The notes beneath the pieces are model-generated. The model searched no databases and was not told the origin of the DNA. It was given only the letters and a program-made list of their open reading frames with translations. From Podarcis cretensis (Eukaryota), in the NCBI GenBank assembly GCA_951804945.1, contig OX638157.1, positions 58,714,001 through 58,778,000 on the forward strand: a stretch of DNA of 64,000 bases. The letters run 5' to 3'. Both the position numbers and the translations under genes were made by a program. Every line of letters starts with the position of its first letter. Position 1 is the stretch's first letter. Shown piece after piece: positions 1 through 64,000 of this stretch.

Positions 1-1191
1 TTAAGGCCTATGCCTTTAAAATGGTAGTTCCACCCACAGGCTGCCTTTAAAAAAGGGAAATCACTGTTGTGAGGTGGAGCTGAGGACCGCACTGCCAACA
101 AAATTATAAGTAGTTGCTTCAGCTTGCTTGGGAACATCTGGAGTCCGGAGGATGATATATAGTAGTAGGTCTCTGTAGCAATTTTAGAGACGTTGAAAGC
201 CAGATTGAGTTACTGGTCTTAGCAGTTATATAGCTCCTAGGATCTTATGTCTATGGAAAGGGATTAATCCTTCCTTTCTGCAGACTTGACGCTGCCACCC
301 AGTGAAATATTTTTGTGAGCTTGTCTGTAATTTGGTGAATCTCTACTTATCACCAGAGATAAGTAAGCGGTTGTGACTATTTTTTGAAATCTAGCATAGC
401 ACTAGGCAGCAACTTGCAAGATATCTTTTCCCGCATAAAACCACGGAGAATTGGAATTCTTAAAGACGACTTGAGAAAATTGGTGAGTGCTTTATATCCT
501 GTGTATCTCAAACTGCGTACTTCAACTGAGGTAGAATATCAACCCATGATTTGGATAAAAATAATTAAAAGTAAGGTAATGATACTGTTTTATTCATTCT
601 ATTTGCACTGATAATTCATATGGCAATGCTGTTTATATCCTGTCATGAAAGCATAGCTATCTCTTTGCTGGTGTTAAATCTTTTCTGAAGTCCTATCAAA
701 TTCAACAGTTCTGTATAACATTAAGATTATAATATACTTTTTCTTGAAATTCATAGCTAGCCATCACTAATTTCAGAAATTCTGCATATTTTAATGTTCT
801 TAATCTTAAACACATTTAAGGCATTTTGCATTTGAGTATGTTCTCTGAGAAAGAGATTTATAAACCATGTTTCCATGTATCTATCAGAAAAACTGAATTG
901 TATTATGAATTGGTATTTTAAGCTTCCAAGGATATTTTGGTGAAAGTAAGATTTTGTGCAAAAAAGATGCCTTCATGTTTGACATGGTAACTACATCAAT
1001 CTGTTTCATCATATTGTCGCATGGAGCACAAAAGAGTACTTCTGAACTTTGAAGTGTCTGCTCAACATGCGAATAGGATTTAGATCCATGGTGTTCTGAA
1101 TCTGGGTAATCTTGAGCTTATCACCATGTCTTAAAGCAAATGTGGAAAACCTGGGTACCTTACAGATGTTGGTACACTCTCATGGGGGGGT

Positions 1192-1380
1192 AGGACCATA
1201 GTTCAGCAACCAGTTTGTATACAGAAAGTCCCATATCCAATCCCTGGCATCTCTAGATAGAGCAGGGAAAGACTGTTGTCCAAAACCTGGAGAGCTACTG
1301 CCAGTCACTGTAGAGTCAGTGCTAAACTAGAAGGACTCAATAGTCTGACTTAGGAACATAAGAGTTGATATAAAACATCT
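1192..1380 (+). mobile_element. Old tRNA-headed squamate SINE (Squam3-like)
   Basis: Degenerate ...CAGAAAGTCCC..AATCCCTGGCATCTC...CCTGGAGAGCTACTGCCAGTC... pattern. Confidence 0.55.
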
Positions 1381-2491
1381 TCCTAGCAGCCTCAGCCACT
1401 GTGTCTGGGGATGAGATGGTGGGAGTTGTGGTCCAACAGCATCTGGGGGCCACCACCCACGTTTGTATAAATATGAATAAGACAAGTATTGCAAAAGGAC
1501 ACCATGAATTTGCAGTGTGGAGGAGGCCCAAGCTAACCACTTCAGCTTTTGTCCCTGGACTTCTCACCCCATAGAAAAGAGAGGGGGGGATATCTAACTG
1601 GTTTTAGAAGTGAGGTAGTTGTTTTCTTGGAGATAAACTCTGAACTGGTGAGTGAGACAAGATGGGGCTTCCTGAAGGAAATCGTTGGAAGAAATCAGAA
1701 CATCCCAACACCAAAAGAAGGACCTGTAAGTAAACCTATACAGCATGGAGTTGTTTCTTAAAGGAAGCCTAAGCAGCCTTCAGCTCTCCCAGATGCAGCA
1801 GGTGCAGAATTTAGAGACTTGGTGTAAAGAAGGCTTGCTGGAGGACTAGCTGGAACTAGCCAAAGAGGTTTATGAGGCAGATGATTTTTTGAGATTGGAT
1901 AGTTTACCCCAATAAGTTTTCAGTGTCTGGGATCAGGTTCTTATTATTGGTATACTTCTAAGAAGGATTAATGTCAAAACCCCATGAGTTATGAGGTCAA
2001 AGTCAACTTGAAAGTTTAAGTTACAAAGATGCCGTGAAGAAAGAGGGATTACTGACAGTTTGTCTAGCAGATCAGTCCTGCTGGTGTGGCATAATATACC
2101 TCAGTTAAGTGACTTATTCAAGGTTTAAAGTTTAGGTCTATAGTTTTGCATAGGGCGCATTATATTGGCGTGGGTTCAGGGGCAACTGGAGGAATAAAGA
2201 AGAGTTCCCTGCAGAATTGACTGTAGATGTGAGAAGTTTTGTAGGTTTGGCATATATAGAGATGATTGCAGTGAAAGACAGGAGACCCTAAGAACCTGTT
2301 CACTGAGAGAGGGTTTGGAAGCTTCCTGTGATCTTCGTGGAAATATGCCTAGAGAACTTTTGAGAAGCAGTAGAAATTGCTACACAAATTGAGTCTTTCT
2401 ACATAGCATCTGGACCAAGAAAAATACTGTCGAGTAATATCCAAAGTGCTGCCAATTTGGTACGCTGGAATTAGTTCACAGGTTAAAATTA

Positions 2492-2763
2492 CCGTATTGG
2501 CCTGAATATAAGCCTCACTTTTTCCCCAAATTCTGACCGTGAAAAGTTAAAGTGCGGCTTAAATTTGCGACCTTACAAAAATTGGCTTTTACGATATCGC
2601 TGCTGAAACAGACATATGGTAAAACAGAACAGGTTAGAGTGCCTGCAGAATTTTAAGGTAGCGGCTTATATTCAGACATTGTCTTTTTTCCTCTCCCCCC
2701 CCCCCCTTGAATTCTAAAGGTGCAGCTCATATTCAGGTGTGGCTTATATTTGGGCCAATATGG
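2492..2763. mobile_element. Tc2/pogo-like MITE
   Basis: TA-CCGTATTGGCCTGAATATAAGCC ... GGCTTATATTTGGGCCAATATGG. Confidence 0.8.
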
Positions 2764-3950
2764 TGGATATTGGTACTTTCTGGCTTCAGTGAACTAATTT
2801 GTAAGGAATCAGGAATACTGATTTTGAAAAGGAGATACACAACTGAAAGTTCATCCAGAAACCACAAACTCCACCACTGTCAGGAGCTGCTGCACTTTGC
2901 CCTAGGTGGCGAACCACTGCAACCTTTTTCGTCAAATGCCTTTTGGGCTGATTACACGCACCCAATCGTACCATTGGATCTTTCCGGGCAAGCTTCCTTT
3001 TCCAGTTGACCCTGCCTTGAGCTACATGGTTTACCTGAGATGTAATGTTTCTGTTCTTTCTCTTTGGTCCTGATTCTTTTAGTGTTCTGCAATTCTTACC
3101 TTCTGACCATCTTGACTCCTGGCACATATTCCAGATCCTGCTTCTTCCATTCTAAGCCTCTAAGCTATTATAGTTCATAAAAAAGACATCTGAGCGTGAA
3201 ACGTGGGCTGTGAACATTTTACTCTGAATCCAGAGTCTCCAACTGCTGACTATTAGCCAAAATCCATATTGATCTCTGTCCTATCACTTATGAAATACTG
3301 CATTTTGATGTGTCCCCCTTCCCAACTAGCTTCAATCTGAATTGAGAAAATGAATGACCTAGCTGCATTTCAAGCTTGCAGTATCCACGCCACTTGAGAA
3401 TACATGATCTGATGGTGTCCACGAATGTGCCAGATTTTGAACAGATCTGATAAAAAATGCCACAAGTACAGGAAGTTAGCTCTTTGAAGCGTGTGCCATT
3501 TAGTGGTTTTAAACCACTGTGGTTTGTGTGGTCACTGCTGCAATTCACTGAACATAGGAGAAGGCCCTTTCTCCTTTGAACCAATATGGAAATAATTGTC
3601 TTTAAGAGCTTCCAAGAGACTCTGGCATGCTTTCAGCTGCAGTTACATAACTATCCAGTATTGTAACAGGCTTCAGCATAACACAGGGACCGAGCAGTCT
3701 GGCCTTGTGTACCAATTCTGATAACCACTTTCTCATGGTGATTAAAATGCTGAGCTTAAACCAGGGGAAAGTGGGTGCAGGTGCCTATTTGCACCATGTT
3801 TGCCGCACAGTTAGCTTTCCCCCAGTTGCTTCTCTCAGCCTAGCCTACCTAACATGGGGGTTGTGATAAAATGGGGAGCAACTCTCATATATAAGTTGCA
3901 TTGAGCTCCTTGGAAGCAGGGTGGGATATAAATGGGGGGGGGATGAATTA

Positions 3951-4192
3951 CCGTATGTTTTGCTCTACAAGACGCACTTTTTCCCTCCTAAAAAGTAAGG
4001 GGAAATGTGTGTGCATCTTATGGAGCGAATGCAGGCTGCACAGCTATCCCAGAAGCCAGAACAGCGAGAGGGATCATTACTTTCACCGCACAGCTTTTCC
4101 TCTTGCTTTTCTGGCTTCTAGGATTCAGAATATTTTTTTGTTTGTTTTCCTCCTCCAAAAACTAGGTGCGTCTTATAGAGCGAAAAATACGG
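3951..4192. mobile_element. Tc2/pogo-like MITE family B (short)
   Basis: TA-CCGTATGTTTTGCTCTACAAGACGCAC ... GTGCGTCTTATAGAGCGAAAAATACGG-TA. Confidence 0.88.
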
Positions 4193-4864
4193 TACTTCCA
4201 AGGCCTTGGTATCATTCTTTCTACAATGCCTCATGGCAGTTGCTGTTCGAGCAATTCAGTCTTGCTATGGCTAACCTTTTTAATCATTTATGGAAAGCAG
4301 GCCCTGCGTTTCTTTCTCCTTTTCATCTTCCCTTACACGTTTTGAAGGATATTTTTGAAATGAGATTGCCTACACTGAGGGGGCTCTCCTGCAAGTGCCT
4401 GTCACTCTTTATCACTTTTAATATGTAGAAATTGCTCGGAGGAATTTCCATCCAGCCTTCTCACGGTCCATAGCATTGTTGGTATTATTGCAAACATCTG
4501 CTCAGAAGTAGGAGCTTTGATCTGGGACTGTTTGCTGAATTCAAGCACGGTGAGGGACAAAGCTGAATCGCTCACTTGGCCATGTGTGGCATGTTAGGAA
4601 AGTTGTGGTGTGTGCTGCCTAATTCCAGGCCCGCTAAAGTCAGTGGCTGCTTGTGAATGTCTGGATTGCAGCCTACGACTGCCATCAAAAGGACATTTGT
4701 TCTGTTGAAATCAATGATGTTTAATTCCAGGTAAGTGCCTCCGGAGGCCACCTTGGTCATACCTGTGCATATCAATCCTAGTGGTGCTACTGTGGCTTTG
4801 CAACATTTTTTCTTCTATATTTATTACAGTAATTTATATCCCACAGAAAACTACTCAAGGCAGG

Positions 4865-5291
4865 TGTAATGGGATAAGGGGTTGCTTGTGCGTAAGCGCT
4901 AAAAGGCTCCCAGTTTTGTAGTTAGTTTTAAACTCTCCCTAACCGGACAGCCATAAGTGCGTGGCTGCCTTAATCACTGGCAGAATCCGTCAGTGGGCGT
5001 TTCCTGAATTTCTTCCAACATAAGAGTTCTTTGACAGAAAGTCTCCTCCTTGATTCCCTGCGCGACAGCTTTCTGCGCAGAGTGGGCGTTCCAAGGGGAG
5101 GTCCTGAGCTCTCACCACTGGTCTTGCTTGAAGCGTCTCTGAGCCTCACCTCCGACGCTGTCTCCTCCTTCCCTCCTTCTTCAGCGGAAACTCTCTCTCT
5201 CCCCCTGCTGGTTCCCTCCTCAGCATCCGAGGGTCTCCCAGCATCCGAGAGCCTCTCCACCACCCTGAGCTCCGATGGCAGTTCCCTGACA
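4865..5291 (-). mobile_element. Solo-LTR-like element, copy 1, containing a conserved ORF
   Basis: TGTAATGGGA...TCCCTGACA termini, flanks gcagg/tcagg (5-bp TSD, 1 mismatch), homologous to 22119-22522. Confidence 0.8.
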
Positions 5292-5791
5292 TCAGGTCTC
5301 AATTTTAAAATATGTAGCGAAAAAATGCAAATAAAACATTGTTAAATATATTAAAATTACAGGAATTTAAAGACATTAGTATTTCGTTTTTTAAAAAGCA
5401 CGTTGGAATAAAACTGTTGCTTTTGCAAGTTATTATACAGCAATGTAATCTTGATGCACGTGCCTCTTTTGCTCCTCACAAGGTCTTTGCAATACCACAC
5501 ACTCAGGGTTTTTGTGCAGCGGCTGGATTGTTTTGCGAGCTGCAGTGCCATGCAGCAACTTTAAGCACTGCACCGACTGTTTGCCTTGTACTGTGTAAAA
5601 GCAAACACATAGTTAAGAGATCATTTGCTTGGGTAAACTTCAGTTATCACTGCCGCTTGTGGGGAAATGATGTCTAAAGTTTGGCTTCCTGTGGCTGCAT
5701 CCTGTACCCGCTTGCTGCATTGAACTCAATGGAAGTTAATTCCGAGAAGGCATGTATAGCATTGTGTAGGTTAGGAGAGTGTCCATTAGAC

Positions 5792-5927
5792 CAGTGTTTC
5801 CCAACCTTGGGCCTCCAGCTCTTTTTGAACTACAATTCCCATCATCCCTGACCACTGGTCTTGCTAGCTAGGGATGATGGGAATTGTAGGCCAAAAACAT
5901 CTGGAGGCCCAAGGTTGGGAAACACTG
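5792..5927. mobile_element. hAT-type palindromic MITE
   Basis: CAGTGTTTCCCAACCTTGG TIRs, perfect 8-bp TSD CATTAGAC. Confidence 0.9.
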
Positions 5928-5935
5928 CATTAGAC

Positions 5936-6062
5936 CATAGAATTATAGAGTTGGAAGGGACCTTGAGGGCTATCTCATCCAACCTGCTTCAATGCAGGAA
6001 AGTTTGGGGCTCAAACCCATGAGCCTGAGATTAAGCGTCTCATGCTCTACCAATTGAGGATA
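5936..6062 (-). mobile_element. tRNA(Lys)-like headed SINE with a CR1-type tail
   Basis: Minus strand reads TTGGTAGAGCATGAGACGCTTAATCTCAGG..., tail CCCTTCCAACTCTATAATTCTATG; a related truncated copy lies at ~7100-7210. Confidence 0.65.
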
Positions 6063-6148
6063 GGATTTCTCTCCCCTCCCAACTTATAGTTATTTCTTGA
6101 TTGCTGTAGAATTACTTCTTTATAAAGGCCAGCCTACTAATAACACAA

Positions 6149-6500
6149 GGGATGCGGGTAGCGCTGTGGGTTAAACCACAGAGCCTAGGACTTGCCGATC
6201 AGAAGGTCGGCAGTTTGAATTCCCTTGATGGGGTGAGCTCCCATTGCTTGGTCCCTGCTCCTGCCAACCTAGCATTTCGAAAGCACGTCAAAGTGCAAGT
6301 AGATAAATAGATACCGCTTCGGCGGGAAGGTAAACGGCGTTTCCGTGCGCTGCTCTGGTTCGCCAGAAGCGGCTTAGTCATGCTGGCCACATGACCCAGA
6401 AGCTGTACGCTGGCTCCCTCGGCCAATAAAGCGAGATGAGCGTCGCAACCCCAGAGTCGGTCACGACTGGATCTAATGGTCAGGGGTCCCTTTACCTTTA
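6149..6500 (+). mobile_element. Sauria SINE, full length
   Basis: tRNA-like head, GCCAACCTAGCA..GTAGATAAATAG core, ACCTTT tail, 12-bp TSD CTAATAACACAA. Confidence 0.92.
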
Positions 6501-7445
6501 CTAATAACACAAATACAGGTCATCAATACAACTGATTGCAGCGATATCCTTGAACGATATGCAACTGATGCATTTGAGAGACACAGGGAGTGTTTCTTTT
6601 CTAGCTCTCTTTAACAATTCAGTTGACAGAATGGATGGAAGTATCAACTATTCTAGACCTACTTTCCCCTCTAAGCAACTATCTGGAAATTGAGCAGGTG
6701 ATGTGCCTACACAAGAAGCCACCTTGAAACTCCTCAGCTCATGCCTTGAGGTTCATGATGGAAGAAAGATGGGATGTAAATTAAAGTGCCTGGAGCACTG
6801 GGCTGATGAGAAGTAAGGCAGGGATGTGGTAGAAATGTGCTGTTTCTTTTTAACCCACTCCCCACATCACATTCCTGCTTCGTATGTGAACTCACGTCTA
6901 CCATTGTTCTACCATGGGGTGTTTGTGACTTAGAGCCTCAGTTCTGAAGCTTTGCTATTCATCACTGCTTTTCGCTGTGGATTCTATCCAAAGACAGTCA
7001 TGTACATACTTGCTGCAGACATTCAGGGCACACACTGCTGAAAACTAGTTCCAGCTTTTCTTATGTAGCACTTGCTGGTTAAAACTTGACACTCTCAGTT
7101 CATAGAATCATAAAATTGTAGAGTTGGAAGGGACCCTGAGGATCATCTAGTCCAGCCCCCTGCAGTGCAGGAATATGCAGCTGTCCCATACGGGAATTGA
7201 ACCTGTAACCAAGCGGGCCATCCAGAGGAATGTCAGTAAAATGCCATAATCCAGATACGGACATCTGTACATGGCGGTAGGCTCCTGTGTAATGCTTCCT
7301 GGAGCAGGAACTGCGTTGTGCATCGGGATGTGAACGCTGTCTGTCAGAACAGCTTTTGCTTCCAGTGGATACATTACACCTGGCCCAAAGACAAGGATAA
7401 ACAACATTTTTCCGTGTATCTTTGAGCTTGGAATGCATAGCTCTA

Positions 7446-7687
7446 CAGTGTTACCTCGGGTTAAGTACTTAATTCATTCCGGAGGTCTGTACTTAATCTG
7501 AAACTGTTCTTAACCTGAAGCACCACTTTAGCTAATGGGGCCTCCTGCTGCCGCCGTGCCTCCGGAGCACGGTTTCTGTTCTCATCCTGAAGCAAAGTTC
7601 TTAACCTGAAGCAATATTTCTGGGTTAGCAGAGTCTGTAACCTGAAGTGTATGTAACCTGAGGCATATGTAACCCAAGGTACCACTG
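7446..7687. mobile_element. Tc1/mariner (Tigger-like) MITE family A
   Basis: TA-CAGTGTTACCTCGGGTTA...GGTACCACTG-TA; paralogs at 40166, 50775 and 58712. Confidence 0.88.
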
Positions 7688-9168
7688 TACTTGACTGAAC
7701 CGATTAAACTGATCAAAACTTCCTTGTTAGATATGCCAAGTTACCAAACTGGCTTTGTGAGTATGTATATAACATATGCCCAGTTTCCACAGGGAAAGAA
7801 GCCAAAGTGACTTCGCCTTTCATGTATAATGGGAAGGACTTATACGAATAGCAAAGCTCCCCCCCCCCTTGTTTGGCAAATAGGTGGGCACGCTCAGTGT
7901 CATCCAATCACCTGTGGCTGCTTTTCCTCCACCCCCTATGAGCAAGCAGCTCCACACCACCTCCCCTTTCTACTTTTAAGGCAGATGTTTAAGTAAAATC
8001 AGTCTGAACCGTTTGCTGCCTACAGATACAGAAATCCATATAATCTGAACATTATTGTTGGGTGAGTAAAGCTTGGGCTGAAAGTAAACCTGTATCGAAG
8101 TAGAAGCTTTGCAGCTTGGAAAACATTCATTGAAATGGTTTGTTGGTAGGAATTAGCAGTTAAGCGTACAAACTATATTGGAAACTATATTGAATGCTTA
8201 AAAGAAATATAGAAACGGGGTGTGGGGAGGAGGATTTTCTTCCTCAGGGAAGTGTCTGAAACTCTGATGGTGCTTTGCTTTTCTCAGTAAACACCTTAAG
8301 GATTCCACTGCTGGAATTTTGCAAAGATACTTATGTGCAGCATAGATGAAAACTGACAAATAATCTTGAAAATGTTTTAGCATAATTGAGCATCTGGGGC
8401 TGTCTTTTCTCCTTCTGCTGTAGCTTAATGGGCAGCTGTTCTAGAGTGATAAGGCTGGAAGGTGCAGGGAGGAGAACGCTTTGCTTTGGGATTCCCAGTG
8501 TGGCACCTGATGACACCAGGACAGCCTCTGGCACACAACCCACTCCCCTTGTACCTGCCAAGGCCTGCTACTTCTCTCAATTTTGCATTTTAAAAATTGA
8601 GGAGGGTTGGGCTTTTATTTTGGGGGTGGCCTGTTTTTTTGCCTGTGTTCCATTTGTTTTCAGTGTGTGTTTTGTCTGGCAGGATTCTGACAATCATCAG
8701 TTTTTCTTCTGTGAAATGGGTACCAATGACAGTTTCTTGGATTTCCTAATGTGTCTCCTGGGCCCAAAAGGCTGGGATCTCCAGGCTTAAGTTTCTAAAA
8801 ACTTTTTTACAAGCTGCAACATGCATGCCGTTGCTATTTTTCCTTCTTTTTCTTTTTTTCATTTTTTAAAAGTTAGAGGAAGAGCCCTGGTGGCAAGTTT
8901 TTTACGAGTCGGTATATCAGAAATGGCAATCGTATTATCAGCAGAAGCTTGCAATAGCAATTGTATTTACCTGCAAAAGTATTGCCTTTCGAAAGCTGTA
9001 AAATGTGATACCCTTCCATACCTGCTGTGTTCAGAACAGATGTTCGAGTACTAGGCATCAGAAATAACTGAATATTTATTGTGACTGTTGTCGTACTTTC
9101 ATAGGACAAGAGAGAAATGCAGCTGCAGCCCTATAAGAGTTATGGGCTAGGACTATCCTACTCTGGAT

Positions 9169-9909
9169 AGTTGAATTAGCTAGAGCATGGTGTTGATAAC
9201 ACCAACTTTGCAAGTTCAATCCCCACAAGGTTTTCAACCTTTTTGAGTCCACAGCTCCCTTAACCAACTACATTCTTTTTGCGGCACCCCTGTGGGGCTC
9301 AGGAGCCCAGTTATGTCACCCCTTTCCTGCAGAACTGGCAGCCCCTCACCCTTTCTTGAACACCCTCCCTTGTGGAGTGTTCCCTCAGCCTCCTCTCCCC
9401 TCTCCTTGGGAGTCCTCTGTGCAGCTGCTGCCACTGTCCCTGGTCTCTGAGCTGCCCTCCTGCCCCAATGAGAGGTGCCTCCTCGCACTGCCCCACAGGG
9501 TCTGGGAATTGTCTGTCCATTCCCAACAGCAAGGCCTGGTGGAGTGGCTGGCTGGGCTCCCTCGCCCGCTTGCTTGCTTACTCCAAGGCCACCTTAGCTC
9601 CTGGCAACCAGCACTCCCCTGGCCAGCCCAGAGTCACCATTCGCCTGGGGAGCCTTTAGCCAGGGCTGCTGCAACAGCTTTGCAATCCTCTGGGAGGCAG
9701 AGACTCAAGAGGGCATGGGGGCAGGGGGAGGAAAAAGGGACAGAGGCCAGTGTTGCCCACAGCACCCCTGACCATCATTCAAGGTGCCCCAGGGTGCCAC
9801 AGCACACTGGTTGAAAACCACAGCCATTTGGGATAGCTGCATATTCCTGCAATGCAGGGTTGGACTTGATGATTCTCAGGGTCCCTTCCAACAAGTCTAT
9901 GATTCTATG
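9169..9909 (+). mobile_element. tRNA-headed/CR1-tailed SINE split by a ~600-bp hAT-like element (9226-9823)
   Basis: Head TAGAGCATGGTGTTGATAACACCAA..GTTCAATCCCC; insert bounded by GGTTTTCAACC/GGTTGAAAACC; tail ...CCCTTCCAAC..GATTCTATG. Confidence 0.7.
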
Positions 9910-9945
9910 GTTGCGAGGGCCCTGTGGATTATAGAACATAAATTG

Positions 9946-10299
9946 GTTTTTTTAAAAAGACTTTTTTTATTAAAAATTAAAACAAAACATATTATCCAGA
10001 AACATATCATCCTTATTTCCCCCCCACCCTCCCACACAAAACCCACCCCCCCACCCCCCGACTTCCCTCAGTTCTAGTATTTGATTTCTCTAAGAATGCT
10101 GTTTTCTGCATGTTACACATGTATAGATCCTCAAACTATTTAGCTGATTATTATCAATAAAAAGTTTGTGAATGTTTATTCAAAGCCAGCCAAGGAGTCC
10201 AGTTCGCTTTGTTATGTCTTCAAATACTTTGTAAAGGGTTCCCATTCATCTTTAAAGTTGCAGTTATCCTTGTCCCATAGCTTATATGTCCCGTAGCTT
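9946..10299 (-). mobile_element. 5'-truncated L1-like LINE 3' end
   Basis: Minus frame TYKLWDKDNCNFKDEWEPFTKYLK resembles an L1/Tx1 ORF2 C-terminus; 3' UTR and A-rich tail; TSD AT(A/G)GAACATAAATTG at 9931-45 and 10331-45. Confidence 0.75.
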
Positions 10300-10330
10300 A
10301 TACTTACCTGGCAGGGGAGACAACTTGATA
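10300..10330 (+). pseudogene. U1 snRNA 5'-end fragment
   Basis: ATACTTACCTGGCAGGGGAGA matches U1 nt 1-21 exactly; partial match continues to about nt 30. Confidence 0.85.
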
Positions 10331-10911
10331 ATGGAACATAAATTGAAGGACGTTAGAGGGTAGAGTTGGTTTTGTTTTTTTAGTTTAGATTGTGAAGGTT
10401 AGAGTAGAAACTCCTATCAAGATACATTAGCAGGAGTAGGAATGCATAGACTAGTGAGATTAAATTTATTGCAAGAGCAGAGGGAGCTCTCATGTGGCAG
10501 AGGCTAGTGGGTGTTGTGAACTTTGTGTAATTTAGATTGGCTGCCTTTGGAACAGCAAAGTAAATGGTGCAATAAAACCTGTCCACAGAAAGCAGGAATA
10601 ATTATGTATTTAAATGAATGAGTAACTACTGACATCCTAATTTTTGTGCAATATGGTATGCTTTGGAAAAGAGGTAACAACTTGGATTTTAAGTTGTTGG
10701 TATTTAGTAGTAGTACAAAAATGTGTTGAACAACATTTTCAGAGTATACCACAGACATATGCAATAGAAGGATGTTCATCTATCATCAAACCAGTTCAAT
10801 GGTTTTTAATTTCAGTTCATAATGCTTTGCAACAGATGTGGTTTGCTAATATATATAAATTTACTGATAACACTTACATACTATTGGCTTTCAAACCATA
10901 GAATGTTAAAA

Positions 10912-11008
10912 CAAAATTTAAAAATTCCTTCCAGTAGCACCTTAGAGACCAACTAAGTTTGTTATTTTGTTTCGGCTACAGCAGACCAACACAACTACCT
11001 ACCTGTAA
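10912..11008. mobile_element. Penelope-like terminal fragment
   Basis: AATTCCTTCCAGTAGCACCTTAGAGACCAACTAAG; TSD CATAGAATGTTAAAA; homologous to 51473-51635. Confidence 0.6.
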
Positions 11009-11584
11009 CATAGAATGTTAAAATACAATAATGATAACAGAATAAAAAGAGTAAACAGATAATGGATTAAAAATTGAATGTTGTTGTTTTTATATAAAAA
11101 ATCAACAGAAAGTTAAATAGCATAGTGACCTAGACAGTATTACTGATATAAAATTCAGAGGATTCATGATTTCACAATTTAAAAGTTTGAATTGGTTTGG
11201 GTTTTTTAAAGTCTGTACCTGGTGCCTAAAATGAAATAAAGTTTATTCTACACCTTGGGACAGGAGCGTATTTTAGCAGCAATTTGTGCAAAATGAATAG
11301 GACTCTGTAGTCAGTGACTCTCTGCTGCAATGTCATGTCGGTGAGCATTGCTGTGCTATGCAGCTTTTTATCTGGTGGATAAAACTGTGTAATTTTTATT
11401 ACATATAAATGGTGGGTGGCATCTGCACAAGTCATGCATTGACTAGACCTATTGGAAATGGGACTTCTACCGTCATTGATCTCATTGGATCTACTCTTGA
11501 CTTAGTCAGATGGCACTCTATGGCAAATTTGGAGGATTGCAAAATGCAGTAATCTCTCTTATTTTTCAGGCTCCTTCATCCAGA

Positions 11585-11960
11585 ATGATAACCTGTGGAC
11601 CAGCCTTCTCGTTCGCCCGGTGCCTCTTGCGGAGAAAAATCGTCACTGTGGACAGCCTTGAAGATAGCAAATTATGCCGCTGTTTATCCACCATGGACCT
11701 TATTGCCCTGGGAGTAGGAAGCACCCTCGGTGCTGGCGTTTACGTCCTAGCTGGAGAGGTTGCAAAAGCAAATTCCGGACCTAGCATTGTTGTTTCTTTC
11801 CTCATAGCAGCCTTGGCTTCCGTGATGGCAGGGCTTTGTTACGCAGAATTTGGTGCTCGCGTTCCAAAGACTGGCTCTGCCTATCTGTATACGTACGTCA
11901 CTGTTGGCGAACTCTGGGCTTTTATCACTGGCTGGAATCTCATTTTGTCTTATGTCATAG
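11585..11960 (+). CDS. SLC7A2: SLC7A2 (cationic amino acid transporter 2) coding exon 1; acceptor AG at 11568-69, ATG at 11585
   Basis: [20 protein letters not shown]...[24 protein letters not shown]...[10 protein letters not shown]; donor GTGAGT at 11961. Spliced CDS totals 1980 nt (659 aa with the 2B exon). Confidence 0.97.
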
Positions 11961-13976
11961 GTGAGTTTGGAAGACCTCGGAGGCTCTTAAGAAAACGCCA
12001 ACCACAGCCTACTTGGCTTTTGTGACCTGGCTGCTGTTCATAACTGGAGTAATCTTCCGCTTTCATGCATAAATGTGCACACAGAGAGGGGGAGAACACT
12101 TTTGGGGGGACATGCTCTCGATGTTCCTGACCTTTTGGTGGCTATTGGCAGCAGTGTGAGTGGGACAATATCCAGCAGCCAGCAAAATGAGAAGGGAATA
12201 GAATTGCAATGCACTGAAATGATGAGAGGTGAATGGCATATGGGCTAGGAAAAAGGTTCTTCAAGCACAAGAATAGGATGTGGATCCCTGTAGTGGTTAT
12301 GGAAACCAAAGGAAATGAACCATAGTCATATTAGTTATTCTCTTGGTGTATGTGACTAAATTAAATATACCACTACACTACATGACGATTTGACTTTTCA
12401 GGCATTAATGAGCTCAGGTTCTTACCTTCTGCATTTTATTTTCAAAATTTACCCTATAAAGTTGGTTGGGCTGATGTGACTTGCCCATTGTCAACCTGTA
12501 AACAAAATTGCTAGTGGAGAATTGACCTCTTGCCTCCCATGTCCCACTCCAACACTTTTTCTACTATGCCACACTTGTGCACAAGCCACGTGTAGATTCC
12601 AAAGATAAAATTATGCTCTCTGAGAGGTCAACATCAAACAATCCCCAGATTGCCTTTGATGACATGCCTCTTTTGACAAGGAGGACAAAGCCTTTGATGT
12701 CACTGCAAACATCCAGCATATTTTCTAAATAGTGGTATAGATAGTTTTTTTTTTTTTTTTTTTTTTTGCAAATAAATAATTTTTGCTAATATAATTCTTA
12801 GAACAATTACTTGGTTTCTCTTGTCTTCAACCGTTGTGTGAATAATGTTGGGTGTGTGGTGCAGCATTCATCTTCCTTTTGAAGACAAAGCAGCAAGAGT
12901 TTCTCAGATTGTCATCGAACATGAGGCCCCCGTGCTTATTCCTGAAATTCTCACTGCATAGAGCAACCAGTGTGGTCCTGGGAATGTGCACGCATGGAAG
13001 AAGCAGTTTCTGACTCTGTGTTAATGTGAATAACTGCTGGGAATTTGCAGCCAGGACTAGGCAAATGCAGAGACCCATTTCTCAGTCACTGCCAGGAAGC
13101 AACAGCTGGGACTGGGGGACATGATTGGTTAGGCATTGTTCCTCCACATGGGTATATCCCTTGGGATGCTCTGCATGGAAAACGCTTCACAGTTCCACCC
13201 AGTTGGTTGCTGTAAATATTAAATAAATTAACTGTTTGTGCTGTCAGTTGGTACAATGTTGTTGCTAGAAATAACAATACAATGCATTGCAACAACAGGG
13301 CACCCGTGAAATAAAGTCATAGCATGTAGAAAAATGAACTCACGCTGTAGCAAAAAAAAAGAAGAAGCACTAAATAGACTGAAAATGCACATTTCCTCGT
13401 GAAGCATGTATTCTAAGAAGAATGTAGAGTTTTTGACAAGATTTCCAGAAAATGGGGTAAGGCCAATGCTATTCCCACTCAAAGTAGATCCACTGAACTT
13501 ACTGGAAATGGCTGACTTAAATTCATTAATTTCAGTGTGTCAACTTTGAGTAGAATTAGCACTGGGTACAATTTGCTATCTCATTTCATTGCTTCATCAA
13601 AACCAACTTAGAAATGAGGAATTTCTCATGGTAACAGCTGAAAATAACCTTCTGGCCTGTATCGGGTCTCTTCCAAAAAACCATATTATCCGATGTGAGT
13701 CATCTGCAGTTTCCCAAATGGGGATTTATTGTTTCCAAAATAGAAATTTATTCCCAACATTAGGAAGGGGCACAAGGCTGCAACATAACACAAAACCACA
13801 TCCAGAATAGAGAAGAGCAGAGATATGGCCTCAATAGCCCAATATGTATCAATAACAGCGAAAGATTCCACAGCATTAAATATATAATAATGCCTAGTAA
13901 ATACATGTAGGTTTTGTCTTTTACAATTCTTATAATTGCATTGTGATGTCCATTGTTTTTGTTCCATTTCATTAAG

Positions 13977-14132
13977 GTACATCAAGTGTAGCAAGAGCGT
14001 GGAGTGGTACCTTTGATGAACTCCTTGGGAAACAAATTGGTTACTTTTTCAGGACCTACTTCAGAATGAATTACTCAGGTCTAGCAGAGTACCCAGATTT
14101 TTTTGCTGTCTGCCTTATATTGCTCCTAGCAG
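13977..14132 (+). CDS. SLC7A2: SLC7A2 coding exon 2
   Basis: [22 protein letters not shown]...[16 protein letters not shown]; AG/GT borders, 156 nt, phase consistent. Confidence 0.96.
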
Positions 14133-15363
14133 GTAAAATATATATACTTAATATTCATTTTTCTTATCGTCATTTTGTTAATGGGGAAATTCTGCCCAGA
14201 TGGCAGGGTATGTTTAGCCTCAAGCATGACGTATCAGCAAGTTTAGGAATCCCATCAAGCTGTGGGCCAAAAAAATTGGTTCTAGTTTTTATTCTGTCAT
14301 TTTTGTTTCCTTTTGAACAATATCTTCATACCTCAGTTTAGGTCTATGATATCCTAATTTCTAGTGGAGCTCACACATGCATATCCTTGCAATTCTAGAT
14401 TATAATTTATTGAACTACTTGTGGAAATGTTTGTGCGTGTACTGGATATGTATCATACAAGGGTACAATCTTTAGGAAATGAAAATGAAAATTCTAATCC
14501 AGTGCAGCCCATTTTTGAAGAAATGTTTATTTTAAACATATTCATTACTGGATTAATCTGCTCCAGTAAAAGTTAGCAAGAGTAGCTAGATAACTTTGTT
14601 CTTCATATCATTTATATTTGTAATAATATAATAATAATAATAGTTGTTGTTGTTCTTTTATTTATACCCCACCCATCTGGCTGGGTTTCCCCAGCCACTC
14701 TCAGCAACTTAAAGCATATGTAAAAGCATAATAAAAACATCAAGTGTTAAAAACCTCCCAAACAGGGCTGCCTTCAAGTGTCTTCTAAAAAATAATATTA
14801 ATTGTATTGCTTTTGGTCAGAAAAATAGACTTAATGTCAGAGATATAAGTTTGAGCTCTCGACTATTGCCTCTTCTTCTCAAGCCAGGGCTGGTCCACAC
14901 ATTCACTAGTCTAGGAATCTCATATGCATAATGAGTAAGAAGCTTATGCCCATGTTACCTGTTGCATGTACAATGCTATGCCCTTCACGGGTAGATGCAT
15001 ATGTACAATTCCAACAATCTCCCTAACTCGAAGGCCATGTGGAATTTAAAAATAATCACCATCAGGTAGAGTTGTGTTGTGCGTGTGCTGGTGGATATAA
15101 GGCCATTTGCTTCTGACCTGTGAAAGGGATTTCTAGGTGGAGCTTATCTCCTATTCTGAGGTCATGTTTACATCCCCAGAGAAAAATATGGACTTGAATG
15201 CTTTCTGTGTGTACAGAATTTCCAGCTTGGTGAGTCTGTGAACCAGCCTTATGAGATAGCTCATGTAAACAAAACATTATCAAATTGTAATAAGCATACT
15301 ATTAGAAATGCTAACATGTAGACCTTAATCATGTTACTTAATTTAAAAAATATTGTTTTATAG

Positions 15364-15529
15364 GCCTATTATCATTTGGAGTCAAAGAATCTGCATGGGT
15401 GAATAAAATCTTCACTGCTGTTAACATCTTGGTCCTCCTCTTCGTGATGACTTCTGGTTTTGTGAAAGGCGATCTTCATAACTGGAAGAAAACAGAAGAA
15501 TTTCTTATAAACTACACAGTATACATAGA
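15364..15529 (+). CDS. SLC7A2: SLC7A2 coding exon 3
   Basis: [42 protein letters not shown]...; 166 nt, AG/GT (not in the ORF track). Confidence 0.94.
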
Positions 15530-16425
15530 GTAATACAGGGTTTTTGTGTTTGCTTTACTGCTTTGGTTGCTTAGAATGGAGATAATAATCTATAAGCTAT
15601 GTGATGGGATTTATCCATGTTTTAATAAAAATAAATGTAACCTTTTAGATTTAATGCCCAACTAACAGTTGCATCGTCAACCGAGAGTGAGAAAAGCATT
15701 TTATTTTATTTTTGGCTAGAGGTCAGACATTTTCAATGTCACATTTTGGTTGTAATATCCTGGCTTGATCCAAAGCTGGAAACCATAATTTCCAGCTTTG
15801 GGTGAAAAAGGAAAGCAGTAAATTACAGGCTTCCTGATTTAATCACCTCAAAAGGGAAAACAGAAAAGCAAAACAGCTGCTTATACAGGCAAAGGGTTTG
15901 TGCATTTCTCATCTTATTAGGCCAACATCATCATCCAAGCTAGTTCATTATGGTCCTCATAGGCAGTTCATTTTTCATGCAGTGAATACTGCTAAATACC
16001 ACATCCGTACGCAGGGAAACTTGTCACAGAGCTGCAAAATCCCTCTGATAGCAATAAGTAGCTAAAAGTGAGTTCTAAATGTCCTGACATTTTCGGTGCT
16101 TAAGTCCAAACCTGCAATTTCAATGTGCATTGGGCTTTGAACCCTGCACTGTTTCCATGCTCAGCTCATATCTTTCTGTGCTACGTATGGGAACAGTCAT
16201 GGCATCGAGACTTTAAATGTATTTGGGGGGTGGTTCTGACACTTCAGGAAAAAGGGCAATAAAGCAAAGAATAAAAAGCACCTGTGCACAATTAACCTTT
16301 GATTTATGTGTGTGAATGTTGAGAGCCACTGTTGTGCACCCAACCACTCAAGTTATGATGTGGGGTTTGTAAGTCCCATGCCTACACAGGATACGACGTA
16401 ATGATTATTATTTGGGTTTTTTTAG

Positions 16426-16562
16426 AAACCTGTCATCTTCTGAAAATGTGACAAGTGCATTTGGAGTTGGTGGCTTCATGCCATATGGCTTTACAGGAAC
16501 ACTGGCTGGTGCTGCAACCTGCTTTTATGCTTTTATAGGATTTGATTGCATCGCAACAACTG
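16426..16562 (+). CDS. SLC7A2: SLC7A2 coding exon 4
   Basis: [45 protein letters not shown]; donor GTAAGC. Confidence 0.95.
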
Positions 16563-18263
16563 GTAAGCTGCCTTTAAAAAAAAGGGCCATGCAGTTGAAG
16601 TTGTGATTTACATGTGCTGGAGCTGTAGTGTAAAACCACTGTGTTCCTATAGCATGATCCTATACATTTTAGAGAAAGACCTGCAGACGCAATGCTAGAG
16701 TGCATGCTTTGCATTCAAAAGGCTCTTGGTTCTCAGGGTTGCTATATTTCAAAAAGTGACATGTGTTGCCATACGTCCAGATTTTCCAGGACATTTTGAC
16801 AATTTCCACCCAGACACTGCTTCCGAATGCAGCATTCCAGATATGTCTGGGGAATTCTGGACTATGGCAACCCTATTGTTTCTTCACTTGATGGTGTTTC
16901 CAGTTAAAAGGATTTCCAGTAGCAGGGCTGAAAGAGACCTTTGCTTGAGTCTGTAGGCAGGTTGCTAAGCTTTTTGGACCTGTGGGCACTTTTGCAAACT
17001 GTACACACAGAGATGAGCAGTCACACTGCAGCCTATTCTACTGGCTACAACAGAATGCTTCTTTCAAGCCTAATTTTCAGCAGGGGGGAGGTGGAGGTAA
17101 CCCTGTGATCATTGTGGAGGGTCTCTGTGGGCGCATGTGTGCCCACAGGCACTATGTTGGCAACCTCTGTTATTACTCCAGGTAAGCATGCATAGGGGTT
17201 GCAGAGCAGAAGCCACCAAACACTCTGATGCAATCTTTGTTCATTCCTCTCTTGGCCTGAAAATCTTACCAACTCTGCCCCATTCATTCTGTATCACAAA
17301 CAGAATGGCAAGATCTGTTTCTTGCCGCACTTTAAAATCCATTCAGCATGATAATCTGTAATTGACATAAATTACATAGGCCAAAGGAGAGACATCTTGT
17401 CCTCCTTTTTAATTTGTTGCATGTTCTAAAAAGGCATTAAATCGGTTTTAAGAACCATGTTATCTGTCTCTCCAAGGCATATATATTAAGTTCTACTTTG
17501 TGACTTCATGCTCAGTCGCCCCTAATAATTGGAAATATCATGCGTAGGCTCAGTACACTGAGAACCTCTAAAACCTGCTTTCTCAGCCAGAGGTAGCATA
17601 CAGTGTTTCTATGGTAGTTTTTTTCCACTCCTACATTACACCATTTGCTCCCTCACTTGGCTTAGAGTATTCACAAGTTTCTATCAAAGAGCTATGTTTT
17701 CATTTCCTCTTCCTCACTCCCTGTATCATCCAGGCTGGTTTGTTTGTTTTTGGCCTGTAGCAATTTTTTGAACTTTCATTGCAATCACAGACCAATCCTA
17801 TCAGACAAAGCACTTTTATCTTACCTGGTTTGAAGGTGTTATTGGTGACCCTGTAGTAGTGCCTCTGTGCTTTGCTTACCTGCCCACTATCCCTTTTCCA
17901 CTACCTGTTTGACGACACCACCCTTTTTCCCCCTCTCTCTCTCAGCACAATAGCAGTTATTTCTGAATTAGCATGCGTAGTACTGTGCTGCTGTGATATA
18001 TAAATTGGTGTATTTTAAAATATCCCCCCCCCCGGCCAATAATACTTGTTTTTATCTTCACAAATCACACAGAATTCAATTTAGACCAGTAACTTGATCC
18101 CATCTGGAGTTTCTGTGTTTTTCAGTACTCCTGCTAGATAAAAAGTAAAGTCTTTTGTATAAAAAATAAATCTCACTTTGCCCAAGTGGACACACAATCT
18201 CACTGTTTGCCATCTTCCGTACTCTTATTCACACTAAGAATAAAATGTCGTTTTTCTCCATAG

Positions 18264-18486
18264 GGGAAGAAGTCAAGAATCCCCAGAAAGCCATACCTAT
18301 TGGGATTGTAACTTCCTTGCTTGTCTGCTTCTTGGCCTACTTTGGTGTTTCAGCTGCTTTAACTCTGATGATGCCGTACTATTTAATTGATGAGAAAAGT
18401 CCTCTCCCTGTAGCCTTTGAGTATGTCGGATGGGGCCCAGCGAAATATGTTGTAGCAGTGGGATCTCTGTGTGCTTTATCGACAAG
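18264..18486 (+). CDS. SLC7A2: SLC7A2 coding exon 5
   Basis: [40 protein letters not shown]...[10 protein letters not shown]; 223 nt. Confidence 0.97.
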
Positions 18487-20715
18487 GTAAAAATAAGGAA
18501 AACTAAGTCATTGCCAGGAAAATGGAGCTATTTTTAAAAGTTTTGATTCATTAGGTTTGCTAAACAGAGATGTTTAGAATAATAATGTAGTTTGTTACGG
18601 GTCAAATGTAGCTCAGCTGTGTAAGTCAACTATTTAAGTTCTTATTTTGTGAACTTTTTCCTTGTGAAAGGAAAAGTTACGTTCATGAGTTCATCTCTTT
18701 CTGCCTGTGCTAATTTATTGACCATCATATTTGCTGAATATTGTTAAGAATGCACTGGAGTAATATTAAAATACATGTAGTAGTGTGGGTAATGAAAGTA
18801 TATTTAAGTACTTTTTCCAGGCTTGGATTCTTGGGGGTTTTTTGGGGTTTTTTTTTAAAAAAGCATATATTGAAAATGCATGTTTTAACATAATTTTGGT
18901 GTAAAATCAGGGGAAGTGTAATTTTGCAGAAACCTTATGCTCAAATTTGTCTGAACTATCCAAAATCCATCATGAAAGTGTCTGCATTTCTAAATATAAG
19001 CATGTACTAAAGAAGCTGCATCTAATTTGGGCTTCATAAATCACTTACACTGGCTGCGTTTCCACTTGAAGTGGCTTTACCATAGGAATCATAAGGTTGG
19101 AAAAGACCCCCACGATTATTAGGACCACCCTTCCTGTCCTACTCAGTTCAAAGTAAATGTGGCTTAATTGCAAATTGCTCAAGCAAGCATTTAGTGCAGG
19201 GATTCAGTGTTTTTAAAACTTACCAGGGCTGTACAAGCTTCCTAACATTTGCATATGCTTATTTCATTAACAGTGCCGAGGCTGCTTAGCTGATATGGCA
19301 TTTAAAATCATACAGTTTAGCATACACTGTGACCTGTTTAGCATCCTGCAGCGAATTAAGTAAGATGTCACGTTTACTTCACTTTTGTCAAATGCAGACA
19401 TATCACACCTAGTCGCTTGATCATGTCCCGGTGCCTCCATATGGGCTTGTTGCAGCAGGGACACTGCATACAAGCTGACTGGGATTAATGTTTACAAGAG
19501 AGCAGGCAGACCTTGGGCCACCCTGTAAAAGACCCATAAGATATCTGGGAATCTGGCAATGTGCAGATTCTGGAGCAGACCCCAGTCCAGTCCAAGTCCA
19601 GGAGGATTGGATCACTGGGTCTGTCAGATTGTTTCACCAATCCTATTTGGCATGAGGGTTCCGTTAGAACACAGATTGGGCAAAGAGGTACTTAACAAGA
19701 ATGAAGTTTTAGCCTTAAATGACTTAATACATGATATAATGGGTTTTTGGCATTTTAAGAAAGTGTTTTCTGATATTGCCTGTTTCAATCCTGCTGCCTG
19801 GTGCAATCATTCAAGGTGCTGGTGACGCTTAATTGCATTGCAAGTATTACTACATGTTTTCTACTGGTATACCATTTTGGGGGGAAACTGCAGTGAAGGC
19901 TCAAGTTTCTTCAGTTTTGAGTATTTTACTCCAACTGTTACAGGCATTCTAAAATCATAAATAAAACAAATCACATGATCACAAGTGACTAATGGTGTAA
20001 TATATAGCATTAAGATATTAATAGTTAAATTGATAGATTTTTCAGTCAATTAAAAAAAAAAGTAAACCACAAGAGTTACCATTACAATTCACCAGGTTAA
20101 TCTAACATTTTGGGGCCTTCCTCTGCAAACCTGGAGGTTTTGTGTCAGCAGCTTATCTTTGAAATATGGGTAGGAATATTACCGTAATTCTGCCTTAATC
20201 ATTGGCATAGGACAGATCACTTAATTAGGTTTGAAACAAACCTCTCTTCAGAGGATATAGGAAATAACGACACAAGAATTTTACTGTGAGGACCCTGCAA
20301 CGCCCAAGTAGAAAAGTGTAGTTGAGGTTCCACCCCTCCAAATATTGTGAGGAAATCTTTGTGCCTGTGACAGATGCAATGTGATCTCTGTGGTGAAGAA
20401 GGTGAGGGTGTTGCTCCATACAGAGAAATACATTCTGTGATCCCTGAAAGTGTTTGAAATACTGTAGACCATAAAGGCTGCAAAGTACTCTGTGCATTAA
20501 AAAAAAAAAAAGCCTGCACACAATATATAAAAATTAATTGAATGGTTGAAGAAACTTGTGTCTTAACTGCAGTGTATCTCATGTACAATTTTATCTCCAT
20601 CCCATCCCACATTTCTGGTATCGTATGCTGTTAATTGGCCTTGTTTCTTTTTTGCTCTAATGCATTGCATGACTTTGTGTTGGCCATGTTGCATGTTCTT
20701 TTGCTTTTTATCCAG

Positions 20716-20855
20716 TCTCCTTGGATCCATTTTCCCAATGCCGCGTGTAATCTATGCTATGGCGGAGGATGGGTTGCTTTTCAAATGTCTAGCTCGTATC
20801 AATCCCAAAACGAAGACTCCTCTTGTTGCTACTTTGTCATCAGGTGCTGTAGCAG
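20716..20855 (+). CDS. SLC7A2: SLC7A2 mutually exclusive exon, CAT-2B (high-affinity) type
   Basis: [47 protein letters not shown]; 140 nt; the MAED and IN residues are typical of CAT-2B. Confidence 0.95.
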
Positions 20856-21131
20856 GTGAGGCTCTAAGCAAATTTATTATCAGGAAAAGGGACATCTTCA
20901 CCCATGATCAAATGTAGATTCTGAAGCAGTTGCAGCTCAAATGATAAAATCTGAATCTCAAGAGTTCAACTATTAAACCTTTGGTGTTTGTTTCCAGCCT
21001 CGCTTTTGGTTATTGGAAGTGCATTTTACACATATAGTTTCCCTTTTCTTCCCATGTCTGTGTTTTGGATTGTCTGTTAGTGCATAATATTCTTACTGTG
21101 GCATTTGAACAATTACATTTTTTTGTTCTAG

Positions 21132-21268
21132 TCTTCTGGGCTCTATGTTCCCTTTGCCCCGCATTCTGTTTGCCATGGCACGAGATGGTTTACTCTTTAG
21201 ATTTCTTGCCAAAGTGAGCAAGAGGCAGTCTCCAGTTGCTGCCACAATGACAGCAGGGCTCATCTCCG
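21132..21268 (+). CDS. SLC7A2: SLC7A2 mutually exclusive exon, CAT-2A (low-affinity) type
   Basis: [46 protein letters not shown]; 137 nt, same phases as the preceding exon; MARD Arg and a 1-aa shorter loop as in CAT-2A. Confidence 0.95.
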
Positions 21269-22118
21269 GTAAGCTCTTAAAGCAGGTCTTGCCTAACTGG
21301 GACCTCAACCCCGTTTTCACGTGCAAAATTTATGTTAATAAGATGGGCCTGCTTGCTAACTTCCTGTGCATGCAAATTGGGGACAAAACTGCTGACTAAT
21401 CAGAAGAAGCAACAATTCTGAATTGTGGTGGCGGTGCTGGTGCTGGTTGTGGAGGAGCAAGCTCATTGGAGGACCTCTCCAAAGCTTTCCTCTGCTGTGA
21501 CTAATGGTACCTTTTTATGCATATGCAAAGAAGGAAGTGTGGGTGAATAGCTATAAAACGTCCTTGCTTTCTCATTAAATTTTGCCATTTGGGCTATTTT
21601 CATCCCAGCCTTTCATATACTTCCTCTATAGTTAATATGTTGTTTAAAGTATATTTGACAATTTAATAACTGCAAATGTAGCATGAAAAGTATTCCCCTC
21701 CCCTGCCAATATGACATTAATATCTAAAGCTCAGCATAGATAGTCCCTCCATCTTAAACGGTGTTAAGATTAAATGTCTGGTTTTTTAAAGATTAAATAT
21801 TTAATACATGTCAATACCAACATATAACTGCTAATTATATTTTGCTTATAACTTTTGATGGCTAATGTTTGCAAAAAAGAAAGCAGATAAACAGAGGTGT
21901 CAGGATAGGTAATTTAGAGAATAACCATTTTCTTAAATTGTGGACTTGGTGCAGTCTTCCAAATCTTGGTTGCAGTTTTCTGTGACTTCAAATGAAAATG
22001 CAATGACACCTCTTTGCTAGCTTCTAACTTTTCAGTATGTTAAAGCTAGACTTTGTTTATTCATAGTGATATAATTGTATTAAGGTTAAACGGTTTTAAG
22101 TTAAAAGTGTAAGTGATA

Positions 22119-22522
22119 TGTGATGGGATGATGAGCTGCTTGTGCGTAAAAGCTTAGTCCCTCAGGGTTTGCTCAGCTTAGCAAAACTCTGTCTTTAGCG
22201 GAGCCCTTAAGCATGGCTCCCTCAGTCGCTGGCAGAATCCGACAGTGGGCGTTTGCGGAATCTCTTCCAACATAAAAGCTCCTTAACGGAAACGCGTCTT
22301 CTGGACTCTCGGCGTGACAGTTTCCGGCGAGGTGTGGGTGTCCCTATAGGAGGTCCTGAAACCTCCTCACTGTTTTCGCTGGAAGTGTCCCAGAGCCCTT
22401 TTTCCGACTCCCTTTCCCTCGGAGCTCCTTCTCTCCCCCTGCTGGTTCCTTCCTCTGCTGTTAAGTCTCTCCTAACCTCCTTGAGCCCTTCCACCACCTG
22501 CTCTGATGGCAGTTCCCTGACA
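22119..22522 (-). mobile_element. Solo-LTR-like element, copy 2, containing a conserved ORF
   Basis: TGTGATGGGA...TCCCTGACA termini, perfect 5-bp TSD TGATA (22114-18 / 22523-27). Confidence 0.85.
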
Positions 22523-23500
22523 TGATACAACTGAACCAATAGCAAGTTGCCCCTCTGAAATAAACACTGTAAAGACATCTCTGTGTCCCTCAAAATCATG
22601 ACTTCTAGCATTAAGCATAGTTACACATTGAATGTGCACCAGTTCATAGTTCCCTTGTAAACTATAATTTGAAGTAGGATTGCAGACTATTTTTTGGAGG
22701 GACATAAGCCATGGTTTGTTTTGATGCACATGCCATACCATGGATAATTGTAGCCTGGGAAGGGGACATAGTTTTGCTAGAGACTGGCTACTGATTTTAA
22801 ACCCTTGGTTGCAGGCAGCTAGCATGACCTCTGCAGAATACAACAGTACTGGGTTTTGTTTTGTTTTTCAAAAACTTTTTTCATCTGTGCCTTGCATAAG
22901 CCCTCAAATACTTTTGCTTAGTTTTAACACTGTTTTAAAGAGGGATTATCTTTTATGAGTGCTTGAAAGCTCAACACTTTTAATTCATTGCATGAGCTTT
23001 GTGTAGTAAAAGAAAAGAAGCAAGATTTGATATGGGCACAGCGTACCAGGAACATTTCCTATTTTTGCCTTATTAAAATGAGCCAGAAACAGCTTGCCAA
23101 ACTCCCATTTTATAGCATGGGAGATGCTCACAGTGTATTTTGCCTATTATGTCTATGCATGTATTTAAATTAATGGTGTCTGTCATGCAAAATGAGTTTA
23201 TACCATTTTCTCATGTGAAAGCCAAGTATTGAAACTACTGTGTAATGCCCTGATGGCACCAAATTTCAGAGGGGAATTAACTCAGTTCCCCTGAAGGTTA
23301 TAAAATGCTACTGCATTACTAAAATCTTAATTTTGGCCATAAAACGTTTAGAAGACAATGGTTTGCTTCAAATTGTATGAACGTTTTAAAGACCCTTAAG
23401 GGCAAGCGTTAAACGTTAATGGAGATGGTAGCAAATATTCATTTTCAGCTTAATACAGACATGTTTTTAATACTAGCTCTGCTTTGTCTTGTTTTTCTAG

Positions 23501-23603
23501 CTCTGATGGCTTTTCTCTTTGACCTAAAAGCATTAGTAGATATGATGTCCATTGGTACGCTTCTTGCGTACTCGCTAGTAGCAGCGTGTGTCCTCATTCT
23601 TAG
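23501..23603 (+). CDS. SLC7A2: SLC7A2 coding exon 7
   Basis: [35 protein letters not shown]; 103 nt. Confidence 0.97.
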
Positions 23604-24930
23604 GTGAGTTCTAATTTTGGGTTATTAACTAATTTGTTAGGCAATGTTGTCTAAATCCTTAAATGTTTTTGTTTCTGCCATAAAGTTATATATACATGAA
23701 ATTACACAAACAGACAGGATAGCCTTCAAATGCAGATTGTGCATGAGAGCAACTACCTTAGTACTTTTTAGAAGTTCACATTCCACTGCTGTACAAGTTT
23801 AGGTACTGCTGTAAACCGAGGAATGGGAGAATAAAAGTTGCTTGGCATCTAGGGCAACTTGTATGAAATAAAGCTCTGTTGTATAGTGGTTCTCACCTTT
23901 AAGTGCTTCTTTAATGCTTTCCATATGATGTTAGACTGCAAATCCCATCATCCCTCACTGGCTGGGGATGGTGGCAGTTGCCATTCAGCAACCACATTGG
24001 ATAGTTACCTTTTCGGAGCTTGAGACAGAGAAATGCTCAACACTAAGGCACCTCTAAGCTAGAAAGAGATGCTTTCTTAAAATAGCTGTGGCCTAATAAA
24101 TCTTGCATGCAAATTCTGTCTTCCATGCATCTTTGGTTCGGTAAAGCAGACCTATCTCTTGTGGTCTAATCCCAGCTCTGATTCCTTATAAATATCCTGT
24201 GGACTAGGAGTTCGCCCCTTTGGTTGTGCTCTGCTCCTGGGGCTGATGGGTTTACCATATTGAGGGATTTCTGGGGCCAGTGGTGCCGTTATTGAGAGTT
24301 ATAATGCATATGAAGGGATTCACCATATATTGGCCTTTCTGGTTAGGCCAGAAATGGTCATTAACAGCCCCCATACATGTCAGGCAACCCTCCTGCAATT
24401 TCCCAAGGAAAACACTTGAGTGTTTATGTGGGGGGGTGCTGCTGGCCAATGCTGCCTTTGGACACATGGGCTGCCTTCAGTCAGTGGTGCCCAGTGCTCA
24501 TCTGGTCTTTCCTGGGGGGTGGGGAGGGAGGCTAGGCAGTGTAATAGCCAGCATTGTTGGGTGCCACTGCCCAAAGACATGCAGGACTCCTTCAGGCAGC
24601 GATGACCAATACTTCCCCAGATGTGACTGATGCTGGCTTCTTTCCCTACTTGCTGTGCATCTTTGAAACATTAAGAGAATCTGGACCTGAATGTCCTTCC
24701 TGTAATATGCAGATTTCAGTGACTGTAAGACTGCATATTGGTGGCAACTCTGGCTCTATTGCCTGAATTAAATATCAATAACAAATGGTGCAATAATGCC
24801 ACCCAAAATATAGAGTCATGTCTTTTCTTGCTGTAGGCCTTGTAGATTATAATACATTGTGCCTTTAATTTTTATTTTCTGTGAACCTCACCATACACAA
24901 ATGTATTTGTGTGTGTATGTGCACAAACAG

Positions 24931-25133
24931 GTACCAACCCAGTTTAAACTATGAACAGCCAAAATATTCAGCAGAAAAAGAGGCTCTTGCGGGATCAGAG
25001 AGAGAAAGTACGAATGAATCTCAAATGAGTATGGTACCAGGACACAGTTTCAGCTTACAAACACTGATTAATCCATCAAGTTTGCCCACGGAACAGTCTG
25101 CCACCATGGTTAGCTTTCTTGTATGTCTGTTGG
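24931..25133 (+). CDS. SLC7A2: SLC7A2 coding exon 8
   Basis: YQPSLNYEQPKYS...LPTEQSATMVSFLVCLL; CAG/GTAAGT borders. Confidence 0.94.
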
Positions 25134-25480
25134 GTAAGTCAAAAGCTATCTAAATACTTGGACTATCTCGGAAGTGTCAACTGATAAGCAAAATGCATTG
25201 AAACAAAATGACGGATCAGATTCACTTATTCTTTTGAACTTGTCCAAAATTTCAAGTATGGAAAAAGAGGGAGAGGAGCCTTTGCATCCCCAATTAATTG
25301 GAGTAAACATGACTGCAAGTCTAATTTTGTTTTGACAGCCTAATTCAAAACAAAGGAATGTACAGTATTGGTTTTTACCTGTCAATATTGCTGAAGCTTT
25401 ATGTCACTTAAACATTTGAGATTTTGAAATGCTCTCTTTGTTGTTGTCCCCCCCCCCCCATTTTGATTGCCTCTGTTTAG

Positions 25481-25647
25481 CTTTCCTGATTTGTGGCTTA
25501 AGCATTCTGGCCACCAACGGGATTCATCTTCTTGCCAATCTGGAGCCTTGGAGTATTTGTCTCTTTGCAGTACTTTCAGTGCTGTTTATCACCATTGTAC
25601 TTGTCATCTGGAGGCAACCTCAGAGTCAGCAGAAAGTAGCATTTATG
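25481..25647 (+). CDS. SLC7A2: SLC7A2 coding exon 9
   Basis: AFLICGLSILAT...VIWRQPQSQQKVAFM; 167 nt. Confidence 0.95.
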
Positions 25648-26374
25648 GTAAGCAGTGGTGATGGTAGTGGCATCAAGTGCAAAACCTCACAAACAGGTTT
25701 TTTTTGGGGGGGTGCTGCGTGACTAGCTGCCCTTCTGGAGATTACCACCCTGTCACTTTAGTGGCTACCTTTCAGTTGAATTAATAAATTAGCTGTTGCC
25801 TTAAAAAGAGCTTGACTGATATGGTGTTAAAGTTGCTTTTTGTGGCAAGCCAAAATAGTGGTTCTTGTGCAAATTTGGCCTTGACTGTAGAAAGAGTTGA
25901 GAATTCATTTTTACTACAACTGAAACGTGTAAGATTAGATGAATTTTTTTTTAACAATCTTTTGATTGATTGAAGATTAATTGGGCAACAGATCTTTAAA
26001 AAATTTGTTTGTTTTTAATGCAAAAGCTGTGGACCACAAGATCCGCGTTCCTTATTTTATCTTTCCCTATTTTCCCTTGTGCATATATAATAAAATCTTG
26101 TGTAGCCCATGTGTGTACTACCACTAAATTGTGGTCCTCACCTTCCCATTGCAGGCCTATCAAAATTTAATTCATTAGTTCTGCATTTAAAATGCATTAT
26201 AAGTAGGTAATGTGTTCATTGCAACTGGACTAAGACACTTTGCCCTATAACTTTTATTTTATTTTCAAAATATGGATGTGTCAGTTCAGTAGAGCCCCTT
26301 TACAAATTTAATTAAAAGTATGACACACTGGATATTTGTCAAAAACACTGAATTGTAAAAAAAATTGTCCTTAG

Positions 26375-26483
26375 GTTCCACTCCTGCCATTTTTGCCATC
26401 TTTGAGTATCTTGGTGAATATTTACTTAATGGTACAACTAAGTGGAGAGACTTGGATCCGGTTTAGCATCTGGATGGCGATTG
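26375..26483 (+). CDS. SLC7A2: SLC7A2 coding exon 10
   Basis: [36 protein letters not shown]; 109 nt. Confidence 0.96.
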
Positions 26484-26771
26484 GTAGGTATTATGTAGCT
26501 GAATGTTGTTGTGAACTTTTTCTTGCCTCCCCCCTAAGCAAGGGCAAAAGCTTAAAAGCCATTTTCATACTGGGTGACCCAAGCGGATATGGTGCAAAAA
26601 GAGCATTTAGGCTCTTAACCTTGCTTGCTGGGCAAAGCCTGCTCAGCATGCAGGTTCTAGAAGCAGCTCCAAAGGTTTGACTGGACACAATTTTTGCACA
26701 TCCGCATACGTCTTGGAACTGAAACCCCACATAAGATGAGGGATTTCTGTATATAATTTTTGAGAGTAGTA

Positions 26772-27429
26772 CAGTGGCACCTTGGTTCTCAAACTTAATC
26801 CATTCCAGAAGTCCGTTCCAAAACCAAGGTGTGCTTTCTCATAGACGGTAAGGCAAAACGGATTAATCTGTTCCATACTTTTAAAAACAACCCCTAAAAC
26901 AGCAATTTAACATGATTTTTACTATCTAACAAGACCATTGATCCATTAAATGAAAGCAGTAATCAGTGTACAATATAAAATAAAACAGTATTGTAGATGA
27001 TAAAAAATTAAAAAAAAAATTCTTACCTGCACTGATGGTTGTCATTGTTTAGATGGGGGGCTTTTATCCATTTCCGCAGTCAATCAATCAATCAATCAAT
27101 CAGTTAGTCAGTAGCTGAACCGGGTTCCACACAGTCACAAAAACAAATTAACCAAAAAGGCCTCAAAAACAAAAAAACGCAAAATAAATAGCAAAAACAA
27201 AAGCGCCAAACCTAATCCGTTCCGGAAGTCTGCTTGACTTCTGAAATGTTCAAAAACCAAGGCGCAGCTTCTGATTGGTGCAGGCATCCCGGAAACAATA
27301 GCTGACAGCTGCATCGGACGTTTGGCTTCCGAAAAATGCTCAAAAACCGGAACACATACTTTTGGGTTTTTTGCATTTGGGAACCAAGGCATTTGAGTAC
27401 CAAGATGTTTGAGAACCAAGGCATCACTG
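26772..27429. mobile_element. Tigger-like non-autonomous element
   Basis: TA-CAGTGGCACCTTGGTTCTCAAAC ... GTTTGAGAACCAAGGCATCACTG-TA. Confidence 0.88.
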
Positions 27430-27585
27430 TACTAGAATGGAAGCTTAGTGTGGATTAAAGAAACCTATGACCACAAGTGATACCAAGATCTGAACAAGTG
27501 TTCTGGTTTTGTAATCTTGGGTAGTGCAACAGAAATATGACAAAACTGAGAGAACTTACATCCCTTTCTTTTGTTCCTCTGGAAG

Positions 27586-27785
27586 GCTTCTTCATTTACT
27601 TTGCTTATGGCATCCGACATAGTGTGGAAGGCCGTCCTAGGGTGGAAGATGAAGATGACGAGGACGACAGCTGCTCCGAAAAAAGTGCAGCTCCAGAAAA
27701 GATCTATGTAAAAGAAGCAAACGAGATTGAAAATGCAAGTGAAAGTGCTCAGTTTATTACACATGAAAGGACAAGTGAATGTTAA
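27586..27785 (+). CDS. SLC7A2: SLC7A2 last coding exon to stop TAA
   Basis: GFFIYFAYGIRHSVEG...FITHERTSEC*. Confidence 0.95.
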
Positions 27786-30700
27786 TGGTTGCTAACTACC
27801 ATGCTGCATACGTCTTTTGAATAGTGTAACGGAATGTAGTTGGGAGGTTTTTTGGGCGGGTGGAATGCCAAAACACTTGCTCCCGAAAGATTAGCAGTAA
27901 CCTACTTGTGCTTTGTGAAAACATCAATAATGGTCTAAACCGACTGCTAGATATTTCATCCAGTGGAGATTTACCTCAAATTGTGTTTGCCTGAAGTAAA
28001 AACTGCCAAGGAAGTGGAGGGGAACAAACTCCCGTCGGCTGATTTTGCCTGTTGTGCTAAAAATGTTGGGAATTTCCTTAGCGCACCATCGTACAACTTG
28101 AACTGGCATAATGTTATATAATTAGGAATTTTTAAAAGTGGGAAGCTGAACCATTTTAGGTTGTGTTATTGGGGACACATTTTCTTGTTTCTGTCTTTTA
28201 AAAATGTGTGTAGCATTGGTCAGTAACTAGGTACCTAACTGCTTAGCCTCTCAAACTTTAAAAAAGGGAAGGAAAAAAAACCTATTTAAAAAAGCCAGTT
28301 ACCCAGATGAGTACATAGATCAGAAACTTGGCAGGCTTTTGCATTGCGATGTAGTGCTTCTCTGTTTTAAAAAGTGTTAAATTTTTGCTACCACTGTATA
28401 TGCAAATAATGTATGCTGCGAACATCCTTTTGAAAAGCAGTGTTTGTAATGCCTAACATATGGATGGGCTCCGTATAGAATGTTTTGAAATTACCTTTTA
28501 CCAGTCGTGTTCCAAATTCTCCTTCTCGATGGTGACAATCAAAAAGTCACGCTACATGGTTCCTAAGATGTAAGAAACTTCAGAACAGTGGCAAACAGCA
28601 TATGCCTATGGAACTGGGAATTTTTCAAGTCCAGGTGCACCTATGGAATTGTCCTGTTACTGCTGAATGTGTATACCCTCTGAGGTTGTAAGTAACTGTC
28701 CTAGGTCCAATGACTGATGAACTGTGTACCTTCCGAGTCTCTGGCCCACCAAGTATATTCATTAATTTCTGTAACTAAGGAAAATGAAACTGTCAGCCAT
28801 AAATTGGCTGCATTCAGATGTCACAGTAAACCATGGCTGCTTATGATGCGAACAAGCTGTAGTGAACCTCGGGCTTGCATGCTTCTCCCCTTTCATCCTC
28901 TCCTCTGGCATGGCTACAAGATGGAATTTGGAAGTTTGAACTTCTTTATTTGAGTAACTACAGCAGGAAGTTTTTGCCCCAAACCAACAAATTGTCAGTA
29001 ATCTTAATTGTGGCTTGTTTGAAATAGACTAAATTTAAATCATGAGCTGTTAAGCTGGCTTGTTTTAACAAACCATAATTAAGATTAACCAGTTTAGGGT
29101 TCAGCTGCAGCTCTAAACAACAATTAATAATAATAAACATAGCCGTGTAAGCTTCCAGTCTGCAAGGCTGCACTTAATAAATATAACATGGATTATGATG
29201 AGGATTGAATTCAGCCACTATTTATTTTTTTGCCCTTGCAAGGGGGTATTATGTCTTTCAGTGGATTCTGCTGTAGTCATAACTTATCTAACATTTTTGT
29301 ATAAATCATGAACAGAAATTTAGATTTTTCAGGGAATATGTTCCATCTCCTTAAAAGAGATGGGTATTTGGAGGGGAGAGAGGAGTAAAAAAAAGAAAAG
29401 AAAGAAATATAATTCAAATAACATTTAAGAATACAGAGTTATGTTTAACAGGTGACAGGTCTTTTTAGTTTTGAAGTAACATTTTATAAATAAAATTTGA
29501 GGCAGTCATAGGCACCAAAGGATCACTCTTGGTTACATTATTATCACTCATGTATACAGTCATAACTTGGCATTGTGGCTGATGGGCAAGTTGTATTTCT
29601 GGCACATGTGTGTCTGCTCCACACATTCATTTGTGTATGAAGCAACATATGTATGTATGTGAGAACAAGCCAAAGAGAAAAACAAAGCAAAACTGTCCTG
29701 CAGCATTAATTTACTTATTTTCTTAAGAAAAAGAATAGGGGCTGTGAGCAGCTATGGCTGTTTCTTCTCCTGGAGACAGAGGTAGGGTAATCTTACAATA
29801 TACCTAATGCCTTTTAGTTTATTAATGTTGGGACCATGTTACAACAATCTGTCAAACGTTTCATCGCAACTGTTGGGTTAGAAAGCCATGTTTTAAAAAG
29901 CTGAAAATTTCAGGATTCAGAGAGGGGTTTGGGAACAAAAATCGTTTTTAAAAGTGCCTTAGAAAAACACTCAATCCAAGATTGTGGATTTAATGCTTTT
30001 TCTGTCAACAGTTTTCTTAGGTAAAAGGTAAAGGACCCCTGGATAGTTAAGTCCAGTCAAAGGCGACTATGGGGTTGCAGCGCTCATCTTGCTTTTCAGG
30101 CCAAAGGAGCCGGCATTTGGTGGTTCAGATTCACACAATAGGGTGAGCTCCCGTTGCTGTCCCAGCACCTGCCAACCTAGCAGTTCAAAAGCATACCAGC
30201 GCAAGTAGATAAATAGGTACTGCTGCAGCGGGAAGGTAAACAGTGTTTCCGTGCGCTCCGGCTTCCGTCCTGTTGCACCAAAAACGGTTTAGTCATGCTG
30301 GCCACATGACCCGGAATGCTGTCCTGCACAAGTATTAAAATACTAATGAGATGATTATTTGCAAATAAGTACATCTTAAGCACACTGGGTGGGGTTTTTT
30401 TTAAGTTTGATAAGGAAAGTAAGGTTGGCTTTTGATGTTACGGAAGGGTGACCAGGTGGGAATGCTGTGTGTTTGTGTGTGATGTCCAAAGTCTACAGTG
30501 AGGGGTGGAAGATCCAGATGCAGATACAAATTCACACACACAGTGAAAGAGAGAGCTGTTTAGGTTCTTAGTTATGATTCTTGCAGAGTAAGCATATAAG
30601 GAGGAAACACAAATCCGTTACATTGCTTGCCCCATCTGACTTGGCTTATATGTAATTTTTTTATGTCAGCCTAACAATACTGAGTTTGCTAGGAACTGTA

Positions 30701-33700
30701 GATACGGCAGCACTGTTCTTTGACTTAAAAATGTAAGAGAGGTATATTTTATCTTGCCTTTTTGTATAATCTTATATTAATAGCTGAAAGAACACTTTTA
30801 TGAAAGATTACGAAATATATGGAATGTGAGAAATTGTGTTAAGATGAGAGAGGGTGCCCTGATTGCCGCCATTATTGAATGTAGATAGTAATGCAGCAGT
30901 TTTTAGCATATTGCTCTGATTGACTGATCCGTTTGCAATGTCCCCAAAACAAAAGAGATATATATGATTATGATAATTTCTTTAAAAAATGTATTACTGA
31001 AAGAGTCACATTTTAGTAACTAACTAAGATCACAAAGTTCAAAGAAAACAAAAATCACAATGGGGAAAATGCAGATCATTTTAGCAGACAAACTTCCACA
31101 GGTCAGGTTTGTAGCTAATCAATATCTATTTAGGCATCATTATATTATGGATGTCCTTAAAAGTTGTAAAGTGATGAATAGCAATCACCTTTGTTACGAC
31201 TTGAAAAACTTTACTACTGTGTGTACTAAAAAACAAAACAGAAACTCAGAAGAGACAATCAATACTGTTTTCGTAACTATTTTAAGATTTTCTACGTTTT
31301 GTCAGTTTTTGTTGTATCTTATTTAATTTTAATAAAAATGTTGGAGGCTCAGGTTACTTATCCAAGCCTTACACGAGACAGAACAGAATGTTAGATTTTC
31401 AAAAAGAGGGTTCAGGATTTATGTATACTGTAGGTTGGGCCCAAAGGTTCCATTCCATGAAGGGAAAAGACTCCTATCAAAAGAACTTCCATGGGAAAAA
31501 GGGAATATGTGTACCCAACCCTATGTGTATATATAAACATCTGGTGGAAATACAGGTGGTGCATAAACATTGCAAGAAGTATAGCAGTTTTTAGTGTCTA
31601 CAGAAGCATTGGATTATCGCTTAACTCTGTAAAATGGGGTGGGGAATATCAGGCCTGGGGTCTAATTGTGGCCCTCCAGACCGTTTTATCTGGCCCTCAG
31701 GACTCTCCAGGGCACAACGCTTACTTGGTCTGCTTTGAACTCTACTTGAGGGCATTTGCCTTGGCTGGAATGTGTCTCTGAACTCTGATAACTAGCCTAC
31801 TGTACAAAGCTAAAATTCACGTTTATTGAACCACCCACTTATGTCTCTGATTATGCGTACAACTGGTATATGGCCTCTGGACTGTTAGCCGGAAAAGAAT
31901 TTATCCTTTGGCCTGAAAAAATCCTCCACCCCTGCAGTATGTCATATTGTGTGTGTTGTGTAGCAGATAAGTGTTTTCGTTCTTTTTGGTAAATAGAATT
32001 TAAGGCTTTAAGGACATTTATTTTCTCAAACCCTCTTGCAGCAGTTAAAAAAACAGGGGGCTCAGGATTTCTGTGTGGATTTCATTGCGTTGAGTCCTTG
32101 CCTATACAGTGGCTTTCTCATTCATTCCAATGGAGGGAGCAACTTCACATGCCCTCAATGCAGACAGGTCTGACATTTTGTCATGGGTGGTCTAAGGATA
32201 CTTGGGCTGGTGGGAGACAGAACAAAATTGAAACACACATGTTTAGATACGTTTAGAGCTATTAAAATTATTAAGCTAGATACTGCCTATATGTCTGTTT
32301 TTGCAAGTGGAGATATACAGAAAGCCCATCACCCACTCCTGTGTCATGGTCCTATAGATCTGCTTTTTCCATGGGAATGATGGGGCAGTCAATGTGCAGA
32401 AGAGATTTGTATATGCATCTGAACACATGTGAAGTTCTAGATTGGGTTATTGGGTTCATTCTCTACAGTTCTACTTCTGTCTCTCGCACTTCTAATTGGT
32501 GATGCTTTTTCTTTTCTGTCTTTCCTCCAAAGATTTCAGAGCAAGGGTTTTTTATTATTATTATTCAGCCCCAAAAGCCATGTAATGTAGGCTGGGCCAA
32601 GCCCACCCACTGAGCTCTAGGACTGCGCATTGAAATAGTTTTGCTCCACTATATAACCAAAGGCAATTTTTAATTTTCCCCAAACCCTGAAGCTTTGCAA
32701 TTGTAACAGTTCTATTACTAACCTATGTCCAAAGATAAGCAAAATAAATAGTTGTTTCCCCCATTCTTCCTCGCATCCCTAAACGTTTTAATTAGTAGCT
32801 TCTATTACTGCTTACTTTAATTGTACCTGGTTTCACAGACTATGCCCTTTTCAGGTCCAAAGAGCTATGAATGCAAGAGGGATTTGAAAATACAATGTAC
32901 AACCAAATACTGGGTCTAAAAAAACTTACTGAATATAACTTTTTGGTTGCAAGTCTGTGGATTAGTTCATACCTTCCTCTTTGGGCAGAATGTTCTCCCT
33001 GAAAACCCTCCTCTCAAACAAGCAATTGCAAGGAGAAAGTACTGACTGAAACAAAAGCAGATAAATTTTGCAGCTATATTGCACAGCACATTGCTGTCCC
33101 TTCACTTTTCTAGTTTTTTGTTCTGCTGATGCTTTTCTTAGCTTGTCCCTAACTTCAGTGGCCATTTATGTAGGTCTCCCACACTTTTGGTAGATCCAAA
33201 CATTTTTTTATGGTTCAAAAATATTTTTCTTCCCATATTCATAAAAAAGATCATTCTAGAAATACAAGGTTCTTTTAATTGTGTGACAAAGGCTGAAATC
33301 CCACAGCCATTCACTTGGAAATTAAGCTCCACTCAATGCAGTGGGACTAATTTCTGATAAATGATGCATAAGATTGGACAGTAGATCAGTTTCTTTCTAA
33401 AGATCCCTCCTTTTTTATTTCTGTCTCTGGCAAATTCCAGGGAGCTCAATGGGAAACTTGGGTCAGGTCTGTAGAACTCCCACAGAAAGTCTCTACACGT
33501 AAAAACACATTTTGGGTGTTTTAAGATTTTATAAAAACAGTGCTTTGTATATATTTGTATATTTTAGTCATTATTACCATGTATTATGTTTGCTGCTGCC
33601 TGTGCACATAAATGGGGATAGATCATTTTAGCTTCAGTCAAGATAATGTTTAATAATCTGCTAGATTTTTTAAATTAATGTAAAAATGTGTTCAGAATGT

Positions 33701-33880
33701 GTGACAGATAAAATACTTTTTGGTGCTTTTGTTTTTTGATGTTCATAAGTTGCAGTTACTGTAGACTAAGAAATTTATACTGCTGCTGTTCACTGTAAAA
33801 AAAAAAAAGCTACTTTTGACAGTAATTGTGCATTTGTTCTACATTTTTTAAAATAAAGTTGTACATGTACATTTCATTTT
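27786..33880 (+). other. SLC7A2: Probable long SLC7A2 3' UTR with candidate AATAAA signals at 31331 and 33852
   Basis: AU-rich, repeat-poor sequence; U-rich tracts precede both AATAAA hexamers; the end position is inferred. Confidence 0.6.
30019..30325. mobile_element. Sauria SINE with an inverted 5' segment, inside the SLC7A2 3' UTR
   Basis: 30019-30119 is the 3' part on the minus strand (AGGTAAAAGGTAAAGG tail); 30120-30325 is the 5'/middle part on the plus strand. Confidence 0.85.
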
Positions 33881-34655
33881 CCAAAGTGCTGGAGACAACC
33901 ATGATATAACATAGTTTTAAAAATCTATAGGAATATCATATTCAGAAAATATACTGATAGCCATTTATACTCTTTGCCACCTTGTTTCCTTCCATAAAGG
34001 TTTGTATTTACATTTAGTTCATGAAGTGATAAATAATCCTGTAACATCTTTTCAGCTGTACACTTCAGATAAAAATATCAATTTCAGAAATGACATTAGC
34101 ACTGTAATTCCTATTTTGAGAAGATAGAAACATGGGTGCCAACCCATTTAGCCAATTTGATAGTTTAGCACCCACCCATTTGACTCTTTCACACCACGTA
34201 TGCCCACCAATGCATCTTGGACCTTGATAGAGAGTTAGGCTTGCCATACGTCAGAAAAATTCCTGGAAACAGCTTAGTAAATTTGGGGTCTTCCTAAAAA
34301 ATGCTCAACAACTTTGCGGGTATCAGGAATTATACTTTCTGTAATATGACAACCCTGTGAGAGGTGCAGATTATATTCCCACTCCACTGTTTGGATGTTA
34401 TCTGTATATAAAGTGACCTGTTTAACAAGTATGGTGCAGTTTATTCACGCTACAGTTGCTAGGAATACTGCAGTGCAGTTCACCTGTCACGGAGTCATGG
34501 TTTGCCGAAACAAATGAACCTACCAATTTGTGTGGAGGCTTCCTATACTTTCAAACCCAACCTACCATTTCCATGTTCTCTGAAGCATCTATTACCCTAT
34601 GACCATTTGGGCAACAAATCGTATTCTAGTATATTCATTAACGTGCCGCTGACAT

Positions 34656-35856
34656 CAGTATTTCCCAAACTTGGGTCTCCAGTTCTTTTCAGACTACAAC
34701 TCCCATCATCCTCAGTTAGCAAGGGATGATGGGAATTTACTCTCCAGCTGTTTTCGGGCTACAACTCCCCTAGCTGGTGAGGGATGATGGGAATTGGGTC
34801 CAGCTGTTTTCAGACTACAACTCCCATCATCAAAGTTCTTAAGGCAAATTTTTCCTATACCACCCTGTGTCCCAAACACATCATTGCGCCAATATCCCCT
34901 AGGTAGAATTATGGATCTGGCGTAGGACATTTAACTGCTGGTGCCAAAACTCAAATCCCCCCAGTCTAATATTCCTAGTGGTACAAGACTGTCACAAGAG
35001 TGCCTGGTCTAAAATTGTCAATCAAAAACATCACTCTTGTGGTTTATCCCCACAACAGTTACTCACCGTGGGTTATAGTAAAACAGTCTAATTTGTCAAT
35101 GCCTAAATGATATCGAGCGTCAGAATAACTTGGCACCAATAAGGAAAATTTGCCCATGGTATGACCATTTTCCATCCTCCCACTTTGATTCTCTGGCAAC
35201 CTATCTGCACAACCTAGCAATTCCAAAATATAGACGCACTTTTAACCTCGCAAGACTGAATGTACTGCCATCAGCTGTACCTGAGGTACGATTCCAACAG
35301 ATTCCACACGAAAAACGCTTATGTCCCTGTGGAGATGGCAGCATTGAATCAGTGGCACACGCCCTCCTGGCATGCACTCTTTACAAAGACCTGAGGAACG
35401 AGATTATCACCCCTCTTTTATTGTCCATTCCGGGTCATCCAACCACTGCCACGGTGTCTTTTCTCCTGGCAGATCAAGAGGAGCAGGTGACAACAAAGGT
35501 TGAAAGGTTTTTAGCTGGGACCATCAGAATAAGGCCCACTGTTTGACAGCTGATTCAGGATCCTAAACTGTGTTTTATTATACTCAACTTTTATTTTGTT
35601 CTCTTTTGTTGCTATGACCAATGGCTAAGGCAAATAAAGTTCTTATTCATTCATCCCATCATCCCTAGCTAGGGAGGGGTGATGGGAATTTAGTCCCCAG
35701 CTGTTTTGATACAACTCCCACCATCCCTAGCTAGTGAGGGTGATGGGAATTGGGCCTCCAGCTGTTTTCAGACTACAACTCCCATCCCTAGCTAGCGAAG
35801 GATGCTGGGAGTTGTAGTCCCCAAAACAGCTGGAGACCCAAGTTTGGAAAACACTG
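34656..35856. mobile_element. hAT-type MITE with tandemly amplified internal hairpin units, interrupted by a LINE
   Basis: CAGTATTTCCCAAACTTGGGTCTCCAG / CTGGAGACCCAAGTTTGGAAAACACTG ends; about five ACTACAACTCCCATCATCC..GATGATGGGAATT units. Confidence 0.8.
34832..35653 (+). mobile_element. 5'-truncated non-LTR retrotransposon (RTE-X-like) 3' end
   Basis: ORF 35130-35546 with C-terminal zinc knuckle RLCPCGDGSIESVAHALLACTLY; AATAAA + (ATTC)n tail; TSD TCCCATCATC. Confidence 0.8.
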
Positions 35857-36089
35857 GCTTAGGCGCCAAACTCTGCAATAACCATTCCTGCGGGGGCACT
35901 AAAACACCCTTCATTAATGAAAGTCCATAAAAAGCACCTGCCAGCACCAGAAATTCAACGGCTGCTTAAAAAACAGGTGTTGTCCAGGACTGATAGCGCC
36001 TCTCCTAGTCCAGCTCAGCTGAGGCCAATGTGGATGGGATTAGCGCAGGCTTGGTGGGAATAAAGATATTGAAAACAACCACCACCACC

Positions 36090-36770
36090 CTGTTCTCATG
36101 CGCCTGAGGAGGAGAGACAGCTGGAGGGCGTGTGGTGAGGTGGGCGAGAGTCTCTCACTAACAAAAAATGGGGCGTCCTCCACCCCACTTAACTCCAGAA
36201 CTCGCTCCTGAGGCGGCGTCGCTGCCACGAGCGCTATTAATGACTGACAGCATCGCGGGGGGCCTGAGGGCGGGAAAGGAAAAGGCCGCTTTCCCTCACA
36301 ACCGCCTCAGTCGAGCCGGGCCGCCTGCCTCGGCCTCCTCCCGCCGACGCTTTCCCGCCCACCCGAGTTGACGACGGGCCCTTTTCCCGGCCGACTTCTC
36401 CTATTCTTCCCGCTATGAAGCCGTGGCTGCTGCTGCTGGGGATCCTGCTGTTCCACCAAACGCTGCAAAATGGTGAGTCCGCCCGGGTGGCCGCTGTGCG
36501 TCTCGCGCGCCCCACCGCCTTCCAACGCTCAGCATCCCTTTCAAAAAAAACACCCTTTAAACCCCCCACCCCACCCCATGGCGTGTATCCCGTGCCACGC
36601 CGCACTTATAAAACTTTTTGGGGGCGAGGGAGAACTGCCGCCTCCCAGTTTCTGCCGCCTTTCCCGCCACTTGGCAGAGCGCCTCCTTCTCCTCCTGGCT
36701 AAGCAAGTGTGCCTCAGATTAATGGAGTCCGTTAGCTGCTGCCACCTCTCCTCGCCCCGGGAAAGAATGC
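36090..36770. promoter_or_regulatory. CpG island / promoter of PDGFRL
   Basis: Abrupt high GC and CpG density spanning the PDGFRL ATG in an otherwise CpG-poor region. Confidence 0.85.
36415..36472 (+). CDS. PDGFRL: PDGFRL exon 1 (signal peptide)
   Basis: MKPWLLLLGILLFHQTLQN, donor G|GTGAGT, phase 1 matches the next exon. Confidence 0.9.
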
Positions 36771-37030
36771 TGAGAATTTGGACGTGGGGTTTTTTAATTT
36801 TTCTCCACACCCCATTTAGTTACCACAGGACTGTGCTGCTCAGCATGGCTCACATACATAGCTTTGAAAGCAAACCAACAAACCCCAAAACTTGTTTTTT
36901 TAATTAAGGTTTTAATGTCATGTTACGGGATATCGCATGGTGTTACTTTAATATAATAATGTATTACAGTTTGAACAAAACTTCTATTCAAGTTAGATGT
37001 GAAATAGGGTAACGGCATAAAGCATCCTGG

Positions 37031-37188
37031 CAGTGGCGTAGCGTGGGGGGTGCAGGGGGGGCCGGCCGCACCGGGCGCAACATCTGGGGTTAGGGCAAAT
37101 CCACGGGTTAGGGGGCGCAAATCCACGGGTTAGGGGGCGCAAATTACTTGCCTTGCCCCGGGTGCTGACAACCCACGCTACGCCACTG
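37031..37188. mobile_element. hAT-type MITE with internal 22-bp repeats
   Basis: CAGTGGCGTAGCGTGGG TIRs, perfect 8-bp TSD CATCCTGG. Confidence 0.9.
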
Positions 37189-38163
37189 CATCCTGGTAAA
37201 ATTGGTGATTTTCACCAGTGGAAGACACGATCGATCGGTGTTTAAAGCTCCCTGTGAGCATCAAAGGGACTAGTATCCGATAATAACTTCACACGAGTTT
37301 TAATAGTCTGTTAGGATGCCCCAATGTCCAATCCAGGTAACTCGAGGAAGATTATTTGCCTTTCTGTGATACTTGGTGCAGAAAATATTGTCATATTGCA
37401 AGAAATGTCTACCAAAACTATTTTTTGGGATTAGTTTTAGACTGAGTTGCAGGACATTAAACTGTTCTGCTGTGGCCATGCTCTGTATCTGATATGTATT
37501 GAGAGAGAGAAAGATTAAGTTGGTTTGGTTCTGGGTTCATGTGTGTATTGAAGATGGGTGTCTGGGCTCAGTCTGGTGTTCTAACCATTGCATCACTCCT
37601 AGGGGCTGAAGTCTTTTTGCCTCCCCCCCCCCCCAATAAAAAATATTTTTTTAATTTATATCCTGCCCATCTTGCTGGGCAGCTTACAACATATATAAAA
37701 ACACAACAAAGCATCAAACATTAAAAAAACAAAATATCCAATACGAGCAACAAACAGTCCAATAAATCAATAGAAACCAATAACAACAACAATAAACAGT
37801 TTGCAGTTATACCCAAATTAAAATAACCGCCAACCCCAACTAAACATTTAAGTAATGTCAATAACTCATAACTAATTCAGAGAAGAGTTTCCTTGAATAA
37901 AAAGTTAACTTCACTGGCCTCAGGTGATTCATGGTTTTGTTCCTGACCTATGTCTGACTCCAGCCCTGACAGCTTTGGACACTTGCTAATTCCAAGGCAC
38001 TAGACATGCCTAGCACACAGCTCAGTACATACAGGTCTTAGTTAGCTTTTAACACCCCAAGCCTTGATTAAATTCTAACACCTTCTAAACCCAGAGATTT
38101 AGAAATGTGTAGTAGCCACAAACTGATAGCAATCGGCTTGCTATGAGAAGGTATGGATTACAT

Positions 38164-38304
38164 CAGTGCTTTTTTTCTGGGGGGGGGCGCAGGGGTACGC
38201 ATACCCCTAAACATTTTGTGAATCTAAGTTTGGTGTCAGTATTTCAATATGAGTAGGAAAATGAGAGTACCCCTAAACATTTTTTTAAGGAAAAAAAAGC
38301 ACTG
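38164..38304. mobile_element. hAT-type MITE
   Basis: CAGTGCTTTTTTT TIRs, perfect 8-bp TSD GATTACAT. Confidence 0.9.
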
Positions 38305-39454
38305 GATTACATCAACTGGGCAACTGCAATACCCAACTCCCTTGACAGATGTATATGCTAACGATAGATATGATTTTCTTAATGCTCGCATACTCAGGAA
38401 GAAAAAACAATTTTTGCATTAAATTAAAACTTGGTTGGAAAGTGCATGCTGCTTTTGCTGTTGGGTGGGCATGCTACTGTCCCGTCACAGCTGCACTAAA
38501 ATACTGAATTTCTGTCCTGTTTATCTCCTACTAGGGAACATGCGGGGGAAACTTCATAATGAACCAGGCAGTCCTTCTCAATTGTTTGACTCTAGAGACT
38601 AAAATTAGGGTGACATACCTACCCTGAGAAAGACCGAATACCTTCTTCAAAATGAACCAGGAAATTCCTTCTCGTTGTCTTTTTAAGAAATGAAACCTCA
38701 GAGTCTGGGTCACCTGGTAGCTTGAGGCCCAGTACAGATGTGCGCTCCCACCCTGCTCTGTGGCCCTTGTTCTTAAGTAGATTGTCAAATAGGCATATTT
38801 ATCCCAGTACAGTATCAAGTGACCAGCAATACATGAATGAGCTTGCTTAGATCAGTCACTGCAAGTGTAATTTGTGTTTCTGTTCCAAAACACAGTATTT
38901 CCCCATGGAATCTTTTTATAGGTGCTAGCACAAGGATAATACAGTACTAATTAAAAGGGGAATATATCTCTTGGAAAAACATTAGAATTAAGGATTACAA
39001 GTAGTTTTACATGAACAAACCAAGTTTGGTTTTCTAGAATTCTAAGTCAACTTCCAAACCTATAATCTCAGCTGTTCTTTCTACAACTGCGTGTTCATAT
39101 GAATGCTAACTAAGAGTAGTAGCTTCTGGCAAAGATAATTGATTTTACACAGAAGTGTCATCTTATCCCATGGGAAGACCTAGTAATTGCTTATTTGCAT
39201 GTGTTAATTTAAATCCATGCAGATTTAAAATTGCCTGTTGCTGAGCATCCTGAACTAACAAAAAATGAACAGGATGTATATACACACAAAAGCCCTCCAT
39301 GCTGTCTTGGCCTATTTAAAATAAATTGGTTACAAATGCTAATCCTGTGTCAATATTCTGGGTTCCTTTCCATATGTGAGGTGAAAAACCCCTTTCAGGA
39401 ATTTTTTTGTACCCAAAATAGAGCATGATATTTTCTTCTTCTCTCTTGTGATAG

Positions 39455-39734
39455 CTATTGGTCAGCCTTCAAAGAACAAGCGTCCGAAGGAACCGGGAGA
39501 GAACAGGATTAAACCCGCTAACAAAAAAGTAAAACCCAAAACTCCCAAACTAAAGGAGAGAGAATCCACAGATGCTTCTCCAAAAATCCATTCCATAATG
39601 ACACAGGTGATGGATAAGGGGCGTTTTCAGAAACCTGCTGCTACTCTGAGCCTCTCTGCAAGACAGAATTTAGAACTGCGGTGTAAAGGAAATAAAATTG
39701 AATGGAGCCATCCTTCAGATCACAACAGGGTCAG
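39455..39734 (+). CDS. PDGFRL: PDGFRL exon 2
   Basis: KNKRPKEPGENRIKPANKKVKPK...DKGRFQKPAATLSL...LELRCKG; AG|GTAAGA. Confidence 0.96.
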
Positions 39735-40165
39735 GTAAGACTTTGAAAGGTGGAAATGAATAAAGTTATCCCCAAACTTTACTGTTGTTGTTTTTTAAAT
39801 CAATGCAAATGTTGATGTTCCTTTGGTAAAATATATTGGAATGTATAGAGAAGGGGAAAAGATTTCAGACCAGAGGGATTTATGACAGACCATTGCCAAT
39901 GTTGTTTCCATAGAATTTAACCTAAAACAGAACTCAAGCTAAATAGAGGGGACAGGGGCTTTTGCTCAGATGAAATATCTGGAAACTTCTTTGTTGAAAG
40001 AATTGTAGGTGTAGTGTTATCATGTGCATATTTATCTGGAAGTAAGTCCAAATAATTCATTAGGACTTCTGAATGGATTTAGGAGTGCAGCGGTAGTCTT
40101 GTTTCACACGTGTGGTTTACAGAAATTAGTCTTCTAACTCAGATGTAAGTTTCTTATTGGGTGTG

Positions 40166-40370
40166 CAGTGGTACCTCTGGTTACAAACACTTTGGTTAAA
40201 GACTCTGCTAACCCAGAAGTAGTACCTCGGGTTAAGAACTTTACCTCAGGATGAGAACAGAAATTGTGTGGCAGTGGCAGTGGGAGGCCCCATTAGCTAA
40301 AGTGGTACCTCAGGTTAAGAACGGTTTCAGGTTAAGAACGGACCTCCAGAATGAATTAAGTTCGTAACTG
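40166..40370. mobile_element. MITE family A, opposite orientation, degenerate
   Basis: Reverse complement of the 50775-51016 core (GGCCCCATTAGCTAAAGTGGT). Confidence 0.8.
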
Positions 40371-41134
40371 TATTCCCATCTGCCCAAGAAATACATAGCA
40401 ATAAAAGGTAGATGTTATCACAAGAGGAGAATGTTTTGTCAACATTCTAGACTAGATTAGGAAAGTAGTCTTTATTTGTAATTACTTTTAGCTTGCCATA
40501 TTGCAAACTGTGTGAAGTAAGCTTTTTTCTAGATACATCCTGCACCTGCTGTTTCAAGATAGGGTTTTCTAACAAGAATAGCATTCTTAAGATAGAAGTG
40601 TAGATGAATTTTAGCTGCAAGACAAGGGCCCCTATCTAAGTTTTGTTCCTCACTGTGAACATTTTTTTGGGGGGGGGGCGGTGATTCCCTAGGGGAGTCA
40701 CCAAATTTTAATTACTATTAGAAATAAATGAATACATTGCTGAATAACAAGATGTGTAAGTCAAACTCTGATATATATGGTTAGCATTATTTGTGTTTAT
40801 AGTGATTGGTATCTTACATTGGGATAATAATGATTTTTACAAGCTCATATACCGGTAATTCATTGCCATAGGATGTTGTGGCTTTTGCTACAAGTACCAA
40901 TTACTCTGAAATGTAGTTTAAATAATGTTATGGAAGAAGTGTTTGAGGTTTTACAGACCTTGGTAGCCAGAAAATGCAAACGCTTTCCAAGATACGACAT
41001 CCCTCTATCTCTGATGAACTTCCATCACACTCAAGTTAGAAAATACATTAGTTGGCCAGATCCAGTACAGTATTGCAATTATTCCAAATGGTTTTGTTTT
41101 TATTATGCAGTTAACTGAGCCGCAGCATATCTGA

Positions 41135-41148
41135 CCACTAGATGGCAG
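41135..41148 (+). promoter_or_regulatory. Candidate CTCF site
   Basis: CCACTAGATGGCAG fits CCASYAGRKGGCRS fully, with a CGCAGCA upstream-motif-like element. Confidence 0.6.
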
Positions 41149-41297
41149 ATTTCACCAGAAATAATACTGTCACATAGCCTTGGCCAGAGGGAGTTAATAA
41201 ATAATTATGTAAAGGCAGAACTGACTGTACTTTTAATGTGTTTGTGTAGTATTAGACCAAAATGCCAAAATGCCTGACTATAAAAGTAAGCGAGGTA

Positions 41298-42115
41298 CTG
41301 TATTTTTCGCCCTATAAGACGCACTTTTCCCCCTCCAAAAATGAAGGGGAAATGTGTGTGCATCTTATGGGGCGAATGCAGGCTCCTTGGCTTCAGTGAC
41401 AGCAATGCGAAGCCTCCGAAGCCTGCGCTCTGGAGGCTTCGCGTTGCTTCCGCTGAAGCCAGGAGAGTCTGCTCTTTGAGGCTGGCGGTGGGGAAAGCAG
41501 CGCTTCCCCCATCGCCAGCCCCAGAGGATGGGGGGCAGCAGGAAGGCGCGCGACGCCTTCCCGCTACTCTCCAACCCGGCTTCGAGGCTGGCAGTGGGGG
41601 AAGCGCTGCTTTCCCCATCGCCAGCCCCAGAGGATGGGGGGTAGCAGGACGGTGCGCGACGCCTTCCCGCTACTCTCCAACCCTCCTGTGGGCTTTTGCG
41701 GCAGATGGGGGAATTCCCCCACCTCCCGCAAAAGACGCGCACTCTTTAAAGGGGCTCCGCGGCTTCTGCTGGCTTTTCTATGAGGGGGGGGGGAATTCCC
41801 CTACCTCCTAGAAAAGCCCGCAGGAGCCGCGCACCCTTTAAAGAGCGCGCCGCTCTTGGGGGCTTTTACTCGAGGAGGGAGAAGGGACTGACTGGCCGTT
41901 TCAGTCCCTTCTCCCTCCTGGTCGAAAAGCCCGCAGGAGTCACGCTGGGCTCCTGTGGGCTTTTGCGGGAGGTGGGGGAATTCCTGTCCACTGCTCCCAG
42001 AGCTGCGGGGGGGGGGGGGAAATCATATTTTTTTACTTGATTTCCCCCCCCAAAAAAAAAAAAACAACTAGGTGCGTCCTATGGGCCGGTGCGTCCTATA
42101 GGGCGAAAAATACGG
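41298..42115. mobile_element. Tc2/pogo-like family B (long; GC/CpG-rich interior with a ~105-bp duplication)
   Basis: Same ends as 3951-4192, TA TSDs. Confidence 0.88.
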
Positions 42116-42391
42116 TACTTTGACAAACGAAGACCTTTTTTTCCAAGGCGTGATGTCCTGAAAGGATATGGTAAATTTGAAATGAGGACTCTGTAGTATT
42201 TTTTAGTACTTCAGTAGTCTCAGCATCTGGTTACCCATTTAAAATACTGAACTTTTAAATGTAGTTTTCTAAGGGTGCTGAGAGTTGTAAGGAAACCCCT
42301 ATTCCCCTCCCAGAGCTGCAGTTCCCAGAGTGGTTTAACAATCAATCCCTCTCCTCAGGGAACTATTAGAGGAGGAGGAGGAGGAGGAGGA

Positions 42392-42422
<31 letters not shown>

Positions 42423-42876
42423 GTATTATTTATTTATACACCACCCATCTGGCTGGGTTTCCCCATGTTAGTAACCATGTTAGTCTGCTGCAGCAAAAAG
42501 TTCTGTGGCATCATAAATGTTAACAAAGTTATAATTGTGAACTAGATATCCTGTATGTTTTTATTAACTTATAAATGCCAGGATCTTTGTCTACGTTACA
42601 TTGTGAATGGTCACTGTAATTACTTTGCATACATCTAAGCTTCATTGTAATTATCTCCGTGTTTATTTCTGGTACTTCCCTCTGACACTGCTGCTCCTTT
42701 TCTCTCTCTGCACCCCTGTGTACTTTCCAACTCAAGAGGACATTCCATGTACATGATGAAGTAGAATCTGGCCTGCCAAACTTACACCATAATACTATTG
42801 TGAGTTTGGGGGTGGGGTGGAATCTTAACAGAATATCCCACTGTTCAAGGGCTATAATAGCCCTAGGTATGGGTTG

Positions 42877-42945
42877 AAGACAGGAGTGTCTGGCGTGTTC
42901 TGGTCCAAGGGGTCACAAAGAGCCAGACACGACTAAACAACAACA
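42877..42945 (+). mobile_element. BovB/RTE LINE extreme 3' fragment
   Basis: GGGGTCACAAAGAGCCAGACACGACTAAACAACAACA tail; TSD AGGTATGGGTTG. Confidence 0.8.
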
Positions 42946-43205
42946 AGGTATGGGTTGTTATTATAAGCAGGCTTTCTGTCACCCAGGGCAAAGACCCAGT
43001 TTGTCACACACACCCCAACATGTGTTTGCGTACACACACAACTTAACACATTTGTTCATGAAGGACATAGAACATAGTTTGAAAGAGGCTGGAGAAGAAA
43101 TAATATTTCCAAAATAGTAAAATTGTCTGTGTATGTATCTGGCTTTCATTCAACCTTAAGTAGATCTCCTCAGAGAGTAATAGGTCATTTGAGGAATTCT
43201 AAGAA

Positions 43206-43341
43206 NNNNNNNNNNNNNNNNNNNNNNNNNNNNNNNNNNNNNNNNNNNNNNNNNNNNNNNNNNNNNNNNNNNNNNNNNNNNNNNNNNNNNNNNNNNNNNN
43301 NNNNNNNNNNNNNNNNNNNNNNNNNNNNNNNNNNNNNNNNN
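43206..43341. other. Assembly gap (136 N)
   Basis: Run of N. Confidence 1.
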
Positions 43342-43743
43342 AGTAGTGGTAGTAGAAGAAACTGATAATGATCAGGCACATAATAAAGAGTAAGTCCTAT
43401 CGAACTCAATGGGACTTACTTCTGAGTAGTAAATGCTTGCAGTTTAAGGCTCTAAATAATAAAATAAAAGAATAAATAGTCCACAAGTTTCCTTAAAAAA
43501 ATTTTGACGGCTGAACCATTGCAGTTAAATAATTTAAAGTGGATTGGCTACATTTTCCTTCCAAATTACAGGAAGGGATAAATACAAAGTGCTTCGTATG
43601 TCAGCATCACATTTCTTTCATTGCAGGTATTTCATTTTCGGTATAAAGAGGACTCAGTTTTTGTAGCTGATTGTATTCAGCAGTGCCCCTTTTATGTATT
43701 CATATGATGTAAACATGTATGTTTTCCTTTAGATCCAAACACA

Positions 43744-43775
<32 letters not shown>

Positions 43776-44783
43776 ACACAAATACATAAGCAAGCAATAC
43801 GCCAAAGTGCATCTGTTCCCAAAAAGGGAAGGAAGTGGTGTTCTGATCTCTTCACCACTTTTAATTGATCTCTGAGACATTGAAGGAAGCCAAAGAAGAA
43901 GAAAGCAACAACAATTCCCCTTTTCAACTTTGCTCGGAGAGGATTTCACCAGGATTTCTCTGTCGCACACAGTTCCAAAAATGGAGAAAGGGGAAGGAGG
44001 ATCATTTTCCAGGTTTTCCAGCTTCCCCTTGCCAAATAAGCATCCGTCTGGGCCAGCCACAGTAAGAGGAGGCCCACCCCCCCCAGCTGTGAGCGAGCCC
44101 TCCATCATAGGCTCAAGTTGCATATACAGGGTATGCTCTCCCTCGTTCCAAGGAAACTAAACTCTAGGTAAGCAGCTAGAAGCCCTGGAATCTTGCACGG
44201 CTCAGAGATTGGGGTGGCGTACAATAATACATTTCTAGCATGAGGAAAGTTGCATCACCGATGTCTCTTCAATACCTCCACAATTTAATGCAAAATTAAA
44301 TCTGTGTAAGACATAGTGAATTTTTATTGTAGAAGGGAGCATGTAGTTTCATAGCTGTGAATCACATATTAATGTATATCCTTTGATTTCAAGTGCCATA
44401 AATGAAAAGGTGATGACTGAGGCAAAGTGAGTAATGCTTATAGCACTTCCCTGCTCTTCCACTGATGTGCCTAAAGCAACATAGTAAGTGAAAAATAAAG
44501 ATGGAGGAGAGGAAACTGAGCCCAACAAACGTATAAAATGCCAAAGAGCTGACCATTGCAAGCCCGTAAACATTTAGTAGGACTGTAAGCATGTAGTTCA
44601 TGTTGCTATTATATAACAGGACATATTCACCAAACAACTGAAGACACTACCAAGTATGAAGTACCATGTTCTCAGTTATGGTTGAGTACCACATTCTCAG
44701 TTATGGTTGCAAGTAGCGGTACATATTGAAGTTCTGAAAGAATAGCTTTGCAATCCAACCAGGTGGGTGAATTTTCTCATACA

Positions 44784-44960
44784 AGATGGAATCTGCTCCC
44801 ACGTGAGGTGGTGGCCACCAACTCAGATGGCTTTAAAAAAGGATTAGACAAATTTATGGGGGATAATGCAATGTTTTGCCTTCACTATTGGAGGCAGTAT
44901 GCCTCTGAACAGCAGTTTCTGGGAATCAAGAGCAGGAAGAGTGCTGTTGCACTCAGGTCT
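44784..44960 (+). mobile_element. CR1 LINE 3' fragment
   Basis: WNLLPREVVATNSDGFKKGLDKFM matches the CR1 ORF2 C-terminal motif. Confidence 0.75.
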
Positions 44961-46447
44961 GTTGTGGGCCAGGAGTCAGCTTCGCCTGCTGAACAGCAGC
45001 CTGAAGGGGGAGAAGGAGTGTCCCAGCCTTCAAGGTGGAGAAGGTACTGATGAGAACCATCTGGCTTCAGCCTTCTTAAGCAGAGCTTCCAGCAGCAGTC
45101 AATTGCTGGTAATAATGCTTGTAGCTCCTGGCCCTACCTTGCTGATTCTTGCTCTTGACCCCATGATCATCAGATTCCCTGACCCCTGGACCATCTGACC
45201 ACACGGACTGCTGTTTGCCCAATCCTAGGACTGGACCTGATTTTGGATGCTGACTGCCTCCAGGAAGTACACTTCAGAGGCTCTTCTGGTTGGCTGGCCA
45301 GATGCATTCTTGAGGATGACTCACACGGTTGTCATGAAGGCCCATAGCCACTTCATAAAACTAGTCTGCAAATACTACCTCATGAGGAGGCTGGTAATAT
45401 GCTGCTACCTTTCCTTCAGCTGGTTCAGCACATTCTGAAGGTCCATAAGTGTGGCAAACAGTCTGTGACAGGATACAGCTGGGGGAAATCCCAGCTGGGA
45501 AATCCCAAGGTGCGTTGTTTTTTGAAAGCAAAGAACAGAAAGACAATGAAAGAGTATCTTCAAGCTTCCATCAGTAACTAGCTATACCATGGTGCACAGG
45601 TAATTACTCTTGCAGTGGCTTTTTCAGCTAAATCATCCTGTCATTTTCTTCATGAGATGCAGATCTCTGGGCACAGAGTATTCAGGTGGTGCTGCAGCCT
45701 TTGCAGATAGTTTAGGGAAAGTCTCACTTGGATGATTTGGAACCATGAGAGACTACAGTTTCAGATACTTTGGGCTTTTCATATTTCAGCCTTTAGAATG
45801 TTCTTGATTATGATTAATATAACAATAATTGGTTCCAGCTATACTAGGCAAAGAACCTGGTAGAAGGATATTATTGTGATCCTGAACAGGTTTACCAAAG
45901 CTGGCATGCCACACTTGATTTTAATTGGCGCTCATCAAGATCACCATTACATTAATCATGAATGATTCCACCTTCAATTTCATCTTTCCCACAAAAGTGC
46001 TCTGAACAGAAGGCAGTCTTTCCCCCCCCCCCTCAAAACCCAGAAGCAACACTTAGGATGACCATCTCTTACCATGCTGATGGTGTACATATGGTGTACG
46101 TATTTCCTGGCTGTGAGGCATGAAGGCCGCACATTACAAGGCCCTTTCCACCTGACCTAGGGAGCAGGGCCCATACTCATCCAGCCCTACAAGAGAGACT
46201 CCTCATGGGGCTGGAGGAACATCGCCCGGCTGTGAGTGCTGAAGGCCGCTCCCTGCAAGGCTTTTTCCACCTGGCCTAGGGGGCAGACTCACCCAGCCCT
46301 ACTATGTTAAATATGCATTCTGTAGTTGACCACCTTTGTAATGTTTTATTTTGAAATACTTTAAGATAATATTTTAGTTTTCTGTTATGTTGCTTTGGCT
46401 GTATATTTGACTTTTTCAGATTGTTTTATTGATTTATTGATATAATA

Positions 46448-46717
46448 CAGGGGTCAGCAACCTGCGGTCCATGGGCCACAAGTGGCCCACGGGGGTCGTT
46501 TAAACGGCCCACGAGACACCCCTAAACCGAGCCACCTGCTCGGTGAGCCCCTGCACGCTGCGCTAAACCGGCGCAGAGCAGGGACTCACTTCCGTGGCGC
46601 CAGAAGTTGTGTCGACGCAGGCGTTGGAAGTCACGTCTGCGCAGATGCAATCCAGCCTATGGAGCGATCTCTGTCGGAGTGAACTGGCCCAGGCGAGGTA
46701 AACCTTGCCAACCCCTG
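46448..46717. mobile_element. hAT (Charlie-like) non-autonomous element
   Basis: CAGGGGTCAGCAA/TTGCCAACCCCTG TIRs, TSD AT(A/T)TAATA. Confidence 0.8.
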
Positions 46718-49700
46718 ATTTAATATGCTGTAAACCGCTGAGATTTTTCTTAAAAATATAAAGTGGTATAGAAAATAAATAAATAAATAAGCCTTTGCCA
46801 CTGTTTCCCAAGTCATTCAGAGCTTGCTGTGGGTGTTGGGCAGCATTTTGCTGTTGCAAAGACGTATTAAGCTGATTTGACATCACTACTAGTTCTTCTG
46901 CAAGAACTGATGACATGAATAATATATCTGATCTGTTTGCTTCTTTCAGCACTAAGAAATCTCCAAGCTCCCGTATCAAGAATTTCATCACTCTTGTTTG
47001 TAATAGTACCTTTTCTCCCAGAGTCTGTGAGGGTGAAACCCTTCATCTCCTTGTAGTTTTGGCTTCATCTCAATCAAGATAGACCGTCATGGGAAACTGT
47101 CCTTGACTCGTCGGCTTCTATTTCCTTAGTTATCCTTGTGTTCTTACTTCAGTAACTACTTGCACATACGTGATATTCAACCTGCAGACCAATCATTAGA
47201 ATCTACCCTTGGCCTTTGCAGAACTGAGTAGCCCTCACAATCATAAATGCATGATGATACTCAACTATAGGGTGATTAATATATGTTCATCAAGGTTTAG
47301 CCCTTAAGCATATGATCTGTTAACCTACAAACTCCAAGTTACTGCAGCTACCCTCCTTTCAAGTTGGTATTTGTCAGCTTGTTTGAAGTGGTGACTATGA
47401 GTCTTTGGTCACATCCACAAATCCATTAAAAACACATTTTTATCACTTTTAACAGTCATGCCTTTCTTCAAGAATCCCGGGAATTGTAGTTTGCTCCTCA
47501 CAGAGCTACAGTTCACAGCACTTTAAACTACAGTTCCCAGGATTCTTAGGAGGGAAGCCGTGGCTGCTAAAGTGGTATAAGAGTGCTTTTCATGTGTGGT
47601 GTGGATGTGGTCATTATTCTGGGATGTCCTCTTTCACATCTGTCTGTCTAAACTGCAAAGCTATTATTCCAATGGTCGGCTTCAATGTGTGCTACTTCTA
47701 ACCACTGCTAAAGTGGTATTCAGATGCTGTACTTGCCAGCATCTTTAGTCATTTGGTGCCCATTTCCTGTAAATAGTGACATTAATCAAATGAATATGCA
47801 AGGGTGTAATATGAATTTGCTTTATGGCATATTTTATCAATATTGAGGATCAATTTTGTTTCCTCCATCTTTATTCTCCATATAAGTGCTGCTACTTCTT
47901 ATTAATGTTCTGTTCATTCAGTCAGTCAGTCTTTAGAAGATTAGGTATCATGGACTGCAACTGGAGCAGTTTCTGCCAATTCCCACATTTTGCATTTCTC
48001 TAGCGACATACTTCAAGTTGAGAAAGAAAGGGGTGCGTCTGAAATTTGTGGACCTGTTTTTCAGGATCTACTGTACATATGATGCTTTGATAAGTTAAGT
48101 GCATCACCAATTAAGGCAATTTTCATGGGCATAGGAAACAGATTAAGGGATATCTCTTATTATTCCAACATTCTTGGTAAACATGCAAGCTTTTGACTTA
48201 CAAAGCATTCATTACCAGGAAGCAAGCTTTAGTCAATGGTTTTAGCCAGTGACAGAAATGTAAAGGTTTGAGAAAGAACTCATAGGTGGTTAATTCTCCA
48301 TTGTGTATGGTTACACCTCACTTACTCATGCAAAAGAACAAATGTGTGTCTGGATACATGCTGCTGAGCTGCAGAAGGGGAGACTTGCACCCAACCTCAT
48401 GCCTTCTCAAGGAGGGGCGAAGGGTAGTAAGTCCCAAGCAGACAGTATATCCATAATTCCAGCACAGCAGGACCATCTGGCCCTGTGCTGGCCTCGCAAG
48501 AAGTTCTGAATTGAGCTACTGTCATTTAAAGAGGAGAGCGGGCTAATCAGAAAACAGTTAGCATCCTAGACAGTTGCCGATACAACAGATTAATCAGCAG
48601 GGGGTTGCAGGCTGTTTTAATGACCTAAGGAACTAAGATTTCTATTGAAGCTGGCTGTTTGTGTTGATGGATACAAACAAACAAACAACTCAGATACCAT
48701 TCTGTTTCTTCTTCTCGGACTGTTACAGTTCAAACCCTTTGCACCAGAAATTCGAACCATTTTCAGATTAACACTGAAGTCCAATGAACTGGTTTCAGAA
48801 CGATCAACTTGCTGAGACCCTACTTCTAAGTAAATAAGCATAGGATTAGGCTGCACATAATTTAGATATAAGAAGCTGGTAGCTGCTGATAGAGTGCTTA
48901 TAGTAGGGCTGAGGTTTTTTTATACTTCGCTTTTAAATGGAAATTTTATACCACAGTAATCTAAATTTTGGGGTGAGAAAACTGAATTCTGCAATGTCTC
49001 TAAATTGTGCATATTAAGTATATTTCCTTGTTTATTTTCCATAATATCTTAATGCTTCTGCTAAACAGTGGGAGAGACAACAAACTATGCAGAGGGGCTC
49101 TGAAACTCTGGTTTGAAGTGGTCGAAACTTCTTTGCTTTCGTCAAGCATGCCTTTCTAGCATCTTGAAACTTGCCTTTAAAAAGGGGTGGGGCTGAAATT
49201 TCTATGATTTTTTAAAGTTTCACCCAACATCAAACTCTGTGTTAGCGCAGTGCTTGCCTAAAATTAAAAAACACACCTAGGCTTTCTTCTACAGCACTGA
49301 TACATCTACATACGAGTTTATCTTGTGCTACTTAATGGGTTCTTACTGGGAACTAACATTTCAAAAAGATATCCCAGGTTGTGTAGGGATTTGGACAATA
49401 GAATGTTGGCATTTCCGCAATAGAACTAGCTTTGCTTTGCATGAACTGAATCAGTGCATATGTGGGTGGGAAGGAAACTCTGGAAGAGATTGATTTCTTT
49501 CAAAGTCCTAATTATTTAGCTTCCTTAGGGATACACTATGGATTTCCTTGGAAAGTTATTTGGTTATTTTGATTGCTGGATGGCTTATATGTAGAGGGTT
49601 TGATGGATGGCTTATTGTGTAAAGAATTGAGCCAATCAAACTGTATGGTTTGCTAATTAATTCTGACCTTAATTTGTCTCATTCAGTGGTGCTCTAACGA

Positions 49701-50266
49701 TATTTAGCAGACTGTGATAACTGGGGGAGTCAAAATTGTTCAGGCACAACTGCTTCTCTGTATTAGAGATACTCAGTACAGTATTGAATATCTTGCCATT
49801 TTCTCTGCAGGCATATATTCCTAAGCTACAATCACATTATTCACTTTTTTGGTTAGCTCCCCAAAAGGGGCTCATGCAAAGTATTCGTCCCATGGCTGCT
49901 ACCAGCCAAGCCCCTTCCTATGAGGTCCAAAGATAAGCAAGAAGCCAAGCAGGATTCACAAGTAAACAGCTGAGGGATTCCTACCCATTTTATTCTTCCT
50001 ATGTGCTCAATATATAGAGTTACAACTGGGAAAGAGATCCTCTTCTCTTCAAATGACCATATCTAACCACTCTGCCAGCCTAAGCACCACACCCTCTCAA
50101 TTAGCCTTTGGCTAATAAAACCATCTATATACCCTTTGAAATTGTGTATGTGTGTTGAGGGGCAGATTGTTGGTTTTGTTTGTTACTGTGTTGTGCATGG
50201 TTGTGTTTTTATACTGTAAACTGCCCTGTGATCCTCAGTTAAAGTGCAGTATAGAAATTTGATAAA

Positions 50267-50267
50267 T

Positions 50268-50302
<35 letters not shown>

Positions 50303-50322
50303 TAATAATAATAATAATAATA
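50267..50322. repeat. Compound microsatellite (AGC)n(AAT)n
   Basis: Seen directly; similar (GGA)n(AAT)n at ~42369-42421 and (AC)n(AG)n at ~43739-43775. Confidence 0.95.
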
Positions 50323-50774
50323 GGTTTTTTAATAGTGCCCAGGGCATATGTCATAGGGCTGCCATATTTTGAAGAGAAAAAAAGAGAGAGCACATTTGCC
50401 GACTTCTACTTTTAACAATGGATCTCTGTGACGACTCTACCCATGAAAAAGAGGACGTGTCCTGGAAAAAGAGGACATGAAACCTGAATGCTGCCCTGTG
50501 CAATCTTACTGACATCGCCTTTGCTTTCTTATATCGAGTGCCAAGAAACAGAAATAAATTGTCTGGTGGTATTTGTTGCTTTGGTCATGCAAACACTTGC
50601 AGAGTATTTATGTTTTGATCAGTGTTAGAAATTAGCCAGGCACCAGACACGTTTTGCTACTGGCGTGGGTCCAGTTACAACTATGTGGAGATTTTTGGGT
50701 CACAGTTTAAAAAGGTAGCAGAGAGCCATGCTGGTATGTTAGGGAAACGACTGAAAACTAACATTAGGCCAATA

Positions 50775-51016
50775 CAGTGGTACCTTGGGTTAAGAACTTA
50801 ATTCGTTCTGGAGGTGCTTTCTTAACCTGAAACTGTTCTTAACCTGAGGTACCACTTTAGCTAATGGGGCCTCCCGCTGCCGCTGCGCCACCATCGTGCG
50901 ATTTCTGTTCTCATCCTGAAGCAAAGTTCTTAACCCGAGGTACTATTTCTGGGTTAGCGGAGTCTGTAACCTGAAGCGTCTGTAACCTGAAGCATCTGTA
51001 ACCTGAGGTACCACTG
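50775..51016. mobile_element. MITE family A
   Basis: CAGTGGTACCT TIRs, TA TSD. Confidence 0.9.
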
Positions 51017-51472
51017 TATTGATTGTATTTACTAGCTTGATTTCAGTTCTGGACATGGGATGAATAAGTGAACAATGGCAGTTTCTGCTACCATTTCTGT
51101 TTCTGTTGGAAGTCTCCAAATTCCTTGCCTGGGTGTTTTGTACGGTATATTGAAGTCCAGCAGCAGAGGTTGGCCTGTGTCCACTTCCCTCTGTTGCTGC
51201 CAGCATTCAAAACTCCCATTGTTCTCGGTGCATTTTGCGACAGGGAGTTTCATTAATGCGAGCAGTTTCTGAGCCCTGAGAGCAGTACTGCGCCTAAGAT
51301 TTCAGATTAAAACTTCCACTGCTGGAACGAAAGGAGGACGTTTTTCTGCCTGAGGACTGGAGAAGGGACCCTCATAAGAATATTAAGGGGGCGGGCAGGG
51401 GAAGTATGGCTTTGCTTTTTGCAGTCTTCAAATGAGGACTAGACCATGTGAAAATTGAACATAAGATTTTAG

Positions 51473-51635
51473 TCGAAACAAAATAAAAAAATTCCTTCCA
51501 GTAGCACCTTAGAAAGCAACTAAGTTTGTATCTGAAGTTTGTATCTGACCAACCTAGTTGGTCTCTAAGGTGCTACTGGAAGGAATTTTTTTATTTTGTT
51601 TTGACTACAGCAGACCAACACAGCTACCTACCTGT
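51473..51635. mobile_element. Penelope-like fragment with inverted terminal copies
   Basis: TTCCTTCCAGTAGCACCTTAGA ... TCTAAGGTGCTACTGGAAGGAA inverted repeat; TSD ATAAGATTTTAG. Confidence 0.6.
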
Positions 51636-52114
51636 ATAAGATTTTAGCTGCAGTTCATTCATTTTCAATTTCTTGTTATAAAAAAAGTGTGCTTAGACAT
51701 TCCATTGTTGTGCCCATAACCTAGGTTTAAGGTGCCATTTTGCTCCTGGCTTTCATATCTCAGTTTCTAACACTGGTTGCTGATATCTTGAAGAGAAGGA
51801 ACATGGGCTCCAAGTCCCCATCTCCACTTCCCCCTGCTGCAGCCTTGGTAGTGGCTCTTGCTCCTGGTGCACCTTTTGCACAGCGGGTAGAAGATCCCTG
51901 TCACTGGCGCCATTAGGCCATTAGGGCCGAGTTCAGACCATCATTCTGAACCATGGTTAACCAGACCTTGATTTATAAACCTTCACTTGGCATGTCATGT
52001 GAACCTGCCACTAGCATGTTGCCCTAATAAACTTTGCCATGAACTAATGTAGTTCTTGGACTGAAATGGTCCTCCATAACCTTTGACTTTGTGCTTTCTC
52101 TTTGTCCTTGCTAG

Positions 52115-52266
52115 CATCAGGCAACATGACAGATATGGGCAGCTGATTCTGGCAAATGCCACTGCAGCAGACACTGGTCAATACAGCTGCTGGCTCCTGC
52201 AATGCAGTGGCTACAATTGCAAGAAGGATGAGACCAAAACGGGCTCAACGTACATCTTTTTTGCAG
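52115..52266 (+). CDS. PDGFRL: PDGFRL exon 3
   Basis: RYGQLILANATAADTGQYSCW...KTGSTYIFF (Ig DxGxYxC motif); 152 nt. Confidence 0.96.
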
Positions 52267-52889
52267 GTAATGGAATGGCTCATTGCTTCCAGAGGTAGAA
52301 AGGTCCTTCCTTAATGCTATCTTTTTTTTCATCTTTGCACTTCACGGTATCCCTGTATCGAGTGGGCAGCAAGTGTTTCTGATAGTGCAGATTATACCCT
52401 CTTTTGTGCTCATTAGTTACATGCTCATTTTTCAAAGCAGTTCATTTTTTAGCACTGCTGTATTTGGGTTTGCTTATGCAATCAGTCTTCGTCTTTTAGT
52501 GATACGTTATCTTATTTAAGCTTCTTGTTTACACTGAAAATATTTTATTGGAGATCAAAGCAAGTTAAAAAAGAGGAATGGTTAATTAGTGCCTGCTGTA
52601 GAGAAAATTGTAGAGAAAATTTACAGTCAGACACATTATGGTTATTTAAGGTGTGCAGTGGTGGATGAAGTTAAAAAGTCACTGCATGCACATCTTCCCT
52701 TAATGCAGCCTTCCTCAAGCTGTAAGTTTTTGACTAATTTCCTCACCATTGGATGAGCTGCTTGGAGCTGATGAGACATCTGACAGGTACCAGGTTGGGG
52801 GGTAGGTGTCCCTAATGAATAAGCAAGATAAGGAGCAATAATGTGAGGTGAAAATGCACTGCGTAAAGAGCGGTGATTGAACTAGGATA

Positions 52890-53256
52890 AAGGTAAAGGT
52901 AAAGGTACCCCTGCCCGTTCGGGCCAGTCTTGCCAGACTCTAGGGTTGTGCACTCATCTCACTCTATAGGCCGGGAGCCAGCGCTGTCTGCAGACACTTC
53001 CGGGTCACGTGGCCAGCGTGACGAAGCTGCTCCAGCGAACCGGCACCAGAGCAGCACACGGAACGCCGTTTACCTTCCCGCTGGTAAGCGGTCCCTATTT
53101 ATCTACTTGCACCCGGAGGTGCTTTCGAACAGCTAGGTTGGCAGGCGCTGGGACCGAACGACGGGAGCACACCCCGCCACGGGGATTCGAACCGCCGACC
53201 ATGTGATCGGCAAATCCTAGGCGCTGAGGTTTTACCCACAGCGCCACCCGCGTCCC
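52890..53256 (-). mobile_element. Sauria SINE, young (CpG-rich)
   Basis: (AAAGGT)n tail on the left, perfect 13-bp TSD TTGAACTAGGATA. Confidence 0.92.
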
Positions 53257-53301
53257 TTGAACTAGGATACCAGGTCTGCAAATCATGATTGGTACAGATA
53301 T

Positions 53302-53671
53302 GGGGCTGTGGGTGGTGCTGCGGTCTAAACCACTGAGCCTCTTGGGCTTGCTGATCACAAGAATGGCAATTCGAATCTGCGGGATGGAGTGATCTCCCAT
53401 TGCTCTGTCAAAGCTCCTGCCAACCTAGCAGTTTAAAAGCATGCCAGTGCAAGTGGATAAATAGGTACCACAGCAGTGGGAAGGTAAACAGCATTTCCGT
53501 GCACTCTGGCACTCATCATAGTGTCCCGCTGCACCAGAAGTGGTTTATTCATGTTGGCCATATGACCTGGAAAAGCAGTCTGCGGACAGACGCCAGCTCC
53601 CTCAGCCTGAAAGCAGAAATGAGCGCCGCACCCCATAGACTTAACCGTCCAGGGGTCCTTTACCTTTTACC
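53302..53671 (+). mobile_element. Sauria SINE
   Basis: Same core as 6149-6500, CCTTTACCTTTTAC tail. Confidence 0.9.
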
Positions 53672-54369
53672 AGTACGGATTCTGATCAGAAGTAGAGGAT
53701 TCTAGGTGGTGAAGTCAGTACAACAGCTCAGTTTGAAAAGATCTGGTTATTTTAAAAATTCAGAAATGCAGTCACCATTCTGAGACTTATGCTGGAAGAT
53801 CCAAATATGCTGTTAGGATTCTTTTAAAACTGCATGCAGTGCGTTATGGAGGCTGCATTTGCAGTCTGAGAGGCCCTGCTGAGCACATTGGCCACATTCA
53901 ATAAAGGCTTAGTGATTTGGGGCTTAGTGTTTAAATTCAATTGCTAAGTATTTGAAATCACAACTGAAAATGTAATTCTTGCAGAGGTACTATGGTTGCC
54001 TCTCTCACTAGGTCAGGCTTGGATAACTTGTTATCCACTTTTCATGTATGCCAGTCTTCATGTGACTTTGGGGTGTGTGTTTCACAAGGCTCACTAGTCT
54101 CCCAAGAGTGGTTTGTTTACCCCTGATAGATCGGGCATTTGTTTACAGGGGACATGCAAATTAGAGATGCATTGAAGCCATTATATATTTAAATTAGTTC
54201 ATTCATTTTCTTTTAGAAAACTACTCTTAAAGGTAATGTTATTGTTGGTAAAAATCAGATTTCTGCTAATAAACCATTTCTCCCATTATTGATGTTTTTG
54301 CTGTGGTGCTGGTTAAAATGGTAATGACTGGTGCGTGATTAATATCCCTTGCCTTGCTTCTTCCTACAG

Positions 54370-54663
54370 ATAAAGGGGAGCTCTTCGTTCCTTCTGCCAG
54401 TTATTTTGAAGTTGTCTACCTCAACCCAGATAAGCCAGCGGTAGTTCCTTGCCGAGTGACCAGCCCATCAGTGAAAGTCTCATTGCACCAGGAGTTCCCA
54501 GCCGAAGAAATCCAAGTGGATGGAACCAACATTATTTATGACGTGAAGAAGGGTTTTATCTATAAGCATCCAACATCCGATCACAAGGGAGTGGTTTACT
54601 GCAGAGCAGAATCGTGGGGAGCACCTCAGATTTCCATCAAGTACCAGTTGCTTTATGTGGAAG
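54370..54663 (+). CDS. PDGFRL: PDGFRL exon 4
   Basis: DKGELFVPSASYFEVVYLNPDKPAVVPCRVT...GVVYCRAE...KYQLLYVE; 294 nt. Confidence 0.96.
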
Positions 54664-54792
54664 GTAAAAAAACTAACCGAATGGCTCAGGCTAACATCAA
54701 AGCAAGTTCTACTGTACACTCTCGCAGTGCTTTAAACTGGCCCTGAGTAATTTCCCACACAGGTTAACACAGTGGTGATCTGTGTTTATGGT

Positions 54793-55075
54793 GATGTGGG
54801 TGGCGCTGTGGTCTTCTGCCAACCTAGCAGTTCGAAAGCATGCCAGTGCAAGTAGATAAATAGGTACCACTGCAGTGGGAAGGTAAATGGCGCTGGTTTC
54901 CATCACGGTGTTCTGTTGCACCAGAAGCAATTTCATCAATCCTGGCCACATGACCCAGAAAGCTGTCTGTGGACAAATGCCGGCTCGCTTGGCCTGAAAG
55001 CGAGATGAGCACAACCCCATAGTCACCTTTGACTGGACTTTTAACCATCCAGGGGTCCTTTACCTTTGCTTTACC
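54793..55075 (+). mobile_element. Sauria SINE with an internal deletion of the head/B-box
   Basis: GGTGGCGCTGTGGTC joined directly to TTCTGCCAACCTAG; TSD TTATGGTGA. Confidence 0.85.
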
Positions 55076-55655
55076 TTATGGTGAGGCTACTTCACCACAA
55101 GCAAAACACATTCAAATGTGTTTTCTGAAGTCAGCCAAGTAAAATTATCAGCATAGTGAAACTTTCCAAACCTCGAATGTATATCTGTTTTGAAACTGAG
55201 GCGGAAGATAGCAGTTCTCTGTTATCTTTACGCAATACCTACATTTTCCACAAGCTATGTTAAAGAAAACTTAAAACCAAGGGAAGCCTTAGATTAGAAT
55301 ACTACAGTAATATATCTGCACCAACAAATATTTTTGCCCCCAAACAGCAGTTGCAGCTAATTTGTGAGCAAATTACAAGAGAGTTGTGTGTCTTTTGGGT
55401 GGGGTTGAACAATAATGAATTAAAAATTGATTTTGAGTAGAATTTTAAATTGTCAGTATTTTTTTTCTACTCCCTGCGTAAATGTTGTTGACAGTAACTT
55501 GAATGCAACTATTAGCAGCTGGTGATCTTGGTTTCTATGTTGTGGAATTTTCACTTGCTGATTTCTACAAGTCAAGCTGGTCCATCTGCAACCCGGTAGG
55601 CTATTAAAAATGTGGAATCACTTTTTATTGTCTCTCACCCATCTCTTTGAACCAG

Positions 55656-55795
55656 TCCCTAGTGGCCCGCCTTCAACTACAATCAAAGCATCATCCAGTA
55701 CAGCAGAAGGTGGTGATGATATCAGTGTTCTGTGCACAGTTTTGGGGGAGCCAGATGTAGAAGTGGAGTTTAATTGGATATATCCAGGGCAAAAG
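55656..55795 (+). CDS. PDGFRL: PDGFRL exon 5
   Basis: VPSGPPSTTIKASS...DDISVLCTVLGEPDVEVEFNWIYPGQK; 140 nt. Confidence 0.96.
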
Positions 55796-56112
55796 GTAAA
55801 CTGCTGCTTGTTTTCTTATTTCTCTAAAAAAAAAAAACCAAAATAGAAAATGACGTGAATAGCATGAAATTTTGGAAGGCATGAAAACAAAGCTTATTCA
55901 CTACAAAGTTGCTGAAGTCTTGAGAACGATGCAGGCAGAGGGTAATGTTGACTGGTAATCTGGTTTTTTTTCCCCTGCCACTTTTAGCTTGGAAAGATTA
56001 TACACAAAGGCCTGATTTGGCCCAAAATTGGCCATCCATATTTTGGATAAGTCTATGCCCCAAAAGCCTAACAAAAGGACTACTATAAAGTTATCTACAT
56101 CAGTAGACACAA

Positions 56113-56476
56113 GGGGACGTGGGTGGTGCTGTGGTCTAAACCACAGAGCCTAGGGCTTGCTGATTGGAAGGTTGGCAGTTCAAATCCCCGCGATGGGGTG
56201 AGCTCCTGTTGCTTGGTCCCAACTCCTGCCAACCTAGCAGTTTGAAAGCACATCCAAGTGCAAGTAGATAAATAGGTACCGCTCCAACGGGAAGGTAAAT
56301 TGTGTTTCTATGCGCTGCTCTGGTTCACCAGAAGCGGCTTAGTCATGCTGGCCACATGAACCAGAAAAACTGTCTGCAGACAAATGTTGGCTCCCTCGGC
56401 CAATAAAGCAAGATGAGCACCGCAACCCCCGAGTCGTCTGCGACTGGACCTAACAGTCAGGGGTCCCTTTACCTTT
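56113..56476 (+). mobile_element. Sauria SINE, full length
   Basis: Colinear with 6149-6500; degenerate TSD tacat(c/g)agtaga. Confidence 0.9.
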
Positions 56477-57729
56477 TACATGAGTAGATAAGGAATATGC
56501 TTTACAGAGCGCGCTTATCATTATAATCTATCACAACATTTTTCTACTAGGACATCCTGATAAAATTTTGAGGGTTATTTCCCTTCTGCACTTTGATTCT
56601 TCACCACTAGATTTTAGAAAATCAAGTTATATTCACCTACTGTTCTGTAGAACAGTAATTGACTCTTTCGGGTTTCCTTTTATTTTTCAATATATTATTG
56701 TAAATTCACAGATTAATATAATTGTGAAGCTGCTGGTGTACGCAGTTATTACAGCAACACAAACTCTCATCCTGTCTCAAAGCACAACCCATGCCATCAG
56801 TTTAGCAATATGTGGCTACTAAAATTGATTAGTAACACAATAACATTGATTTGTGGACATTTCCTTTATTTTGTGTGGTGATAGTGGGCATTAGGATAAA
56901 ATGCAATTTGTTCCAAAGCCTCTTTCTGGTTCTGAGAGGTGGTAGAGTCAGTTGTTCCTTTGCAATATGGTGCTTGGATATTTTGAATATTTTTACCACA
57001 ACTGTGTCTGAAGTGGCACAGTTCTGCCCCATGATCTCTCATGCATAAATCCCACTAAAACCACTTTAACTCTTGACAAAACAGATGGCAGGACTACATA
57101 CCAAATGTCTGAAGTTCCACCCACTGCATGGATTCAATTAACTTTTCAAAGGTGGTATTTAAAAGACTTACATCTTTACATCCTTGATCACCTTACACTG
57201 GTGAGTCCCAGACTCAGCTGTACCAAATAATCTGGACCCAAAAGAAATCATAGGACCAGTTTTCCCAAAGGTGTTTAAACTAGACAAAATACCATTAAGG
57301 AAGTATGGAAGATGTTGTATTAAGGCTGTAATCTGCTGCCACACTTTGCTGGCCTTACTTCCAGTTAAACGTGCCTAGCTAGGATCTGGCGGCATGTCAC
57401 ATATAGGTGCTAAAAATTCCCCAGTAAATAATCTTCATCTGGCATGAATACAAAGAGAGGCCAGCCTTAAATGGTCATGTTTCCCCTTCAGATTAAAAGG
57501 GCAGAAACAAACAAGACAGCCCTAGAAGCAGCAAACACATCTTTCATTGTATGGGAACAGCTGGGATTCTTATTGCAAAACCAGCAGCCTCAGCATCTTC
57601 CGCAATAGCTCTGCTTTTCAGATTAAAACTCCTACGCTAGCAAGTAAACTACTGTTAATAAAATTAAGTACTGTGTTTACAGAAATGCTTCCGATTACTA
57701 TCTCATGTTAAGTGTTTTCCAATCATTAG

Positions 57730-57918
57730 TATGAAAGGCCTGTGGTTATCCAAGACTCTTGGAGGCTGATCGACAGAGGAATTGGTCACACCACGAGAAT
57801 TTCCGAGAGCCTTATTACCGTTGAAGATTTTGAGACCATTGATGGTGGAAACTATATTTGTATAGCTCAGAACCTTCGAGGACAGACCACAGTAGCTGCC
57901 TATGTTGAACTCATCTGA
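57730..57918 (+). CDS. PDGFRL: PDGFRL exon 6 to stop TGA
   Basis: YERPVVIQDSWRLIDRGIGHTTRISESLITVEDFETIDGGNYICIAQNLRGQTTVAAYVELI*; total CDS 1113 nt = 370 aa; AATAAA at 58421 and 58644. Confidence 0.95.
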   Translation, partial: YERPVVIQDSWRLIDRGIGHTTRISESLITVEDFETIDGGNYICIAQNLRGQTTVAAYVELI

Positions 57919-58711
57919 CATATTGAGCTCTCGGACAAGACGGAACAGGAAATGTATTGCTGGACTGCTTCTGGCAAGCTTTGCCTTCAGAACTTGAGAT
58001 AAGTGGAAACAAATCTTAATATAATTCATTCTTACTTTAGAGCAACACAAATGCAAGCATGTGGTTGTAAATGAGGGTTATTGTGCAAGTGTAGCACAAG
58101 GGCTTAGAAACCAAACCAGGAACTAGAATATCCATCACTCAAAGTTGCCTTAGAGAAATGACCATCCTATCTTCATTATGGAAACACTGAATTACCACAC
58201 AGGGTTGGTTGCAAAAGGGTGCTAAAATAAGTCTCCATCACATTCTGAACACTAAAGCACTATATAAATGCTAAGCATTAAATATAACTCAAGTCACTTT
58301 TTAGGAAATATACATTTCAAAGCCATAATCTCACAATATTCTTTTGTCATTAGGAGATAAAAGCTAGCTAAGTTAACGTTAAAATTAGCCTTGCGCTTTA
58401 ATTTGCACACATGAAAAGTAAATAAATATCAATTGTAACATAGATGCACATGTCTCCTGGTAGCTTGGAATGTAATGCTTAGTTTGCTCTGTAAAATTTA
58501 TTCCCCCTGCAGAATTAGTCATTGTAAGTTTTGTAGAAATTGCAGTACAATATATGTGTTTTAATATGCCATCTTTAGGTATAATAGACAGCTGCAGCCT
58601 GAATGGTTGATGTTGTTGTCATTTGTAAAATAAGTATCAAACAAATAAAATACTCTGCAAGTTTTAAGCATTTGTAGATTTAATATTAAAAGTAGTTTTC
58701 TTATATTTATA

Positions 58712-58938
58712 CAGTAGTACCGCGGGTTAAGTACTTAATTTCGGAGTTCCGGAGGTCCGTTCTTAACCTGAAAATGTTAACCTGAAGCACCACGTTAGCT
58801 AATGGGGCCTCCTGTTGCTGCCGCGCCGCTGGAGCACGATTTCTGTTCTCATTCTGAAGCAAAGTTCTTAACCCAAAGTACTATTTCTGGGTTAGCGGAG
58901 TCTGTAACCTGAAGCGTATGTAACCCGAGGTACCACTG
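58712..58938. mobile_element. MITE family A between the PDGFRL and MTUS1 3' ends
   Basis: Colinear with 7446-7687. Confidence 0.88.
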
Positions 58939-61719
58939 CATAGGGGACATGACTTACTGCATGTTACTCAGCTGTTTACATAGTAGAAGGATCCAGTTTT
59001 AGTGTTCAGTGTGAAGGTCTTTTGCTGATCACACCAAAAGAATTCTAAGCACTAAAAGAATTCTAAGCAAGTGTAGAATTCAAATTGAATTCAAATCATT
59101 TCTATTGGTAACTGCATTTAGAATTAAGCACTCATCCAGCCTCTGTAGAAGGGAAACAAAAACAACATCTTTTAATAAATTAAGTTTCATCCTCTAATGC
59201 AGCTGTAAGTTTTGAGCAATACATAATGCTGGATGATTCGACAAAACGCCACTTTCTGTGGCAGCTTATTCAATCTTATTATTACTGTGTGCAAGGTCAT
59301 CTAAAACAGAAGCCTCTTCTGTATAAATGGCTCAGAATGTGGATGTTATGCTTATAACTGTAAAATTATCTCTTTAGCCTCAGTATTTTTGCTTTTATGT
59401 CTAAACAGGCAAGAGTCTTGAACCAGTAAAAAAAATTTATTTTAATTTTCAACACTCAAGTACATATAATCAAATATGACCTTGCCAAAGAAATAAATTG
59501 CTCCAAGTCATACTTTTAAGCCAAGTTTCAGCCTATAGCGGATTTTCATAGTTAAATAAATCAATCTCTGAACAACAGTTAATTTAGAAGTGCTGATATC
59601 TCTAGCTATATAACAGTGCCATAAATGGGTTTGGGCAGGCAAAATGCTTCACGGGGGAGACACACTTTACACAATGTAAAATTAAAATAATTCATCCTTG
59701 AATTTTTCATATTACAGAGTAATATTTCAGTCAGTAATAACTAAAACCTGCTGTTGAAGCCAATGTTTCTGCACCCTAAAGTTTATTAACGTTTTTCCCA
59801 GTGCTCCTTCGGTTTTATGGAAGGGGACAAGGATATCTCAAGACCTAGCTCTCAAATTGTCAACATCTTTGCTACAAACCACTATGGGTTGAATCCAATG
59901 CTGTCATTGCATGCGTGGGTCAGTCTTCACTTGTGCAACATGCCTTCCCTTTCCACTCCTGTACCCTGCATCCCTCTGTGCCCCCAGAAAATCTGCTCCA
60001 GAGTGCCTCCAACCCTCAAGCAGATTGAGGGTACTGGGGGGCAGTAGTGGAAAGGAGAGGATGGGCAAGCCCAGTTGCAAAAGTGGGAGTCTCTCACTTG
60101 TACAACTGTCATATCAGCTACAACCCTATGATTTCATCAGGCTTTGATTAACAAGTTGATTATTCAACAGCAATGACGGTACCAGTGCGTCTTGGATGTG
60201 TGAGTGATGACTACATAACCAAGCCATAGCACTTAACAGTCCCATCTAGATCTGATAGCAGAGATAGTGTTTAACCATAATAAAAAATGCGTTTGTACAT
60301 ACACGAATACATGTTGAACAGGTCATTAACAGGAGCAGACATGCAGTGAGTCATCTTCAGATTTGTAATGCAGCACTGAATGTTGCCTATGACACAGACA
60401 TCTTCAACCTATCATGTCAGCAAAATAATCACTTTTTGTTTTTTCTGATTCCTGAAAATCTCATGCTAAATGAAATGGGGGAATGCAGAGTCTTGCAGCC
60501 AGTTGGTTAAAGTGCACATCGACAAGTTATCAGTTCGGGATGTTTGTTCTTCGCAATGCAAGGAAGTGCTACTGACAGCTGTACACAATGGCTGTGTTCA
60601 TACAACATGCTAAGCCCGAACCCTTGGCTAGGCAAAACTGAATGAACATGTGGGCTCTTAGGGAGGAGCTTCTAGCTATTCAGCTCCTCTCTGGGAGCCT
60701 GCACATTCGCTGTTTGGCTTAGTACATTATGTGAAAACAACCAATCCTACTGTTCTATCCTAATAATAGCATCTGAATATATATATATATATATTTCCTT
60801 TAGTATGAAATCCTGTGATCTCAAGTCAAATCAGACCATTATTCTCCACAGCTGTCGTCACCCTGGAAAGGGCTGCATGTCTGAACTATCTACCACCAGA
60901 TATCTAAAAAAAGGAGTGGGAAGAACATTTAACTAGGTGAGAAAAGAAACCCCGTTCTTATATAGTTACCTAGGGGAAGCTTAAAAATATTTTGAATGAT
61001 ATTTTGTGGTATGAGAGGTTATCGGTCTCATCGTAAATTCCACTATGCAAGTAGGCAGACAATGACAAAAATCAAATAAAAATCTCATCCTTTGACTAAA
61101 CTGGAGCAGAGAGATAAGGAAAAACGTAGAGCAGAAGCGGCAGCGTTTCCTTAGTCCCAGAGAAGGGGAAAATCTATGATGAAACATGCATAATGGCAAT
61201 ATTTTATTTATGAAGTACATGTCACTTTATTCTTCAGCTTTCGTCCTTTATAATATACATAGCAAAGGTGGCTGCATCACACACACATAACACACTCACC
61301 ATGTGATACATCCAATTCACTCATGCCACACTCGGCGTCTCAAGGTGTCTATAATAAGGAACGTATTAAAGGTTGTGATCTTTTATTTATAAGCCCCTGA
61401 GCATATTTTTTCTCTCCCTAGAGTTAGGTGAAAAAAGGCAAAAAACCGAACAAGACTTTCCTTGCTCTTTTAAGTGCTTTGTGCAACAATGTTCAGAGAA
61501 GTTATCACTGAAGTCTTTTTGTATTCTTTTAATACAAAAGAATTGAGTTCTAGCCATGAACTCCCATTACGTTACAGCCATTTCTCATGACAGTCATTTC
61601 CAGTTATATTTCAATCACGCGCAGCTAATATAGCTCTTTGCTCCCTCGATCCATGTTTTTTAGTTCTGCAGACCAAAAATGAAATGCCTGTATGGAGAGT
61701 GTCTCTTCGTTCAGTGGTG

Positions 61720-61936
61720 TCATCTAGGCGACACGGTTGGGCTGGAGAAGGAGCCTGAATTCCTTGGCGATTGAAAAGGCATTGGTGGAGTACTGGGGGA
61801 CAGTTTTCTCGGGCTGCACAGGTCTCCATTGTGTAGCTTCCACAGAAGTTCTTCATTTTCCATTGACAAGCGCTTATTTACCTTTGATTCTTTCTCCAGA
61901 GACTCTTGCAAAACTGCCTGTTCGGTGGAAAGTTGC
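61720..61936 (-). CDS. MTUS1: MTUS1 (ATIP) last coding exon; upstream exons lie beyond the window
   Basis: [44 protein letters not shown]...SPTVSPR*; acceptor ctctcttataacag; synteny with PDGFRL; minus-strand AATAAA at 59436-59441 suggests a ~2.3 kb UTR. Confidence 0.95.
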
Positions 61937-62442
61937 CTGTTATAAGAGAGAGAGAGAGAAAGCAGACGGTTACTGTCTAGGCTGGACTAGCAACAATACG
62001 CTTGCAAGTGTACCCTCTTTCCCCAAAGGTGTTTCTGTTCAGGATTTCAGGTAGCTACAGCCTTCCCCAGAATTAACAGACATGGTTGCTGAATTTAATC
62101 TCCCACCAGTCCCAGCCAACATAGCCAATGATTGGTGGTGATGAGGATTGCAGCACAGCTCTCCTAATCTCTGATGTTGTTTTTTCTCCCATCCAACAAT
62201 TAGAATTCTGTGGTTCTTAAGGGCAGTTTCCCTGGGCTGTTTGGAGGTTGCTTTTTGCTCTCTTTGGTTTACGTTTTGTATTTCTGCACACCTGAGAGTT
62301 CACTCGTGGGTGCAGGTAACTTGCTTCCTCCTTAGTGGTTTTGTTGTGGCTCCAGTCCTGTCTGCACTCAACCTCGAGCTAGAGGGGGAATGATCACGTG
62401 ACCATATTGTGGTTTGCCAGTCAGCTGCTTGTGGTGCAAGTA

Positions 62443-64000
62443 CAGTGGTGCCCCGCAAGACGAACGCCTCGCAAGACGGAAAACTCGCTAGACGAAATAG
62501 TTTTCCGTTTTTGAGTTGCTTCGCAAGACGAAAACGTCTTGCGACTTTGTTTCCTTTGTCTTAAAACCGTTAAAACCAAGGGTGCTTTGCTTGAACAGCT
62601 GCAGTTGTGACTTGACTTCGAGGATTTGGTAGCCTTTTTTCAGACTTTGCTCATTTTTGAGGCTTTTCCAAAACTTTTCCAGAACTTCTTTTGCATCCAT
62701 TTGGTAAGTTAAACTTTTAAAACTTTTTTTGTGGTTTTTGGATTTTGGGTTGGGGTGTTTGGGATTCAAGGACTTGGTGTTGGGGGGGGGGTTGCAAGAA
62801 TCTGGGAGCTTGTGGTGTTTTTTCTGCATTTTTGTGATTTTCTGTGACCATTGGGCCATGTTGTTGTTTTTTTAAAAAAATTCTGAGTTTGAATTTCTGT
62901 GTGCTGCACAGTTTGCAGCGGTTGGGGAGGGGTTTGCAATTTCTGTGTGGTGGGTGGGTGGCTGGGGGAACAGTTGAGGTTTTTGAAGACTTCGGTGATT
63001 GATTGTTGAAGCTTTTCCAGAAACTTTTCCAGAACTTCTTTTGCATCCATTTGGTAAGTTAAACTTTTAAAACTTTTTTGGGGTTTTTTGGATTTTGGGT
63101 TGGGGTGTTTGGGATTCAAGGACTTGGTTCTGGGTTTGAATTTCTGTGTGGTGGGTGGCTGGGTGCTTTTGAATTTTTTGGATTTGAAGCACAGCACTGA
63201 TTTTGTGTGTGTGTGTGTGAGTTTACGAAGGTAGGAGCTGTGCTGCCATGGGACCCAAGAAGACTGCTGCTGCAGAGGCCGGCGAGAGGAAGAAGGAGAA
63301 GGTGACGCTGGAAATGAAGAAGGAGATCATCCGGAAGCACGACGGCAGAATGCGTGTGACGGACCTCGCCAGGGAGTACGGGAGGAATCCATCGACCATC
63401 GGGACCATCCTGAAGATGAGGGAGAAGATCCTGGCGACTGATGCAGCCAAGGGAGTCACCAGGATCGTGAAGAACCGCCCAGCTGTTCTGGAGGAGGTCG
63501 AGAAGTTGCTGCTCATCTGGATAGAAGAGAAGCAGCGTGCAGGGGACACAGTGACTGAGGCCGTCATTTGTGAGAAGGCCAAGGCCTTGCACGCAGACCT
63601 TGTCTGGGAACAGCCAGGAACCTCAGGCGAGCCAGAAGTCTTCAAGGCAAGCAGAGGTTGGTTTGACCGGTTCAAGACAAGATCTGGAATCCACAGCGTG
63701 GTCAGGCATGGAGAGGCTGCCAGTTCTGATGTTCCTGCGGCTGAAGAGTTTGCAGCGGAGTTCCTGGAGGTTGTGAAGATGGAGGGCTACGTTCCACAGC
63801 AGGTTTTCAACTGCGACGAGACCGGGCTGTTTTGGAAGAGGATGCCCAAAAGGACTTTCATCACACAGGAGGAGGCCAAGTTGCCTGGCCACAAGCCCAT
63901 GAAGGACCCCGTCTGACCCTGCTCTTCTGTGCCAACGCAAGCGGCGACCTGAAGATCAAGCCCCTGCTGGTGTACCACTCGGAGAACCCACGGGCCTTCA
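62443..64000 (+). mobile_element. Tigger/pogo-family DNA transposon, truncated by the window end, in the last MTUS1 intron
   Basis: TA + CAGTGGTGCCCCGCAAGACG left end with repeated GCAAGACG motifs; transposase ORF downstream. Confidence 0.92.
63248..64000 (+). pseudogene. Tigger (TIGD1-like) transposase with an apparent 2-nt frameshift at 63907-63910
   Basis: HTH_psq-like N-terminus, CENP-B HTH (FKASRGWFDRFK), VFNCDETGLFWK; after GACCCCGT the shifted frame continues RLTLLFCANASGDLKIKPLLVYHSENPRAF. Confidence 0.88.

Follow-up and report, generated by a model that had tools for sequence, protein, structure and literature searches.

Two repeats in a 64,000-nucleotide window of the Podarcis cretensis genome (contig OX638157.1, positions 58,714,001 to 58,778,000; the whole stretch of DNA analysed here) are both solo LTRs, each from its own subfamily of a single abundant, recently active Ty3/Gypsy chromovirus of the Tf1/sushi type. 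The open frame that fills most of each LTR is the C-terminal tail of the pol/integrase of that element, not an accessory gene, and its Arg-rich terminal module is under purifying selection at the protein level. Taken as a whole, the observations are probably best explained by a chromodomain Ty3/Gypsy element whose integrase tail, coded in part by the LTR, likely acts in entry to the nucleus and in tethering to chromatin.

The solo LTRs and the element they derive from

The first solo LTR (427 bp, minus strand, 4865..5291) represents a Thr-type self-primer subfamily, is flanked by GCAGG (4860-4864) and TCAGG (5292-5296), and shares 98.4-99.1% identity with LTRs at other genomic loci, solo as well as 5' and 3' ones. 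The second (404 bp, minus strand, 22119..22522) is of a Ser-type self-primer subfamily, has a perfect TSD, TGATA, and shows 99.8-100% identity to other LTRs; it sits within an intron of an opposite-strand gene for an amino-acid permease. A preliminary description of the window gave coordinates, termini of the form TG...CA, and flanking 5-mers (GCAGG/TCAGG and TGATA/TGATA) that all hold, and so do the minus-strand frames, open from base 2 of each repeat and comprising 106 codons in LTR 1 (4973..5290, stop TAA at 4970-4972) and 99 codons in LTR 2 (22225..22521, stop TGA at 22222-22224). The last 45 codons of each (4973..5107 and 22225..22359, minus strand) form a conserved Arg/Lys-rich module, a putative NLS or chromatin-binding end. 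In LTR 1 the frame is severed from pol and has no Met; such solo copies are recombination leftovers, themselves unable to make the tail. The two LTRs are 70% identical in DNA and belong to separate subfamilies, both represented elsewhere by near-identical relatives (98-100%), so that their divergence is one between subfamilies and was not generated at these two sites.

Two-LTR copies are ca. 5.5 kb long, with gag and a -1-frame pol coding for PR-RT-RH-IN-chromodomain. Direct repeats were recovered at 33 of the 35 paired loci fetched, and perfect 5-bp TSDs are present in 28 of 31 parsed elements. The lizard LTR retroelement proposed earlier is thus a Ty3/Gypsy chromovirus with gag, pol, and paired LTRs, as judged by the two LTRs, TSD, PPT, gag, the pol order PR-RT-RH-IN, and a chromodomain at the integrase C-terminus (PF00385 above the cut-off, plus HP1 matches). 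Passages of bioRxiv 10.1101/2022.12.06.519325 characterize the Tf1/sushi group by a chromodomain integrase, a self-priming PBS, a U5-leader duplex, a CCHC gag, and a -1-frame pol, and the lizard element has all these traits of the fungal and vertebrate cluster (Tf1, sushi-ichi). Its gag is of the CCHC type and overlaps pol in the -1 frame in four of five copies examined, the fifth being broken; a pattern search found no standard slippery heptamer. Of the three-duplex 'pretzel' 5' structure, the central and U5-leader duplexes are seen, the latter with a median of 8 bp against 6 in shuffles and in co-varying versions. The tree built here comprises lizard copies and the relative P0150 only, two rows having dropped out.

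Self-priming is indicated by a PBS of 11 nt, complementary to a site inside the LTR (ca. position 280-300) and co-varying with it. The primer is a perfect 11-bp reverse complement of the PBS in 38 of 53 cases, in three co-varying versions, and differs by one base in the other 15. In the window it occupies 4984..4994 (the inferred R start) and 22236..22246, both on the minus strand; the two sites differ by one base, and the PBS of the second subfamily matches the change. The mRNA would start at this primer, in which case U3 would be wholly coding and the frame would end a few codons into R. The distance from the LTR start to the primer is divisible by three in 169 of 183 LTRs (41/53 in an unbiased subset), whereas the remainder of the LTR falls into the three mod-3 classes as 44, 47, and 92. 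The terminal 125 nt of 185 LTRs contain neither AATAAA nor ATTAAA, and the R/U5 layout is an inferred one.

An integrase tail coded in the LTR

The chromodomain lies in the same open frame as the first LTR codon in 58 of 79 junctions, 47 of which are open to the end of the module, and is out of frame in 21. For loci recovered solely through a search for domains, the corresponding counts are 26/42 and 20/42. The Pfam matches PR, RT, RH, H2C2, rve, SH3_Tf2-1, and Chromo all fall in one frame ending in the LTR. This continuity bears out the earlier view that a frame enters the LTR from the internal region and fills ca. 75% of it. The pol frame crosses the polypurine tract and continues for ca. 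100 codons inside the 3' LTR, so that the integrase has a probably disordered tail of ca. 200 residues, which would remain on the mature integrase or could instead be cleaved off. An AlphaFold model of chromodomain plus tail has a mean pLDDT of 43. A Pfam search of the LTR frames returned no family, and the ESM Atlas gave no usable match for the tail, matches to the motif region being under 0.9.

The preliminary description had left the choice between an integrase extension and an accessory protein; the former stands and the latter falls, the frame being continuous with pol. That the LTR frame, or its antisense, codes for a separate protein comparable to nef or sag is highly improbable: one antisense frame has no stop in any copy of the window's two subfamilies (38/38 and 69/69) and some subfamilies have an in-frame Met, but the sense frame continues from pol and such a Met occurs in only 2/38 and 1/69 copies of the same two subfamilies. 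Accessory genes in U3, unlike the lizard frame with no conserved Met, have an ORF with a start or splice site of their own. The antisense frame was also considered as a gene and rejected, as it is closed in all copies of five of nine clusters.

Over the last 45 codons, LTR 1 and LTR 2 share 19 identical codons and differ in 21 synonymous and 5 non-synonymous ones, including four AGR/CGN switches, as counted earlier; the differences are distributed 7/2/23 over the codon positions (NG86 pS 0.69, pN 0.071). In 44 between-subfamily pairs, which are non-independent and have pS near saturation, dN/dS is 0.05 for the integrase core, 0.15 for the terminal module, 0.11 for the first FxGF motif (see below), and 0.5 for the variable part of the LTR. 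Selection acted on the active elements, as had been supposed. Synonymous changes run throughout the module, the Leu and Cys of LLCW included, which places the constraint at the protein level. The LLCW codons were also considered as a TATA-like element, which is ruled out by the variation of the Leu and Cys codons.

The frame could alternatively be a passive stop-free run-on through a purine-rich LTR conserved for its promoter and RNA-priming signals, a reading that deserves very little credence. The first LTR codons have a low pS (0.20), the middle of the LTR frame evolves at a dN/dS of 0.5, codons -9, -8, -7, and -5 from the stop show no synonymous variation, and codon -6 tracks the primer. 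Against it stand the pS of 0.67 versus pN of 0.22 in the module, its AGR/CGN and TCN/AGY switches, and the U3 lengths in multiples of three. Passive run-on is therefore largely refuted for the module and holds only for the last ca. 9 codons, which, given the pairing and covariation of primer and PBS, are fixed partly at the RNA level. The strong selection claimed for the module protein is confirmed in this qualified form, part of the terminal identity being due to the self-priming RNA site. The RRxS kinase motifs pointed out previously are incompletely kept, with one Ser replaced by Gly in three of nine clusters.

It is worth mentioning that Podarcis muralis gene models named 'Gypsy retrotransposon integrase-like protein 1' in UniRef belong to the same family. 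These automated models already contain the tail; their names are machine-made, and no annotation of the tail, motifs, or LTR overlap was seen in them. A representative-protein search gave two matches, P0004, which belongs to the family, and a repeat protein unrelated to it. Similar sequence is present in contigs of four sequencing runs, an observation of presence only, uninformative on expression or starts.

FxGF motifs and the basic end

Immediately 5' of the LTR, the tail contains two conserved motifs, each comprising a helix with F, 8-9 acidic/Ser/Thr residues, and FxGF. Two FxGF occur in the tails of 55 of 58 in-frame junctions. Both full motifs are found in 14 of 15 tails, compared with one motif in 0-7 of 2000 shuffles and two in none, for a pattern defined after inspection of the sequences. 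Three Podarcis gene models (P0001-P0003) have L or M in place of the initial F of motif 1. TND-interacting motifs (TIMs) of the LEDGF/HRP2 type bind a TND, and phosphorylation by CK2 enhances the binding. Lentiviral integrases contact the LEDGF/HRP2-type domain through a folded surface and are not known to use a linear FxGF motif. As set out in parts of PMC9987994, they bind the same host domain as FxGF motifs do, and a TIM of the LEDGF/HRP2 type consists of a hydrophobic-anchor helix, an acidic Ser/Thr linker of 8-16 residues, and FxGF, the last tied specifically to LEDGF/HRP2. The lizard motifs match this pattern, with a weakly predicted helix (H58-66, pLDDT 40-45), and resemble the LEDGF IBD-binding motifs of IWS1, JPO2, and KMT2A (ELM LIG_LEDGF_IBM_1) in the anchor helix, the 8-9-residue acidic Ser/Thr linker, FxGF, and the tandem arrangement; here, however, they lie in a retrotransposon integrase, a candidate binder by sequence pattern. 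When searched as a profile, the first motif drew no PDB sequence at E<=10, though LEDGF-motif fusions are present there; queries of the PDB sequences with the motif regions themselves gave one chance match and otherwise none. A predicted complex of motif 1 with the PSIP1 domain of the lizard scored 0.18 against a mark of 0.34, which counts neither for nor against binding.

We tentatively propose a domain of the TFIIS-N-terminal type, with LEDGF/PSIP1 or HRP2 the likeliest, as the binding partner of the motifs, whereby integration would be tethered to transcribed chromatin. The Arg/Lys-rich end coded by the LTR is fairly likely to act as a bipartite NLS and/or a nucleosome- or DNA-binding arm. 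The tail as a whole likely helps the integrase reach chromatin and possibly mimics a host docking motif for active genes. Of the three HP1 cage aromatics, two are missing from the chromodomain, which would favour a second tether. Still more tentatively, lizard Tf1/sushi elements may have given up the chromodomain's reading of methyl-lysine in favour of motif mimicry, with one or two true LEDGF/HRP2 motifs, an LTR-coded basic arm, and a U3 that is both promoter and coding sequence, while a sister family in the same genome would keep the aromatic cage and end in an HMGN-like RRSARL acidic-patch motif.

A tail without site targeting, in which the basic end does no more than serve as an NLS or nonspecific nucleic-acid arm and FxGF binds something else (intramolecularly, Gag/RT, or another TND), is unlikely. 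It agrees with the degenerate motif 1 of P0001-P0003, with the missing Pfam match for the LTR-coded part and PDB match for the motif regions, and with the Arg-rich, unrelated ends that close the run-ons in all three families of this genome; it is opposed by the specificity of the FxGF part for LEDGF/HRP2 (PMC9987994, in the parts cited) and by the strict helix-F/linker/FxGF spacing, held down to 58% integrase identity.

Relatives, precedents, and significance

The tethering reading draws on relatives in which FxGF persists at 67% (P0150) and 58% (L223 family) integrase identity. P0150 also keeps the long run-on and the terminal LLCW; its tail has no match in the P. cretensis genome. The run-on is shared with two distant families of the same genome, whose frames extend 102-117 codons into the LTR, and so is no peculiarity of the family of the window; one of them, L182-L211, lacks FxGF, and the motif is therefore not required by all such elements. 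Long LTR run-ons, earlier held to be exceptional, are found in these two families and, in plants, are on record for CRM and Reina chromoviruses, CRM being the known precedent for an LTR-coded integrase end. In CRM group A a CR motif (CHDCR) coded in the 3' LTR replaces the chromodomain, whereas the lizard element keeps its chromodomain upstream of the PPT and, compared by description, resembles that group only in the LTR-coded end. The plant cluster primes with tRNA, according to passages of bioRxiv 10.1101/2022.12.06.519325, while the lizard element self-primes. From Tf1/sushi elements it differs by the ca. 200 residues added after the chromodomain, half of them LTR-coded, with FxGF motifs; no description of such a tail was found in the papers examined. 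Short integrase parts that bind a host chromatin or transcription factor and direct insertion are described in portions of PMC11054761, PMC4027182, and 10.1101/2021.07.27.453949 for Ty1 (AC40), Ty5, MLV (BET), and Ty3 (TFIIIB); the lizard tail differs in its proposed partner and in being partly LTR-coded.

Protein constraint can set the length and sequence of an LTR, and coding sequence in the solo LTRs of such families finds its way into gene models (P0151). For the question of how vertebrate Gypsy elements choose their insertion sites, this family supplies short tether candidates from a young multi-copy lineage, along with a natural control in the same genome, a family without FxGF motifs. 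If the motifs bind LEDGF/HRP2, they would constitute a second, independent mobile-element route to the HIV integration cofactor, a retrotransposon reaching the host tether of HIV by copying a host linear motif.

The two solo LTRs and their full-length relatives

Copy 1 (4865..5291, minus strand, 427 bp) and copy 2 (22119..22522, minus strand, 404 bp) have the positions, ends, and flanks given in the preliminary description, and their minus-strand frames are indeed open for 106 and 99 codons, respectively. A recount of the last 45 codons, the Arg/Lys-rich terminal module, gave the same figures as before, i.e., 19 identical, 21 synonymous, and 5 non-synonymous codons (pS 0.69, pN 0.071), a pattern far exceeding chance. 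Near-identical relatives of each copy are present elsewhere in the genome, and therefore the two represent different subfamilies; the Thr/Ser difference noted earlier between them is a primer variant. A short hairpin lies directly 3' of the stop codon (4940-4970 and 22190-22222, minus strand), and RNA folds place such a hairpin, with differing sequences, in most subfamilies.

Copy 2 is located between the exon-like frames 21109-21396 and 26375-26677, and on the opposite strand, of an amino-acid permease gene recognised by a profile match (11501-26677, plus strand), which we take to be SLC7A2-like. The neighbouring permease frames 20567-20914 and 21109-21396 match the same part of the profile, as expected of alternative exons. 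Copy 1 lies upstream, at a distance of ca. 6 kb from the first coding frame found, and the two insertion sites are uninformative on targeting. The window also comprises an Ig-like exon of the VEGFR-1 type (54339-54743, plus strand), presumably PDGFRL-like, a 231-codon open frame of a pogo/Tigger-like transposase with CENP-B_N and Tc5 HTH domains (63221-63913, plus strand), and several families of short, partly palindromic, MITE/SINE-like interspersed repeats (5791-6500, 30020-30323, 34656-35857, 41296-42120, and 50772-58940).

A genome search with each LTR frame returned at least 150 scored matches apiece (the first-look candidates, 8760 and 7287 for the two frames, are not copy numbers). Many matches form pairs at a spacing of ca. 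5.1 kb, and the downstream match of a pair is within a long open frame. The full-length elements sought in the preliminary description were recovered, direct repeats being present in 33 of 35 fetched paired loci and perfect 5-bp TSDs in 28 of 31 parsed elements. The elements are ca. 5.5 kb in size, their LTR pairs are 92-100% identical, and the order of Pfam domains is Retrotrans_gag with CCHC, protease, RT, RNase H, H2C2, rve, SH3_Tf2-1, and Chromo, with gag and pol overlapping in the -1 frame in four of the five copies examined. An additional young subfamily is rich in copies whose pol frame is open over a long distance. Among named sequences, Podarcis muralis gene models are the closest relatives, which makes a lacertid lizard the probable host. 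P0151, a phospholipid-transporting ATPase gene model of that species, terminates in the LTR-coded module, reflecting either an exonised LTR or an artefact of gene prediction.

The LTR-coded tail of pol

Downstream of the chromodomain the pol frame continues for ca. 100 residues, crosses the polypurine tract (PPT), and extends for ca. 100 codons within the 3' LTR. Among 87 3' junctions, 79 have a recognisable chromodomain upstream, and at 58 of these the chromodomain and LTR codon 1 share one open frame; at 47 it is open as far as the module end. Loci from the domain search alone, a sample without selection on the LTR frame, gave 26/42 and 20/42, respectively. The remaining out-of-frame junctions probably reflect decay after insertion. 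The distance from the LTR start to the primer is a multiple of three in 169 of 183 LTRs, across seven main length classes, while the length of the rest of the LTR is spread over the three modulo-3 classes (44/47/92). With high confidence, the feature is real and represents a tail of integrase that overlaps the U3 region in a Tf1/sushi-type chromovirus.

The proposed dN/dS estimate was made on 44 between-subfamily pairs from eleven natural copies, the pairs being non-independent and pS near saturation; it gave 0.05 for the integrase core, 0.07 for the chromodomain, 0.11 for the first FxGF motif (see below), 0.15 for the U3 part of the terminal module, and 0.5 for the variable LTR part. For the second FxGF motif dS is saturated and pN/pS is 0.22. 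The middle of the LTR-coded tail is a mildly acidic spacer of variable length. Synonymous sites of the terminal module vary freely, LLCW codons included, and thus the constraint is at the protein level; at codons -9, -8, -7, and -5 before the stop they are invariant, so the very end of the frame is constrained at the RNA level.

In 38 of 53 elements, the primer-binding site (PBS), 11 nt beginning 2 nt past the 5' LTR, is perfectly complementary to a site at LTR position ca. 280-300; three versions of the pair change together (18, 16, and 4 elements), and the other 15 show a one-base PBS/primer difference. This pairing and the co-varying U5-leader duplex, also present, agree with Tf1/sushi self-priming as outlined in bioRxiv 10.1101/2022.12.06.519325 and PMC4600332. 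The element RNA would start at the primer site, and hence the whole U3 would be coding, with the stop ca. 7 codons into R. Neither AATAAA nor ATTAAA occurs within the terminal 125 nt of any of the 185 LTRs searched.

Motifs of the tail

Of the cage aromatics, the first and third are missing from the chromodomain. Between the chromodomain and the PPT, beyond the coordinates of the preliminary description, lie two copies of a motif comprising a helix-compatible stretch with Phe at its end, 8-9 acidic/Ser/Thr residues, and FxGF. TND-interacting motifs (TIMs), ligands of TFIIS-N-terminal-type domains (TNDs) such as those of LEDGF/PSIP1 and HRP2, are described as a helix, an 8-16-residue acidic linker with CK2 sites, and an optional FxGF, which every known partner of LEDGF and HRP2 requires; several proteins carry tandem copies (PMC9987994). 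ELM includes a TIM class (PMC10767929). Both motifs occur in 14 of 15 tails; with a pattern set after data inspection, shuffled tails had one motif in 0-7 of 2000 cases and two in none. P0150, an unnamed protein of 67% integrase identity, has one motif and a long run-on closing in basic residues and LLCW. The gene for the candidate binding domain exists in the host. Against the TIM reading, the first Phe of motif 1 is L or M in three Podarcis gene models, and the motif profile had no match among PDB sequences. The two most basic 20-residue blocks of the LTR-coded end have a net charge of +13 to +15 in one copy and +11 in another, and this end is spaced like a bipartite NLS.

Run-ons into the LTR in other elements

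A distant chromovirus family (L182-L211, L224, L225, e.g., G000:C12:54328500-54336500; LTRs of 600-650 bp) shows 47% pol identity, a pol extension of 115-117 codons into the LTR, and a 10-nt self-primer match. It keeps the chromodomain cage aromatics and lacks FxGF; a connection of the lost cage with the gained FxGF, based on this one contrast, is only a lead. Its tail closes with an Arg-rich stretch that includes RRSARL, which matches the acidic-patch motif of HMGN (PMC13347269). A TATA-like word lies just 3' of the stop. The third family (L223, L227-L261; 58% integrase identity) has one clean helix-acidic-FxGF motif directly after the chromodomain, a 102-codon LTR run-on extending beyond its own primer site, a 10-nt self-primer match at LTR position ca. 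274, and AATAAA. L250/L260, a further decayed relative, has a similar motif.

Coding in the 3' LTR is common to these lizard elements, plant CRM group A, where it encodes a targeting motif (PMC3059260), and some Reina elements (PMC3605345). Among the top-ranked papers listed by full-text literature searches, with subscription papers, Repbase, and Dfam outside the scope, none deals with a vertebrate sushi-type element whose LTR encodes an integrase tail, or with FxGF motifs in a retrotransposon integrase. Given the run-ons of the distant and third families, a U3 that codes for protein and has a basic end looks to be an architecture shared among these lizard elements. Judged from its motifs, tethering of the LEDGF/HRP2 type is a tentative explanation of the integrase tail, which is likely to have a targeting role.
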